Of a stretch of 64,000 bases of DNA, positions 1-64,000 are shown piece after piece. The DNA is taken from sequence record LT960552.1; one strand, written 5' to 3'. Both the position numbers and the translations under genes were made by a program. The notes beneath the pieces are model-generated. The model saw only the letters and a list, made by a program, of their open reading frames with translations. It ran no database searches and had not been told where the DNA came from. Within the stretch, counting starts at the first letter, position 1, and each line of letters opens with the position of its first letter.

Positions 1-119
1 GAAGAAATGACACTAGATGGAACTCGCTTAAGTGCAGTTCTTGGTGAGCATTATGATGTTCTTAGAAGTGGTAAAAATTATATTGTTGGAATTAATGGGC
101 GATATATCGTATTAAGATA

Positions 120-914
120 ATGAAAATATATAATATGTTAATTGCACTACATGAAAGTACTAAAACACCTTTACATCAATACGGTAATGTTGGTTTAAGT
201 AAGAGATTATATGTAAGAACTTACGAAATCAATAGAATTGGTAAAAATTATGATAACATCAATCGTAGTGATGTTGGTACTGAACTGGTTTTAAAAGCAT
301 ATTTGGCTCGTAAAGTTTATATTAATGAACAATACCTACGAGGTAGGTTTTTAATTGATGAACTATATGAGAAAGAAGTTCAGTTCACTAATGGTTTATG
401 GAGAATATTCTCAGTTGAAGTCTTTGGGGAATTGCTACCTGAACTACCTGTGCCGACAACATACAAAGAATTACAACATATTTTTGATCATAGTGATGTA
501 TATAAAGAGTTCAACTTATATACTACAGTTAAAGAAGCAGTTATTCATAATCAAATAGCAGATTCAGACAAATGCGTCAGTATGCGAGATTTTGATTTAT
601 TTTGCTCATTACCAGGTAGTACTGGTTGGACTTCAATACAACATGGTGCAAGTTTAGTTGATGGTAGAACTGAAGCTCCACAACGATTATTACAAGCATG
701 TATGGGTATGTACCGATATGAGTTTATAGGTTGCCCTGAACCGTATGAAAATTTTTGGAAAGAACGTGCTTCACTAGCAATGAAAAAAGCTATTGCAATT
801 TTAGAAAAATCATATATAATAAAATTTAGAAATGGAACGATGTACGGCATGACGCCAGTACCGGAACGATTTGAGCCAATATCGTCCTTCCATTGGAACA
901 TAAAAAGGACGTGA
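120..914 (+). CDS. hypothetical protein (264 aa)
   Basis: Long ORF followed by a terminator; no recognisable motif. Confidence 0.8.
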   Translation: MKIYNMLIALHESTKTPLHQYGNVGLSKRLYVRTYEINRIGKNYDNINRSDVGTELVLKAYLARKVYINEQYLRGRFLIDELYEKEVQFTNGLWRIFSVEVFGELLPELPVPTTYKELQHIFDHSDVYKEFNLYTTVKEAVIHNQIADSDKCVSMRDFDLFCSLPGSTGWTSIQHGASLVDGRTEAPQRLLQACMGMYRYEFIGCPEPYENFWKERASLAMKKAIAILEKSYIIKFRNGTMYGMTPVPERFEPISSFHWNIKRT

Positions 915-934
915 ATTTATTTTCGTCCTTTTTT
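902..934 (+). terminator. intrinsic terminator
   Basis: AAAAAGGACG...CGTCCTTTTTT inverted repeat with T tract. Confidence 0.7.
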
Positions 935-1004
935 ATTTTCTACTTGACAACTGTGTATTTTAAGCGTAACATGTATCACATGAACACAGCGTATCAAAAA
1001 GTAC

Positions 1005-1033
1005 TTGACAACATGCTGAGTCCAATATATAAT
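1005..1033 (+). promoter_or_regulatory. sigma70-type (early) promoter
   Basis: TTGACA-N17-TATAAT. Confidence 0.85.
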
Positions 1034-1066
1034 ATTTAGAGACAAAACATCCAAAAGGAAAAAACA

Positions 1067-1633
1067 ATGAAAACTGTAACTTTCGTATACACCCAAGGTA
1101 TTTCTTATAAAGCAACCAACGTTAATGAAATTAACTCTGATGGGTACACAGTAGATTATACTCGTCAGGTACAAAACGAATCTGGTACAGTTGTAGGGGG
1201 CGATTTTCGTTCAGTCAGTACTGAAGATTTGTTGTATGCTATTGTAAAAGACCATAGTACTGGTATTGTATCAATCATTCCTGGTATCTATGATAATTTT
1301 GATGTGGTGCCTAAAGGTAATGCAGTAACTCGTCAAGAAAACATCGATCGTGAAGCTGAAGACGTTGCTTATGCTCGTGCACTAAAAGCACCAGAACGTG
1401 CAGCAAAAGAACAAGCTAAATTCGAAGCTCGTCGTTTAGCACGTAAAGCAGCATGGGAAGCTAATAATGGGACTACTGAACCAACAGTACCAGTTGAGCG
1501 TTTTCAAACTGCTATTGATACACGAGTAACTCAAAAAGTTTCTGCACTCAGTTCTGCTGTTGAGCAATTGATTTCGGCTGGTGTGTCTGAATCTGATATC
1601 GAAGTACTTAAATCATTAAATGTATTAAAATAA
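1067..1633 (+). CDS. hypothetical early protein (188 aa)
   Basis: ORF with AAGGA SD downstream of a consensus promoter. Confidence 0.85.
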   Translation: MKTVTFVYTQGISYKATNVNEINSDGYTVDYTRQVQNESGTVVGGDFRSVSTEDLLYAIVKDHSTGIVSIIPGIYDNFDVVPKGNAVTRQENIDREAEDVAYARALKAPERAAKEQAKFEARRLARKAAWEANNGTTEPTVPVERFQTAIDTRVTQKVSALSSAVEQLISAGVSESDIEVLKSLNVLK

Positions 1634-1662
1634 TTTGACATTCAATTAAAAAAGGATATATA

Positions 1663-1863
1663 ATGGAAACCGGAAAATACATCGTAGTATCACGTGATAA
1701 ATCCACTCGTCGCTGTTCAATGTCAGCAACACCAATTGAACATGCAACTGAGGCTTTGGCTAAAGCTGAAGCAGCACGGTTAGCACAAAATAACCAAGAA
1801 AAAGATTTTACTGTGTTGCGTGTTACTGCAACAGCATCCGTTGATAAAGTTACTTGGCGTTAA
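1663..1863 (+). CDS. hypothetical protein (66 aa)
   Basis: AAGGA SD; followed by hairpin 1871-1891. Confidence 0.75.
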   Translation: METGKYIVVSRDKSTRRCSMSATPIEHATEALAKAEAARLAQNNQEKDFTVLRVTATASVDKVTWR

Positions 1864-1924
1864 ATTTCATGGGGAGTTAACATAACTCCCCAATTTTTAA
1901 GTTATATTAGCGAGATTAAAAATC

Positions 1925-3061
1925 ATGAAAGGCAAATATTTTTTCAAAGATGAAAATGGTTTTCCAGTCGAGATTCAAGAATTTGATTATGAATATGTTC
2001 GTAATTCTTTACTAAAGGTATTTGATAAAAATATCGCGAAGAAATATATCTTTAATGTTATCGTTAATCGCAACCATGATTCTCTTGGATTGCCAGTTTT
2101 TGATGTTCGTCCATTGAATTTAAATGATATCTATTATGATAGTACTCGACTTCGTGTACTAGAAATGATGTTAGATGATATATATTTTGGTCGCATTTCA
2201 ATTAAAGAATTACCAGTTCCTAAATTGCAGCATGAATACCAAGAATATTTAGAGGGACGTGCTAAACCAGCTCCAGTTCCTGCAATTCCAGATGTTCCTG
2301 CACCTATTGTTTTTACACGAGTTGAAATTAGTGAAAATGATGAACGTATTATGCAACTAGGAACAGTAGAATCAAATGTTCCAATTGTTCCAATGAAAGT
2401 ACTAGACTGGATTGACAACTTTGAAGTATGTAGTCAAGAAATGACTGTTAATACACAAAAGTTATCAGAAGAACAAATCCGTTTAGTTCAAGTGTTGAAA
2501 ACTAACAGTGATTACATTCATAGTGTATTCTCTAATTTAACTTCAGTACTTGAGGCAATGTTCCCATTAAAGCCATCATTCACACAACGGTTATTTGGAA
2601 CTACTAAAGATATCGAAGTTAAACAGGATGATTTAGGAACTATTTTAAACACACTACGCAGTGCAGTATCAGTTGACCCAAATCGGTTTAGTGGTATAGG
2701 GGAAGTGTTTAAAAATATTCAAAATAGTATTCAAGAAATAAAAAATACGGTTGAACAAGGTGTTATTGGATGTAAGTTTGTAATTCAAACCACTGAAGAT
2801 GCGTATGAATTTGAATTGCGTCAAGAACGTTTGATGAAAATTCGGGCAACTACTGAAATTTCAGAACTGTCACTTGTAAGTATCAATAAAAAGTTTCTAT
2901 CTGATTTAAATAAGTTAAAAGAAGTGCAAGAAGTTGTAGTTCCTTTACTTATTATCAAGTTACAAAATCAAGCAACTAAAAAAGTTGATGATGAAACAGT
3001 TAATATCATTCGTAATTTGGCATATAGTCGTGATTCCGAAAAAAGTTCAGACCAAAAATAA
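1925..3061 (+). CDS. hypothetical helical protein, possible TelA partner (378 aa)
   Basis: Helical C-terminal half with TQRLFG segment loosely resembling TelA-family proteins; adjacent to TelA. Confidence 0.55.
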   Translation: MKGKYFFKDENGFPVEIQEFDYEYVRNSLLKVFDKNIAKKYIFNVIVNRNHDSLGLPVFDVRPLNLNDIYYDSTRLRVLEMMLDDIYFGRISIKELPVPKLQHEYQEYLEGRAKPAPVPAIPDVPAPIVFTRVEISENDERIMQLGTVESNVPIVPMKVLDWIDNFEVCSQEMTVNTQKLSEEQIRLVQVLKTNSDYIHSVFSNLTSVLEAMFPLKPSFTQRLFGTTKDIEVKQDDLGTILNTLRSAVSVDPNRFSGIGEVFKNIQNSIQEIKNTVEQGVIGCKFVIQTTEDAYEFELRQERLMKIRATTEISELSLVSINKKFLSDLNKLKEVQEVVVPLLIIKLQNQATKKVDDETVNIIRNLAYSRDSEKSSDQK

Positions 3062-3088
3062 AATAATGGAAATTATTAAAGATTTTCA

Positions 3089-3117
3089 TTGACAGGTCAT
3101 TAGAGTGATGCTATAAT
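3089..3117 (+). promoter_or_regulatory. sigma70-type promoter
   Basis: TTGACA-N17-TATAAT with TG extension. Confidence 0.85.
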
Positions 3118-3173
3118 CTTTTACATCAAGACGGCACACTCTCCCATTAACTTAGAAATAAAGGAATTACACA

Positions 3174-4310
3174 ATGATTGACGATCATAATAATGGTTTT
3201 GAAGAAGAACGCCAAAAAGCAACTAAGCGTAATCGTAAACCACGTACAACAAAAAAAGCAGAACCAGTAACTATCGATCAAGATGTGTTTGAACAAGAGA
3301 CAAAAAATCTTCCAGTACTACGTGATGCTAAAGGCACACAAATGGAACTGACTGTATCAAATATCCATTCATTGGGTTCAGATGCTGGACAAAATATTGG
3401 TAAATTGTCAGAAGAAATTTTGTCTAAAGTTAAAGTTGCAGATACTGGCGAATTAGGTGAAGGTATTTCTAATATTCTTACCTTAACTCGCAAAGTAGAT
3501 ATTACTCGGTTAGGTCAACAACGTACTGGTATGCTTTCACGTGTTTGGAATATCTTTGGTGATACTAAGCAGAAAGTACTGGATCAGTTCGAAACAAGTA
3601 AAGACCAAATTGAAAAAATTACCAACACATTAGGTTCAGGTATTGACCGTATGCGTGGTGAAGCAACTTGGCTTGAAAATGCGTATGATGCTAATATTGA
3701 ATATTTGCATGAACTAGAAGATATTTTAGATAATGTCGATCTAGTAAAAGATATCGAAGATAAAAAGCTTGCAGTACTAATGGCAAATCCAGATACTGCT
3801 ATGAACGTACTGGATGAACAACGTATCATTACTGATGCATTAGATAAACAAGCTGATAAACTTCGTCGTTTAGTTCAACTAGCAAAATTGACTGCACCTC
3901 AAATTGCATCAATGCGTAAAGTTAACGTAAACACTGTTGAAAAATTTGAATCATTGAATACTGTTGTAATTCCTGCATGGAAAAATAATATGAGCTTAAG
4001 TCTCATTAGTTTGCAACAGAAAAAAGATAATGAATTATCAAATATGATTGACAATGAAACCAACCGTTTGTTAAAGGATAATGCAAAAACCGTGGCACAA
4101 AACATGAAAGATGCAGCAGCCGCAAACCAACGTGGTGTAATTGATTTAGGCACCCTACAATCAATTCAAAACGATATGTTGGCTGGTATTAAAGAAACAA
4201 TTCGTATCGAAGAAACAGGTCGCCAAGAACGTAAGCAAGCCGCTATCCAAATGCAAAAAATGGATAATGATTTGAAAACTGCATTACGTGATATTGCACA
4301 GAAAAAGTAA
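3174..4310 (+). CDS. telA: toxic anion resistance protein, TelA/KlaA family
   Basis: Coiled-coil protein with family-like segments (QIEKITNTL, TAPQIASMRKVN, VIPAWKNNMSLSL). Confidence 0.8.
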   Translation: MIDDHNNGFEEERQKATKRNRKPRTTKKAEPVTIDQDVFEQETKNLPVLRDAKGTQMELTVSNIHSLGSDAGQNIGKLSEEILSKVKVADTGELGEGISNILTLTRKVDITRLGQQRTGMLSRVWNIFGDTKQKVLDQFETSKDQIEKITNTLGSGIDRMRGEATWLENAYDANIEYLHELEDILDNVDLVKDIEDKKLAVLMANPDTAMNVLDEQRIITDALDKQADKLRRLVQLAKLTAPQIASMRKVNVNTVEKFESLNTVVIPAWKNNMSLSLISLQQKKDNELSNMIDNETNRLLKDNAKTVAQNMKDAAAANQRGVIDLGTLQSIQNDMLAGIKETIRIEETGRQERKQAAIQMQKMDNDLKTALRDIAQKK

Positions 4311-4331
4311 TAAAATAAGTACTAAAAATAT

Positions 4332-4357
4332 AAGGTTCCCAAATGGGAACCTTTTTT
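4332..4357 (+). terminator. intrinsic terminator
   Basis: AAGGTTCCC-AAAT-GGGAACCTTTTTT. Confidence 0.85.
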
Positions 4358-4373
4358 CATATGGAGAAAATAA

Positions 4374-4704
4374 AATGGATTCTATTTATACACAAGAACT
4401 TCTAGATAAACTATCTTCAATTTTAGTTGAATCAGATTTTGAAGATGATGAAGATGGTGATAATGATGAGAATATTAAATTTATAAAAGTTGAAGATGGT
4501 GATTGGTTTGATGAGGGTAAATGGTCTTATCGTGATGATACCTTTTTCTTTACTGATTTAAATGTATATGTAAATGTAGGACAATCCAGATCAGGTTCTT
4601 ACTATACAGACTATTATTATGATGATCCAAGTTTTTCATTTGTTGAACCTAAAACACAAACTGTAGTTACTACAATTTATGTACAAATTAAGGTAACACA
4701 ATGA
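4374..4704 (+). CDS. acidic hypothetical phage protein
   Basis: GGAGA SD before MDSIY; contains QSRSGSYYTDYYY motif common in small phage proteins. Confidence 0.7.
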
Positions 4705-5372
4705 AAAGTTATTGTTTAGACATTGAAACACTTGCTACTCCAGAATTATCAGGATATAGTATTGTAATTCCTAACTACGCTATTGTTAAAATTCCAGAAG
4801 TGCTAACTTCAGATTTAGAATGGATGTATGTTCAACTACCAATACAAGATCAACTTGATGTTAGTTTGAAGACTGATGCACCTACTATGAATTTTTGGTT
4901 TAATATTTGTGCACAAGAATTTCCACTTTCTTTATGTGAAATGCAAAAATCATTCACATTAAAGAATCCTAAAATTATTATCAATGGTGAAGAATCTGAT
5001 TCTTTAAATGTACCACTAATGCTTAAAACATTTATTCATGGTTCAGAAAAAATTGATAATAATGTAAAAGTATATGGTAATGGTTGTCATTTTGATTGTT
5101 CAATCTTACAAGATAATCATAGAATTTTATTCGGAGAAGGAAATTTATGGCATTATAGTGCTCCTAACAATATTAGAACTTTACGTTTATTACTAAATGA
5201 ACAACAAGAAGAAGATATGAAAGAAGCCGTGCTTCCAGTACTAGAAAAATTTTGTTCAAGTTTTAATGAACAAGGATATACTTATGATTTATGTTTACAT
5301 AATCCAATTTTTGATGCAGCAAAAGAAGCGTTATTCGCATCGTATGTGCTAAATCTTAAAAAATCCACTTGA
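4701..5372 (+). CDS. DEDDh 3'-5' exonuclease
   Basis: LDIETLAT, YGNGCHFDCSIL, HNPIFDAAKEA motifs. Confidence 0.75.
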   Translation: MKSYCLDIETLATPELSGYSIVIPNYAIVKIPEVLTSDLEWMYVQLPIQDQLDVSLKTDAPTMNFWFNICAQEFPLSLCEMQKSFTLKNPKIIINGEESDSLNVPLMLKTFIHGSEKIDNNVKVYGNGCHFDCSILQDNHRILFGEGNLWHYSAPNNIRTLRLLLNEQQEEDMKEAVLPVLEKFCSSFNEQGYTYDLCLHNPIFDAAKEALFASYVLNLKKST

Positions 5373-5397
5373 CATAAAATACCTAATACTATATAAT
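5369..5397 (+). promoter_or_regulatory. sigma70-type promoter
   Basis: TTGACA-N17-TATAAT. Confidence 0.85.
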
Positions 5398-5401
5398 ATT
5401 C

Positions 5402-6523
5402 ATGTTATCAACTCATCAGGTGAAAATCATGGATTTTGTAATAATTGCATTACCCGCATTATTAACATGTATAGTCATGAAGTTTATTTTTAAACATGAC
5501 ATCACAATGAAAGAATTTTTCATTCATTGTGGTGCTACTATTGCTGTTATTGGAATAATGATGGCTATTACATATGCAAGTATGTATGCATCAATGGCAG
5601 ACAATGAAATTTTAAATGGTAAAGTACTTTCAAAATCAAGGGAAGTAGAAATTTGTACCCAATACAGTTCATGTAAACATTATCATTGGCGTGAAAAATG
5701 CAATTATTACACCGATAGTAAAGGTAAACGTAAAAAATCGTGTGAATCATATAAAGTTTTTGATTATAGTTATGAAGTGGATTGGTATGTCAAAACTACA
5801 GTGGATAGTCATGAAATAGAACGTGTAAACCGTCAAGGTACTTCTATACCACCACGGTGGGAAATCGTAAAAATTGGAGATCCTGCAAGTACTACTCATA
5901 TGTATATAAATTACTTGTTAGGTAATGAAGATTCATTATTTTATCAGGAACAATACAAAAAAGATTTCACTGAAGAATATAAAAAGACTTTACCAGATTA
6001 TCCAAAAATTTATGATTATTATCGTATAAATCATGTTATTAATTTAACAAAAATTGATAGTACTGGTTTTAACGATTATATTAACAATGTTTTACGTGAT
6101 ATGGGTGCATCACAACAAGTGAACCTTGTTATTGTTATGTATCAATACGAAAATAAAAAGTTTGTTGAAGGTATAACAGCAAAATGGCGTGGTGGAAAAA
6201 AGAATGATGTTATCATGTTTTTTGGATTAGATGGTACTGGTATAGTACGTAATTTTAGCAGTACTTCATTTGGTAAAGGTATGAAAAATGAATATTTGCA
6301 TAGTAAATTACGAATGACTGCCCTTACTGAGAATATATCACTTGACTTAGTGCAAAAAACTGTGTATGATGTACAACAGAATTTCAAACGACTTCCAAAT
6401 GCGGAATTTGAATATTTGAAATATAAACTTGAACCTAGTCGTTGGGTTGTGATATTATGTTCACTCTTAGCATTAGGTATCTCAATTGGTATTGGTATGT
6501 ACATGAGGAAGTTAGATTTATGA
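5402..6523 (+). CDS. membrane protein (N- and C-terminal TM helices)
   Basis: Hydrophobic termini, Cys-rich extracytoplasmic segment; start could be the ATG at 5429. Confidence 0.75.
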   Translation: MLSTHQVKIMDFVIIALPALLTCIVMKFIFKHDITMKEFFIHCGATIAVIGIMMAITYASMYASMADNEILNGKVLSKSREVEICTQYSSCKHYHWREKCNYYTDSKGKRKKSCESYKVFDYSYEVDWYVKTTVDSHEIERVNRQGTSIPPRWEIVKIGDPASTTHMYINYLLGNEDSLFYQEQYKKDFTEEYKKTLPDYPKIYDYYRINHVINLTKIDSTGFNDYINNVLRDMGASQQVNLVIVMYQYENKKFVEGITAKWRGGKKNDVIMFFGLDGTGIVRNFSSTSFGKGMKNEYLHSKLRMTALTENISLDLVQKTVYDVQQNFKRLPNAEFEYLKYKLEPSRWVVILCSLLALGISIGIGMYMRKLDL

Positions 6524-7077
6524 AAAACATGACGATGGCTATTTTGTTAGCATTTTTAGTTGTAATTGTAATTGGTGGAATTGGAATTTTTGTTTCATAT
6601 ACTGGAACCTATGATACTGCAAACAATTATGAACATAATATTGAACGTCTTAACAAAGCAAGTGAATCTGAATTAAGTACCTTTACTCTTAAAGTTCAGG
6701 AACAAGCACAAATTCCAGCAATGTACAAAGATGATTTAAAAGATGTATTAAAAGGTTATTTTGAAGGTCGTGGAAAGCAAGATGATACATACGTTCGTTC
6801 ATTTGTAAAGCAAGCAATGCCAGAGTTATCAAGTAAGATGTACGAAAATTTAATGGTAACTATTGATGCTGGACGTGATGCATTTAATAATATCCAGAAA
6901 CAAAAAATTGATGCGTGTTCGGACTACGGTGAATATCGTGGAAAGTTCTGGAACAAAAAGATTTTAGCTGGTGAATTCCCATCAAAGAATATTGATGATA
7001 TGTGTAAAGTTATTAGTGATTCACGTACAAAAACTGCTTTTAAAACTGGCGAACAAGAAGTAATTAAATTACGTTAA
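6520..7077 (+). CDS. membrane-anchored protein coupled to upstream gene
   Basis: ATGA overlap; N-terminal TM helix; terminator 7083-7108. Confidence 0.75.
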   Translation: MKNMTMAILLAFLVVIVIGGIGIFVSYTGTYDTANNYEHNIERLNKASESELSTFTLKVQEQAQIPAMYKDDLKDVLKGYFEGRGKQDDTYVRSFVKQAMPELSSKMYENLMVTIDAGRDAFNNIQKQKIDACSDYGEYRGKFWNKKILAGEFPSKNIDDMCKVISDSRTKTAFKTGEQEVIKLR

Positions 7078-7082
7078 ATCAT

Positions 7083-7108
7083 AAAAAGCTGCCAAGTGGC
7101 AGCTTTTT
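7083..7108 (+). terminator. intrinsic terminator
   Basis: AAAAAGCTGCC-AAGT-GGCAGCTTTTT. Confidence 0.85.
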
Positions 7109-7123
7109 ATATATGGGACAAAT

Positions 7124-8608
7124 ATGATTAAATTAATACCCTTTAATATTTGGTATAATGATTTAGAAGAACTAATTTCTATTATTAACAACTCAAATTT
7201 AGAAGTACTAAAATATGCAAAATCATATAATTTTGATACATTTGCATTTTGTATGCCTGAAAATGAGTTGTTTCAATTTTCTATTCAAAAACCAGCAGAA
7301 CAATTTCAACAGACAGCAATTGGTATAAATGGCATATTGAATGCATCACCATACTTACTTTATTATTCGGTAACAGTATCCTTTACCAAAAACTTTATAG
7401 TTAAGTTAGAAGTAGTTGAGCATTGGAAAAGTCAAATTACTTCATATGAAAAACATACAATACATAGTGTTATATTTGACAAAGAACACATGTTGATAAA
7501 TGGCAACTGGTATAAAGTTGATTCACCAGAACCATTCATATATGATTTAAAAGATGAAGATATAAGTATTCTGGCAATTATTGATATTATGGAGAGGTTT
7601 AATCCACAATGATACATGAACTAATGCATAATAAAGATATAGATTATAATAAATTATTATCAGATACCTCTAAAGTACTTAAATCAATTTATGAGTTAGT
7701 AGACTTTAGTATTTTTAATTATATGACTGATAGTGAAGATTATATTGAAGTTAATAATGCTTTTAAAGTTATTAAAGATAAAAATAACATTATATTTTAT
7801 GGAAAATTAAATGAAGAATGCTTTTTAAGAATATGTTTTATTAATGAAAAACTTCAATTCGTTAAAATCGTTCATAATGCAAATTCCAAATTAATTTTAC
7901 AAATTCACATTGGTGATACAAAATTATTGATTAATGAAAGCTGGTTTGATAGAATGGAGTTCGAATCAAAGGCATTTCAACTGGACACTACTGAATTTTA
8001 TCCGTTCAGTTTACTTGAAATTAATGAATTGTTTAAAATTTTAGGAATTTAATATGTATACAATGGTTATAGTACTTCTCCTATCAGGAGCTAATATGTC
8101 TCCGACAGCAGTTACAATTGAAGGTTATACTTCATATGAAAATTGTAAAAATATTGGCGTTCCTGAAGTGAAAAAACGTTACGCAATGAGTTCAGTTCAA
8201 GTTAAATCGGCTGAATGTTTTTTGGTTAAATGAGGTGTAATTATGTTATGGTATATTCTTGTAATATTAATTTGTATTTCAGTAGATGTTTTAATTTGGT
8301 ACTTGTATCATTTATGGTTTCGTGAAGCTGAAGCTTTTGGATTAAAAGATTCTTTTATTGATGTACTTTTTGATAATCAAAAGAATTTTTGGAAATCAGT
8401 ACTTGTTTCTGTAATTATAGCTACATTAATATGTATTGTTCCATTATTTAAAATGGGTTCATGTTCTCTTAAAGGTTTTATAACAAATGCCAATACACAA
8501 TACTCATGGGTAATGAATGAATGTCAAGCTAAAAACGCCGCAGGGGTATATGTTGACATTGAACGCACACGTGGTATACCTTCAGACGATGTTCATGACG
8601 TACAATAA
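7124..8608 (+). other. four small hypothetical genes (7124-7612, 7609-8052, 8054-8231, 8243-8608)
   Basis: Tightly packed ORFs with SD sites or overlaps; terminator 8613-8635. Confidence 0.7.
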
Positions 8609-8649
8609 ATACAATCCCCCAATTGGGGGATTTTTGCTATGGAAAAGTT

Positions 8650-9135
8650 ATGTTTGAATTTGAAAAACCACCTATGTATAATCCAGATGAAGATGGGATT
8701 ACGCATATAAACATTTATAGTCAAGCTAAGACTGAACTTGGAAGACTACTATCTAACTTTGCATTATCTCCATTTATATATGAACCTTATGGTAAATTTA
8801 ATAGTGCTGAGGGTTTTTGGTATTGGTATCTTACTGGTAAACAACACGATACATTACGTTACTTATCAGGATTTGAAGCTAAAAAAGAAGGACGTAAATA
8901 TAGAAATGACAGGTTAGATGTATTAGGTTTAACCGATGATGATTTAGAAGTAATGATGCAAATGTTAGTACTGAAAGTGGCTTATAACCCACACATTGCG
9001 TCATTATTAAAAGAAAGTACTTTACCTCTCGTTCATTACTATAATTATAGTGGTAGAGTAATAATGTGTACTGAATTTGATTGGTTGTCTTCTGCTTATA
9101 CTGATATTAGAGAAGTACTAAACGAATCGAACTGA
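8650..9135 (+). CDS. NADAR-like hypothetical protein
   Basis: LSNF...FNSAEGFWYW motif resembling NADAR proteins. Confidence 0.45.
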   Translation: MFEFEKPPMYNPDEDGITHINIYSQAKTELGRLLSNFALSPFIYEPYGKFNSAEGFWYWYLTGKQHDTLRYLSGFEAKKEGRKYRNDRLDVLGLTDDDLEVMMQMLVLKVAYNPHIASLLKESTLPLVHYYNYSGRVIMCTEFDWLSSAYTDIREVLNESN

Positions 9136-9183
9136 TTGCTATTTAATCAGAAAAATAAATAGTGTTACCTTATTTTATAAAAC

Positions 9184-10983
9184 ATGGAGTGTTATATAAT
9201 GATTATTAAAGTTATCCAAAAAGTTGTGTCTCTTGAAGATTGTGTTTACGACATTGATGTACTAAACAAAATTCAAAAAGAAATTGGTTCTGAAAATGTA
9301 GTTACTTATTCGGTATCCCCAAAAAATATTGTTTTTTATGTTGAAGATCATGGTAGTCAATTCACGATTGATATGGAAGTTGAAACACAGACATATGTAT
9401 TGCCAGTAATTGCTGGATATGAATTATTTGAAAAATTCCCAAATGTATTCAAGAAGACCAAGATAACAGGTGTTAATTCATTTATTGATAATATTATTGT
9501 AGCTGAACTACACAAAGATGAAAATATTGATATTGACGAATATAAAAATAAAATGCGTAAATTAGTAAATTACTATATTGGAAAGCGTATACCAAATAAA
9601 CAAATTGAATTCGTTAATGGTGGTGTGCAAATTTTTGAACCAAATGGTGACATTGTAATATTACTTGATAAGTATGTTCTAGAGTTCGATCCTGCATCAT
9701 ATGATATTCAGGATGAATCTGAAAGAAACACAACTCTTATTCGTCGTTCAGAAACAATTCGTGATGATTATTTTTATACTTCAGATGAAGAAATTACTCC
9801 TGAAGAAATCAAAAAAATTTTCGATGAGACAAAAGAGTTTCTTGATGAATTGAAAAATAAAGAACAGCAACCTGACGTGAGCAAAATCGCTGGTACTGAT
9901 GCAATTAAAGATTTACTAAATGTGTTCGAATCAATCGAAAATGATTTACCTTATGCAGCAGCAGTTCTATCTTATAATGAATATGAAAAACATGTTCAAG
10001 CAATGAAAGAACTTCTAATTGATGTACGTAGTGCCGATGAAGATACAACTACTATGGCTCAGTCATCAATAAAAAGCTATAATTCTATGAATACAACAGA
10101 TAAACTTAATTCTGCACCTTCTAAAGAAGTTGTTGCATTACGATGGAGTAAGATTCCAGACGGTGCTACTGCTGGTGAGGAATATATTCTTAATGCACCA
10201 GCTACAGAAGCAGAGATTGAAGAATTAACTCAAGAAGAACTTCGTGAATTAACTAAAGTACAACGCAGTAATGAAGTTATTGAAGTTGAAAATGCAGTAA
10301 TTAGTTTTGATGCATTTGATAGTTACGCTTCTAAACATCATGTAATTGGATGGGATTTAGCAACACCAAGTACTTTATCAATTAAGTTTATTGAAGGTAT
10401 TACTCCAGAAAGTACTATTAGGAAATTTCACGATATGATGGATAATCTTGATACTGGTTGGATAAACAGTTATCAAATGAATAAATTAAAATCAGTTGAA
10501 GAAAGTACTAAATTCTTAGCCGATCTCAGAAATATGATTATTGATGAAAAAGATATTGCAGATGAATTTATATCTCGTGTAAACAAGCATAACATATTTG
10601 TACGTGATAGCATTTCTAAAATCCGTGCTTCTTTACTTGATATGGAAAATGATTTTGAACGTTCATTAAAAAATGAAGTTAATTTATCCATTGATTGGGA
10701 TAAACTAACTGCCTATGCAGCTAAAAAAGAACGTACTGAACATCGTGTTAAGGGTGTTCGTATTATTTCTGGCAATGATGGTGTAACATCTAATGTTGTT
10801 CGTGTTAATTCTGAATTCGAAAATGGTGATTTCTTCATTCCAATACATTTACTAACTGATGAAATACGTTCAAAATATGTAATTGAGAGTTATCCACAAT
10901 ACATTGAAGATGTTCCAGATTACGCATTCCATGAAGTACATTTAAATGGTCACTTCATTCTTATTGAAAATACCGAACTATAA
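9184..10983 (+). CDS. acidic hypothetical protein (~595 aa)
   Basis: Long ORF followed by terminator 10990-11019. Confidence 0.8.
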   Translation: MECYIMIIKVIQKVVSLEDCVYDIDVLNKIQKEIGSENVVTYSVSPKNIVFYVEDHGSQFTIDMEVETQTYVLPVIAGYELFEKFPNVFKKTKITGVNSFIDNIIVAELHKDENIDIDEYKNKMRKLVNYYIGKRIPNKQIEFVNGGVQIFEPNGDIVILLDKYVLEFDPASYDIQDESERNTTLIRRSETIRDDYFYTSDEEITPEEIKKIFDETKEFLDELKNKEQQPDVSKIAGTDAIKDLLNVFESIENDLPYAAAVLSYNEYEKHVQAMKELLIDVRSADEDTTTMAQSSIKSYNSMNTTDKLNSAPSKEVVALRWSKIPDGATAGEEYILNAPATEAEIEELTQEELRELTKVQRSNEVIEVENAVISFDAFDSYASKHHVIGWDLATPSTLSIKFIEGITPESTIRKFHDMMDNLDTGWINSYQMNKLKSVEESTKFLADLRNMIIDEKDIADEFISRVNKHNIFVRDSISKIRASLLDMENDFERSLKNEVNLSIDWDKLTAYAAKKERTEHRVKGVRIISGNDGVTSNVVRVNSEFENGDFFIPIHLLTDEIRSKYVIESYPQYIEDVPDYAFHEVHLNGHFILIENTEL

Positions 10984-11031
10984 TACCCAATATACCAGCT
11001 TAATCGCTGGTATTTTTTTAATTAAGATTTT

Positions 11032-11060
11032 TGGAACAGAAAAAAATGATCTGGTATAAT
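11032..11060 (+). promoter_or_regulatory. TG(G/A)AAC-N14-TGGTATAAT promoter
   Basis: Same spacing as nine other copies. Confidence 0.7.
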
Positions 11061-11072
11061 AGAAGTACAGAA

Positions 11073-11478
11073 AATTTTAGATACAACTCTGATTGACAAG
11101 GATTTCCCTTGATGTGATATAAACCTGATCCTATCGAAAAGTAGATGGCAGATGAGTAGTTCAATCAGTACGATGAGCAGATGAAACCCGTTAGAGTACT
11201 AGCAGTCATACAAAGAGACATAAGACTACGAATCACGGCAATGTGGCTCAATAAAGAAGTGAGATAAGCATATCAACACTTCCTCGATAGACATATAAGG
11301 TCACTTACCAATACGCTAAGGGAGCCAGAAATGGCACAGTACTAGTTTGGTCGAATAGATCAGTACTGAGTGGAGCAATGAGAAAACTCCGACCGTTGCA
11401 TATGACTGTGATAGAGAGAAACCGAGCAACCCGCTTTCGTTCTCCATAATTAAGTACAATGAAGTTGTATCTAAAATT
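11073..11478 (+). ncRNA. large structured ncRNA candidate (~406 nt)
   Basis: Perfect 16-bp terminal helix, nested internal helices, own promoter, no ORF. Confidence 0.7.
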
Positions 11479-11748
11479 CAGAGAAATTCACAATTCGACA
11501 GATTCCGACGACTATCATCGTCAGGTATAAAATCCAGTACACATGTGTACTTTTTTTACGTCTTTATTCCCCCTGTGGGGGGATGAAAATACCTCAACAA
11601 ATCTCGTCAGTATAATAGTATTAAACGTATTAAAAAATGAATTGAGTTGTTTCAGTACAAACGAAGTGAAGTACTGAATAACGAAAATTCTTTGACATTC
11701 GAAGAATGGCAAATCTAGTATAAAACAAAAATTAGAAGGTATAATTAT

Positions 11749-12375
11749 ATGGGTACACGTAATTTAATTGCTGCAATAAAAGATGGTCAAGTGAAAGTAG
11801 CACAGTACAGTCAGTGGGATGGTTATTTTGAAGGCCAAGGTGAAGATATTGCTAAATTTATTCGAGTTTCATTAGCAGAAGAAAGTACTTCTCAACAATT
11901 CCGTGATAATATTAATAAATGTGTGTTTGTTGATGATGAATTTATACGAAATGCACATATTGAATCTGGTATAGATCCCGATGCACAATATGTAGCAATG
12001 GGAGATCCCGCACTTAAACTTTATGAAGATAAGTATCCTCAATTTAATCGTAATACTGGTTCGGATATTTTTGATCTTATTTTGAACGGTACTTTTGAAC
12101 TAAGAGATAATTTTTCTTTTGGTAATGATAGTTTGTGGTGTGAATTTGCTTACATTCTAAATCTAGATAACAATACTTTAGAAATCTATACAGGTTTTCA
12201 AACATCCCCTTCTGATGATATTCCAGAAATATATCGTCGTTGGGTAAATGATCCAGATAGTGAATATTATCCAGTAAGACTACATACTATTGTTAGTTTT
12301 AGTGAATTATGGGAAAATGAAAATTATATGAATGAACTTGCTCAATCTGAACGAGATATTGAGGAAAATGAATAA
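11749..12375 (+). CDS. conserved phage hypothetical protein (MGTR...QWDGY type)
   Basis: N-terminal motif shared with 14409-15128. Confidence 0.8.
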   Translation: MGTRNLIAAIKDGQVKVAQYSQWDGYFEGQGEDIAKFIRVSLAEESTSQQFRDNINKCVFVDDEFIRNAHIESGIDPDAQYVAMGDPALKLYEDKYPQFNRNTGSDIFDLILNGTFELRDNFSFGNDSLWCEFAYILNLDNNTLEIYTGFQTSPSDDIPEIYRRWVNDPDSEYYPVRLHTIVSFSELWENENYMNELAQSERDIEENE

Positions 12376-12396
12376 TTAAACATATAGGAAAATAAT

Positions 12397-15300
12397 ATGG
12401 GATTAGATATAACAGCTTACCAAAATATTAAAATTATAGATTCTCCTGATTTGGATGATAATGATGAAATTATTGGGTTATCATATGATGAATATTTTAA
12501 TGTTTATAATTATACATATTTCAAAGAACATTTCAAAGATTTAGAAGTTAATGGCTATTATGAGTTTGAAGATAGTTTTAATTTTAGAGCAGGTTCATAT
12601 GGTGGGTATAATTCATGGAGAAATGAATTAGCATTTATTGTTTGTAAATTGAATAATTTATCTAGTACTTTACCATCAGATACAAAAAATTTATATTCTA
12701 ATATTATATGGAATCTTCCTGAAAATAATAATATACCATTATACAAATTCATAAACTTTTCTGATTGTGAAGGTATAATTGGTACTGAGTATTGTAATAT
12801 TATATATAAAGAATTACTATCTATTGAAACTGAATTTAAATCACATAATTATATGTTTGATGATGCGTATAATCATAATAATAAATTATTTGATAATTGG
12901 TTATTAGCATTTAAAATGGGTTCAGAAAATGGATGTGTTAGTTTTCATTAACAAAAGGAAAAATAAATGCCTAACATGGGTTATTGTATGTTCGAAAATA
13001 CATCGAACGATATGCAAGATATAATTGATGAAATGTATAACGATGATTTTGATCCAGATAAGTTAAGTATAACTGAACGTAGAGCATTTGATTCGTTATG
13101 GGATCAATGTGAAACTATGCATAATAGATTATCTGAAATTGATGATATGTTACAACAACGGTCTGATGAGTATGAAGAATCTCAACAAAAAAAGATGGCA
13201 GAACGCCCATTGGATAGTACTGATGATTTTTCAATACACACATTTACGAGGAAAGATTAATGTTTAATGATGATGAACTTAATGCATTTTATGCAGGTAA
13301 AGAACAAGGTTATAAAGATACTGAATATAAAAATCCACATATGGAATTTATTTCTGGACTTGGTGGTGCTGTTTCCATTGCTGAAGATAAATTACATCAA
13401 CAGTTTAAACGTGGTTATGAATGGGGAAAAGCTCAAAAAACTGAGGAAGATTCGAAATGAATCAAGAACCATATATTAAAACTATCCGTACTATAGAAGA
13501 ATTTCATTATAATCCAGAGTATGGTGATGAACGTATTTGTGAATGTGGACACTCTTATTATCGCCATTTTGATTCATATGAAGAAATGTCACCAATCGGA
13601 TGTAAGTACTGTCAATGTTTTGAATTTGTTGAAATTCAAGATGGAAAGGATACAATTGCTGATGCTGGTGACCAAGGGTATAAAGACGGAAAAGCTGGTT
13701 TGCGATACTTAAACCCGTATGCTCAATATGGTTCAGATGGTCGTTGGCATGAAGAATACAAAACAAAATATAATTATGGTCTTGACACTTATCGAGATTT
13801 AGGAAACACTAATGACTAATAACGAAGCACTAAAATTAGCAGTACAAATGCATAAAACTTTCAATGAAGTTGATTCACCTATTAGTTTAGATTTTGAACT
13901 ATGTGAATATCGTTGGCGTATTGATGGTGATTGTATTTGCTATATTGAAGAAGATGGTACTATTGACGACTTTGAAGGAGGAAACTATTACTCATTAGAA
14001 ATTTGTTATATTTCATATGAAGATGATGAATTTCTTCACGCAAAGGTTGACAATGGTTGTGGAGATCGTTACTATATAGTATTCCTAAAAGAGAATTTAT
14101 TGCCTAATGAAAACGACTGGTGAAGCACTTGCAGAATTGAATGAAATCAGTACAGGTTGGGAATTACTTTATGATGGTAGTCAAGGGATACCAGCCTTTT
14201 ATGTTTTCAGTAATAATTATATTAAAATGACCTATTATTATGATGATCGATACATTGCTGAACATGGTGCAGTTCGTTATAACGATGACCGTTCAATGTC
14301 TGGTGATTTTCAACATACGGCACATGATGCGTATGAAAGTTTAAAAAATGCTATGAATACATATGCTCAAAATATATTAAATCTTGTAATAAAAATGTAA
14401 GGAATTTTATGTCTACACGTTCAAATATTAATGTTAAAGTTGGTGATAAGTACCATTCAGTATATTGTCACTTTGACGGTTATCCAAGTGGTGTGGGTAT
14501 GATGCTTGCACTCCATTATAATACTCAAGAATTAGCAGAACAATTAGTATCTAATGGTGATCTTTCTTCTGTTTATGAATCTTGTGAAAAACCAGAAGGG
14601 CATACATTTAATACTCCAGTTAAAGGTTACTGTGTATATTACGGTCGTGATCGTGGAGAACAAGATACTGAATTCACTGTAGTTGATGAACCAGTTTGGG
14701 AAAATGTTTTTAGTTATGCATGGGATGGTACTAAGTGGACTATCTATGGTTACGAATATGATGAAGACGATAACATGACCGAATGGCATCGTACTCCATT
14801 AGATGAAATACTAGGTTTAGAAGTTGAACAAGTGGATAAAATTCTGGATGATGAAAGTACTAAAGTATTCAAGTATTTCGGTACTAATATGGATGAAGTT
14901 CAAACCATTTATAATGAGTGGGATGTGACGTTTAACACACCAGATGAGAAAATGACAGATTCATATAACGAACGTATTCGTTGGATGGTACGCCATAGAT
15001 TTGCTCCATATCAAGGTGTTGATGAAGATGGTATCTGGCATCATACATATTTCGGAAGAACTTTATTTGAAGCAGTAAGTAAAGCTACTGAATACTTAGC
15101 TCGTGCAAAATACTTAGAAGAAGAATAATATGAGTAATGATATTTTTGAATTTTATCCTATCGATGAACTACATGAACCTACCGATGGTTCTGTAGTCTA
15201 TTTAAATCGATATTGGATTGTTAAAGATAATTGTGTACTTCGTTTTATTAGAACTAAATCTTGGCAATGTAACGCACATGAAATGATTATACAAAATGCC

Positions 15301-15581
15301 ATGAAGGACAATCCAATTTATGAGGGTTGTGAAATTCAATTTTATCAATATCTATATATTCCAAGGTAATGATTATGACTAATGATACGTACCTATTTGA
15401 TAGCCCTTTGGAGTGCATCTATCGGGCTATACGAGGTTTAGACCGCATGGCTGACCAAGGGTTTGACTTGACAGAAAAATCAGCTCTGGATGACTTACAG
15501 GCTAAATTTACTAGCCATTCACGTGATGAATTAAAACATATTTACAACACCTATGGGGTTGTTGATAATTTCGAAATTTAA
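12397..15581 (+). other. block of small hypothetical genes (12397, 12967, 13260, 13457, 13812, 14107, 14409, 15130, 15369)
   Basis: Abutting or overlapping ORFs with AGGA SD sites. Confidence 0.75.
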
Positions 15582-15599
15582 AATAAAGGGTCATACAAT

Positions 15600-16601
15600 A
15601 TGTCACATTTTACAGTACTTGTACATATTCCATTTGAAGAAGTTCAAAATGGTGATATCTCAAAATTACTAGCAGAAAAACTACAACCATTCCATGAATT
15701 TGAATGTACGGGTATTAAAGATCAATATGTTCAAGAATATGATGAAACTGAAGAACAACTTGCATCATATGAAATCGATACTACTGATGTAGTATATAAG
15801 GATGGCGAAATTTTTGGTACACGTTATAGTGAACAGTGTGAAAGTTTTTGGAAACGTAATGGAATTGGTATTTCATCTGAAGATGAATTCATTCTCCCTA
15901 ACGGTTATGAATTACGCGAAAACACCTTATTAAAAGAAGTTTATACCTTTGAAGAATATCTATCTACTTGGCATGGCTATGCTCTTGATGGTAAACATTC
16001 TGATTTTCGTGATGGTCGTTTCTATAATTATAGTAATCCTAATAGAAAATGGGATTGGTGGACAGTAGGTGGTAGATGGAAAGGACATTTTTTAACCAAA
16101 GATGGTAAAAAAGAAGATCTAATTCAATTTAAAGACTGGGATTTAGTTGGTGCAATGGCAACCGCAGTACAAAACCATGTACACTTCTTTGAGAAGTATG
16201 AGGCATCTGGTTTAAACGAACTTGTATATAAATCATGGAATGAATGTGTTGATTTTTTCAATAAAGATTATAATGCAGCACGTGAATATTATCATTCTCA
16301 GGAGATTAAAACCAAAATTCGTGAATTGTTTAATTCACCAGAAGAAGGGCTAAAAGATTACCTATTACATGATGTTGATACATTCTATAACGTATCACGT
16401 GACGAATTTATTAAAGCACGTGTCTTTAATGAGATTCGCACTTTTGCAGTACTAAGTGACGGTCAATGGTTAGAAAATGGTGATATGGGATGGTTTGGTA
16501 TGGTCAATGATAAAAAAGAAAATTGGAATGAAATTTTCATTGACAAAATCAGTGGGTTCGATGATAATGATTTCCTAATCTTAGTGGACTGTCATATCTG
16601 A
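15600..16601 (+). CDS. conserved phage hypothetical protein (333 aa)
   Basis: MSHFTVLV...NPNRKWDWWTVGGRW motif. Confidence 0.8.
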   Translation: MSHFTVLVHIPFEEVQNGDISKLLAEKLQPFHEFECTGIKDQYVQEYDETEEQLASYEIDTTDVVYKDGEIFGTRYSEQCESFWKRNGIGISSEDEFILPNGYELRENTLLKEVYTFEEYLSTWHGYALDGKHSDFRDGRFYNYSNPNRKWDWWTVGGRWKGHFLTKDGKKEDLIQFKDWDLVGAMATAVQNHVHFFEKYEASGLNELVYKSWNECVDFFNKDYNAAREYYHSQEIKTKIRELFNSPEEGLKDYLLHDVDTFYNVSRDEFIKARVFNEIRTFAVLSDGQWLENGDMGWFGMVNDKKENWNEIFIDKISGFDDNDFLILVDCHI

Positions 16602-16610
16602 GGAAATCTA

Positions 16611-17674
16611 ATGAATAAAGGTTTATTTTTTGGTAAATTTGCCCCGTTAACTACGGGGCATGTATCCGCAATTGCTCAAGCTGCATCTAAAGTTGATCAG
16701 TTATATGTAATACTTTGTTGGGATGAAAAATTCCAAAAAACATTAACACCAGATTTACAAAAATACTAACACTGCGAAATCGATTAATGTGGTTAAAAGA
16801 TACCTTTAAACATCTTAATCATGTTAACATTTCTTATGTAGATGAAACTGGTATTCTATCATATCCAGATGGAGCATATAATTTCACTGAACTCGTTCGA
16901 GATGAATTATTCAATAAGTTTAATTGTTGTGAAATTGAAACTGTATTCAGTTCAGAAACTGAATATAATGACTATTTTAAAAACCATTGGCCTGATAGTA
17001 AACATATACTTATTGATCCACCTCGCGAATTTGTAGATATTAGTGCAACTCGTGTAAGGGAAAATCCATATACTCATTGGGATTTTTTGGCTCCGGCAGC
17101 CCACCAGCATTTTGTTAAAAAAGTATGTGTGATTGGCGTTGAAAGTACTGGTAAAAGTACTTTAACAATCAATTTAGCAAATCATTTCAGTACTCAATAT
17201 GTAGAAGAAGTTGGTCGTACTATTTGTGAACATGAATATCATTGTTCAGAAAGTATGATGAATATCGAAGATTACGTGTATGTTGCTATGGAACATAAAG
17301 TTAAAGAGCACAAATACGTAAAAACTGCAAATAAATTACTTTTCAGTGATACTAACAATTTAATTACACTTTTCAGTGCAGAGTGTATGGGTAAAACCAG
17401 TGTAGTACTAAGCCAAATGGCGAATGCTGAAGAATATGATCTTGTAATTATGCTTGACATTGATGTTCCTTGGGTGTATGATCCATTACGTACTAACAAT
17501 ACAAGTGTACTACGAGAATCGACATTTGAACATTTGAAGTTTTTATGTCATGCACATGGGGTCAAATATCATCTTATTAGTGGTGATTTTGATAATCGTT
17601 ATAAAACTGCTGTTAAATTAGTTCAGCAATTGCTGGAAGGTACATTAGATGAATGCACTAATTACGAGTCTTAA
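16611..17674 (+). pseudogene. nadR: NadR-like NMN adenylyltransferase / ribosylnicotinamide kinase, split by a 1-nt frameshift near 16759-16769
   Basis: GKFAPLTTGH (HIGH-like) in the 16611 frame, TAA at 16767; DISATRVR and P-loop GVESTGKST in the 16787 frame; pnuC adjacent. Confidence 0.85.
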
Positions 17675-18452
17675 CCTGTCACCGTCATTAGTATGGGGAT
17701 ATATTTTATTCCTTACTACCGTTTGTGGTTTTTATGTATATCGTATTGCAGGAACAAATATTAAATTATCACAAGTGTTTAGTACTTGCATTACTGATTT
17801 TAAAGGTTGGACTGTAAAAGAATATGCTTGGCTATTCATTGCCCCTGCTATTATATGTGCCACATCAATTATTATGGGCGGTGGCTGGATTGAATTTATT
17901 TGTTCAGTAACTAGTATTATTGGTGCTATCCTTGTAGCTAAGGGTAAAATAAGTTCTTACGTTTGGGGATTTGTAGGAACAGCTTTATATTTGTATATTT
18001 CTTATCAATATAAGCTATACGGTGAAACAATTACTTATGCATTATTGTTCTTGCCTATGCAGGTTTCAGGATATTATTATTGGATTCGTAATAAAAAAGA
18101 AAACAATACTGATGTTATTAAAAAAGTGATGAGTACTAAACAACGTATTTGTTTGTTCTTTGGTACAGCAGTCGCAATTGCATTATATGCAGGTTTCTTA
18201 CGTTACTTGGAAGGTTCAATGCCAGGTCTAGATTCAGCCACTGCAATTCTATCAATTGTAGCTACAACCTTGATGGTAATGCGTTATGCTGAGCAATGGT
18301 TGGTTTGGATTATGGTTAACACTGTGGCTGTTATTATGTGGATTATGGCTGTTATGCATCATCAGGATCAGGGCTTCGCAGTACTTGCAATGTGGAGTAC
18401 ATTCTGGTTAAACTCAGTATATGGCTGGTATCAATGGCGTAAAGGTAACTAA
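17649..18452 (+). CDS. pnuC: nicotinamide riboside transporter PnuC
   Basis: Multi-TM protein, LDSATAILSIVATTLMVMRYAEQWLVWI motif, next to nadR. Confidence 0.9.
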   Translation: MNALITSLNLSPSLVWGYILFLTTVCGFYVYRIAGTNIKLSQVFSTCITDFKGWTVKEYAWLFIAPAIICATSIIMGGGWIEFICSVTSIIGAILVAKGKISSYVWGFVGTALYLYISYQYKLYGETITYALLFLPMQVSGYYYWIRNKKENNTDVIKKVMSTKQRICLFFGTAVAIALYAGFLRYLEGSMPGLDSATAILSIVATTLMVMRYAEQWLVWIMVNTVAVIMWIMAVMHHQDQGFAVLAMWSTFWLNSVYGWYQWRKGN

Positions 18453-18454
18453 TA

Positions 18455-21400
18455 ATGACTCTCGAAATGATTGTTTATATGTATGGTGAAGCATCACTTA
18501 TTTTCAATTATATCAATACTCATAACTTAAATGTTGACAGTGTTAAATTAATATATTCTAATACTTCTAATACTAATACTATGGTTATATATGTTTGGTG
18601 CAATGAAGAACAAAAAGAAGAAATGATTAAACTAAAAAATATAGAGGATACTGTACTATAATGAAACTAATTGAAACATCTGAAATGAAATCGGTACAAT
18701 ACTATGGCTTTACTTTTATAGTTCCGATTTGTATTAAATTTGCGGCAGTTGATGCAGATGGAACATTAATGGGATTCCAAGAAAAACCTATAGTTGAACA
18801 TAGTTTGCAGATTTGGGATAATCCAACATGTAGCGATATGTATGATATGGGTAAAGTGGATCTAGAAGGTCAGTCATGGGAAAGTACTTTACAAGTACTG
18901 AACTAAAATGTATAGTACTGCACAAGTTGTAGTACTTTTTAATTAAGGTAAAATTATGGTATTAAACATATTATTAAAATACTTATATTTTCAACTTACT
19001 AAATTAAAAAATTGTAAAATATTTTATTTTATAGCAATATGTATGCCAATTGGATTATTGTTAAATGCAATATTATGTGATTTTATTTTTAATGCATCAA
19101 TATTGACAAAATCTGTAATAATGATTATATTATTATTAATACAAATAGGTTCAATGTCCTATTATTTTTATCAATCACGTAAGGGATATCTATGAAATAT
19201 TTTCGTGTTAATGAAACTGATGCATCTGGTATTGGTTTAGATTTTTGGGCATATTTTGAATTACAAGATACTGATGATATCGATGAAGCAATTTCATTAT
19301 TTGATGAATTGAATCATTGGGTATACTCATTAGATTGCCGTCGAACTAAAGCGGAAGAGATTACCGAAGCACAGTATAAAACTGGTTTACAGTTCAATAA
19401 TTTGTATAATAATTATCATGGTCTTAATTATCTACGTATTAATTTTAATCTGTATCCAACATATGATATGGCAGTAATGTTTGCAAATAAAGAACATCCA
19501 ACTGGATATGTTCGTATTGGTCATTTGAATTATCATAATGTGTACAAAGTGAATCAAAATGGTGATTTCATGTTTGTATATCATCATTGGATGGATCGTA
19601 TTGGAAAATTAGGTGTATAATAATGATTGAAGTTTATTATAATGATAAAACTGGTCGTGTAATGCCAGATGGTCATGTTATTCAGTACTGTACTGAGCAA
19701 GTGCAAAAAATTGAACATGTTGATGAAGTTGGATCTGAATTTTTGTTGATGGCATATCGTTATGCAATGAAAATTAATAATATCCCACATGATACTATTC
19801 GTTTTCATTTTGATCATGAAGATTATGGACATAATACTGTAATACTTGATGAAGATTATAATATGATCTGTCCAGAAGGTGAACGTTTTATGTATCCTAA
19901 TTTGAATATTAAAATGTTGATGGAATTCTTTTGATGATAACTATAATTTTTGATAAAGACAATGGAATATCAATTCCAGATGGTAAAGTGGTAGAGTTTG
20001 CTAATTCAGTACTTGAAAAAGATGAAAGTACTATTATTATTAGTCAACAGCTTATCCTTGATGCTATTCGTGCTATGATTTTTCAACGTTCATACAATGT
20101 AGATAATATAAAACTTGAAGTACATGATAATGGTGTAATAACTACAGTTAAAATTAATAGTGATTGTAGTTTAGAAAACTGGAAACCATTTCCAGAAATA
20201 CAATCAAAAATGTTATATATTTTATGTGGTGGAAAATGATAAAAAATAAAGAATTTATTATACGGTGTGATTGTCGCGATCATAGAGAACATAGTATTCA
20301 TATAGGCCAGTACAATAGTGGTGATCAATATGATGATGCAAATCTTGGTCAATGTTTAATCAATATGTCATTGGAGATACGTCTTCCTTGGTATAAGCGT
20401 GTATTGGTTGGTTTAAAATATATGTTTGGATATACTAATCATCTTCACTATATTGATACAATTGTAGATGTTGAAGTACTAAAAAATGTAGTTCAAAAGT
20501 TAGATGATAATCGTACTGATGAACAAAAACTAATTTCAGCACAAGATCGCCAAGACACTACTTTTGAGATTTTATGATGGAAGTGTTAAATAATATTTTA
20601 AAACTTGACTATTTTTCAAACTTAGTTTATAGTACTACTGATAATAAAAGTATTTTTCAAGTTAAAATCATATACCCTGATTTTGAAAAATATTTAATAA
20701 TTAATAAAATAACATCAAAGCGTGACAAATATTGCACCTTAATCACGGATAATTTTTCATTAATATATGATGGCATTTCATTTATGTTGATAGATAGTGA
20801 TGGTATTTTATTAGATAAAATTGAACCATCCATATCTGAAGAATGGTTTTTTCAACAATCTGTTGTTAAAAATTTTAGTGCAGTTGAATATGAAGATATA
20901 AAATTGTTAAAAACTGTTCATTCTAAATTATGGGGTGTATAATATGCTAAATCCAATTTTTGAAACAATGCTAGATCCAGATAAAGCATATATGAGATTT
21001 GAACGCTATGATGGTGTGCGTGGAATATTAACCATAAGTACTGAAACGCATGAAGTTCAAATAACAGATAGTTATATAAAATTGGACGAAGTACGTTATA
21101 ACCAAAATTTAGTAAACTCATATCATGGTGTTCCTATATACCGTAATTTAATTGTAATGATAGATTATAACTTATTTTTAGAATCAAATAGCGATGAAGT
21201 ACTAGGAGTATCTAAAGATGATGTTACTATTATTCTTGAATATTATAAGAGGTTAGGATGAGTAGATACAACATACTTTCAAATTTTGATGTTAATGATA
21301 TGAGAAGAACATTTGATGAATTTTATGAATATAAATCTGTAGTTAATGATGAAAAGTATATGTGTTTTTCAAGTACTATTGAGTTATTAGATGATCTTGT

Positions 21401-21698
21401 GGCATCTGTAACTATAACTAAGTACAATGAACATATTCAGTACTTTGGAGTTTGGGATCATAAGTTATCGCATGTAATCTTTGATTCGCAAGATGATGGA
21501 TTTGTTCAGATTTTTGATATTGATAGTATTTTATCTAATGATTGTTTAAAAGAATTTGCATCCATTTACGATATTGAAGATGCCGATTTAGAGCGTTTTA
21601 GATTAACACGTGAAAATATTATTGTACTTTTTAATTTACGTAGTCAAATTCTACAAAAATTGAAAAAAGATGAAACAATACAAAAAATTGTGCTATAA
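18455..21698 (+). other. block of small hypothetical genes (18455, 18661, 18956, 19192, 19623, 19931, 20236, 20574, 20935, 21258)
   Basis: Contiguous, mostly overlapping ORFs. Confidence 0.7.
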
Positions 21699-21699
21699 T
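21671..21699 (+). promoter_or_regulatory. TGAAAC-N14-TGCTATAAT promoter
   Basis: Directly upstream of tRNA-Ser. Confidence 0.75.
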
Positions 21700-21709
21700 A
21701 TACACATAC

Positions 21710-21802
21710 GGTAGATTGGGTGAGTGGTTTAAACCAGCTTCCTGCTAAGAAGTCAGTCGCTCAAAAGGCGGCTCGTGGGTTCAAATCCCACATCTACCTC
21801 CA
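21710..21802 (+). tRNA. tRNA-Ser(GCT)
   Basis: Cloverleaf, loop CTGCTAA, long V arm, CCA encoded. Confidence 0.92.
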
Positions 21803-21823
21803 ATTAATCTTTACTGAGATACA

Positions 21824-22547
21824 ATGAAAATGGCTAAATTTTCAACACTACGTCCTTGGGTTCCACCCGCTAATTTCAAAATTAATTCTTCAGTATTTGA
21901 AGAATGGGTACGTGAAGCATTGGTACAATATTGTATTGAAAACGATAATATGTATGATTATTGTGATGGTGATTTTACCGGAGTCTTTAACTTAGATACA
22001 ACATTATTCATTGATGGCTTTATCGAAGAAGGTGAAACTGAAGATGATGATGTTAACATTGATTTTATTAATATTATAAAAGAACATTTACCAGAAGATT
22101 TTTCTGAAAAACGCATTGGGGTTTATTTCTGCAATGGCTAAAATACAATTAAAAGAAGAATTCATTTTACGAGTGGGTGACACTAAACCCGTAAAATATA
22201 ATCTTGAAAAGGAAGAACATTGTTTTTCTTATTTCGCATGTACATGTGATGATGAAGATAAAAAGTACTGGAAAGATAAAATTAATGATCATATGCCTAA
22301 TTTTGATCCAGAAAAACATGCTGATATTGTAAGCCAGCTTGTAATGGAAATTAATCATTGTTATCATGGTAGTGTAAGTATTGATTCTGATATGTGGTTT
22401 GGAGTATCTACATCATGTCATATTTGGAATAAAGACTTTACTGAATATGAACTTGTTAATATATTCATGCAATGTGATGAAGTCTCAATTGGTTTAATGG
22501 CAATTATTGAAATTCTACGAAAGGTAGTATTAGATGAAGAAAATTAA
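21824..22547 (+). other. two hypothetical genes (21824-22141, 22134-22547)
   Basis: Overlapping ORFs. Confidence 0.7.
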
Positions 22548-23364
22548 ATGGCTGATTCAGGATACATCACGAATGTATTCTGCCATTGAAGACGAAGTAA
22601 CTCCACTAAAAGAATTAGGGTTTGAAGTAATACCATTTGGTATGATACCATTCACAAATACAATGACTGGAATTGATGACTTAGACCCTGATGATTTTTA
22701 TATCATTCGAGGTGGTACTAAAGTTGTCCAATTGTTAGATTCTGGTACTCCTGATAATTTAAGTCCAGAATTGATTTCGACATTACGTAAAGGTATTTCA
22801 TATAATCAAACAATGTTTGATCAAGCACATTATTCAAGTAATGGCCTTTTACCACTACTTAACAGTACTCCAACAATTTTAGATCTATCTAAAGAATCAG
22901 ATTTATATGCATCATTCAGTACTCCAAAGTTTGTTAAACCGAGTTCTGATTTAAAAGCATTTACAGCAGGTATTATGGATGAAGGTGAGGTATTAAAATA
23001 TTTCATTGAAAAACATTATTACCGCACTAACTATGCCGAAGAAACTGCATTAGTGCATGATGTTGTTGAAATTGATGCAGAGTATCGTTTTATATGCTTA
23101 AATGGTGAAGTTATTACCGGTTCAATGTATCGTAAAAATGACCAATTAGTATTAAGTTCAAAAATTCCCAAAATTATTCTTGACACTGCTGATGAATATG
23201 CATTATTATATCATCCAAGTGAAATTTACACAATGGATTTAGCTGAAACACCAAACGGTATTAAAATCGTTGAATATAATTGCTGGAATGGTTCTGGTCT
23301 ATATAAAATGGACACTAAAAAACTTTTCAGTACTATTCATGAATATTACAAAGGTAAACTATGA
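22534..23364 (+). CDS. ATP-grasp domain protein (DUF4343-like)
   Basis: FVKPSSDLKAF, EYRFICLNGEVITGSMY, DLAETPNGIKIVEYN. Confidence 0.8.
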   Translation: MKKIKWLIQDTSRMYSAIEDEVTPLKELGFEVIPFGMIPFTNTMTGIDDLDPDDFYIIRGGTKVVQLLDSGTPDNLSPELISTLRKGISYNQTMFDQAHYSSNGLLPLLNSTPTILDLSKESDLYASFSTPKFVKPSSDLKAFTAGIMDEGEVLKYFIEKHYYRTNYAEETALVHDVVEIDAEYRFICLNGEVITGSMYRKNDQLVLSSKIPKIILDTADEYALLYHPSEIYTMDLAETPNGIKIVEYNCWNGSGLYKMDTKKLFSTIHEYYKGKL

Positions 23365-23882
23365 GTACTTCATGTTATTCGTATGTTGGTCCAATGATTC
23401 TCATTCCTGAAAAGAATGTTGATGTTGAACAACGTTGCTGTATTAATTCAGATTGTTTCAAGAAATGCCACGTAACTGATGCAAACTTTTGCCCACTGTG
23501 TAGTGAACGTGTTGGTATTTCAATAAATTCAGTACCAGTAATCGACCATTATAAATGGTATATGAATTGGCAAGATATTCCAGGAATTGATCGTCATATT
23601 GCAGGTGTTGCTTTATCTGAAAATATGACACCTGATGAATTACATTGTGCGTTTGAAGATTTTTTCACAACAATTGATAATCATATTGTTCATGAAAAAT
23701 ATTGTTATAAAATCGATGATTTTACCGGTGATGATTGTGTACAGTTTACACCAAAATCTCTTTCTGATATGTGTGATGAATATCGTAATGATGATCTGGT
23801 AAAATTGTTTATCAAAGTACTTTCACTTACACTACAAGAAAACGTTGATGTTTTCTGTGGGCATAAACTATATTCACTTTAA
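23361..23882 (+). CDS. hypothetical Cys-rich protein
   Basis: ATGA overlap; CxxC-type motif. Confidence 0.7.
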   Translation: MSTSCYSYVGPMILIPEKNVDVEQRCCINSDCFKKCHVTDANFCPLCSERVGISINSVPVIDHYKWYMNWQDIPGIDRHIAGVALSENMTPDELHCAFEDFFTTIDNHIVHEKYCYKIDDFTGDDCVQFTPKSLSDMCDEYRNDDLVKLFIKVLSLTLQENVDVFCGHKLYSL

Positions 23883-23891
23883 GGGTATATA

Positions 23892-24428
23892 ATGGGTTCT
23901 TTCAATACTACTTGTGCTGTAAGTAATACACCGATCCGTGAAGGTGATAAGGTACGTTTGTTCTTCTTACTTTCTCATAAATTTAGTTACAATTTTGATC
24001 CTTTGTGAAATTCTATTTCTAATGGTTGTCAATGTTATCCACATGATGATTTCACTGTAATTGGTGGAATTTCATTGGAAGCTGAGTATTCTGATTACAA
24101 TACTTATTCATTTGATCGGGAATCTATATACGCTCGTTATATCCGTTATATTATCAAACGTGATTATGCAATGAACGTATCAGAAGAAGGTAAAAAATAT
24201 TCTGAACAATGGCAAGAAATGACTTATGATACATTGGTTATTGGTATAAAAGATTGGTATGAAGAAACTGATGTAGAATACATTGATTTCATGACTTCGC
24301 TGGAAGAATTATTAAAAGATAAAACAGAAGTTGAAATTAAAGTAGACGAGTTTAAAAATCCTGAATATCAATTTATTTCAATGTACATATGGAACAAAAT
24401 GCTACCATTACGTATTTTGAAAAATTAA
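23892..24428 (+). pseudogene. hypothetical gene with in-frame TGA at 24006-24008
   Basis: MGSFNTTCAVS... continues in frame into ORF 24075-24428. Confidence 0.7.
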
Positions 24429-24547
24429 CAAAAAATACTTGACACTGATATTAAAACATTTTATTTTATCAGTGTCAAGTATAAACAATACATTTTAATT
24501 TATAGAAGCACATTTATTTTTTCAACTAAAAGTAACAGGATGATTTA

Positions 24548-25750
24548 ATGTATAATCAAAGTGGTGACATTATCACGATTGCTCGTGAGTTTGGTAATAA
24601 AATCGGTAAAATTCCATCAGGAACTTATACCGTAGAACAAAATCCACAAACTAGTGAATTTTATCTATTAAAATCTAGCCCATTTATTCGACCATCTAAA
24701 GTATACGGTGAAATGTCCACCCGTAACGAAAAAGTAATTAAAACCTTTTTATCTCGTACTGATAAAAATACTGGTGTATTACTAAGTGGTACAAAAGGTG
24801 CAGGTAAAACCCAGCTAGCAAAAGATGTAAGTATTGCATTAGCTGAAATTGGAATTCCAACCATTATTGTCCAAAACTGTTATGTTTGTGGTGGATTCAT
24901 TAATTTCATTAAAGCAATTGAAGATCAAGCATTAATTTTGTTTGACGAATTTGAAAAAGTTTATAATAAAAGCGAATATCAGGAAGCAATTTTGACATTA
25001 CTTGATGGTACTGGATCGTACAATAAATTGTATATCCTAACATCTAATAATCGTAATGTGTCAGAATTCTTACGTAATCGTCCAAGTCGTATTTTCTATC
25101 ATTTTGAATATCGGAAGTTAAGCAAACAAGTTATGTTTGATCTTCTAAATGATAAATTGGTAAACAAAAACTATATTCCACAATTTGATACATTATGGGA
25201 AGTAGCAGAAACAATTAGCTTTGATATGATTCAATGTCTGATTGAAGAATTAAATCGTTACCCAACTCAAACATTCACAGAAACATTCCGTGAATTGAAC
25301 GTAGAAGTTGATGCACGTGATGGGAACGCATTCTTACTATCTGAGTTTACCTTAGATGGAAAACATGTGAAATTTGATGAAGAGTTTTATAATCATTTCA
25401 CTACTTTCTCATTTATGGCTAAGTATGACGATTTCCGTGTATACTTATTAGCAGAGGAAGGTACTTTGCAAAAAGAACTTCTTGCAATCTCAGCTCGTGT
25501 ATATGGTGATGAACCATATAAAGAAGATGATGATGAAGGTGCACTATACACAAATGATGATGAAAATACGGATGAAGTTAAAATTCGTGAAATTCAATAT
25601 TTTATTAATCTTGAATTTAATAAATTAGATACCCAAGTTCGTAGTACTGACATTGTTATTGACCGTGAATTAAATGGTGTTCAACTACATGCTAAGTTTG
25701 TAAAAGCTGAATCACCAGATGTTATCGAAACTATGTTCGATGGTAAATAA
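24548..25750 (+). CDS. AAA+ ATPase
   Basis: Walker A GTKGAGKT, Walker B LILFDEFEK, NRPSRI. Confidence 0.9.
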   Translation: MYNQSGDIITIAREFGNKIGKIPSGTYTVEQNPQTSEFYLLKSSPFIRPSKVYGEMSTRNEKVIKTFLSRTDKNTGVLLSGTKGAGKTQLAKDVSIALAEIGIPTIIVQNCYVCGGFINFIKAIEDQALILFDEFEKVYNKSEYQEAILTLLDGTGSYNKLYILTSNNRNVSEFLRNRPSRIFYHFEYRKLSKQVMFDLLNDKLVNKNYIPQFDTLWEVAETISFDMIQCLIEELNRYPTQTFTETFRELNVEVDARDGNAFLLSEFTLDGKHVKFDEEFYNHFTTFSFMAKYDDFRVYLLAEEGTLQKELLAISARVYGDEPYKEDDDEGALYTNDDENTDEVKIREIQYFINLEFNKLDTQVRSTDIVIDRELNGVQLHAKFVKAESPDVIETMFDGK

Positions 25751-25759
25751 ATAACAATA

Positions 25760-25980
25760 GGGAAAGGAATTGTTAGTACTTATGTACTTCCCCCTTTCCC
25801 GAATTTTATACTAAGGACTTCACCCACTCAACGATGGTGAAATACCGGCTTCCCCTAAGCACATAGAGACTTAATCAGACGGTTTCTCTCTATGATGTGG
25901 CTGAAAGGCTTACGGGGCTTGTTTGCAGTCAAGGTGCAAAAACTGAAGTGGTTATGCTGGTGGACGCACCATAAATAACT
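25760..25980 (+). ncRNA. structured intergenic RNA candidate
   Basis: Several GC-rich inverted repeats, no ORF. Confidence 0.4.
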
Positions 25981-25987
25981 GCGTTAC

Positions 25988-26058
25988 AGGGGCTTAGCAA
26001 AGCGGTTATGCGGGAAATTCCAGATTTCTTGAGGTGGGTTCGATTCCTACAGCCTCTG
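25988..26058 (+). tRNA. tRNA-Trp(CCA)
   Basis: AGGGGCT/AGCCTCT acceptor, loop TTCCAGA; ends G-CAA. Confidence 0.85.
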
Positions 26059-26129
26059 CAAATTAAGTTGACTTTATAGTCAAGTACTGATACAATATCC
26101 CTATCTTAAAAAGTAGGGATTTTTTTTAA

Positions 26130-27111
26130 ATGAAACTCATAACAAATGATGGAAAAAAAGTATATTTCAGTGCATATCATTTAAAAGTACATGCTGATGT
26201 TTGTGAGTACTTAGAAGAAGCAATAAGTACTATTGATACAAATTTTGCACCATTTATTAAGGTAGCTGTCCAATTCGATAAGATTATCGGACAAAGTACA
26301 TGCGTCAACGTTCATATCGGTGATGAATTTAAATATGCTAAACGTATTGGACGTAAATATCCTACTAGGTTTGTATTAAATCGTGAACCAGAACCATGTA
26401 GTACTGTCACTGTTATTATGAAACGTACTCCAAATAATGAGAAGTACGGCTATACTCTATTGACAGCATACATTGGTGAGTTGGCAACCAAAGAAGTGCA
26501 TGATCCAAAACTCACTTATGAGGAAGCTCATGAGGCACATGAGTTTTGGAATTCACATGCATTGATTTGGGATGAATCTATTTTGGAGACTGTATTATGA
26601 AAAAATATGATCCTATGAAAAATGCACAAAAAGTAACAAAACTTACATTAGATGAGTTATTTGGTAAAACTATATCAACCGAATTACTCTTTGATATACA
26701 TAAACGAACCACAGATAACGATTGTAAATATTACGGATATTTGAAAAAATTTATACCAACCGTAATTCAACCAGAACCATTAGGTTATTTCGATTACCTA
26801 GAACTTAATAATGGTGGAACGTTATGAGTACTTTTACATTTACTGAAATACAAATTATTGATATTTGGTTATCAAGTTCAACAAAATGTAGTAAATTGAG
26901 TTCGAATGAAACATTTATTAATTTAAAACAACATCTATACAGTACTGGAAATATTAGGTTAGAAGTTGGTATAGATTATCGTATTATGGGTAATGATTTT
27001 TACACAAAACAAACATCACAAGTACAAGAACAGATACCACAATTGATTGGTATGATTGAACAAATTGTTTCTAATGTTGGGTTTATAAAATGTTCAGTAT
27101 CTTGGAAATAA
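26130..27111 (+). other. three hypothetical genes (26130, 26597, 26824)
   Basis: ATGA-coupled ORFs. Confidence 0.7.
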
Positions 27112-27128
27112 ATTAAAAAGGAATAATT

Positions 27129-27710
27129 ATGTCATATGGTTATTGTCCATATTGTGCAGCTAAAGGTGTTAACTGTGCAAGAAATCCAATTGGACCAACT
27201 ATTTGTGAAAATGGGCATGAATATCCACATGCACTAAGGCAACCTACTCCTACTATTTTATTCAAAAAAGCAGTTAAACCATTACGAATCTATGTTGATA
27301 TGGATGGTGTTATTGCTGATTTCGAAGAACATTTATTAGGTCGTAATCCTAAAGTTATAAAACTATTACCAGGAACATATATCAGTCTTAAACCAATTAT
27401 TGGGGCGATTGAAGCCGTTCGAATGTTAATTGAATCAGGTCATGATGTATATTTGGCAACTAAGATTCCTACACATAATGTACTTGCAGCTACTGAAAAA
27501 TTGCACTGGATAAATCAATATTTTCCAGAAATGATTGCAAAAACAATTATTACACCAGACAAAGGTTGTTTGCGTGGTGATATTCTTATTGATGATAGAA
27601 AACACAAAGCTAATTGTGAAAATTTTGAAGGTACTTTTATTCATTTTGGAACAGAAGAGTTTCCATCATGGGATGTAGTACTTAAATTTATAGAGGAAAT
27701 GTTATGTTAA
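27129..27710 (+). CDS. 5'(3')-deoxyribonucleotidase (HAD) with N-terminal Cys/His segment
   Basis: IYVDMDGVIADF, EKLHWINQYF, GDILIDDR. Confidence 0.85.
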   Translation: MSYGYCPYCAAKGVNCARNPIGPTICENGHEYPHALRQPTPTILFKKAVKPLRIYVDMDGVIADFEEHLLGRNPKVIKLLPGTYISLKPIIGAIEAVRMLIESGHDVYLATKIPTHNVLAATEKLHWINQYFPEMIAKTIITPDKGCLRGDILIDDRKHKANCENFEGTFIHFGTEEFPSWDVVLKFIEEMLC

Positions 27711-28258
27711 CAGAAGTACAAAAAATTATTCAACGTATTGCTGACACTTTAAAAGATAATGAAAATTTTAATATTGAAATCGTAGATGAAGGTGTAGCAA
27801 TTCAAGTATATTCACGTTCAGGTCAATCAACATGTTATCATGGTTATGAATTATATCTAATGGAAGAAGTTGTAAAATCGTTGGGTAGTACATTAGAATA
27901 TAAAATTATTACAGATAATGGTGAAGAAATATTTGTAGTAACTACAGATGCTAATTTCAACTTACAATCATATATTAATAGTACTAATTTAAAATTACGT
28001 TCATTCAGTACTGATACAGTAAACACTGTGTTTATTGGTGAAAAATTAACTGATGATTCTCGTGGTGAATTTAGTATTTTAACTGGTTATACTAATGGAA
28101 CATGGACACGCTGTGATATTACTAAATCAGAATTACTATACGCAGCAGTTAATGATCTTTCCATTGAGCCTAATGAAAGTGGAATTTTCTGGTATCCAGT
28201 ACTTATTAATATGAATGGTGTATTCTTTGATGAACTGTCAGAGGTTGCTAATGGGTGA
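27704..28258 (+). CDS. hypothetical protein
   Basis: ORF overlapping upstream stop. Confidence 0.7.
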   Translation: MLTEVQKIIQRIADTLKDNENFNIEIVDEGVAIQVYSRSGQSTCYHGYELYLMEEVVKSLGSTLEYKIITDNGEEIFVVTTDANFNLQSYINSTNLKLRSFSTDTVNTVFIGEKLTDDSRGEFSILTGYTNGTWTRCDITKSELLYAAVNDLSIEPNESGIFWYPVLINMNGVFFDELSEVANG

Positions 28259-28286
28259 TGAAAATCACTTTTTTAAGTGGAAAATG

Positions 28287-28315
28287 TGAAACGCATAAAA
28301 AAATTATGGTATAAT
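28287..28315 (+). promoter_or_regulatory. TGAAAC-N14-TGGTATAAT promoter
   Basis: Motif match. Confidence 0.75.
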
Positions 28316-28352
28316 ATATACATATAAAGATGAGACAGTGGAGAATCAGAAA

Positions 28353-28931
28353 ATGAAAGTTACATTACGTAAAGCACATCGTTTAGTAAAAGAATTGCAA
28401 TCAAAAGTTTCAGTACGTTTTGAACAAAAAGATGTACACCACTCCGCAACAGAGCATGAAATACGTAATGCAATTTCAGAAACTCAAACTGAAAGTTTTA
28501 AATCTGTTCGCCGTGCATTAGAAATTCAAGAAGTTATTTTTTATATTCGTCAAAGTCTACAAAATGCAAATTCACAGAGTGTGGATGGAAATACGGTCAA
28601 TTCATTATTGAACCAAAAAGTTCTTATTGAAGCACAAATGAAGGTTCTTTCTTCATTTCGTGAACCATCAAAAACAAAAGATGAAGACTCTATTAATCGA
28701 GTACTACGTGAAGTAAAAGATAATCATGTAAGTACTTCAGAGTATCGTGACACGTACACACGTGTTAGCGGGTTATCTTCTGTTATGCATGATAATTTAA
28801 ATAACCTTTATGTCTCATTGAAACAAGAGCAAGAAAAAGTTAGTGATAATTTAGCTTACATTAACAACAAACTTGAAATAGAAATTAATGACAGGTACAA
28901 CGAGTTGTTAAAAGAACTACAAGTACTTTAA
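28353..28931 (+). CDS. coiled-coil hypothetical protein (MKVTLRKAHRL...)
   Basis: GGAGA SD; heptad-rich. Confidence 0.8.
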   Translation: MKVTLRKAHRLVKELQSKVSVRFEQKDVHHSATEHEIRNAISETQTESFKSVRRALEIQEVIFYIRQSLQNANSQSVDGNTVNSLLNQKVLIEAQMKVLSSFREPSKTKDEDSINRVLREVKDNHVSTSEYRDTYTRVSGLSSVMHDNLNNLYVSLKQEQEKVSDNLAYINNKLEIEINDRYNELLKELQVL

Positions 28932-28976
28932 GTATGTCATCCGGTGGATGAGGTACTAAGGGTGTAAAAGCCCTGA

Positions 28977-29183
28977 TGCTGATGAAGCAGCATTGATGAA
29001 TTTCAATGCATACCCTAAGCTGTTAAACGCTTATTGATCAATTACATAGTGTAATTAAACTGAAGAGTTTGCTCCGTTCATTCTAAACAGATATATTCTA
29101 TCTTGCTTGGTTGTGGAAACGGTATATCTCGATTGTTGTATTGCTTTATTGTACATTTGAACTGTTGCTTCGCTTCATCGGCA
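28977..29183 (+). ncRNA. structured 3' element with 8-nt periodic TTG repeats
   Basis: 12-bp closing helix 28977-28988/29172-29183; TTG at 29133, 29141, 29149, 29157, 29165. Confidence 0.5.
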
Positions 29184-29230
29184 CAATCTTTTTGTCTACG
29201 TTTTTATGTTGATTATAAAAATGTAGTACT

Positions 29231-29312
29231 GCTGCCTTCCCATAATTGGTATTGGACCGCACTTGTAATGCGGCGGGGAAACCCATTCTCGGTTCAAGTC
29301 CGAGGGGTAGCA
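29231..29312 (+). tRNA. tRNA-Thr(TGT) with long variable arm
   Basis: Loop CTTGTAA, V arm GGG-GAAA-CCC; ends A-CTA. Confidence 0.8.
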
Positions 29313-29465
29313 CTAATTAGTTATTATATGGCCGAAGTCACACTCAATGACTATAAATTTGAGTGTTTTATAGAGATTATACAGCAGAAGCTGTTTCGAA
29401 GAAATTCTGAGGCAAGTCAGCCAAGAAACAGAATGATGAAATAAAAAGTACTACGGTACTTTTAT

Positions 29466-29584
29466 CGGGAATTGGTGTAATGGCAGCACAACGTTATAAC
29501 ATAAATTCTTGTAGTAGAATTTCACAGCAACCAAAACAATTGCATAGGGAGCCGTGAGATAAGGTTCGATTCCTTGATTCCCGA
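29466..29584 (+). ncRNA. interrupted tRNA-like RNA, ACAGCA family
   Basis: Acceptor, D and T arms with insert AAATTCT/AGAATTT hairpin + ACAGCAA. Confidence 0.75.
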
Positions 29585-29807
29585 CTAAATAATGTTAATG
29601 ATGCTCACACGTAGAAATACGTAGTGGGCTTTTTCTTTTTATGGAGTTTGATAATGAAAATAACAAGATTATATAAAACTGTAGGATATGTTGCAATCAC
29701 ACTATTTAAAAATAATCCACAATATGGCGGTCAGTGTAGTACGTGTGGAAGATATGATAATGATGGTGGTCCATTATGTGGGAATGTCTTTTGTCCAGGA
29801 GGAAACT

Positions 29808-30436
29808 AATGAATCCTAATGATTTTAATAGTTCCGAAAAATATACATGGTGCTATACTATGTCTGATCTTCGTGATATGTATGACTGTTTAAAACTTGT
29901 TGATGAACGTTTTATTACTGAATATGGTTGGGCTTTACCTAATGATATTAAAGTTGGTGATACTTTTATTATTGAGGATCACAATACTGAACACGGAGTA
30001 AAACTTCTGAATAGTTTTACTATTCCATATCAATATATCGCCTGCTTTCACGCTAACATTTAAGGGTAGTTATATGAATTTTATCAGAGAAATGAAGTAC
30101 AACCAAAATAATTCATTATATGATTTTAAAACACATGTGCACAATAATAATTTTGTAAATTTTCGTGTTATTGTTGGTGGACAGGACGCATTTTACGTAA
30201 CGTATAGATTTGACACAGATACAATTGATTATATTTCATTACGTTCATATGAAGGAAGTAAATTCATCAATAATGTTACATCTATTATTGAAAGTAAAGA
30301 AATATATGAAACCGAAAAACTAACTCAACCATTTTTAACATATTTTAGTTACGAAAATATTTGTGAATTTTGTTGTTGGGTTTCCGAGGCAGTTATAAAA
30401 TCGGAGAATGAAAATGCACTTTCTAATAATGGATAA
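29808..30436 (+). other. two hypothetical genes
   Basis: ORFs with SD sites. Confidence 0.7.
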
Positions 30437-31202
30437 GTACTTTAATGAAGAAGGTTTCCGTGTAATGAAAAATTACATGGTACAAAATAATATCTCTCAC
30501 ACTTCGGTAAAACCAGTTCCAGTACTGAATATATTTGTTCCAGAAGGTGTAGAAGATTATTCCGATGCTTCATATGATAAGTACTTTGATAAATCAGTAC
30601 CTACTATGTCATTTGGTAGCTATGCATTAGCTAACCAATTAGTTAAAGAAGGATATACTCCTGGTGGGTATATTAATGAGAACTTTAATATTAAAGTTCA
30701 AATGGAAAATTGGGGATTGAATAACTTCCTTAATGGTACAGCTATATTTGGCACTTTAGAGAATATGACTGCACCAGATTGGAAACGTATCTTCATTCGT
30801 CCAGTACATGATACTAAACAAATGTTAGCTACTGTTATAGAAAAAGAAAACTTTAACTATTCTTTAGAACTATTCCGTTATGGTAAAGAACAAGGATTTG
30901 AAATTATGATTTCTGAGTTCAAAGAAATTAAAGCTGAGTTTCGTTTGTTTATTGTTAAAGGTAAAGTAGTAGCACATTCTTTATATAAATTGAATGGTAC
31001 TGTTTGTATTTCCCCTAATGTACCTGATGAAATTATTACTAAAGCAGAAGAATTAAGTACTATTTGGACTCCTGCTGAAGCATTTGTAATGGATTTTGCA
31101 GAAACTGTTGACGGATTTAAAGTACTTGAAGTTAATAACATAAACTGTGCTGGATTCTATGCATGTGATATTCCTTCAATTGTTGAGGCATTTATAAAAT
31201 GA
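30429..31202 (+). CDS. ATP-grasp domain protein (DUF4343-like), second copy
   Basis: FIRPVHDTK, EFRLFIVKGKVVAHSLY, FVMDFAETVDGFKVLEVNNIN. Confidence 0.8.
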   Translation: MDKYFNEEGFRVMKNYMVQNNISHTSVKPVPVLNIFVPEGVEDYSDASYDKYFDKSVPTMSFGSYALANQLVKEGYTPGGYINENFNIKVQMENWGLNNFLNGTAIFGTLENMTAPDWKRIFIRPVHDTKQMLATVIEKENFNYSLELFRYGKEQGFEIMISEFKEIKAEFRLFIVKGKVVAHSLYKLNGTVCISPNVPDEIITKAEELSTIWTPAEAFVMDFAETVDGFKVLEVNNINCAGFYACDIPSIVEAFIK

Positions 31203-31558
31203 AAAATCATTTGAACGAGTACTTTGAAGGATTAGATAATCTCATATTTTAATTTTATGAAACTATAAATCAAAATATTAGTTCAAAAAAAATAACTATT
31301 AAAATGACTTTTTTATATAATAAGCATATAAATTTTCATTATAATATTGAAAATGACGAATTAGTTATAGAAGATTTTGTTGATAAAATAAAATTAAAAT
31401 ATCCAAATTTCTCAAAACTTTAAGATGAAGCTTATCATTTTCAAAAAATGACAGTATGGCCTCATATTAGTTTTGAATGTACTGAAGTTGAGAAATTTAT
31501 GATTGAAATTGAAAGGATTAAAAATGAAACCGAATTTGCCCCAAGAGCCAAATCCTAA
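31199..31558 (+). pseudogene. degraded member of the EE-x-x-FQ paralog family
   Basis: In-frame TAA at 31250 and 31421; retains DEAYHFQKMT. Confidence 0.6.
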
Positions 31559-33840
31559 TTTAATTGAAAGTATGTGTATGCGTTATGACCATTCTCATGG
31601 TATCCGTTCCCCACGGTTCAATAATAATACTTTTGAAATAGAAACGGAAGAAGAGTTTGAACAAAGACAGGATTCTAACCGTAGAATGATGCGTAAACTA
31701 TATGAAGAAGTTTCGGGGTATGGATTCTATCAATATACAAAGGATGATAGTACTGATGAATGAAGCAGCTAGAAAACAATTGCATGATATAGCAGACAAC
31801 GCATGTTATATATACACTACTATTATCAGAGAAAGAATTAAGTATTCAAAGTTTAGTAATGTTAGTATTCAAATTGACAATGCTATTCAATTTACTAATA
31901 CACCAGATAAATTTGAAATGTGGATTAAATTTGGTAAGCATACTTTTATATACAGTGAAGATAGCGTAATCTATCGATATTGGGATAGAAAAAAATCTGA
32001 CAAATTTATATATGATGTAATTGAATTGCCTAATATTAACAAATTTATTTTTTCTGAAGAATATTATTTTCAGCAAAGTACTTTATTTGATTTCAAGTAT
32101 TTCGAACTAGAAGATTTAAAAGCGTTAGATACAATTCGTAAAAAAGTACAACAACAATGGTCGGATCAACTTTTAAATTGGTAATATTATGATAACACGA
32201 TATGAATTAATTGATGGTGAAATAGTACCTCACGAATTTGGTGAATATGTAAAATTCACTGATTATAAACAAGCTGAAGATGCCAGAAGTAAAGCTGTAT
32301 CAGATGCGGGTTGGGCAGCAGACGCAGCTAGAGAACAAAATGAAATTAATAGATATAAGGATTGGAACTAATGAGTACTAAAGTAATACTTAATGTTTGT
32401 AATTCTGATTTAGAATATTCACATTCTGCATGGGATGGAGCTGAAATTTCAATATATAGAATCAATGAAGTTCTTAAAGAACGTGGTATTGATATTCAAT
32501 TTTATTTAGAAACACATGAAGAAGATGAATATCCTGATAAGTTTTGGAATGAATCAAATCCAGAATATAATCCAACTGGTATTGAGATTGAAGAACATGA
32601 ATAATGAAAATCTAAAAGATGATTTATCAAGTGAATTCAGTGCATATATTGCTGAATTAAGTATAACTGATGATATTAAACATTCTAAAATTTATATATA
32701 TTGGCATTATATGGTAGGCGAATATTGTATTGAAATTAATAATAAATGGTCAGGGTATGTTCCTGAAGAATTTATATTTAAATCAGGGTTTGATAATTAT
32801 ATTCGTTGGTCAAAATATTGGGAAAAATATAGAACAGATGAATGTTTTATGGGACTATATCGTAAATTCGCTCAATCATTTGATAAATTTTTCTTGTTGG
32901 ATCACAGTAATGATAGTGAATTAGATGGTCATATGAATATGTTTTTATATATTATTAATACAAATTCAATTCCAATCGAATATCGAAAAATGATACTAAG
33001 TAGAGTAATTGAAGTATTAACTACACGTATGTATTATAATTATGCAGAAATTGTAAAATCAGCTTTGGAAGAACTTGATGGAATACAAGAAAATATCAGA
33101 AGTAGTAAAAAAGTTTAATGCTAAATTTGATGGATTATTTAAAACAGTTAATCGTGGAGATTATTGTTATTTTAAAATAAATGATTTTTTCACTATAAAA
33201 TGTGGAAATGATATGGTTGTACAATTTAAATATATGCCAAATAGTCAAGATTATTATTATATGAATTATGATTATAATAATGATTCTGTTATGTTCTATA
33301 CAACGAGAAAATATAGTGGTCATTGGAAACATTCAGCACCTGATAATATCGTAATATTTAAGAACTTAACAAGGTTATGTACAGAGGAAGGACATTTTCA
33401 GGAAATGACCAGACAGGACTTGACTGATTTTGAAATTTCTGATATAATTTCTTTATTATTGATGGGTAAGACCATAGTTGATAAAACGAAGGAATATCGA
33501 AATGTCTGAACATGCTTCACCACAATTGATAAATGTTTCTATTAAGCATGGTGACGTTATTGATATTGAACATACTTGTGTTGACCGTCGAGAGCATATT
33601 AGTGTTTTTGTAAGTCATTCTACTATTCATAACGGAAGGGGTGTTGCTATTTTTCATGATAATGATGGAAAAGTTTATCTATGGAAACCTTCAGACAAAT
33701 GTCCTCATGGTATAATTGAACGAGTTGATAGTCCAAATAAAGACTTTTTGGTGAATCCATATGTGAGAATTTACTGTCCTGATGTGGATAAATTTAGACC
33801 AGTGGATTCGTTTTCTGGTTCATATTTAATAACGAAGTAA
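31524..33840 (+). other. block of small hypothetical genes (31524, 31756, 32189, 32371, 32597, 33078, 33502)
   Basis: Contiguous ORFs. Confidence 0.7.
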
Positions 33841-33854
33841 CAGGGGAATTTGAA

Positions 33855-34256
33855 ATGGAAAAGCCAGTACTAAAATATAAATGTTATATTCTATTACGAG
33901 AAGATCTTGAAATGCCACAAGGTAAGTTTGCAGTACAAGTGGGGCATGGAATTGACCAAGCGTGGAGTAAGTATTTGGAATATAAAAATAGTTCAAATAC
34001 TAATGATATAATTGCTGTGTCTAATTTTGAAGATTGGGTATCTGAGGGACGCCGGAAGATTGTATTACGTCTTAAAGATGAAGATCATATGAATAAAATT
34101 AAAGAAAAGATACAATCTAATAGTACTGAACCATATTTTGTTCATGATATTTTTGATTATGGCTTTAATTTCTTTGATGGTTTAACTCAAACGGGTTTAA
34201 TCATTTATCCAACTCAATGTGAAATTTCTGCTGTAAAAAGGTTACGTTGTTGGTAA
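33855..34256 (+). CDS. peptidyl-tRNA hydrolase, Pth2 type
   Basis: ILLREDLEMPQGKFAVQVGHG, WVSEGRRKIVL, DGLTQTGLII. Confidence 0.8.
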   Translation: MEKPVLKYKCYILLREDLEMPQGKFAVQVGHGIDQAWSKYLEYKNSSNTNDIIAVSNFEDWVSEGRRKIVLRLKDEDHMNKIKEKIQSNSTEPYFVHDIFDYGFNFFDGLTQTGLIIYPTQCEISAVKRLRCW

Positions 34257-34261
34257 AAATA

Positions 34262-34290
34262 TGAAACAGAAATAAAATTTGTGGTATAAT
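34262..34290 (+). promoter_or_regulatory. TGAAAC-N14-TGGTATAAT promoter
   Basis: Upstream of tRNA-Leu. Confidence 0.8.
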
Positions 34291-34304
34291 ATAAATATAA
34301 CAAA

Positions 34305-34386
34305 GGGGATATGATGTAACTGGTAGCCATAAGGGTCTTAGAATCCCTCGCCTTCGGGCGTGAGAGTTCGAATCTCTCTATCCCCA
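34305..34386 (+). tRNA. tRNA-Leu(TAG)
   Basis: Loop CTTAGAA, V arm; ends A-CGA. Confidence 0.9.
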
Positions 34387-34587
34387 CGAAAGTAAATTCA
34401 GTACCCCGCTCAATGATGGTCTGAATTGTTCGAGTGCAAAAGCACAGTAGAGTCATACGTGACTCTCGCCCTTTTTGATTCATTTGGTAATTCATTATTT
34501 TGCTTGACAGTATATCATCTTTGTGTGATAATATATGTACAAGCTTTAAAGCTGCTTGATGCAGCTTTTTTTATTTCTGGAGAAAAC

Positions 34588-37346
34588 ATGAAACCCAATG
34601 CAATGAATAATGCAAACCTATATTGGTTTATTTTCTTTTGGATTGCATTCACTGTAGTAAATTTATATATTAATATGTATAAACCACAAGTTTATTATGA
34701 AAAGAAACTTGCTGATGCGGTTAAATTTGAACTAAAGAAAGTTGATCCTGTTCGACAAAATGAGCCAGCATACATTGCGTTATTACAAAAATTACGTATA
34801 AATTGTGTTAGTGCAACCGATAAAGAAAACAATACCTTTTATTCATGTCCAACTGGTGAAAAGGTGAGTATGATTAATTGGACACGTGGTGACAAGAAAG
34901 GCGTAGTTACTCGTGAATATAATAAAGATGACACCTTAATATTAATATACGGACACCCTGATGATGTTTACTAAAATTGAAAATTCTGAAGTACTAATTA
35001 AAACTTCTTTTGGATATAAGGTACTTCCATTGTTTGTACGAAATAGTACTAAACAGGTGTATGCAAAAAATGGTCAATATTATATTGCCATATTAGTATC
35101 CAAAATAACAAGTAATGCTAAAATTAGTTGGCAGGAAATTAATATTCCTGAAAACTTTGAAAAAGGCCATTTGGTCTATAACGAGTAATAATGAAATCAA
35201 TTTATTTAACGAGTACCCATAATAGCCGTACTTTTATGCTTACCAGCTATGACCCAAAGACAATTATTATGTTTGAAAATCCAGTACAAGAGATTGACAT
35301 TCATGGTAATAAACTAGTATACTATACTACAATTCAAATTCGAAAGATGTGAGATTTATATGACTAAAGTTGTTCGTAAGCGTCGAGTACTTGATAATGA
35401 TGAATTTAAATCAAGAGAAATTCATCGCCAGCTATGGCGTCGTCTTTGTGCTGGAGAAAAACAAATTGTCGTAACTGAAACTTATGTTGATCCTGAAAGT
35501 ATATTTGGAACTTATTTTAAAGTGTTCAATCATTTTATTAAAAAGGGACTACTTGAAGTAATAACAATTGATCAGCTAGATCCATCTGAACACGAATTCA
35601 CAGTAATTAAATGAGGTAATTTATGTCTTGGAACAACCGTGTAATTATTAATGAACATACTTATATTGATGGTGAAAAAGAAAGTACTGCAACTATGCAT
35701 GAAGTACATTACACCGCCGATGGCGTAATGTTTAGTGGTGTTCTTTTTCCACAAGGTTCAGGTACTGATAGTACTGAAGCACTTCAAGCATTGAAGTTAG
35801 AACTTCAGATGATGCTTGAAGCGGTAGAATTCGTACTTGATGGTAAAACTTCTATTTTTGACTATGATAATAAAGATACGCATGATGCGGGTGAACATTC
35901 TGAAATTATTCGTAAACGAAATGAAGTTAAAGTACTTGATCGTGATGATGCATATCTTGATGAAAAATATGGCGACGAATAATGAATCTATATCATGAAC
36001 TTGAATTTTTAAAAGATTCACAAGTAAAGTTGATTGAACAAGTGCAGAATTTGCGAAATCGTAGTAATGAATCACTTGAAGAGGGTGCTACATATCGTTT
36101 TGTACTATGTAATGCTAAAATTAGTTTTTTGAATTCAATTATTCATGATATTGAATTTGCCATGTCTGGACATGCACCGGACATTGTGATACAATCTACC
36201 ATAGATGCCGTAATGCATGTTGAAGAAAATTTCAAGCCATTTTTAGGCCAATGTGGTTCTGATTGTGATCCTAAAAAGGAGAATAAATGAATAATAACTT
36301 AAAAGAATTATTAGATGCTGCATTAAAAGACATTAAAAATATGTCTACTGATGACTTCTTTGAAAAAATGTATGGTTACAATCCAGAACAGTTGAAAGCA
36401 TATACTGAAGAAGTATTTTTGGTAGAACTTCAGTACTTGAGAAGTTTCTTTGTGGATGGTGCCTATTCTTTTGAACCAAGTTATGACAATCTTCCAGTAC
36501 CCGAAATTACTAAATTATTTTGGAATTATATTGAACGAAATGCTCGTAGCACCTATGAAGATTCAACTGAACCATTCCCTACATATTATGTAGAATTGCC
36601 TAAGTATGGGATTCGTCTAACACATATACATGGTCAAGGGGTTATTACGGTTGTTGAAGACTTTGATTATTCAGATCCTATGTATATTGTAAAAAATATT
36701 ACTCGATTTAAACGTGAAGCAGCATGGGAACACCAACGTAAAATTGATGAATTGTTGTATGATAAACCTAAGCAATTAGATGAAGTACGATTTAGTACTG
36801 AAATAAATGGTATTGGTATTGTAGATACGGGTATTGTAGAACGTGTGTATACTAAAAAAGGTATAGTACGGTACTTGATTGATTCGGTACATAATGGTAA
36901 AGTACTCGTATTTCATAGTGGTGGAAACAAATACCCTATGGATGCAGTAGAAGTAACTGTACTTCACCCTAATAATTATAATAGGTAATACTATGGAAAT
37001 TGATTTTAATCTTGTTCGTGAATTGACACATGCATTAGAAATGAATGGTCGTCAGTTTATTTTACGTGATTTAAAAATTCAAGAAATGAAAGCTAACGGT
37101 ACATATGATGTTAAACATAATCAGGATTTAATTTATTTTCATATAGTTAGTTCTAATATAAATTCAGTACTTGAACGTATTTTTTGGTACTTCGAACATA
37201 AAAATAAATCTGATATTTTAGAATTATCTTTTAGAAATTTAGTTATAAGTGCATATAATGATTATAAAGAGTTTTCATCTCATTGTGATTTTTTATCAGA
37301 AATGGATCGTAAATATAATTTAAATGCACTTGGCTATTCTCATTAA
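34588..37346 (+). other. block of hypothetical genes (34588, 34961, 35360, 35623, 35982, 36287, 36993)
   Basis: Contiguous ORFs. Confidence 0.7.
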
Positions 37347-37499
37347 GGAATTGTAATGATTACTAATGAATGTATTGAATCCAAAACATTTGATGATAAC
37401 GTTCGTAACACATTAAATGATGAAATGGAATTATTGCGTATAAACACTATTGATGGATTACATGATGCTGTTAATAAATTAAAATAATAAAAGAATACC

Positions 37500-37741
37500 G
37501 CATGTATTAGGATGTTGGCCTAAGAGTAGCCATCATTTAAAGAGTATCGAGAACGATCCGTCTAGTGAAGAAGCCACGAAAGTAACTAGCGTATAAGTTC
37601 AGGGGGAAGATTCTGAAAATAGTACTGATATGTTTCATGGGCCAGTATGGAATTAAGTATTCAATCAGCGGTGGCGTTGATTTTATATAATGTCAGTACT
37701 TACCCTTAGAGATTTTGGTGTAATAACACACTACTACATGC
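37500..37741 (+). ncRNA. 23S rRNA H42-H44 (L11-binding/GTPase centre) mimic with ~170-nt insert
   Basis: AGGATGTTGGCCTAAGAGTAGCCATCATTTAAAGAGT...GGTGTAATAACACACT closed by GCATGTA/TACATGC. Confidence 0.75.
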
Positions 37742-37765
37742 ATTTTAATTAAATGAGGATACCTT

Positions 37766-38822
37766 ATGTTTGAATTTGACAGTGTTCAAGATTTTGTTTG
37801 TAAATCTTTAATAGGAAAAGTACTTGTTAAGGTTGATGATGTTGAACTTTTAGAAACTATAGTTCGTGCTCATCATGATTCTAGTACTAATTCTATTATT
37901 GTAGAATCAGAAACATCACAAATATATATCTATAATAGTTCTTTTGTGATAGTTGATAACTTGGTTGAAGTAGATTGGGGAAACTATAGTTTACAAGTAG
38001 AACCTAAATTTGGTATTTCAAGTTGGTTATCCAAATCTGAAAAAAATGAAGATTATGGAGATGTATTCAGTACTGACGAATTCTTTGAACATGTTGAATC
38101 TGGTATGTTCATCGATTCAGATGGACATGGATATCCAAGTAATGGAACTCATCATATTTTCACCTGTTTGTCAGTACGTGATCTTGCAGCATGTAAATAT
38201 AGTAAAACTGTATCTCACATCATATGGTATAATAAATGACTATAAAAGTAAGTGGAAAAGTAACTGAAGTAAAATCAGTTGAAGTTGATATTAGTATTGT
38301 TGAGTTAGAAAAAGCTTCATCAAATTTGATTCCAGGTCAGCTTTTGATTATATTGAAAAAGAAATTAGTTCAAAAACTTATTGAGAAAGATGGTTCTTTA
38401 GATAATGCTGAACTATCATGGAATGATAATTATTGGGAAATTTTTGATTATTATGATTACCATCATAGAGAAAATAAATTTATAAAACTTCGTGATTTAA
38501 ATGATGAAGAAAAGTACGCATTATCTACATTTAATGATGTATCTGAACTATTCAGAAAATTACAATGACAGTACAAAAATTTGAAAAGTTACCTATCCAG
38601 ATTTATGCCCTTGAATGGACTGGTAATAATATTAATGAGTTAAAAGACTTTGGTAGTCCAAACGAAGTAAAGATCGATAATATGGGTCATTGCAAAGTTG
38701 AAACTTTAGAAGGTTGGTTAACTGCATCGGTTGGTGATATGATCATCAGAGGTGTACAAGGGGAAATTTACCCATGCAAACCGGATGTGTTTGCATTAAC
38801 GTATCGTAAAATTGAGGAATAA
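37766..38822 (+). other. three hypothetical genes (37766, 38236, 38565)
   Basis: Coupled ORFs; last has the common phage motif ETLEG...GDMIIRGVQGEIYPCKPD. Confidence 0.75.
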
Positions 38823-38825
38823 AAA

Positions 38826-39170
38826 ATGTCTCACTAGATTGATAAAACTTGGATATATGTATTTGTCCGTACTGATTTACCAGTAGAACAGATTGTAGTA
38901 CAATCAAATCATGCCGCCTATGAAAGCGGATTAGCATTCGACAATAACAGTAACAGTACTGAGACTAGTTCTCTAATAGTTATTTCGTGTAAGAATAAAC
39001 ATAAGTTACAAAAAGCATATGATGAACTTAAATCTAATGGTATTGAGTTAATTCAATTCCATGAACCAGATTGGAATTATGGTTTAACCGCCTTTGCTAG
39101 TGCTCCAGTAACTGAAGAACAGCGTAGTATCTTCCGTAAGTTTCAACTTTTCCGTGGAGGTGCTAAATGA
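38826..39170 (+). CDS. Pth2-like protein with in-frame TAG at codon 4 (38835-38837)
   Basis: GAGGA SD, ATG; after the TAG: YVFVRTDLPVEQIVVQSNHAA...FHEPDWNYGLTAFAS; missed by the ORF track. Confidence 0.7.
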
Positions 39171-39733
39171 TTTATCCTAACACTTTCGAAGAATTGCTCC
39201 AAGTAATGAATAGTACTGAACAGATGAAAGGTCTTAGTGTTCATGCACATGGGCTTATGGTGGTTGAACAGTACAAAGTACTAATTTCAGAATTAGATTC
39301 TGGATAGGGCGATTCTATATTACTTGAAGTATATAGTAAAATTAAAAATAATATTTTACCTGATGATATTGTATTACGTTACCAAGAGTTTCATGATTGT
39401 GGTAAGCCAATATGTCGTGTAGTTGATGATGAAGGTAAGGTGCATTTTCCTGAACATGCAACTATAAGTGCAAATGTTTGGGACAGGTTATATCCTGATG
39501 AAAAAATCATTCAAGAGTTAATTCGAAAAGATATGACATTTCATCTTGCAAAAGCTGATGAGTTTGATATAATATGGAATGATCCATTAGCACCTACTCT
39601 ATATGTTACTGCATGGGCTGAAATTTTAGCGAATTGTACAATGTTTGGTGGGCAGGATAGTACTTCTTTTAAAATTAAAAAGAAAAAGTTAATCCAAGCA
39701 GGTAAAAAGTTCTTAAACTCTTTACCTATATAA
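39167..39733 (+). CDS. HD-domain protein with in-frame TAG at codon 47 (39305-39307)
   Basis: ATGA overlap; VHAHG...FHDCGKP...HFPEHA; in frame with ORF 39440. Confidence 0.7.
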
Positions 39734-39775
39734 ACTATCGGCGGCTTTTGTCGCCAGTTTTAAAAGGTCTTCATT

Positions 39776-40759
39776 ATGGAAAACACAATTATTGTTGATA
39801 TTTTTAAAGGTGCGACCCAAGAAACTGTTTTTGTTTGTAATATAAAAAACCAGTACTTTTCACCTGAACAAACGTATAATATTCATGAACATGAATATAT
39901 TAAACGGTATGATTCCCATTTATATCGTAAAATCGGTGAAAAAAATTGCCGTGAAAGTTTAAATGAAACTATGGTTGGTTATTTTGTTAGTTTAGCTAAC
40001 ATTTTAACCCAAACATATAATTTAGGTAAACTTGATAGTGTGATCTTCAACTCAAGTGGCTATGGTGATTGTACTGGTAATACCTTCATTTTAAGTACTA
40101 ACGAATTTTCACAAAAGGAAGAAGATAAGATGATTATTGATGATAAGGATTTACTCTTTAATATGTATAAAGAAACATTTCCTGATCACGAATTAAATTT
40201 ATAAGGATGTATTATGATTACTACTGAAAATATAACACTTCATGATGATTTAGATGAATCATATGGTTCTCCATATGGATTAGAATATAAAGGATATATT
40301 TTTGTATTCAATTCTATTGAAGACCGTGATTTATGGATTAGCGATTGCAATGATGATGATTTGGATTATATTATTGAAAATGAAAGCGTAGAAACTGAGG
40401 ATTAAACAATGGGTTCGGATGTAAAAGCTTCAATTAATGTAAAACTTGTTAAACAGCCACGTGGCATGAAAGGTGCTAAACCTGATATTGAACAAATTCA
40501 TATCGATTTGTGTTCTATTGTTGAAAACGAAACATTTTCTATTAATAGTAATACTAATCTTGTTGCTGAACCTGAATGTCGTTGGCATAGTATTGATGCA
40601 GATATGAAAAAATTATCAGTACTATATCCTGGAATTTTATTCACGGTTAACGTTAGTATTCCTGATTATGAAGTAAATGAACTGCATTACTTCTATGAAG
40701 GCAAAACTCACGAAGCTGTGATCACATTCTCACCATTCGATGAAGAACTTTTGAAATAA
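39776..40759 (+). other. three hypothetical genes
   Basis: ORFs with SD sites. Confidence 0.7.
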
Positions 40760-40777
40760 ATAAAGTACCACAAAAGA

Positions 40778-40806
40778 TGAAACAGTATATTTTTTTGTGG
40801 TATAAT
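40778..40806 (+). promoter_or_regulatory. TGAAAC-N14-TGGTATAAT promoter
   Basis: Upstream of tRNA-Arg. Confidence 0.8.
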
Positions 40807-40815
40807 ATTAGTATT

Positions 40816-40889
40816 CTCCTGTTAGCTCAATTGGATAGAGCAACAAACTTCTAATTTGTAGGTTACTGGTTCGAATCCAGTATGGGAGA
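40816..40889 (+). tRNA. tRNA-Arg(TCT)
   Basis: Loop CTTCTAA; ends A-CAA. Confidence 0.92.
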
Positions 40890-40939
40890 CAAACAATATA
40901 GCCTAAGCATATGCTTAGGTTTTTTTATTGGTAAAATAT

Positions 40940-42163
40940 ATGAAAGAATTAACATATCCAGAAGAAATTTTTAAAGCACTTGAAGATATACATACAAAGT
41001 TCATTATACCTAATGGTAAAGTTGATAGATTTGTATCTTGGTATGATTTGGACCGTGATTTAACCGATTATGGATTTGAAATATATCCATATAAAAATGA
41101 TGAATCACCAGATCAAATATGTTTGTATGGAAGTATAGGTACTACATATATAACAAATCACACTCTTATTTTTTTTATACATGGTGGCGGAATTCCTCCT
41201 TCATATATTGATGATTATATAAATCTTACCGAAGAACAACATTTTCAACTTGGAACAACTACCTTCCTTGCTGGAGTTTTTGAATTTAATGATTTTAAGA
41301 AAATACACGAATACTTTAAGAAGATTACATAATGGAAAGAATATTAGTTTTTAATTATGAATATGAAACTCATGTTGAATACCCAGGTGGTCCTGGTTGT
41401 CTTGGAAAAATTGAATGGAACGAAATTAGTGAAACGATATTTGAAATATTCGAATTACAAACTGATGGTACATATAGATTAATAACTCAATTTGACCAAA
41501 CAGCATATACATTTGATGAAATATGTAACTATCAATACGATTTATATTTGTTAGTACTAACAAATGAGGCATATCATTTTAATAATATTCATGAAGAAAG
41601 AGTTGATCTGTTTGAAGAATTGTGTAAGAATGAACTTAACACTTTAAACAACCGAATGTGGATTGAGTACTGGATACAGTACCATCATACTAGATGGATA
41701 AATGATTATGAAGAAAAACAAGCCAGAAAAGCCGCTGAAGAAGCCGAAAGCCAATCCATTACCGTGGCTTCAACAATGGTTGAAAACGCCTCAGATGCCT
41801 GTCAGTGAGCTTCCTGAAGTTAATAAAAATAAAGGGGTTGACAATGAATCCAAACAGTAGTATAGTACATAAATCAACAAGACTTAGTGATGAAACAAAA
41901 TCTCGGCTGAAAGAAATGTTAAATCCATTAAGTAATGTGGTATTTGTCAACTTCAATAGGAAGTGATTATGTCTCATTTTACAAATATTGTTAAATTAGA
42001 TGTTCAGAATGGTTATTGGTACGATGTTTATATGGAAGCAATTAATATTGCTAAAATGCTTGACAAGAACGTTGAATTCTTGTTTAATGGTGTTCAAATT
42101 ACATTGAATAAAAATTCAAGTCCTGAATGTTTCGTTAAACAGTATGGAAAAGCGGTAATTTGA
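40940..42163 (+). other. three hypothetical genes (40940, 41332, 41969)
   Basis: ORFs; TTGACA promoter near 41838. Confidence 0.65.
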
Positions 42164-42194
42164 ATTCCAACTGTTTGAAAGTACTAAAAAAACT

Positions 42195-42223
42195 TGAAAC
42201 AGTTTCTGAAAGTGTGGTATAAT
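42195..42223 (+). promoter_or_regulatory. TGAAAC-N14-TGGTATAAT promoter
   Basis: Upstream of the CUA tRNA. Confidence 0.8.
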
Positions 42224-42240
42224 ATACGTATTGAAAGAAT

Positions 42241-42316
42241 GCCTTTGTAGCTCAGTGGTTAGAGCGGGAATCTCTAAAATTCTTTGTCGTCGGTTCGAGT
42301 CCGACCATCGGCACCA
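42241..42316 (+). tRNA. amber suppressor tRNA (anticodon CTA)
   Basis: 76 nt; stem GGAAT/ATTCT, loop CTCTAAA; canonical D and T arms; CCA encoded; two acceptor mismatches. Confidence 0.8.
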
Positions 42317-42353
42317 AAATATAAGTGAGCTTTAGTGGTTCATTGGAAACAAT

Positions 42354-42440
42354 GCGGGTATGAGGATGGCGTACCTCAAACAGACAAAATACGTTCTGTT
42401 GCTGAAAGATGCTAAGATGGTTCAATTCCATCTACCCGCC
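42354..42440 (+). ncRNA. tRNA-like RNA with 12-nt anticodon-arm loop
   Basis: GCGGGTA/TACCCGC, GAGG/CCTC, AACAG/CTGTT, T arm; framed by CTTTAGTG/CACTAAAG. Confidence 0.55.
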
Positions 42441-42784
42441 GCACTAAAGGTAGCATCGAAAGATGAGAAAATAACACGAGGCGTCGGAATACGCCTACAC
42501 TTATAATCGTACAATGGGGCATATAGCCGATAACACCCTTTGGCTTCCAACGCGGTGTAGGGTGCGGAATATCCCCGCCATGCCAACTTTAATGTTGCGT
42601 AAGCTAATGCGTCGTAATGGGAGTTAAGATGAAACCTGATTATATTGAATGTTTAGCAAGTGGTGCTGGACATAATTATCAAAAGCAGTCTATACCATCA
42701 GAGTATATCTGTGGTACTGAAGGTTTAGAACCAACTAAAGTAGTACAATGTCAGTACTGCGGTGAAGAAAAGAAATAATTAAAC

Positions 42785-42862
42785 GGCCCTTTACACACTC
42801 GCGTGAATGTGCTCTCCTCATAAGAGATGATAAGCTGGGTTAGACTCCCAGAAGGGCCACCA
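42785..42862 (+). tRNA. tRNA with CAT anticodon (Ile2-like or Met), atypical D and T loops
   Basis: GGCCCTT/AAGGGCC acceptor like E. coli ileX, loop CTCATAA, CCA encoded. Confidence 0.7.
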
Positions 42863-42880
42863 TATTTTAAATGTATTTAA

Positions 42881-43282
42881 ATGAAAATTGAATTAGAATA
42901 TCCATATAATCAAGATTGGAAAAGTGGATACCTTGTGGTAAATCCAGAAGGAAGAAAAACCGTAATACTATTCAATAGTGATAAAAATAGATCTTCAACT
43001 GCATATGCAAGATATTTGCTTGCAGTAAAAGAAGGTCGATATTTAACTGAAAATGAACAAGCGGATCACAAAGATACCGATAAAACAAATGATTCTATTG
43101 ATAATCTTCAAATTCTAAGTATTGAAGAACACAAAGAAAAAACTATTTTTGAATTTTCTGGTAAAACATATATTGACTTTATATGTGAAACATGTAATAA
43201 TCCTTTTAAGCGTGAAATTAGGCAAGTAAAGACCTATACAAAATATTGTAGTAGAGAATGCTCATACAAACGAACCAAATAA
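42881..43282 (+). mobile_element. HNH homing endonuclease
   Basis: ADHKDTDKTNDSIDNLQIL; C-terminal CxxC...C motif. Confidence 0.85.
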
Positions 43283-43297
43283 TCGGAGTACTGAAAC

Positions 43298-44388
43298 ATG
43301 AACCAGAACTACATGATGCCGTATCAAGGCAAAACCATCGCTGAAGAATCAATCGAATTGGCACAAACTTTCGTTGATCACTTCAAAGATAAGTTTGATT
43401 TCACTCCGCACATCAATGCGATTGCTGAAGATATTGAAAACTACGTGTTCAGCGGCAATTGGGATCATACCATTGAAGTTGAAGTTGACGGTGTTCCGTG
43501 GATTCGTGTTATTCAAGAAGATGAATACGACCAGCATATGGACGAAGACGACGAAGAAACACCATCTAATGATGATGTTGATTATGTCGGCGGCTATTAC
43601 GTCATGCTGGTGAATTAAGATACACGCTACTTGATCGTAGCTAGGGGAATTGTTATCCTCGAATGTAGCCAGTTAATCGCGGTAAAATAAACTCTAATGT
43701 AAGAGTACTTACATCTTGACGTGGCAAGAATGGGATGGGGCTGGAGAGGAAACTCTGTGAAGGTCACGACCCCCAACCATTAACTATTAATTGAGGTTAT
43801 ATGAATTACTTAAAACATAAGTTACATTTAATATTATTTTCAATATTAGTACTATCAGTATTGGGTATTATTACCAATTCTATTGCAGAAGGTATAGATC
43901 GTATAATTTCTCAAGAAATGGTAGATAATACTTATAAAATTAACAGGTGATAAAATGACACTTGAAGAAATACAAAAAAAGCTTGACAATTCTTTTCAAA
44001 ATGGTTATTATATTCGTCGCCCTCACTTTAATGCGGTTGATAATAATTTCGGAAATGTCAATGCTAAAATTGAATGTTATATTTCTCGTACAGGAAATGT
44101 GTATGACATCCGTTATGAAAATAACAAGATTACATCAGTTGTTAGTACGGTTTTCACATTAATTGAAAAACAAACTGATGATTGGGAGATTGTAATATGA
44201 TATTAACCCTAATTTTTTTGTGGAGTCTATTAAACGGTATTTCATGTTGGACTATGGCTATTATGGCTATATTAACATCAGAATATCAAATATTTTGCAA
44301 TAAGGCTGGGAATGGATTTTTATATACACTAATATGTATTGATTCATATCTACGAATTTTTTCTAATACCCATACAGGACTGTGGTAA
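43298..44388 (+). other. small hypothetical genes (43298, 43801, 43955, 44197) and structured spacer 43620-43780
   Basis: ORFs; hairpin-rich gap. Confidence 0.6.
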
Positions 44389-44822
44389 TGAAAACATTAA
44401 CTACTTCAGATTTTAAAATTCAAGAACTTTCTAAAATGTGTATAGATTCACATCTATTTCATTCATATACATGGACAATGTTTCAATGTTTCAATGATGT
44501 AATTGATGATGATGAAATAGCAAAAAATTCTGAAATAATCATTTTACAAGATGATTTTGGAAAAAATATTGGTGCTATATTTCATAACGATGAAAATCAT
44601 TATTTTGGTACTAATATTCAAGTATTTGTGTTAGAATCAAAACGTGGTAATGGTTATGGAAAATTTTTGTACAAAGAAATGAATAAATTTCTTATTAAAC
44701 AAAAATTTGATGGGACATTGTATGCAGGATCAGGGATCGTTGGATCAATGGATTTTTGGGATAAAATGTCAAAATTACATGAAAGTACTGAATGCTTAGA
44801 ACTACATGCTGAGTACTTTTAA
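44382..44822 (+). CDS. GNAT-family acetyltransferase
   Basis: IQVFVLESKRGNGYGKFLY acetyl-CoA motif; FWDKM. Confidence 0.75.
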   Translation: MVMKTLTTSDFKIQELSKMCIDSHLFHSYTWTMFQCFNDVIDDDEIAKNSEIIILQDDFGKNIGAIFHNDENHYFGTNIQVFVLESKRGNGYGKFLYKEMNKFLIKQKFDGTLYAGSGIVGSMDFWDKMSKLHESTECLELHAEYF

Positions 44823-44833
44823 TATATAATATT

Positions 44834-44918
44834 GCGTTTGTGGTGAAATTGGTAACCACAGGGGACTTAAAATCCCCCGCCCGTATAGGGCTTGTCGGTT
44901 CGAGTCCGACCAGACGCA
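44834..44918 (+). tRNA. tRNA-Leu(TAA)
   Basis: Loop CTTAAAA, V arm; ends A-CAA. Confidence 0.92.
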
Positions 44919-45050
44919 CAAAAATTTTCAAGGCGATATGAGCTATCCACATAATATAATTAATGTATATGGTACTGAATAACCGTATTAAAAACTGCAT
45001 AGTAATAATATTAAAGTTACGTATTATCGAAATGATGAAAAGGAACAATT

Positions 45051-47632
45051 ATGAAAAAGATCTTTGTAGTACCAAATGGTGAAAGTAATTTTGGTGTTAG
45101 TATGGTAGCACTTACCGAAGATGGTGATTGTATCGCTGGTCATCTAAGTAGTAATACTACATGGGGCCGCCATGACATGGGCATTGGTTCTGATTGGAAG
45201 CACGATCTTTATGATAAAGAATATGGTGCTGGTGAATGGGAACTGTTGTATGCTGATGATATCGTTATGAATTCACCTGAATTTTTACTCGCAGTTCAGC
45301 GTAATCATGAAAAAGCAGAACTCGCAGAAACTGAAGATGAAGAAACTGAGTAAGTGTTCTGTTAACGGAATCTAATCTTTTATGTAATCAATAAATTATA
45401 AAGGTAAAATATGAAAATTATCGAAGATGCAGTACTTGCAAAAATGAACCTACAGCGTTTGAAAACTCATCGTACTTCAGTACTGGCTAGCATCAACAAA
45501 GAGTTTTTTGATTATACTAAAGATGACGACCAAATTCGTTTTCCGGTAAATCATGATACTCAAGAATATTTCGATGCAATTGAGTATCGTAATAAGGTTA
45601 ATAAACATTACAATGCTGCTCGTACAGCAGTTAAGGTGAAATAATGTGGATTATATGTGATTCATTTGATAAAATACCAGTAGGTACTTGGCTTGGAACT
45701 GCATTAGAAACAGATCAAGATAACAATAAAGTACTGGTAAAGATTGAAGTGATCACAGCATCTACATTTACTTTATGTGTTGTCGATGGTGCTAACGCAT
45801 CTGACCGTGATTACTTGAAGCTTCTTGCATATTGCGAACCTCCTAAATTATTCGGAGAATAATATGATTGGTAGTACTGTAATATTTGAATATCATGAAA
45901 TGTGTTATCCTTACCATATTGCATGTTTTCATACCCATAAACAACTGACCAATGAAGAACTTGAAGCAGAGATGTGTAAAGTACTTGGTTGGGATGAAAT
46001 GGATGATTGGCACCGCCATTCTTTAACTTTTATTGATCATAACCGTCTACGGGGATTATCAATTTTGGGTGAAGAAATTGATCCTGATGTTCATCGTGTG
46101 TTGAAACGATTCTTTCCTGAATCGTTAAAAGGTATAGCTGATGATGAATCATTCGGTAATTTTAGTTATCAGTACTATGATGCTAAAGCTAATGAAGTAG
46201 TTTGGATGAATTTGTATCAAGATGAACTAACTGAACGTTTACGTGAATTACAAAAAGCATCTGCTGCTGCATTTCAAGAACGCCGTGCACGTGAAAAAGA
46301 GGATATGAGAAATGTCAATAAAAGTTGATCCAGAAACACAAAAAGCTGTAGATCCTGAGAGTATTGGTAAAGATTCATGGAAACGCTTTTTGTTAGCAGT
46401 ACTTATAGTTTCTGCTGCAATCATCACTTATAAGATTTTGTAAAAAGTACTTGACATATAGAAAATTTTATAGTACTATATGTCGAGTTGAATTAATTCA
46501 TAGGTATTTTGATGAAAATTTTATTTTGTTGGTTAATTGGTGCAATGTCTGTTATTTTAGGTATGATGTTTACGGCTTGGAGAACGGCAACATTGCCACA
46601 AGGTAATTTGTATTTTTTATCTCCAGATGACCGGTTGTTAGTTAGTTTATGGACTGGTGGATTGTACTGTATGTGGTTTATAATTGTATCATTTTGTTTA
46701 TGGTTAGTTTTTAAAGGTATTGATTATGCATATGAATAAAGTTCTTAATACTTGGATCGAAAATGTAAAAACTTATCCACCATCTGAAATCTTTTTTGAA
46801 AAGTACGGAAAAGATGCCAAAGCAGAAGAACGATTAAAAGTAATTTGCGAAGAGATGTATCGCTTTGTATTTCCAGAAGGAAAACCTAATTTATTGAGTA
46901 ATCTTGGTTCTTCATATCGTGATTTTGAAGTTGCTTATATCATGGGTTTTGATGGTATGAAGCCTGAATATATTACCAAAGTTAAAGACCAATTTTTGAT
47001 TGATGTTAAAGAAACAATCAAAGCGATGGATGATATGTGTAAAAAGGATCAAATCTTACAGCAATATTATACGCAATGGAAACTGAAATTTTCAGATATT
47101 AATTCAATTGTTTATGATATGACTAAGGACTATGTATGAAAATTTTCACCTTAGAGATGTCATATTATGGTTGCGTAGTGGTAATAGATGAAACAATTGA
47201 ATCAGCATGGATTCGTATTAAAAATGAACATCCAGTTGCTGTAAATTATAAAATATCTGATGTTAAAGAAAATGATATTGGAATTGATTTTATTTTCTCA
47301 AATTTTGGAGATTTATAATGAAAAAGTTTAATTATACAACTAAAAATATTTTAGTATCACCGATAATTGAATTAGTTGATCGTGCGATAGATTATGATTA
47401 TAATAATATCAGTTATTGGAATGAAGTTCGTGAAAGAATTGTCGATAATATACTAGAGGGTGTTTCATTAATTTGGGTGGAATATTTAACATTTGTATTG
47501 ACAATTGAAATATTAGATCCAGAATTAAATTATTCAGATAAACTTGATAAAGCTATTGACGATTTAGCTGGATACTGTTATGATTACGAATGTAATATTC
47601 GTATCGGTGGTGAAATAGTAAAGAGTGATTAA
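45051..47632 (+). other. block of small hypothetical genes (45051, 45411, 45644, 45864, 46312, 46512, 46732, 47136, 47318)
   Basis: Contiguous ORFs. Confidence 0.7.
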
Positions 47633-47638
47633 AAATAC

Positions 47639-47752
47639 GCAGTGATCGTCTAGAGGCTTAGGACACGAAAAGCGATTCTTGATTAAGAATCTTACGGCAT
47701 CCACAACTTTCATTCAACGAACGTAACGCAGGTTCGAATCCTGCTCACTGCA
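47639..47752 (+). ncRNA. interrupted tRNA-Glu-like RNA, ACAGCA family
   Basis: Glu-type D arm and TAAC V loop; insert GATTCTT/AAGAATC + ACGGCA; CTTTCAT loop. Confidence 0.8.
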
Positions 47753-47773
47753 CAAAAATTAAAAAGGTATTAT

Positions 47774-48452
47774 ATGAAACTTGAATATACTCCAGTACCA
47801 CATAAAATCGGTCCATTATTTGAAATTACGGTTGCACATGAACATGGTGATAGTGATAAATTAAACTACCATACATTGAAACTTGAAACTGCATCTGAAG
47901 ATGAATTATTGACAGTACTAAAATATATAAATGAAACTTCAGACCAGATTAACGAAAAACGCTGGTATGATAAAAAACTTCCATTGAATTTTAGTTATGA
48001 CCATGATGTTCAATACGCTGAGGGTAAAACCTTGTATTTTGCATTACAACCAGATTCTATCTATAGTGAACCATATGCGGCGATTTCAATAAAAGAAGTT
48101 CGTTTTATTGATGCAAATGGTGTTGAATCAATAGTTCAAGGTTGGTAATATGAAAAGTATTTTGATTTTTGAATATGCAGCAACTGGTGAAGGTTGTCGT
48201 ACTGTAATTCGTTTTCATAATCAAAGCCGTATTACAGATGAAGCAGCGATTGAAACATTAAAAACAGAATTTGATCCGTATTTTCATGTAGGTTTTGAAT
48301 TACATGATATCAGTACTGTAAAAGATAATGAATCAGTTATGCGAACTTTGAAAGAACATGTACCAATTTTATACAATTATGTTATGTTGCCGCCTGATAG
48401 TTATCATCCGGTAATTCATGTAAAATATGAAGGTTATGTAAACTATTCATAA
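47774..48452 (+). other. two hypothetical genes (47774-48148, 48150-48452)
   Basis: First shares an FTP/YTP...EHGD N-terminus with 50489-51094. Confidence 0.7.
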
Positions 48453-48461
48453 AAGTAATTT

Positions 48462-48587
48462 GTGGGGTTAGCTCAGTTTGGTAGAGCAGCGAAAGAAACC
48501 AAAATGGAATCTTGAAAAGGATTCTAACAGCATTATATCTTCTACTGTAAATTCGCGGGTCGGTGTGTTCAAATCCACCACCCCACA
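48462..48587 (+). ncRNA. interrupted tRNA-like RNA with GTA loop, ACAGCA family
   Basis: GCGAA...insert...CTGTAAA-TTCGC. Confidence 0.8.
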
Positions 48588-48742
48588 CAAAATTGGTAAA
48601 AAAGCTCTGCGGTGGGACATTATATTCATCCACATGTTATTAGTTATTTTAAACAATCTGGTGAATATTTCAATGAATTGGATAAAACCGAACCAAGTAA
48701 ATCAGATGTTAGTGGTGAACCAACAATAACTGGAAAATAAAA

Positions 48743-49105
48743 ATGAAAGTATATATTGATGACATTCGCGATCCAAAAAAGTACTTGACACCAGAACAGG
48801 CCGATGGTATTGTATGGATTAAAGAAGCATGGAATGCACGTAACTTTTTAGTTGAACATGAATCCGTGATTGAAGTACTTCATCTTGATAATTACCTTGA
48901 TGATGAATTCATTACCGGAACAGATATATTCTTTATGGTTGCAGGTGAAACCATATGGGGTGATCGGTCAGAATGGGCTAATCTTAAAACAATTTATTTG
49001 CATTCATCAGATACTGATGTAATTGAAAAGTTGATGAAATATAAAGATGAGCTTCAAACAGCAGGGGTTGAATTAATTGACAACCACCAAGAAAGGAACT
49101 ACTAA
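48743..49105 (+). CDS. cyclic-phosphate-processing receiver-domain protein
   Basis: KVYIDDIRDP, LHLDNYL, IYLHSSD. Confidence 0.7.
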   Translation: MKVYIDDIRDPKKYLTPEQADGIVWIKEAWNARNFLVEHESVIEVLHLDNYLDDEFITGTDIFFMVAGETIWGDRSEWANLKTIYLHSSDTDVIEKLMKYKDELQTAGVELIDNHQERNY

Positions 49106-49465
49106 ATGAAAGTTTACGTAGATGATATTCGTAATCCAGCTAACCATCTCAGTACTGAACAGGCTGAAGGTATTATTTGGATTAAAGAGTGGTGGGAAGC
49201 ACGTAACTTCATTTTGAAGAATGGATTAGATATTGAAGTATTGCACTTTGATAATTTTTTAGGTGATCCAAATCGTCGAACTGGTGGTGATATTCTAAGT
49301 TCAGTAATGTATCGTTTAAAACGTGGTAAATTTCCTAATTTGAAACAAATTTATTTACATAGTTCAGATAAAGAAGTAATTGATAAATTATATGATTCAT
49401 TTATTGAACATTGTAATGAATATGGAATTGAGTTAATAAAAAATTCACGTCCAAATCGTAGTTAA
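49106..49465 (+). CDS. cyclic-phosphate-processing receiver-domain protein, tandem paralog
   Basis: KVYVDDIRNP, LHFDNFLGD, IYLHSSD. Confidence 0.7.
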   Translation: MKVYVDDIRNPANHLSTEQAEGIIWIKEWWEARNFILKNGLDIEVLHFDNFLGDPNRRTGGDILSSVMYRLKRGKFPNLKQIYLHSSDKEVIDKLYDSFIEHCNEYGIELIKNSRPNRS

Positions 49466-49471
49466 ACAAAT

Positions 49472-49592
49472 GGCGAGTTAGCTCAGTGGTAGAGCACGTA
49501 GAAACCAAGGATTCTAGTACTAGATTCCCGCAGCAACAATAACTCATACTATGATAAAGTCGTGGTCGGGGGTTCAAATCCCTCACTCGCCG
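49472..49592 (+). ncRNA. interrupted tRNA-like RNA with CAT loop, ACAGCA family
   Basis: Insert GGATTCT-AGTACT-AGATTCC + GCAGCAA; CTCATAC. Confidence 0.8.
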
Positions 49593-49657
49593 CAAATAAA
49601 TATCATTTTTCGAACCAACTGTGATAAATAAAAATAAATCATAGAGGGTTCGAAAAA

Positions 49658-50290
49658 ATGAAACAATGTTTAAATTGTAATAATGAAATTGATGATAAGA
49701 AAAAGTTTTGCAATAGTTCGTGTGCTGCAAAGTACAATAATTCTCACAGGATATTATCGGAAGAAACAAAATCTAAAATTTCTAAATCTTTAAAAGGTCG
49801 AGAAGTTAAATTTATTGAAACTGAAAATGTTAAGTCTGGAAGACTTCGAGCGGGTGCTAAACGGAGAGAGGCAGCATTGGAACAATTGATGAAACGTGAT
49901 TTTAATGATTTAAGTTTGGTAAGAAAAAAGAAACGTGTTAGAATAGAGCAAGAAAATAAATGTTTCAGGTGTGGATTGAATGAATGGATGAATGAACCAT
50001 TAATATTAGAAGTTGATCATATAGATGGTGATAATACTAATAATATAAGAGAAAATTTACGTGCATTATGTCCAAATTGTCACTCACAAACTGACACATG
50101 GAGAGGTACGAATTCACGAAAAGTAAAAATTTCTGATGATGATTTAGTATCTATATTAAAAGAATCTAAATCCATACGAGATGCAATTTTAAAGGCTGGT
50201 ATGTCAATTACCAGTCATAGTTATAAAAGAATAAACTTATTAATTGAGAAATATCATATTAATTTTTTACTAAGGGTAAAGGAGGTATAA
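49658..50290 (+). mobile_element. HNH homing endonuclease with NUMOD3-like repeat
   Basis: LSEETKSKISKS; CFRCG; LEVDHIDGDNTNNIRENLRALCPNCH. Confidence 0.9.
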
Positions 50291-50292
50291 TT

Positions 50293-51660
50293 ATGTTCCT
50301 TGATGAAATTAAACACGTTCCGTTTCCTAGTTATAAATCATTAGAAAAGGCACGTACTGAATCATCTAAATCAATTAATCCAACAACATATGATCGTTAT
50401 AAAAAATATCATTATCCAGTAGGTACTGAATTTCGTTTAGCAAAAGCTATTGATTCTTTAATTGTTAAAATTAAAAAGGTAATTAAATATGTCAGTTAAA
50501 TTTACTCCAGTAGTAACGTCGTTAACAAATACACTTGTTGTTGAATTAGAATACGAACATGGTGATGCAGATGCAACTACATATGACTATGCATCAATCT
50601 CAGTACTTCCTGAACAGAAACAAACTATTGGGGGATTGCTTTCAATTATTGAGCATGGTTTAGAATGCCAGAATGCCGAACGATATGATGACACTATTGA
50701 TCCATTTTTTGTTGATGAAACAGTAACCTATGACAATGACCAAGGTATTCCATTAGTTGGAGTTGAAATTCGTTTTGGTTTTGATTATAATGCTCCGAAA
50801 GAGAAAGGAACTGTAATTGAAGTTGATAATGACCAGCAATATATTATTGTTCGTTCAGCAACGGGTGAAGTACACCAATTAGAATTTGATGAACTTGAAG
50901 ATTGTATTACTTCATCGATTGGTATTATGGTAATGGATGGTAGTGAAATCAGCTTTACATATAATGGTATTAGTGTTAACATTGGTAGTGTTGGTGATTG
51001 CACAGTTGACCAGCAATATAATGCATCAGGTGGTATTAACGCAGTTTATTACTATGATGAAAATGGTATTAAATACATTGTAACTGATTATTAAAATTTG
51101 CGGGAACGCTTGACAAACTGCCAAACACCCCGTTAACATAGGGGGTTGTTTATGAAGTACTTTTATGAAGTATTAATTGTATTAGTAATTTTGGTTGGTC
51201 TTATTGCTTTCTGGTTAAAAAGTTTATTAATTTCAATACTAGGAATATTAATATTCTTAGTTGGATGTTTAATTGAATACGTTGTTAATAGGATAAAAAC
51301 ATGAAACATTTTCTTGAAGTATTATTTGTTGCTATTGCAGTAGTTGCTATGATGTTAGGTTATACAGTAATTTCAATTTGGTCAGCAATGTTTGCTATTA
51401 TCTTTTGGGCTGCTCCTAATTCATCAGTTAAAAAAACTCCCGAAGATTATCTTAATGAATCTCGTAAATTAAACGTATCAGGAGCAGAGGTTGAGTTTGA
51501 ATTTTTATCGGATAAAGGTAAAACTTTTACAGTTAAATTAGAACCTCATTTGTATATTAATGATGATATGCTTATGGATAGTTTGGTAGAATATATCGTT
51601 AAACACACTGGAATTCAAACCAGTTCTGAACGTTTAAATATCATTTCTATAAAAAAATAA
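50293..51660 (+). other. hypothetical genes (50293, 50489, 51152, 51301)
   Basis: ORFs; terminator 51667-51690. Confidence 0.7.
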
Positions 51661-51694
51661 TTATTAAAAACCCTTTTTTAAGGGTTTTTTAATT

Positions 51695-51780
51695 GGGGAT
51701 ATGGTGTAATGGTAGACGCAGGGGATTCAAAATCCCCCGCCCTTAGTGGCGTGTCAGTTCGAGTCTGACTATCCCCACCA
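51695..51780 (+). tRNA. tRNA-Leu(CAA)
   Basis: Loop TTCAAAA, V arm, CCA encoded. Confidence 0.92.
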
Positions 51781-51808
51781 AATATTTTAATTAAACTCAT
51801 TTTTGTAC

Positions 51809-51837
51809 TTGACATAAATCAAGAAATGTCTTACAAT
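51809..51837 (+). promoter_or_regulatory. sigma70-type promoter
   Basis: TTGACA-N17-TACAAT. Confidence 0.75.
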
Positions 51838-51900
51838 GTGTATATGTTCAGTAATGAACTAAACCGTTGTTAAACTATAAATTACCTTTTGGGTGAAAAA

Positions 51901-53514
51901 ATGAAAAAAACTTTATTAGCGTTATCTATTGTAGTAGCATCAATGACTGCATTTAACGCAACCGCAGCAGTCTCTTTAAAATCATCAGGCGACCAATTTG
52001 GTCCGGCTATGTCTGATTTACTGAATTCAAATGAAAACGGTAACTGGAATCAGCAACGATTCATGAACACGTTCAATAATCGCTTTAATGGTACTGAAGC
52101 AGAAGCATTAGCATTGTTTAATGCTGTAAAAGGTGGTAATGTTCCAACATCACTTGATAGCTTTAATAGTACTTTACCATCTTCAGGTGGCACTGTCACT
52201 AAAGGTGATAAGGGCGACAAAGGTGACAAAGGCGAAAATGGTGCAGATGGTGCAGATGGTGCAGATGGTGCAGATGGTACAAAAGTATCATTAACTCCAG
52301 ATGGTACTATTACATTGGATGATGGTAAAGGTGGAACCGTTCAACAAGATTTGGCTACACAAGCTGAATTAAATCAAGAACGTTATAAACTTGAACAAAA
52401 AGATAAAGAACACGATGTTACTCTTACTGATCATGAAACTCGTTTAGATACAGTCGAAAATATGACGAATGGTTTAAATGTCGTTGTAGGGACTAATAAA
52501 CAAGATATCGAAGAATTAAAAGACGGTAAAGCAGACAAAAAAGATCTGGATAAAGAAGTTGCAGATCGTGATGCTGGTGATAAAGTACTAGATTCTAAAA
52601 TTGATAATGTAGTATCAAATCAATCAAGTACTGATGCTGCACAAAATGCCGCCATTGATAGTAAAGTAGATAAAACTACACAAGCAGCGAAAGATTCAGC
52701 TCAAGATACTGCTATTGGTAATAAAGTTGACAAAAGTCAATATAATACTGATAAAGTAATTCAGGGTATTCATGATGCTGCACAAGACAATGCAATTATC
52801 GGACTGGCAGTAACAAAAGCAGACAAAAAAGATCTGGATAAAGAAGTAGCTGACCGTAAAACCGCAGATAATAAATTGCAATCAAATATTGACAATGAAG
52901 CAAATGTGCGTAATAATGCAGATGTTGCATTGAAAAACAATATTGATAAAAATAAAGCTGACCAACTTGGTGTTGATACTGCACAAAATGCCGTTATTGA
53001 TACTAAAGCAAGTAAGCAAGATTTAAACACTGAAGTTGATGAACGTAAAGTAGCTGATAAAAAGTTGCAGAAAAACATTGACAATGAAGCAAATGTACGT
53101 AATAATGCAGACCAAGTTCTTAGTTCTCGCATTGATACAAATAGTACTACTTTAGTACAACACGACCAACGTATTACAAGTAACACACAACGTGTTGGTG
53201 TAGTTGAAAATCGTGTAACTAATTTAGAACAAAGTACTAATCGTCGGTTTACAGAATTAAAAAGTACTGTAGATGATAACCGTAAAGTTGCAAGTGCTGG
53301 TATTGCTGGTGCAGGTGCAATGGCAAATATTCCACAAGTATCGCAAAATAGTACTTTCTCTGTCGGTGCTGGTATTGGTGGTTATGATAGTGAGCAAGCA
53401 GTTGCTGTAGGATTCTCTGCTCGTATTAACAACAACATTGTAACTAAGGTTGCTGTAAGTACAAATACACAATCCGAGTTGTTATGGGGTGCTGGTGTAG
53501 GCGTAGAATGGTAA
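51901..53514 (+). CDS. YadA-type trimeric autotransporter with collagen-like and coiled-coil repeats
   Basis: Signal peptide; GXY repeats; C-terminal ASAGIAGAGAMANIP...VGAGIGGYDSEQAVAVG...GVGVEW anchor. Confidence 0.85.
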   Translation: MKKTLLALSIVVASMTAFNATAAVSLKSSGDQFGPAMSDLLNSNENGNWNQQRFMNTFNNRFNGTEAEALALFNAVKGGNVPTSLDSFNSTLPSSGGTVTKGDKGDKGDKGENGADGADGADGADGTKVSLTPDGTITLDDGKGGTVQQDLATQAELNQERYKLEQKDKEHDVTLTDHETRLDTVENMTNGLNVVVGTNKQDIEELKDGKADKKDLDKEVADRDAGDKVLDSKIDNVVSNQSSTDAAQNAAIDSKVDKTTQAAKDSAQDTAIGNKVDKSQYNTDKVIQGIHDAAQDNAIIGLAVTKADKKDLDKEVADRKTADNKLQSNIDNEANVRNNADVALKNNIDKNKADQLGVDTAQNAVIDTKASKQDLNTEVDERKVADKKLQKNIDNEANVRNNADQVLSSRIDTNSTTLVQHDQRITSNTQRVGVVENRVTNLEQSTNRRFTELKSTVDDNRKVASAGIAGAGAMANIPQVSQNSTFSVGAGIGGYDSEQAVAVGFSARINNNIVTKVAVSTNTQSELLWGAGVGVEW

Positions 53515-53579
53515 TTGGTTGAATACGTTAGGGGTACACTGTACCCCTAAAATTTTAAGTTAGATAGCAGGAGAATTCA

Positions 53580-54089
53580 ATGTATACAGAAGAATATTGT
53601 GAAAACAATTTGATAAACATTGGAAAAGGTGCTTCCCGAACAGTTTTTGCAATAAATCTTGATTATGTAGTTAAAGTTGCACATAATAAATTTGGTATAG
53701 ACCAAAATATTCAAGAGATAAAATTGTTTCAAAAATATGGAAAGATATTACCTCTTTGTAAAATAGATCTTTACCATAGTAATGAAAACTATATAATAAT
53801 GGAACGTATTAATACTTTTAATGTAGAGTATAATGCATTTGATATCACCCAAATAGATATGATATCACATTTGGTTTGTGTTGAACAAATTGATAATGAT
53901 TATATTAGCACATTACCTCCAGTACTGGCAGAATTTGCAAATAATTTACTCAGTAATGAATTAAGTAATGACGAAATTAGAAATGTATTGTATGATGTTG
54001 TACATTATAATGTTGGTATAAAAGATGGTAAGATATTAATTCTTGATTATGGATTTACTGAAGAATTAGATTCTGAATATTGGGAATAA
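53580..54089 (+). CDS. minimal protein-kinase-like protein
   Basis: IGKGASRTVF, VVKVA, IIMER, DVVHYNVG, ILILDYG. Confidence 0.7.
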   Translation: MYTEEYCENNLINIGKGASRTVFAINLDYVVKVAHNKFGIDQNIQEIKLFQKYGKILPLCKIDLYHSNENYIIMERINTFNVEYNAFDITQIDMISHLVCVEQIDNDYISTLPPVLAEFANNLLSNELSNDEIRNVLYDVVHYNVGIKDGKILILDYGFTEELDSEYWE

Positions 54090-54097
54090 AAAATAGC

Positions 54098-54126
54098 TTG
54101 ACATGATGATTTGAATTTGATATAAT
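54098..54126 (+). promoter_or_regulatory. sigma70-type promoter
   Basis: TTGACA-N17-TATAAT. Confidence 0.85.
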
Positions 54127-54211
54127 GTATATCACATCGACGGATGATAAACGTAACTCTGGTACTTATGATTAAGTACTTTTTTGAAAATAAAATATAA
54201 GGGCTTTATAA

Positions 54212-55216
54212 ATGGCTAAGAACACAATTACTGATATTGGCGAAGTTGAACGTACTGTGAATTATATCAAGTTCCAGATCTCTCAAGCTGACGAGCAGCT
54301 TGCACCATTCGCTAACAGCGATAAGCCAAAGATTTGCTATGCACATCTGTTGGAGTGGAAAAAGCAGTTGCAATCTGAACTGTATGAAATCCGTCAGGCT
54401 CAGCAGAAAGCACGTCATAACAATCCACACAAGTAATAAGCCATGCCGCCAGCATTGTTGGCGGCGTCTTTTAAGTGATAACAAGAGTATATTATAATGA
54501 AAAGTGCAACAGCGTTAAAAAATATGAATCAGCGTATTCAAACATTACGTTCTCAACTGGATTTAGCTTGGTCAGATTGGAGTAAGTTAAATAGTATTGA
54601 GACTAAAACCAAAGATGAATCAAAAGATCTATCTAAAATTTCAGGTTTTATTAGTAAATTAAATTATGAAATTCGCGGTTTGGAATTGTCTTTTAATGAA
54701 TTGAAAAAACAAGTCATTGATGAAATCATTTTGTCTTAATAAAAAATGGGGTTAGTTATGGGTGTGATAGTTATTTACTGTATATTAGGTTCCCTTGGTT
54801 TATTCACATTGTATATGTTTGTAGTAACATCTGCAATGGGGACAGAACGACTTAAAACTTCTCAGTACTTTATGTCTTCATTGAGTTATTGTGAAGAAGC
54901 AACAACTAAAATTAATTTGTTGATTGATAAGTATGAAGCAGGGCTTATTAAAGCAAAATTAAAAAATAATGTAATTGAATTTACTGAAATGGAAAAAAAT
55001 ATTCCAGCAGGTGAAATCTGGATAGCAAATAAATATTTTTCATATGGTCAGTTACATCGTTATGGTGCGAATGGAAATATCTCTTGGCAATGTAATAAAC
55101 CAAGTTTAAAAACTTTTAAACGAATTATTAAACTTGAAAAACAGCTAAACGTTGCTCATCAAGAACCAGTACCGAAAAGTGCAAAATCAACAGATGAGCC
55201 TGTAATTTTGGACTAA
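54212..55216 (+). other. three hypothetical genes (54212, 54497, 54746)
   Basis: ORFs. Confidence 0.7.
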
Positions 55217-55320
55217 GGGCGTAATTGCCCTATTTTAATTAAGAGATTTAAAATATACATTTGAGAACTTCATGGTATGGGAAAAGTAGTGAATTTCTTT
55301 CAAATGTTATCGTAAATATT

Positions 55321-55349
55321 TGAAACAACTAAAAAAATTGTGGTATAAT
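55321..55349 (+). promoter_or_regulatory. TGAAAC-N14-TGGTATAAT promoter
   Basis: Upstream of a permuted RNA. Confidence 0.8.
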
Positions 55350-55366
55350 ATAGTACATAAGGCAAC

Positions 55367-55482
55367 GGAATCTTACAGCAAAAATACTAATTTTGATGAA
55401 AACGAAACGACGAGGTTCGAATCCTCACCCACGAATTGCCTTATTATTAGTGGGAGCATGGTGCTGGATAAACAAAGATTCC
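55367..55482 (+). ncRNA. circularly permuted tRNA-like (YrlA-like) RNA, ACAGCA family
   Basis: GGAATCT/AGATTCC; T arm precedes CCCAC/GTGGG helix and D-like arm. Confidence 0.75.
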
Positions 55483-55503
55483 AAAATTTAAGTTAGAAAA
55501 ATA

Positions 55504-55532
55504 TGAAACAAATCAAAAATTTGTGGTATAAT
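55504..55532 (+). promoter_or_regulatory. TGAAAC-N14-TGGTATAAT promoter
   Basis: Motif match. Confidence 0.8.
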
Positions 55533-55539
55533 ATAAGAA

Positions 55540-55652
55540 GTAAAGCGGGATGGTGATTGATGAAAGCTGTTATTTGATTCTAGACAATCATAATAAGCGA
55601 GTAATAGAACAGGGTTCTTAATATCACATGGGTTCAAATCCCTGTCGCTGCA
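55540..55652 (+). ncRNA. degenerate tRNA-like RNA
   Basis: T loop GGTTCAAATCC and bulged acceptor; no anticodon arm. Confidence 0.4.
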
Positions 55653-55665
55653 CAAAAGCAACAAA

Positions 55666-55784
55666 TGAAATCTTACAGCAAACACAACATTTTTTCCTTG
55701 CATAGAAAAACGGTGGGGTTCGATTCCCCAACATCCAAGTTGCTTTTTAGGATGTGTCTGGACGACCGTATGACACAGATTTCA
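55666..55784 (+). ncRNA. circularly permuted tRNA-like RNA, ACAGCA family
   Basis: TGAAATCT/AGATTTCA; CGGT/ACCG; T arm; ACATCC/GGATGT. Confidence 0.75.
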
Positions 55785-55789
55785 GTACT

Positions 55790-55864
55790 GTTCCGTTAGA
55801 CAAATTGGTATAGTCACCACACTTTCAATGTGGATTTCTGAGGGTTCAAGTCCCTCACGGAACG
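55790..55864 (+). tRNA. tRNA-Glu(TTC)
   Basis: Loop CTTTCAA; ends G-CTA. Confidence 0.88.
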
Positions 55865-55868
55865 CTAA

Positions 55869-55983
55869 AGGATTCGTACAGCAACAATAAACTCTTAAAA
55901 TTCAATTGGTGAAAACAACCTTGCAGTTCGATTCTGCTTCCACAATGCGTGGATCTGGTGGTGGATAGAAAAAACCGAATCCT
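55869..55983 (+). ncRNA. circularly permuted tRNA-like RNA, ACAGCA family
   Basis: AGGATTCG/CGAATCCT; GCAG-TTCGATT-CTGC; TCCAC/GTGGA. Confidence 0.7.
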
Positions 55984-56021
55984 GATTTTAATTAAGAAGT
56001 ACTAAAGAATTTGATACACAC

Positions 56022-56174
56022 GGATTTATACAGCAAACATAATCCTAAAATAAAACATACGATAATGTTATTAACTCGGAATTCGTTCCTTTCGTTAGTA
56101 CTTGGCAACTTGGGTACTTAAATAAGTTGTATCACCTCATGTGTATCGGATTAGTGGTGATTATAAATAAATCC
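56022..56174 (+). ncRNA. ACAGCA-family RNA with divergent interior
   Basis: GGATTTA-T-ACAGCAA...TAAATCC. Confidence 0.6.
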
Positions 56175-56210
56175 AGTAAATCAAAAGTACCTTTATCGGT
56201 ACTTTTTTAT

Positions 56211-56303
56211 GGAAGATTGGCAGAGTTTGGTTTATTGCACAGGTCTTGAGTACCTGCGGGGGTTAATAGCCCTCCGTGAGTTCGAATCTCACATCTTCCT
56301 CCA
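56211..56303 (+). tRNA. tRNA-Ser(TGA)
   Basis: Loop CTTGAGT, long V arm, CCA encoded. Confidence 0.85.
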
Positions 56304-56321
56304 AATTTTATGTAGTACAAT

Positions 56322-56397
56322 GGGGTACGTAGCTCAGTCTGGTAGAGCAGCCATGCGAAAACGGTGTGTCGGTGGTTCGAATCCACTCGCTCCCCAC
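56322..56397 (+). tRNA. degenerate tRNA-Phe(GAA)-like
   Basis: Canonical D and T arms; mismatched acceptor; anticodon arm one nt short. Confidence 0.5.
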
Positions 56398-56400
56398 TAA

Positions 56401-56457
56401 GGAATCTAGCAGCAACCATAACCCAATCAAACTTTTAATTTGACAATTATGGATTCC
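56401..56457 (+). ncRNA. minimal ACAGCA-family RNA displaying a Lys(TTT) anticodon stem-loop
   Basis: GGAATCT/GGATTCC; TCAAA-CTTTTAA-TTTGA. Confidence 0.7.
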
Positions 56458-56480
56458 AGTTATTTTAAGTTGAGAATAGC

Positions 56481-56885
56481 ATGACGGATAACGAAAAACT
56501 TGAAAATATATTAATTGAAGCATTGACAATAATTAATACTTCAACATATAATTTTGAATCGTCCAAAGACGATTCAAAATCTAGATTTGTCTTATGCGGT
56601 AAAAGAGCACAACTTAAGTTGTACTTTTCTGCCAAATATGGTGAATTAAGTATAGAATTTATTCATCACTTGATTGGAGATACCCTATCATTTCAGATTA
56701 ATTATTATGATGATTCGGACGAAGATGATGATTACCATAATTTATATGGTGAAATACGTATTCCAAGAACTGAAGAACAATACTTTCAGTACTACACAAT
56801 TCAAGATCATGTTTTCTCTTTAGAGTTTTATAAATTATTAGAAAACATAATGAACGAATTATTGGTAAAGTGGCAGAGCGGCTGA
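56481..56885 (+). CDS. hypothetical protein, EE-x-x-FQ family
   Basis: TEEQYFQYYT; 3' end overlaps tRNA-Ser. Confidence 0.7.
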   Translation: MTDNEKLENILIEALTIINTSTYNFESSKDDSKSRFVLCGKRAQLKLYFSAKYGELSIEFIHHLIGDTLSFQINYYDDSDEDDDYHNLYGEIRIPRTEEQYFQYYTIQDHVFSLEFYKLLENIMNELLVKWQSG

Positions 56886-56954
56886 ATGCAACCGCTTGGA
56901 AAGCGGTCAGGTTAGGTGATACTAGCCTCGTAGGTTCAAATCCTATCTTTACCG
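56864..56954 (+). tRNA. tRNA-Ser(GGA)
   Basis: Loop TTGGAAA, long V arm; ends G-CAA. Confidence 0.92.
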
Positions 56955-57004
56955 CAAAAGTAATAACCTCCTTATTAAAGAATACATACCCATAGGAGAA
57001 TATT

Positions 57005-57361
57005 ATGTACGAGAAAGATGATGGTCCATTAACAGATGAACAATTGTGTATTATTCGTGAAATGAATAGTCATTTAGAACAATCTAATTTAAGTATAGAC
57101 TTGGATTGGTTAAATAGTGAAAAACAAGGAAATGCAATGTATTACGACTACTATTACAAAATTGATGGTGAACTTCGTCGTCATACCAGTAATCAAGAGT
57201 TAACTGATGCGGAAATCAATAATATTTTTGGTGCAAGCAAACATGTGGTAATGCTTACTCCAATTGTTTTTGAACGTGAGATTAGTACGGAAGATAAGTC
57301 TGGTAATAAAATTAAAAGTACTGAAAAAGTACACGTAGGATTTTTAGGTTACGTGGAATAA
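57005..57361 (+). CDS. hypothetical protein
   Basis: GGAG SD; terminator 57373-57393. Confidence 0.7.
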   Translation: MYEKDDGPLTDEQLCIIREMNSHLEQSNLSIDLDWLNSEKQGNAMYYDYYYKIDGELRRHTSNQELTDAEINNIFGASKHVVMLTPIVFEREISTEDKSGNKIKSTEKVHVGFLGYVE

Positions 57362-57406
57362 TATAATTTATTGGATTCGAAAGAATCCTTTTTAAGTGAG
57401 ATGATT

Positions 57407-57631
57407 ATGGATAATCAACATAAAAAGATTAAAGGGTATCGTGACCTTTCTCAAAAAGAAATCGATGCAATGAATGAAATTAAACAACTAGCAGCTACTG
57501 TTGAAGAGTTAATTGAAAAACTTGAAGGAACTGACTCTATTGATAAACGCTGGCTTGCTATTGCAAAAACAGATTTACAAAAAGGGTTCATGTCAGCAGT
57601 GCGAAGCGTGGCTAAACCAGATTCCTTTTGA
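57407..57631 (+). CDS. acb2: anti-CBASS cyclic-oligonucleotide sponge Acb2
   Basis: [20 protein letters not shown]...[27 protein letters not shown] closely matches Acb2/T4 Vs.4 family as recalled. Confidence 0.88.
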
Positions 57632-57639
57632 GGAAAATA

Positions 57640-58020
57640 ATGCATACAATTGATAACCATGCTGATATAATTGATGATGTTATAACTGAAATACTTGAAA
57701 TTTATACGTGTAAAGTTGAAGTTTATAATTATGGTAATTTGTTTTCACAGCACGGCTATAGTACTAAACATAATATAAATTATCATATAAATGCAAAGTA
57801 CTATAATAATAATTCAAAAAATGGTAGACGAGCTAATAGTCTTGTGATAGAATTTAAATTCACTAACAGAGTTCCTAAAGGACTAAAAGATTATTATAGA
57901 TTATCAATACCTGAAATACAAAGTATTACAGAAGAACGACATTTTCAATTAATGTTAGTTACTGATGATATGTACTTGGATTATGAAGTTATAAATAAAT
58001 TACGTACACATATTATGTAA
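57640..58020 (+). CDS. hypothetical protein, EE-x-x-FQ family
   Basis: TEERHFQL. Confidence 0.7.
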   Translation: MHTIDNHADIIDDVITEILEIYTCKVEVYNYGNLFSQHGYSTKHNINYHINAKYYNNNSKNGRRANSLVIEFKFTNRVPKGLKDYYRLSIPEIQSITEERHFQLMLVTDDMYLDYEVINKLRTHIM

Positions 58021-58029
58021 AAAAGTTTT

Positions 58030-58083
58030 TAGAATCTAACAGCAATCAAAACTCATTGGATATATGAAAAAAAATAGATTCTA
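58030..58083 (+). ncRNA. minimal ACAGCA-family RNA (GAT-centred loop)
   Basis: TAGAATCT/AGATTCTA; TCAT-TGGATAT-ATGA. Confidence 0.65.
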
Positions 58084-58088
58084 GTATT

Positions 58089-58160
58089 TGGGAATTATCT
58101 CAGCGGTAGAGAGCACAACTGATAATTGTGAGGTCACTGGTTCAAATCCAGTATTCCCAA
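58089..58160 (+). tRNA. tRNA-Ile(GAT)
   Basis: Loop CTGATAA; ends A-CTA. Confidence 0.88.
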
Positions 58161-58259
58161 CTAAGTAGTTCAGTACTGAAATATGTACAGTGAAATTATT
58201 CAACACTATAGGTAGAACTTTGAATGAATCAGTAAGCCTATAAGTAACTATATTAAATT

Positions 58260-58390
58260 TGGAATTCAACAGCAATCTTCACTTACTAAAAACAGCTACC
58301 TCACGGTTTGTAGGTTCGAGTCCTACCTTGTACTTTCGAGTACATGTGGTGAAATCGGTAAACACGGCTGTCCAAAAGAAATGAATTCCA
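58260..58390 (+). ncRNA. circularly permuted tRNA-Leu-like RNA, ACAGCA family
   Basis: TGGAATTCA/TGAATTCCA; T arm, TGTACT-TTCG-AGTACA, Leu-type D arm. Confidence 0.85.
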
Positions 58391-58443
58391 GTATTAATTA
58401 AGACATAAATATTCTTATACATTATTTTTGTAGGAATATAGAT

Positions 58444-59043
58444 ATGGAAATGAAAAAGTTGATGGAAGAGATATCTTCCATAATGGAAGGACAATTACCA
58501 GGATATTATTATCACGGTAGCTCTAGACCAATATCAAATTTCAGTGATGAGTTTGTGGGTAGAGGTAATGATGAATATGGTCCAGGTATATATTTTAGTT
58601 CTGCACCAAATACTTCAATAGGTTATGCAAAAGATGGTGGTTCTAATGGAATGGTATATCAATGCGAACTGAATTTAAGAAAAGAACTATCTAAAAAAAC
58701 TAAAATTAATAAAGCAGTACTATTTAAATTAATACAAAATACACCTGATGAAGATGCTTATACTAACTGGAATGAAAATAAAAATGTTGCTTATAGAACA
58801 GCATTACAGGGTTACATCGATGAAGGAAATATGTACGATGCATTAATGGGTGTTTGGTACGATTGGTATCGGGAGTATCCTGTTCAATTCGTAAGATCAT
58901 TAGTACAATTAGGATATGACGGATACATATATACTTTTGGAAGCGGTGAACGTTTTATAATAGTATATAATCCAGCAAGTATTAAAGTTATAAACACTTT
59001 CAATCCAGAAGAAGCTAAGCAGAAACTACTTGGAAGTGATTAA
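58444..59043 (+). CDS. putative ADP-ribosyltransferase-fold protein
   Basis: YYHGS...YGPGIYFSSAPNTSIGYA motif. Confidence 0.5.
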   Translation: MEMKKLMEEISSIMEGQLPGYYYHGSSRPISNFSDEFVGRGNDEYGPGIYFSSAPNTSIGYAKDGGSNGMVYQCELNLRKELSKKTKINKAVLFKLIQNTPDEDAYTNWNENKNVAYRTALQGYIDEGNMYDALMGVWYDWYREYPVQFVRSLVQLGYDGYIYTFGSGERFIIVYNPASIKVINTFNPEEAKQKLLGSD

Positions 59044-59049
59044 AAAATT

Positions 59050-59169
59050 TGGAATTCAACAGCAAATCATTCAAAACACGTAGCATGTCGTAGGTTCAAG
59101 TCCTACCAGTACTTAATTGTACTGTAGCTCAGTCGGGAGAGCAGCCACCTTAAAAAGAAATGAATTCCA
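59050..59169 (+). ncRNA. circularly permuted tRNA-like RNA, ACAGCA family
   Basis: TGGAATTCA/TGAATTCCA; T arm, CAGTAC/GTACTG, D arm TAGCTCAGTCGGGAGAGC. Confidence 0.85.
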
Positions 59170-59326
59170 GTATTAATTACAAAGAGAACCAATAATGTAC
59201 ACTAATATTTTTGATATATTAAAAGATTTAACAGTGTTTGGAAAAGTAACATATCCAGTAAAATAAAATAATTAGGTTATTTCGAAGTTCTAAAACAACG
59301 AAACATTTACTAACGTAAAAAGAATT

Positions 59327-59385
59327 TGGAATCTATCAGCAACCATAACCCAATCAAACATTTAATTTGACAATTATGGATTCCA
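59327..59385 (+). ncRNA. minimal ACAGCA-family RNA, near-copy of 56401-56457
   Basis: TCAAA-CATTTAA-TTTGA. Confidence 0.7.
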
Positions 59386-59407
59386 GCCTATTTTTTGGAG
59401 TACAAAA

Positions 59408-59674
59408 ATGTATTATGCTCGGTTAGAACATCCTGATAATGGATATGAAATTGAAAGAATACATCTTAAAACCTTAGATTGTGAAAAGTACTATCCAGTA
59501 TATTCAATTAATATTGGAAGTTGGAGTACCAGTGTATATCTTAGAGATGATGAGTATGAATATAATAGTGTAAACTTTGAGTTCTACATCAAAAATGGAG
59601 ATGAATATATTCTCGAAGATATTTTCTCAGACCCTGATTTAAATCCGTACTTGATAGAAGACGATGAAGAATAA
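59408..59674 (+). CDS. hypothetical protein
   Basis: GGAG SD. Confidence 0.7.
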   Translation: MYYARLEHPDNGYEIERIHLKTLDCEKYYPVYSINIGSWSTSVYLRDDEYEYNSVNFEFYIKNGDEYILEDIFSDPDLNPYLIEDDEE

Positions 59675-59688
59675 ATATCACAAATAAA

Positions 59689-59717
59689 TGAAACGATTAA
59701 AAAATTTGTGGTATAAT
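59689..59717 (+). promoter_or_regulatory. TGAAAC-N14-TGGTATAAT promoter
   Basis: Upstream of tRNA-Asn. Confidence 0.8.
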
Positions 59718-59740
59718 ATAAGTAAGAAAAACAACAAGAT

Positions 59741-59813
59741 GGTTACGTAGCTCAGTGGTTAGAGCGTTCGCCTGTTAAGCGAGTGGTCGCTGGTTCAAAT
59801 CCAGCCGTGATCG
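59741..59813 (+). tRNA. tRNA-Asn(GTT)
   Basis: Loop CTGTTAA; ends G-CAA. Confidence 0.92.
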
Positions 59814-59861
59814 CAAATTGATGTTTGGTATGGTTTAAAAATATAATAACCAAACATTATA

Positions 59862-59904
59862 AAGAATCTTTCAGCATTAACACGGTGAAAATATATAGAT
59901 TCTT
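59862..59904 (+). ncRNA. minimal ACAGCA-family RNA
   Basis: AAGAATCT-T-TCAGCA...AGATTCTT. Confidence 0.55.
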
Positions 59905-59908
59905 GATT

Positions 59909-59985
59909 AGGAGATTAGCATAGATGGCCTAATGCACCGGTCTTTGAAATCGGTATCGGTGGTTCGAATCCACCATCTCCTGCCA
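59909..59985 (+). tRNA. tRNA-Gln(TTG)
   Basis: Loop CTTTGAA, CCA encoded. Confidence 0.9.
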
Positions 59986-60004
59986 ATTTAAGTAGAATAA
60001 TAGT

Positions 60005-60427
60005 ATGAAGTTATGTAAGAGATGTAATCAGAATAAGCCATTAGAAGCTTTTTCAAAAAATAAATCCAAAAAAGACGGATTACAAGTGAGTTGTAAGGAA
60101 TGTTTTAAAACAATAAACAACAATTCATATAAAAATGAATCTGGTGAACGTCGAAGAAAAGTTGGCGAGACTCGTGATAGAATTAAAGCTATTAATAGAT
60201 CGATTATATCAGAACATCGATCAGTAAATCCATGTCACTTTTGTGGAGAAACCGAACATTGTTGTTTAGACTTTCATCACTTAGACCCTACTGTCAAAGA
60301 TAAAGAAATATCTGTGTTGGTACATTATAGTACTGCTAGATTGGTAAAGGAAATAGCTAAATGTATAGTTATTTGCTCAAATTGTCACCGGAAACACCAT
60401 GCTGGTATTGAAGGTTACGAATTATAA
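60005..60427 (+). mobile_element. HNH-type endonuclease
   Basis: CKRC...CKEC; CHFCGE...LDFHHLDP...CIVICSNCHRKHH. Confidence 0.85.
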
Positions 60428-60568
60428 AGTTTTCATTTCCTTGGTGAAAACAAGCTGGCATGATTCCCCCTGCTTGTAAAATTATCGAACGGGAACCGCG
60501 TAGCACCGGTACAGGTCAGATTGTAAAGATCAAGTATGTACAGTACTGAGAGCGGCAGTACAAAAAAT

Positions 60569-60650
60569 GCGGGATTAGCTCAGTGGTAGAGCACTTGCCT
60601 TCCAAGCAAGAGGCGAATAGGTTCCATCGGTTCGAATCCGATATTCCGCT
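60569..60650 (+). tRNA. tRNA-Gly(TCC) with expanded variable region
   Basis: Loop CTTCCAA; 15-nt V region; ends T-CAA. Confidence 0.82.
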
Positions 60651-60769
60651 CAAATTAAACAAACAATAAGGTAAATCCTATGATGCTATAGAAAAACAGT
60701 ACTGGTCCTCCTGATAACTTTAATTCAGAACAAAACACTAAATTAAATATTATCCAAAAGGAACATACT

Positions 60770-61096
60770 ATGTTAAACAAAGAAAAATATATTACTGTAA
60801 AAAATACTTGGAAATTAGAAAAAGAGCATAACATTTTCGACCATGTGGTTTATAATGTTATTCGTGGCCTACCATCAGATAATGGGTTTGCACCAATTAC
60901 TGATAAAGGAAAACTTCAAGCAAATAATAACGACCCGTATAATATGTACAACTATGCAGTTCTTGAATTGCATTATGAGTTGAATGAAAAACGATACAAT
61001 TATGAAAAAACAGTACAACATTATTCTAAACTATTTGGCATTGAATTTACACCTGAACTTATCGAAGTAGTACTTACTTTGATTAAAGTTAAATAA
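60770..61096 (+). CDS. hypothetical protein
   Basis: AAGGA SD. Confidence 0.75.
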   Translation: MLNKEKYITVKNTWKLEKEHNIFDHVVYNVIRGLPSDNGFAPITDKGKLQANNNDPYNMYNYAVLELHYELNEKRYNYEKTVQHYSKLFGIEFTPELIEVVLTLIKVK

Positions 61097-61104
61097 CAGA
61101 ATTA

Positions 61105-61168
61105 AAGAATCCAACAGCACCCATAAATGAAATCAACTGTTAATTGAAAAATTCAAAAATGGATTCTT
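61105..61168 (+). ncRNA. minimal ACAGCA-family RNA displaying an Asn(GTT) anticodon stem-loop
   Basis: AAGAATCC/GGATTCTT; TCAA-CTGTTAA-TTGA. Confidence 0.7.
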
Positions 61169-61276
61169 GTTTTTATTTGGAAGTCTCATGAAAGATAATT
61201 TTTATGAAGATTTAAGATTTAGATATATTGAAGTACATGAATTTGACGTTATAGCACTGAACGTGCTATAATAGCT

Positions 61277-61350
61277 GGAGCCGTAGTTCAGTTGGTTAGA
61301 ACGCTTGCCTGTCACGCAAGAGGCCGTGGGTTCAAGTCCCATCGGTTCCG
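61277..61350 (+). tRNA. tRNA-Asp(GTC)
   Basis: Loop CTGTCAC; ends G-CAA; TTGACG-N17-TATAAT promoter upstream. Confidence 0.93.
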
Positions 61351-61367
61351 CAAAAATAAGGAAAATT

Positions 61368-61631
61368 ATGAACAAGAAAGCAAAAACACGTATTTTTAAT
61401 ACTGTTATAGAAACGTCACCAGACCATTGTAAATACAATTTTTGGTATCATAATATGCTTAGAAAAACAATTTTACTTATGTCTAAGGGTAAGTATCGTA
61501 AAACTGAAAAAGAAATTATACAAATACTTACTCGAAATCATGGTAAAAAACGATATAATCCTACACCAGAAGAACATGATGAAATGGTTCGTTTAGAACA
61601 AAGTGTTGGTCTAATGTGTGGTGTTAAATAA
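61368..61631 (+). CDS. basic hypothetical protein
   Basis: AAGGA SD before MNKKAK. Confidence 0.65.
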   Translation: MNKKAKTRIFNTVIETSPDHCKYNFWYHNMLRKTILLMSKGKYRKTEKEIIQILTRNHGKKRYNPTPEEHDEMVRLEQSVGLMCGVK

Positions 61632-61651
61632 ATTGGTAATAAAGAGTGTAA

Positions 61652-61985
61652 GGGTTAGTACTTAGTATCATATTCCCCCTCTACCTTCTTCCCCCATTAT
61701 TTGGGTTCTAGTCGTAGACACAATGTAGTACTTTATTACCCGCGAATTAATATTTTATTGTGGGGTGGTAAGAGTAAGATACCGATTCAAACAAGGGTCA
61801 GAAAGATCCACTTAACCCGTTTTGAAACAATAAAATATCCCGAAAGGGTGACGATGTGAATAGTGCATATCCTTGTAGTATGGGACAGTACTACATTTTT
61901 ATAAATAAATTGGAATAGAGCATGAGACTGCCCTCACTATTCGACGCTTTAAGTAGCTTTCTAGAGAGTACTTTCGGGTACTCAC
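61652..61985 (+). ncRNA. structured intergenic RNA candidate(s)
   Basis: Rod-like pairing 61652-61818 plus downstream hairpins. Confidence 0.4.
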
Positions 61986-62003
61986 CCAAATAAAATAAAA
62001 CAT

Positions 62004-62076
62004 GTTCTTATAGCTCAATTGGATAGAGTTGCCGCCTACGAAGCGGTCGATATAGGTTCAAATCCTTTTAGGAACA
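62004..62076 (+). tRNA. tRNA-Arg(ACG)
   Basis: Loop CTACGAA; ends A-CAA. Confidence 0.88.
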
Positions 62077-62096
62077 CAAAATTAAGGTAATTAAAG

Positions 62097-63443
62097 ATGA
62101 AATCACTAGTAGCTATGGTAAAAGACAAAAAAGTCTATTTTAGCCATTATCAAAACAATGAACTATGGTACAGTACTGAATGCGGATTTATGTTTCCGGT
62201 TCCGGTATCTGATACTGGTAATGCAGAATTTAAAAATGAAGATAAAGCTACGTTCTTTATGCGTTGGATTCGGAAACATCTTGAAATGATTGCTGATGAA
62301 AGTCAATCACAATCAGTTAATGGATGATTTGAAAATTATACATGATGTATTAAATGTGTACTACACCACTGGTGAAGATGCTCTACATTATGGCAACGTA
62401 TATTATGAGTACTGGATGCGACAATGCACCTTTATGGGAACTGGCTTTAACTTTACGGATGAATACATTCAGTTTGGTGAAACACGTTCCGATATAGATA
62501 AAGTACTTGATGAAGAATCACATTTTCAATTAAGTACTGTGTATAATTTCTACGACCTAACGTTCGAAGATATTACAGCACTTAAAGAAATCTATATATT
62601 CAAACGCGGGGAACCTACACCATAGGTTCCCTTTTTTATATCTGGAGTTTATGAATGGAAGATATTAATTCGACTATAGTAAAAAATACAAAGATAGTTA
62701 GAACATTTGAACAAATATCTTTTGACGATATTAAAACATACTTACCACATCTTAATGTAGTTAGTGGTACTAAAGAGTCAATGACAGGAAGTACAAAATT
62801 GTTTAGTATTTTCTTTTCAGATAGTGAATCTGTATTAGTCTCACGTGATGTTATCATGTATATATTTGATAAAACTTTTGTTAAATTTAATACTAATATT
62901 ACTGAAGAACAAATGTTCCAAGATAGTACAAGAGTTAATTATGGTAATCTTGCACCAGAAACTTTACCGTACTTGAGAGAGTTAATACAACTACTTGACC
63001 ATTTATGGAAATAAATTATGAATGTATTTGAAACGTGTTTTTTATATGCAAGTAAGGGTGATTCAAATAAAACTATTAGAAGTACAAATGACGATAAAAT
63101 TCTTTTCTCTTATAAAATACTAACTGAGTTTGATTCTGTAATAGAGCAAAATGTATGTATATTCATGATTGTAGTATATGTTGAAGATGATACTTTTATT
63201 TTTTCATTTGGTATATCTGAAGACTATCCTGATATTGGTATTTCAATTATGAAAGTACAAGGTAATATATCATTGCATTCCAGTGATGTATGCAACGTAG
63301 AAGATTTGGAAGCACGTTTATTCCAAATAGAAACTATTGTAGATGTACATGATTTAGATACTACGATGATAGATAAAATGTATAAGCTTCGTGAAATATA
63401 TTTGAAGAAAAAAGATGAAACGGTGCTGAATAATCTGGTATAA
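62097..63443 (+). other. four hypothetical genes (62097, 62320, 62655, 63018)
   Basis: Three carry the EE-x-x-FQ motif; terminator 62609-62637. Confidence 0.7.
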
Positions 63444-63444
63444 T
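63416..63444 (+). promoter_or_regulatory. TGAAAC-N14-TGGTATAAT promoter
   Basis: Upstream of tRNA-Pro/Pro/Val. Confidence 0.8.
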
Positions 63445-63456
63445 ATCAGTACCTTA

Positions 63457-63530
63457 CAGGGTGTAGGCAAATTGGTTTGTCACCTGCTTTGGGAGTAGGA
63501 TTAATGCTGGTTCGAGTCCAGTCACCCTGA
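63457..63530 (+). tRNA. tRNA-Pro(TGG)
   Basis: Loop TTTGGGA; ends A-CAA. Confidence 0.88.
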
Positions 63531-63539
63531 CAAATATTA

Positions 63540-63614
63540 CGGAGTGTGGGCTAATTGGCTAAGCCGCCTGTTTTGGGAACAGGAAAATTGTAGGTTCGAG
63601 TCCTACCATTCCGA
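63540..63614 (+). tRNA. tRNA-Pro(TGG), second copy
   Basis: Loop TTTGGGA; ends A-CAA. Confidence 0.9.
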
Positions 63615-63620
63615 CAAATT

Positions 63621-63694
63621 GCTTGTTTAACTCAGTTGGTTAGAGTGCCATCTTTACACGGTGGAAGTCATTAGTTCAAATCTAATAACAAGCA
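63621..63694 (+). tRNA. tRNA-Val(TAC)
   Basis: Loop TTTACAC; ends A-CAA. Confidence 0.92.
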
Positions 63695-63750
63695 CAAACT
63701 GAACTATTAAACTAAATATATTAAATTATAATAGTTTAGGAGTTCAGAAA

Positions 63751-64000
63751 ATGGAATGTTTAAATTGCGGTCATGAAACAAAAAATGTTAAGTTTTGTAG
63801 CAGATCATGTTCAGTGACGTTTAGTAATAAAAATAGAAAATTAAGTCAAGAAACCAAATCCAAAATATCTAAGAAGATGCAAAACAAAGTAAATCCTGAA
63901 GACATTAAACAATGTCATACTGATGGGCTTACTGTTCCAGAAATAGTTGATAAATTGGGTTGTACTAAAACAACAGTGTATAAATGGTTAGAATTTTATG
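63751..64000 (+). mobile_element. probable homing endonuclease, N-terminal part (cut by window edge)
   Basis: MECLNCG...KFCSRSC...LSQETKSKISK, like the N-terminus of 49658-50290; HTH-like segment follows. Confidence 0.65.

Follow-up and report, generated by a model that had tools for sequence, protein, structure and literature searches.

Capped, circularly permuted tRNA bodies within a shared-frame family of phage small RNAs

Results

The tRNA island of the Yersinia jumbo phage fHe-Yen9-03 encodes capped, circularly permuted tRNA bodies. They are members of a phage small-RNA family that has so far gone unannotated, whose common features are a shared closing helix and a CAGCAA motif. The stretch of DNA analysed here (the window) is 64 kb of this island, bases 248001-312000 of LT960552.1. 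In many other phages the CAGCAA RNA module adjoins a gene for a Ro60-like ring protein, and the RNAs are therefore most likely its Y-RNA-like partners.

A preliminary description had placed permuted tRNA bodies at five loci (P1, P2, P3, P5, and P6; Table 1). All five are conserved, strand-specific structured elements and share one closing frame, a helix of 6–8 bp (RGAAUC/GAUUCY) whose 5′ strand continues into NNN-CAGCAA. The permuted reading itself held at P5 and P6, with compensatory changes across six phages; at P1, P2, and P3 it extended only to a T arm and a capped stem, the D arm being weak or absent. Within the frame, NNN-CAGCAA is unpaired opposite an A-rich 3′ strand. The plus strand carries 12 strict frames and the minus strand none, versus 0.16 in shuffled sequence. 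In phage BF, 11 copies lie in the tRNA island versus none on the plus strand of 1–150 kb. P1–P6 and most other elements are 92–98% identical between fHe-Yen9-03 and BF (whole region, 87.8%), the exceptions being N4 (85%) and the 59863 element, which aligns only partly. Covariation supports the frame helix, the anticodon-like stem, the V arm, and the T arm.

Table 1 Frame RNAs and frame-containing tRNA-like genes (window positions), and the Ro60-like candidate gene (record positions)
Element	Position	Strand	Features
P1	55357..55482	+	Frame helix GGAAUCUU/AAGAUUCC, ACAGCAA, T arm, 5-bp capped stem
P2	55667..55783	+	Frame GAAAUCU/AGAUUUC, ACAGCAA, T arm, 6-bp capped stem
P3	55870..55982	+	Frame GGAUUCG/CGAAUCC, ACAGCAA, 4-bp T arm, 5-bp capped stem
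P4	56022..56174	+	153-nt frame RNA, three internal hairpins, not tRNA-like
P5	58261..58389	+	Frame GGAAUUCA/UGAAUUCC, ACAGCAA; complete permuted class-II tRNA body
P6	59051..59168	+	Frame as in P5; permuted tRNA body with canonical D arm
Short frame RNA	56401..56457	+	Hairpin UCAAA-CUUUUAA-UUUGA; loop resembles tRNA-Lys UUU anticodon loop
Short frame RNA	58031..58082	+	Hairpin UCAU-UGGAUAU-AUGA; directly upstream of tRNA-Ile
Short frame RNA	59328..59384	+	Paralogue of 56401, loop CAUUUAA
Short frame	59863..59903	+	CAGCAU variant; directly upstream of tRNA-Gln
Short frame RNA	61106..61167	+	CAGCAC variant; UCAA-CUGUUAA-UUGA, loop resembles tRNA-Asn GUU anticodon loop
N1	29471..29587	+	Capped frame hairpin (AAAUUCU..AGAAUUU) and CACAGCAA within anticodon arm
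N2	47639..47752	+	Anticodon-arm insert: frame hairpin GAUUCUU..AAGAAUC and UUACGGCA
N3	48463..48590	+	tRNA with frame hairpin between positions 31 and 32
N4	49472..49592	+	tRNA with frame hairpin; Rfam tRNA 48.3 bits
g179	LT960552.1 102192-103715		DUF2828/DUF7788 protein; the phage's Ro60-like candidate

P5 consists of a 5-bp anticodon-like stem (ACAGC/GCUGU), a long V arm, a T arm (GUAGG/CCUAC), a UUCG-capped acceptor, and a D arm. The acceptor has seven positions, one of them U·U, plus an extra U-A pair before the cap, and is followed by U8, G9, and the D arm with G18 G19. Its D-arm sequence, TTCG cap, and V-arm remnant had all been described correctly, and the class-II body is complete, but it cannot be assigned firmly to leucine because a conserved anticodon is absent. 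P6 has a 5-bp anticodon-like stem (GUAGC/GCCAC) with a conserved A·C mismatch, a V loop (AUGUC), a T arm, and a 6–7 bp acceptor with a UUAAUU cap; UA links this acceptor to the D arm (GCUC..GAGC). Canonical tertiary nucleotides can be read directly in both (U8, A14, the 15:48 pair, G18 G19, and T54-A58). Alignments of six phages were 100% paired with five double-change pairs for P5 (A3) and 96% paired with four for P6 (A2), while slid controls gave 16–43% and 0–1. A generic search of the 64 kb for a T arm, a capped acceptor, and a D arm in succession returned only P5, P6, and one tandem-tRNA artefact, with 0–1 matches on shuffles. The two RNAs are paralogues with about 72–73% cross-identity, and the architecture recurs in unrelated phages, which leaves the several independent permutation events proposed earlier without support.

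When the frame ends are joined, ARAGORN calls both P5 and P6 as tRNAs at its default threshold, which would suit true permuted tRNA genes of the Cyanidioschyzon type, with the precursor ligated across the frame and cut open at the cap before CCA addition and charging. The phage group also has genes for RNA ligases, for CCA addition, and for a Thg1-like enzyme, and in fHe-Yen9-03 the 5′ strand of the P6 anticodon-like stem runs directly into CUUAAAA. However, the anticodon heptamer varies among orthologues (UAA, AUA, AAA), that of P5 lacks U33, and in XbC2 and Kaldavass nothing is left of the cap, giving a 5-bp hairpin. The permuted genes of C. merolae and some archaea have the same order (3′ half, linker, 5′ half) and yield normal charged tRNAs by way of a circular intermediate with a bulge-helix-bulge, whereas the frame RNAs lack a conserved anticodon, their linker is a minimal or absent cap, and neither a bulge-helix-bulge motif nor a splicing endonuclease was seen. 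We regard such maturation as very improbable. That these RNAs are not aminoacylated, as first suggested, is plausible from their sequences, since the P6 cap is free to vary (UUAAUU, AUCG, UUCG, or none) and the anticodon is not conserved. The accompanying argument that the cap leaves no room for RNase P is unsafe, because RNase P cleaves the YrlA of Mycobacterium smegmatis despite its capped 7-bp acceptor, and this RNA receives CCA (PMC4201824).

The remaining longer RNAs carry reduced or different cargo. P1 has its own promoter at 55320-55349 (11/12 matches, extended −10) and a conserved leader that pairs with the cap loop in a 7-bp pseudoknot; its alignment (A4) is 94% paired and the leader-cap helix 98%, with one pair of this helix changed on both sides from A-U to G-C. 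Its ‘D arm’ is a 3-bp mini-hairpin, broken in 3/7 sequences. P1 homologues were found in 18 phage records, none with an annotated RNA feature; six of the 18 list only hypothetical-protein CDS in the matching region. The P2 cap includes GUUGCU and its leader the complementary AGCAAC. Its alignment (A5) is 100% paired, with a three-state pair in the T stem and another in the capped stem, and contained no conserved D arm. No reliable D arm was found in P3, where the D region is deleted in Mimasvirus orthologues and circularised P3 is called by ARAGORN at a relaxed threshold only. The length of P4 falls within a class of ~150–170 nt adjoining DUF2828 genes in other phages.

The frame also closes short hairpin RNAs. 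The 56401 RNA has CAGCAA-CCAUA in common with the insert of a Lys-like tRNA in XbC2 and GAP32, the 58031 stem covaries (UUCU/AGAA in GAP32 and XbC2), and the 61106 hairpin sequence is invariant at seven loci (six phages and one metagenomic contig). In addition, four tRNA-like genes of normal order (N1–N4) contain a capped hairpin version of the frame. N2 scores 38.6 bits against Rfam tRNA, and its acceptor, T stem, and hairpin covary over six phages. In N3 the insert is followed by an intact CUGUAAA (Tyr GUA-like) loop. In BF, GAP32, and CBB the N4 insert splits the anticodon stem of a tRNA-Lys(UUU) between positions 28 and 29, with covariation in the inner stem, while in fHe-Yen9-03 the loop has degenerated.

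The Lys- and Asn-like heptaloops of the short frames and the Lys and Tyr loops of the N-type tRNAs could mark autonomous decoys or sponges. Together with the tRNA bodies, such hairpins would titrate nucleases or sensors of host defences directed at tRNA, and the frame would be a mere stabilising clamp. The island carries anti-defence genes (Acb2-like and ART-PolyVal), and the phage group encodes the tRNA repair enzymes RnlA and Pnkp. We nevertheless consider decoys unlikely: orthologous sites differ in loop sequence (CUUUUAA, CUUUUAC, CCUAACC, and others), P5 and P6 have no anticodon loop, and an invariant CAGCAA across differing helices would go unexplained, as would the tight linkage to DUF2828 genes described below.

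The 3′ flank of the frame and a plain hairpin at 57373-57388 have a terminator-like look. This hairpin combines the same helix with a U tract, the sequence 3′ of the frames is rich in U and A, and P1 is followed by a promoter, all of which would suit regulatory or recombination cassettes, terminators, or processing sites. Circular permutation converts the open frame into the capped one, an outcome expected of tandem recombination, and the permuted bodies would then be by-products of recombination between frame copies within tRNA genes. The stem-loop/promoter units (PeSLs) described in T4-type phages (PMC2839356, PMC4122927) are likewise repeated, lineage-specific stem-loops in a hyperplastic early region, but they are simple hairpins plus promoter, with no conserved single-stranded motif, structured cargo, or link to a Ro-like gene. 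Against cassettes stand the compensatory changes inside the cargo, kept across genera, the asymmetric single-stranded motif conserved on one strand only, and the recurrence of the module, with different helices, next to one particular protein gene in unrelated phages; we judge them improbable, slightly more so than decoys.

The DUF2828 protein is predicted to match the Ro60/Rsr-like fold. The fHe-Yen9-03 protein, g179, is 91.7% identical to its BF orthologue gp180, which has DUF2828 and DUF7788 domains. With an AF2 model (pLDDT 88, pTM 0.86), the top ten Foldseek matches in the PDB were all Ro60, TROVE, or Rsr (E 2e-9 to 1e-7), with TM about 0.55–0.58 for most and 0.34–0.52 for TROVE-domain and Rsr entries, followed by vWA domains only. 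The DUF2828 sequence profile reached only E about 1 against TROVE. In fHe-Yen9-03 about 200 kb separate the Ro-like gene, which has no adjoining frame, from the RNAs, and no TROVE gene was found near the window RNAs.

Linkage was evaluated at 80 viral DUF2828 loci, with the frame defined as a 7-bp helix, 1–4 nt, CAGCAA, and the closing strand. There were 125 frames on the gene strand versus eight on the opposite strand, and 3–14 matches for control motifs of the same composition; the loci include related phages, so these counts are not independent events. Frames were present at 59/80 loci and within 300 nt of the gene at 44/80, and distances peaked at 0–300 nt (47 upstream, 17 downstream). Because many DUF2828 genes adjoin tRNA arrays (39/80 loci), part of the linkage could reflect shared residence in tRNA islands; frames also occur at DUF2828 loci without any tRNA. 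The size classes (~55, ~115, and ~160 nt) are those of the window. Permuted tRNA bodies were found in frames near DUF2828 genes at L140, L168, L176, L184, L196, L200, and L206, and at L182 a full-length YrlA match (39.4 bits) lies 340 nt upstream of the gene. In FelixO1, four ACAGCAA frames with a different helix (AGACCRW) directly follow the DUF2828 gene, one of them carrying a T arm, a capped acceptor, and a D arm. This recurrence of helix, CAGCAA, and permuted body in FelixO1-like and other unrelated phages indicates an RNA family for which the architecture is the ancestral state.

A frame directly upstream of a DUF2828 gene could be a cis-regulatory leader instead of a separate RNA. Extended to the whole family, frames would be cis-acting binding sites or leaders that let the DUF2828 protein, or some other factor, control adjacent genes or the processing of tRNAs; the 47 frames within 300 nt upstream of the gene, and the several window frames directly before ORFs or tRNAs, are consistent with this. 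However, P1 has a strong promoter of its own and a conserved leader, each genome holds many copies, and a leader has no need for tRNA-like cargo, which leaves cis action a little less probable again than cassettes.

Discussion

The YrlA-like architecture proposed in the preliminary description is essentially right, the RNAs being a variant with a different motif and a different presumed Ro-like partner. As in YrlA (Rfam RF02553), the RNA partner of bacterial and phage Rsr/Ro60, the predicted ends pair in a stem with a short conserved 5′-strand motif, the tRNA mimic keeps tRNA tertiary nucleotides and places V first, then the T arm, the capped acceptor-like stem, and the D arm, and the genome encodes a protein of (here predicted) Ro60 fold. 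The P6 tRNA-like core aligns to model positions 24–84 (36.2 bits, E 3e-5), only the core and below the gathering threshold of 69 bits. With no GNCGAAN0-1G motif, in place of which CAGCAA stands unpaired after the helix, and no nearby TROVE gene, these RNAs are not YrlA proper. Their presumed partner is a DUF2828/DUF7788 rather than a Pfam TROVE protein, its gene is distant in fHe-Yen9-03, and, unlike YrlA, the frame occurs in 12–16 copies per genome with interchangeable cargo.

Phage-encoded Ro60-fold proteins with Y-like RNAs are also known from Thermus phage phiLo, whose phiRo60 binds Yrl RNAs and host PNPase, with a proposed hijack of PNPase for counter-defence (PMC12135203). That protein is a canonical TROVE protein, unlike the DUF2828 protein, and Yrl1 and Yrl2 have a CGAA motif and a stem-bulge-stem, with no tRNA body described (PMC12135203). 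In the Felixounavirus Bas63, the Ro60-like gp130, encoded upstream of tRNA genes, counters Ppl defence, and its authors suspected hidden Y RNAs, guessing some ‘tRNAs’ to be Y RNAs, but identified no such RNA (PMC11482910). By description, gp130 is the same kind of gene as FelixO1 ORF42, Ro60-like and immediately preceding a tRNA array, and the FelixO1 ACAGCAA frames are candidates for the suspected Y RNAs.

We favour, as the probable reading, two-module Y-RNA-like noncoding RNAs in which the frame docks g179 and the cargo varies. The first module would be the frame, whose helix would pair the 5′ and 3′ ends of the RNA and serve as a candidate docking site, playing for g179 the role that the GNCGAAN0-1G or GGUCCGA stem plays for Rsr/Ro60. 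The second would be the cargo: a closed-acceptor tRNA-like body without anticodon (P5, P6), a reduced body (P1–P3), or small hairpins, some with anticodon-loop-like heptaloops. In N1–N4 the cargo would be a whole tRNA, with the capped frame set into its anticodon stem. By analogy with Ro60 and Y RNAs, the cargo may gate g179 or connect it with enzymes that recognise tRNA or process RNA (exoribonuclease, RNA ligase/Pnkp), and during infection these RNAs may serve RNA repair, RNA decay, or counter-defence.

Permuted tRNA bodies in a phage tRNA island

The window, which matches bases 248001–312000 of LT960552.1 at 100% identity (54000–60000 corresponds to 302000–308000 of the record), covers the tRNA island of a 352.6-kb Eneladusvirus jumbo phage, the Yersinia phage fHe-Yen9-03, in which ARAGORN called 20 tRNAs and Rfam added three aberrant ones. 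All elements of interest lie on the + strand, among them six candidate small RNAs (P1–P6) and four tRNA-like genes of normal order (N1–N4). The LT960552.1 record carries no annotation at P1, P2, P3, P5, or P6, the five loci named in a preliminary description, and in related records the BLAST matches of P1 and P6 coincide with no RNA feature. Identity to Serratia phage BF is 92–98% for most elements, including P1–P6, and 87.8% for the region.

Features of the tRNA island and of related sequences (window coordinates unless marked; single numbers are start positions)
Feature	Position	Strand	Description
P1	55367	+	candidate small RNA
P2	55667	+	candidate small RNA
P3	55870	+	candidate small RNA
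P4	56022	+	candidate small RNA
P5	58261	+	candidate small RNA
P6	59051	+	candidate small RNA
N1	29471	+	normal-order tRNA-like gene; helix capped, then CAGCAA
N2	47639	+	as N1
N3	48463	+	as N1
N4	49472	+	as N1
P1 leader	55357-55366		AAGGCAA
P1 acceptor-cap loop	55442-55448		UUGCCUU
tRNA-like piece	55545-55655	+	strong promoter on one side, P2 on the other; called a tRNA by no tool
'tRNA-Ser'	56323-56395	+	73 nt; Rfam 36 bits; uncalled by ARAGORN
Plain hairpin	57373-57388	+	GGAUUC-GAAA-GAAUCC, then UUUUUAAG; the frame's helix sequence, terminator-like; no CAGCAA, no cargo
Suppressor-type tRNA	42241-42316		CUA anticodon
Aberrant tRNA-like gene	42355-42445	+	3′ of the CUA tRNA; acceptor GCGGGUA/UACCCGC, good T arm, extended anticodon region, enclosed by a longer helix
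Small ORF	57407-57631	+	Acb2/Tad1 hairpin domain (PF24729, E 8e-20); likely an anti-CBASS/anti-Thoeris nucleotide sponge
ART-PolyVal gene	58444-59043	+	199-aa ADP-ribosyltransferase (PF18760, E 1.6e-11) exactly between P5 and P6; position retained in BF, GAP32, and CBB, apparently not in XbC2
TelA-like protein	3174-4310
R2K-clade ATP-grasp proteins (two)	22534-23364; 30408-31202
Adhesin-like protein	51889-53514		YadA anchor/collagen repeats
g179	102192-103715 (record)		DUF2828 protein
BF gp110	7227-7670 (BF stretch L130); BF 57227-57673		'RNA ligase'; Acb1-like, anti-CBASS, PF23474
BF gp178	1-1054 (BF stretch L131); BF 99795-101054		Rnl2-type ligase with OB-fold domain, separated by one small gene from the Ro-like gene downstream
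YrlA-type RNA	5543-5658 (metagenomic phage contig L182)		full length, 39.4 bits, without CAGCAA

Orthologues were aligned from Serratia phage BF, Erwinia pEa_SNUABM_12, Cronobacter GAP32, Xanthomonas XbC2, Pectobacterium CBB, Erwinia Kaldavass, and one metagenomic contig. In the P5 alignment pairing reaches 100% and five pairs show double changes (three in the closing helix, one each in the anticodon-like stem and V arm); in that of P6 pairing is 96% and four pairs do so (one in the closing helix, two in the anticodon-like stem, one in the T stem); slid controls gave 16–43% pairing and 0–1 compensatory pairs. Both RNAs contain U8, A14, G18 and G19, a canonical T loop (T54–A58), and a 15:48 pair, which is A15:U48 in P5 and G15:C48 in P6. 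With their ends joined, both are called as tRNAs by ARAGORN at default settings, with a 42–44 nt 'intron' across the junction. A generic search of the 64 kb for a T arm followed by a capped acceptor and a D arm recovered only P5, P6, and a tandem tRNA-Pro artefact (0–1 in shuffles).

Permuted, capped tRNA bodies had been proposed at five loci, and the proposal is borne out for P5 and P6 but only half right for the others. In P1 the 'D arm' amounts to a weak hairpin of 3 bp. The T arm and the capped stem of P2 each show three-state covariation, but its alignment conserves no D arm, and P3 has lost its D region in Mimasvirus. P4 shares the ends of the other P elements and has no tRNA features. 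Several independent permutation events had also been suggested, which the analysis does not support; P5 and P6 are paralogues, with a cross-identity of about 72–73%.

The P1 leader is complementary to the loop that caps its acceptor, with A-U to G-C covariation across three phages, and P2 has a counterpart pairing (AGCAAC/GUUGCU); these pairings may form a pseudoknot or join two molecules. The tRNA-like piece beside P2 resembles a minihelix of acceptor and T arm that bears a long hairpin on its 5′ side. A hammerhead-like UGAUGA...CGAAAC in P1 was rejected by eye, as it has no stem II.

A shared frame with interchangeable cargo

Every P element is enclosed by a frame consisting of a 6–8 bp helix (RGAAUC.../...GAUUCY) with NNN-CAGCAA on the 5′ strand, an A-rich stretch ahead of the 3′ strand, and the flank AGUAUUAAUUAAG. 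By a strict definition, the window contains 12 frames on the + strand and none on the − strand (0.16 in shuffles). In BF, inspected over 1–150 kb and 264–313 kb, the tRNA island contains 11, and the + strand of the first 150 kb is free of them. Five more copies are short (41–62 nt), with hairpins as their sole content, and some of their heptaloops have the sequence of an anticodon loop, CUUUUAA that of Lys and CUGUUAA that of Asn, the latter in a hairpin that is invariant across copies from seven loci.

The frame also occurs inside out in N1–N4, inserted on the 5′ side of the anticodon stem. In BF, GAP32, and CBB, the orthologue of N4 is a tRNA-Lys(UUU) that is interrupted after position 28 by the insert and resumes at position 29, with a covarying inner stem; N3 retains a Tyr-like CUGUAAA loop. 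The open frames of the P elements and the inside-out frames of the N genes therefore represent one architecture in two circular permutations, with interchangeable cargo. The 'tRNA-Ser' is the orthologue of a 119–127 nt Lys-like tRNA in XbC2, GAP32, and CBB, from which the frame insert was imprecisely deleted, leaving a defective anticodon arm.

Other identities for the frame were considered. A spliced intron that restores the anticodon loop was rejected because P5 and P6 lack a consistent heptamer and the N-type inserts lie at 28/29 or 31/32. The helix strands are in swapped order in the N-type genes, so a simple, MITE-like insertion does not fit. No test supports a site for RNase III or RNase E, CsrA binding to GGA in the class I loops, or mimicry of a type III antitoxin, all of which were considered as well. 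An Rfam search of positions 54000–60500 at E ≤ 10 returned only tRNA and a partial YrlA, with no ribozyme, ToxI-like, or other family on the frame. A PeSL-like or cis-regulatory role may apply, and the frame flanks look terminator-like; by the PeSL pattern of a simple stem-loop directly before an early sigma-70 promoter, a promoter follows P1 only, and most frames precede ORFs or tRNAs. A scan of viral contigs with RGAATCTAACAGCAA gave mostly chance matches, the real ones being in Rak2-like contigs and a few contigs of ~170 kb.

Relationship to YrlA and to permuted tRNA genes

Two features define YrlA RNAs (Rfam RF02553): a GNCGAAN0-1G motif close to the 5′ end, which is a presumed Rsr contact, and a gene on the same strand as a TROVE Ro60 gene and no more than about 4 kb from it (PMC4201824). 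P5 and P6 match the order of the YrlA tRNA-like domain (V, T arm, capped acceptor-like stem, D arm) including its tertiary-pair nucleotides, whereas P1–P3 match in part only. P6 scored 36.2 bits against the Rfam YrlA model (E 3e-5; 59083–59145, model positions 24–84 of 114), below the gathering threshold of 69 bits, with the tRNA-like core aligned and the Ro-binding stem unaligned; no other P element scored at E ≤ 10. The YrlA motif is absent here, and all frames carry NNN-CAGCAA instead. No TROVE domain was found in the window among the 12 ORFs of at least 230 aa scanned against Pfam (14 listed). Unlike YrlA, which lies near its TROVE Ro60 gene, the RNAs lie about 200 kb downstream of g179, the Ro-like DUF2828 gene of fHe-Yen9-03, a distance that is a caveat for a Ro-like partner. 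The earlier YrlA-like assignment is essentially right, but the RNAs depart from YrlA proper in motif, score, and nearby TROVE gene. The frame RNAs are a new YrlA-like variant with a CAGCAA motif, a presumed DUF2828 partner, and a modular build.

In the permuted tRNA genes of Cyanidioschyzon, joining the ends restores a conserved anticodon loop, and removal of the linker yields mature ends. P5 and P6 do not follow this pattern. The seven nucleotides next to the 5′ strand of their anticodon-like stem, on its 3′ side, vary from one orthologue to another, and the P6 cap is variable (UUAAUU, AUCG, UUCG, or none). Because the cap varies and no anticodon is conserved, the alignments argue against maturation to a charged tRNA. 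However, the capped 7-bp acceptor of Mycobacterium smegmatis YrlA can be opened by RNase P (PMC4201824).

Frames are linked to DUF2828 genes

Eighty viral loci, each with a DUF2828 gene at its centre and no more than 6 kb of flank (888 kb in total), were searched for frames, defined as a perfect 7-bp helix, 1–4 nt, CAGCAA, and a closing strand within 190 nt. The counts, which related phages among the loci inflate, were 125 frames on the gene strand and eight on the opposite strand, compared with 3–14 for eight composition-matched control motifs. At least one frame was present in 59 of the 80 loci, and in 44 a frame lay within 300 nt of the gene; distances peak sharply at 0–300 nt (47 upstream, 17 downstream). 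DUF2828 genes often adjoin tRNA arrays, which tempers this linkage, but frames also occur in DUF2828 loci without any tRNA. The helix consensus is A-G-G-W-U-N-S, and the frames form three size classes, ~55, ~115, and ~160 nt, which parallel the window's short elements, its tRNA-like elements, and P4, respectively. At least seven loci contain a frame with a V hairpin, T arm, capped 7-bp acceptor, and D arm.

In FelixO1, the tRNA array directly 3′ of the DUF2828 gene includes four unannotated frames, one of them with a permuted tRNA body, whose helix differs (AGACCRW/WYGGUCU) while ACAGCAA is the same. In a metagenomic phage contig, a YrlA-type RNA is encoded 340 nt upstream of a DUF2828 gene flanked by two CAGCAA frames, and the two kinds of RNA may coexist there. 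The frame RNAs are a real, conserved, unannotated RNA family that occurs far beyond fHe-Yen9-03. Differing helices, a constant single-stranded motif, and a constant neighbour gene form the pattern expected of a protein-recognition module, which helix and CAGCAA would constitute.

The DUF2828 protein has a predicted Ro60-like fold

BF gp180 is a 508-aa protein annotated as 'RNA-binding protein', encoded near an Rnl2-type RNA ligase, with Pfam hits to DUF2828 and DUF7788, not TROVE. Searches of the PDB with the DUF2828 protein (phmmer and hmmsearch) were uninformative, reaching TROVE only at E about 1, and a fold comparison was needed. An AlphaFold2 model built with 22 homologues (pLDDT 88, pTM 0.86) retrieved Ro60, TROVE, and Rsr entries as all of its top ten structural matches (E 2e-9 to 1e-7), with TM values mostly about 0.55–0.58 (0.34–0.52 for TROVE-domain/Rsr entries) over about 560 alignment columns; the matches that followed were isolated vWA domains. 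The predicted structure combines a HEAT-repeat ring with a vWA domain and matches Ro60, Rsr, and phiRo60 over its full length, which by predicted fold places gp180 and its fHe-Yen9-03 orthologue g179 (91.7% identity) with the Ro60/TROVE proteins.

A DUF2828 orthologue is present in all frame-carrying relatives, and homologues occur in about 680–710 phage records, including FelixO1-like, KVP40-like, and A511-like phages, mycobacteriophages, and jumbo phages. Three of the six mycobacteriophage records listed annotate the homologue as 'Ro-like RNA binding protein'. No Y RNA was found beside the Ro-like gene of BF. Further enzymes encoded by the phage group are RnlA, Pnkp, a CCA-adding enzyme, an RlaP nucleotidyltransferase, a Thg1-like enzyme, and TyrRS.

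Proposed role of the frame RNAs

Ro60–Y RNA particles are familiar from animals and a few bacteria, and Ro60 binds the Y RNA stem mainly via its 5′ strand. The DUF2828 ring would likewise bind the helix/CAGCAA module, and the cargo (closed-acceptor tRNA body, hairpins, or whole tRNA) would recruit or gate other factors. The genomic linkage and the predicted fold make the frame RNAs candidate Y RNAs, in the sense of RNAs that a Ro60-family protein would bind through a terminal stem. Ro-like (DUF2828) proteins are very common in phages, and to our knowledge no RNA partner of theirs is known so far. Whether helix plus CAGCAA is this missing partner, defining a new and widespread class of Y RNAs whose cargo can be exchanged and which includes tRNA–Y chimeras, with a Ro-docking module within the anticodon stem of Lys- and Tyr-like tRNAs, is in our judgement an evenly balanced proposition.

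In a Felixounavirus, a Ro60-like protein counters the Ppl defence, and the authors of that study suspected that the adjoining tRNA genes include Y RNAs (PMC11482910); the Ro60 of a Thermus phage binds both Yrl RNAs and the PNPase of its host (PMC12135203). By analogy, both likely indicate the direction of frame-RNA function. Where Y RNAs could only be guessed at among tRNA genes (PMC11482910), the closing helix, CAGCAA, and optional permuted tRNA body supply a concrete signature that is searchable in any phage genome and mutable at the bench, so that the idea is directly testable. The frame also accounts for 'pseudo', 'intron-containing', or unannotated tRNA-like genes of jumbo-phage tRNA islands. 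If the proposed partnership is true, it would mean a phage ribonucleoprotein that acts directly on or with tRNAs, in RNA repair or in the defeat of defences such as Ppl.
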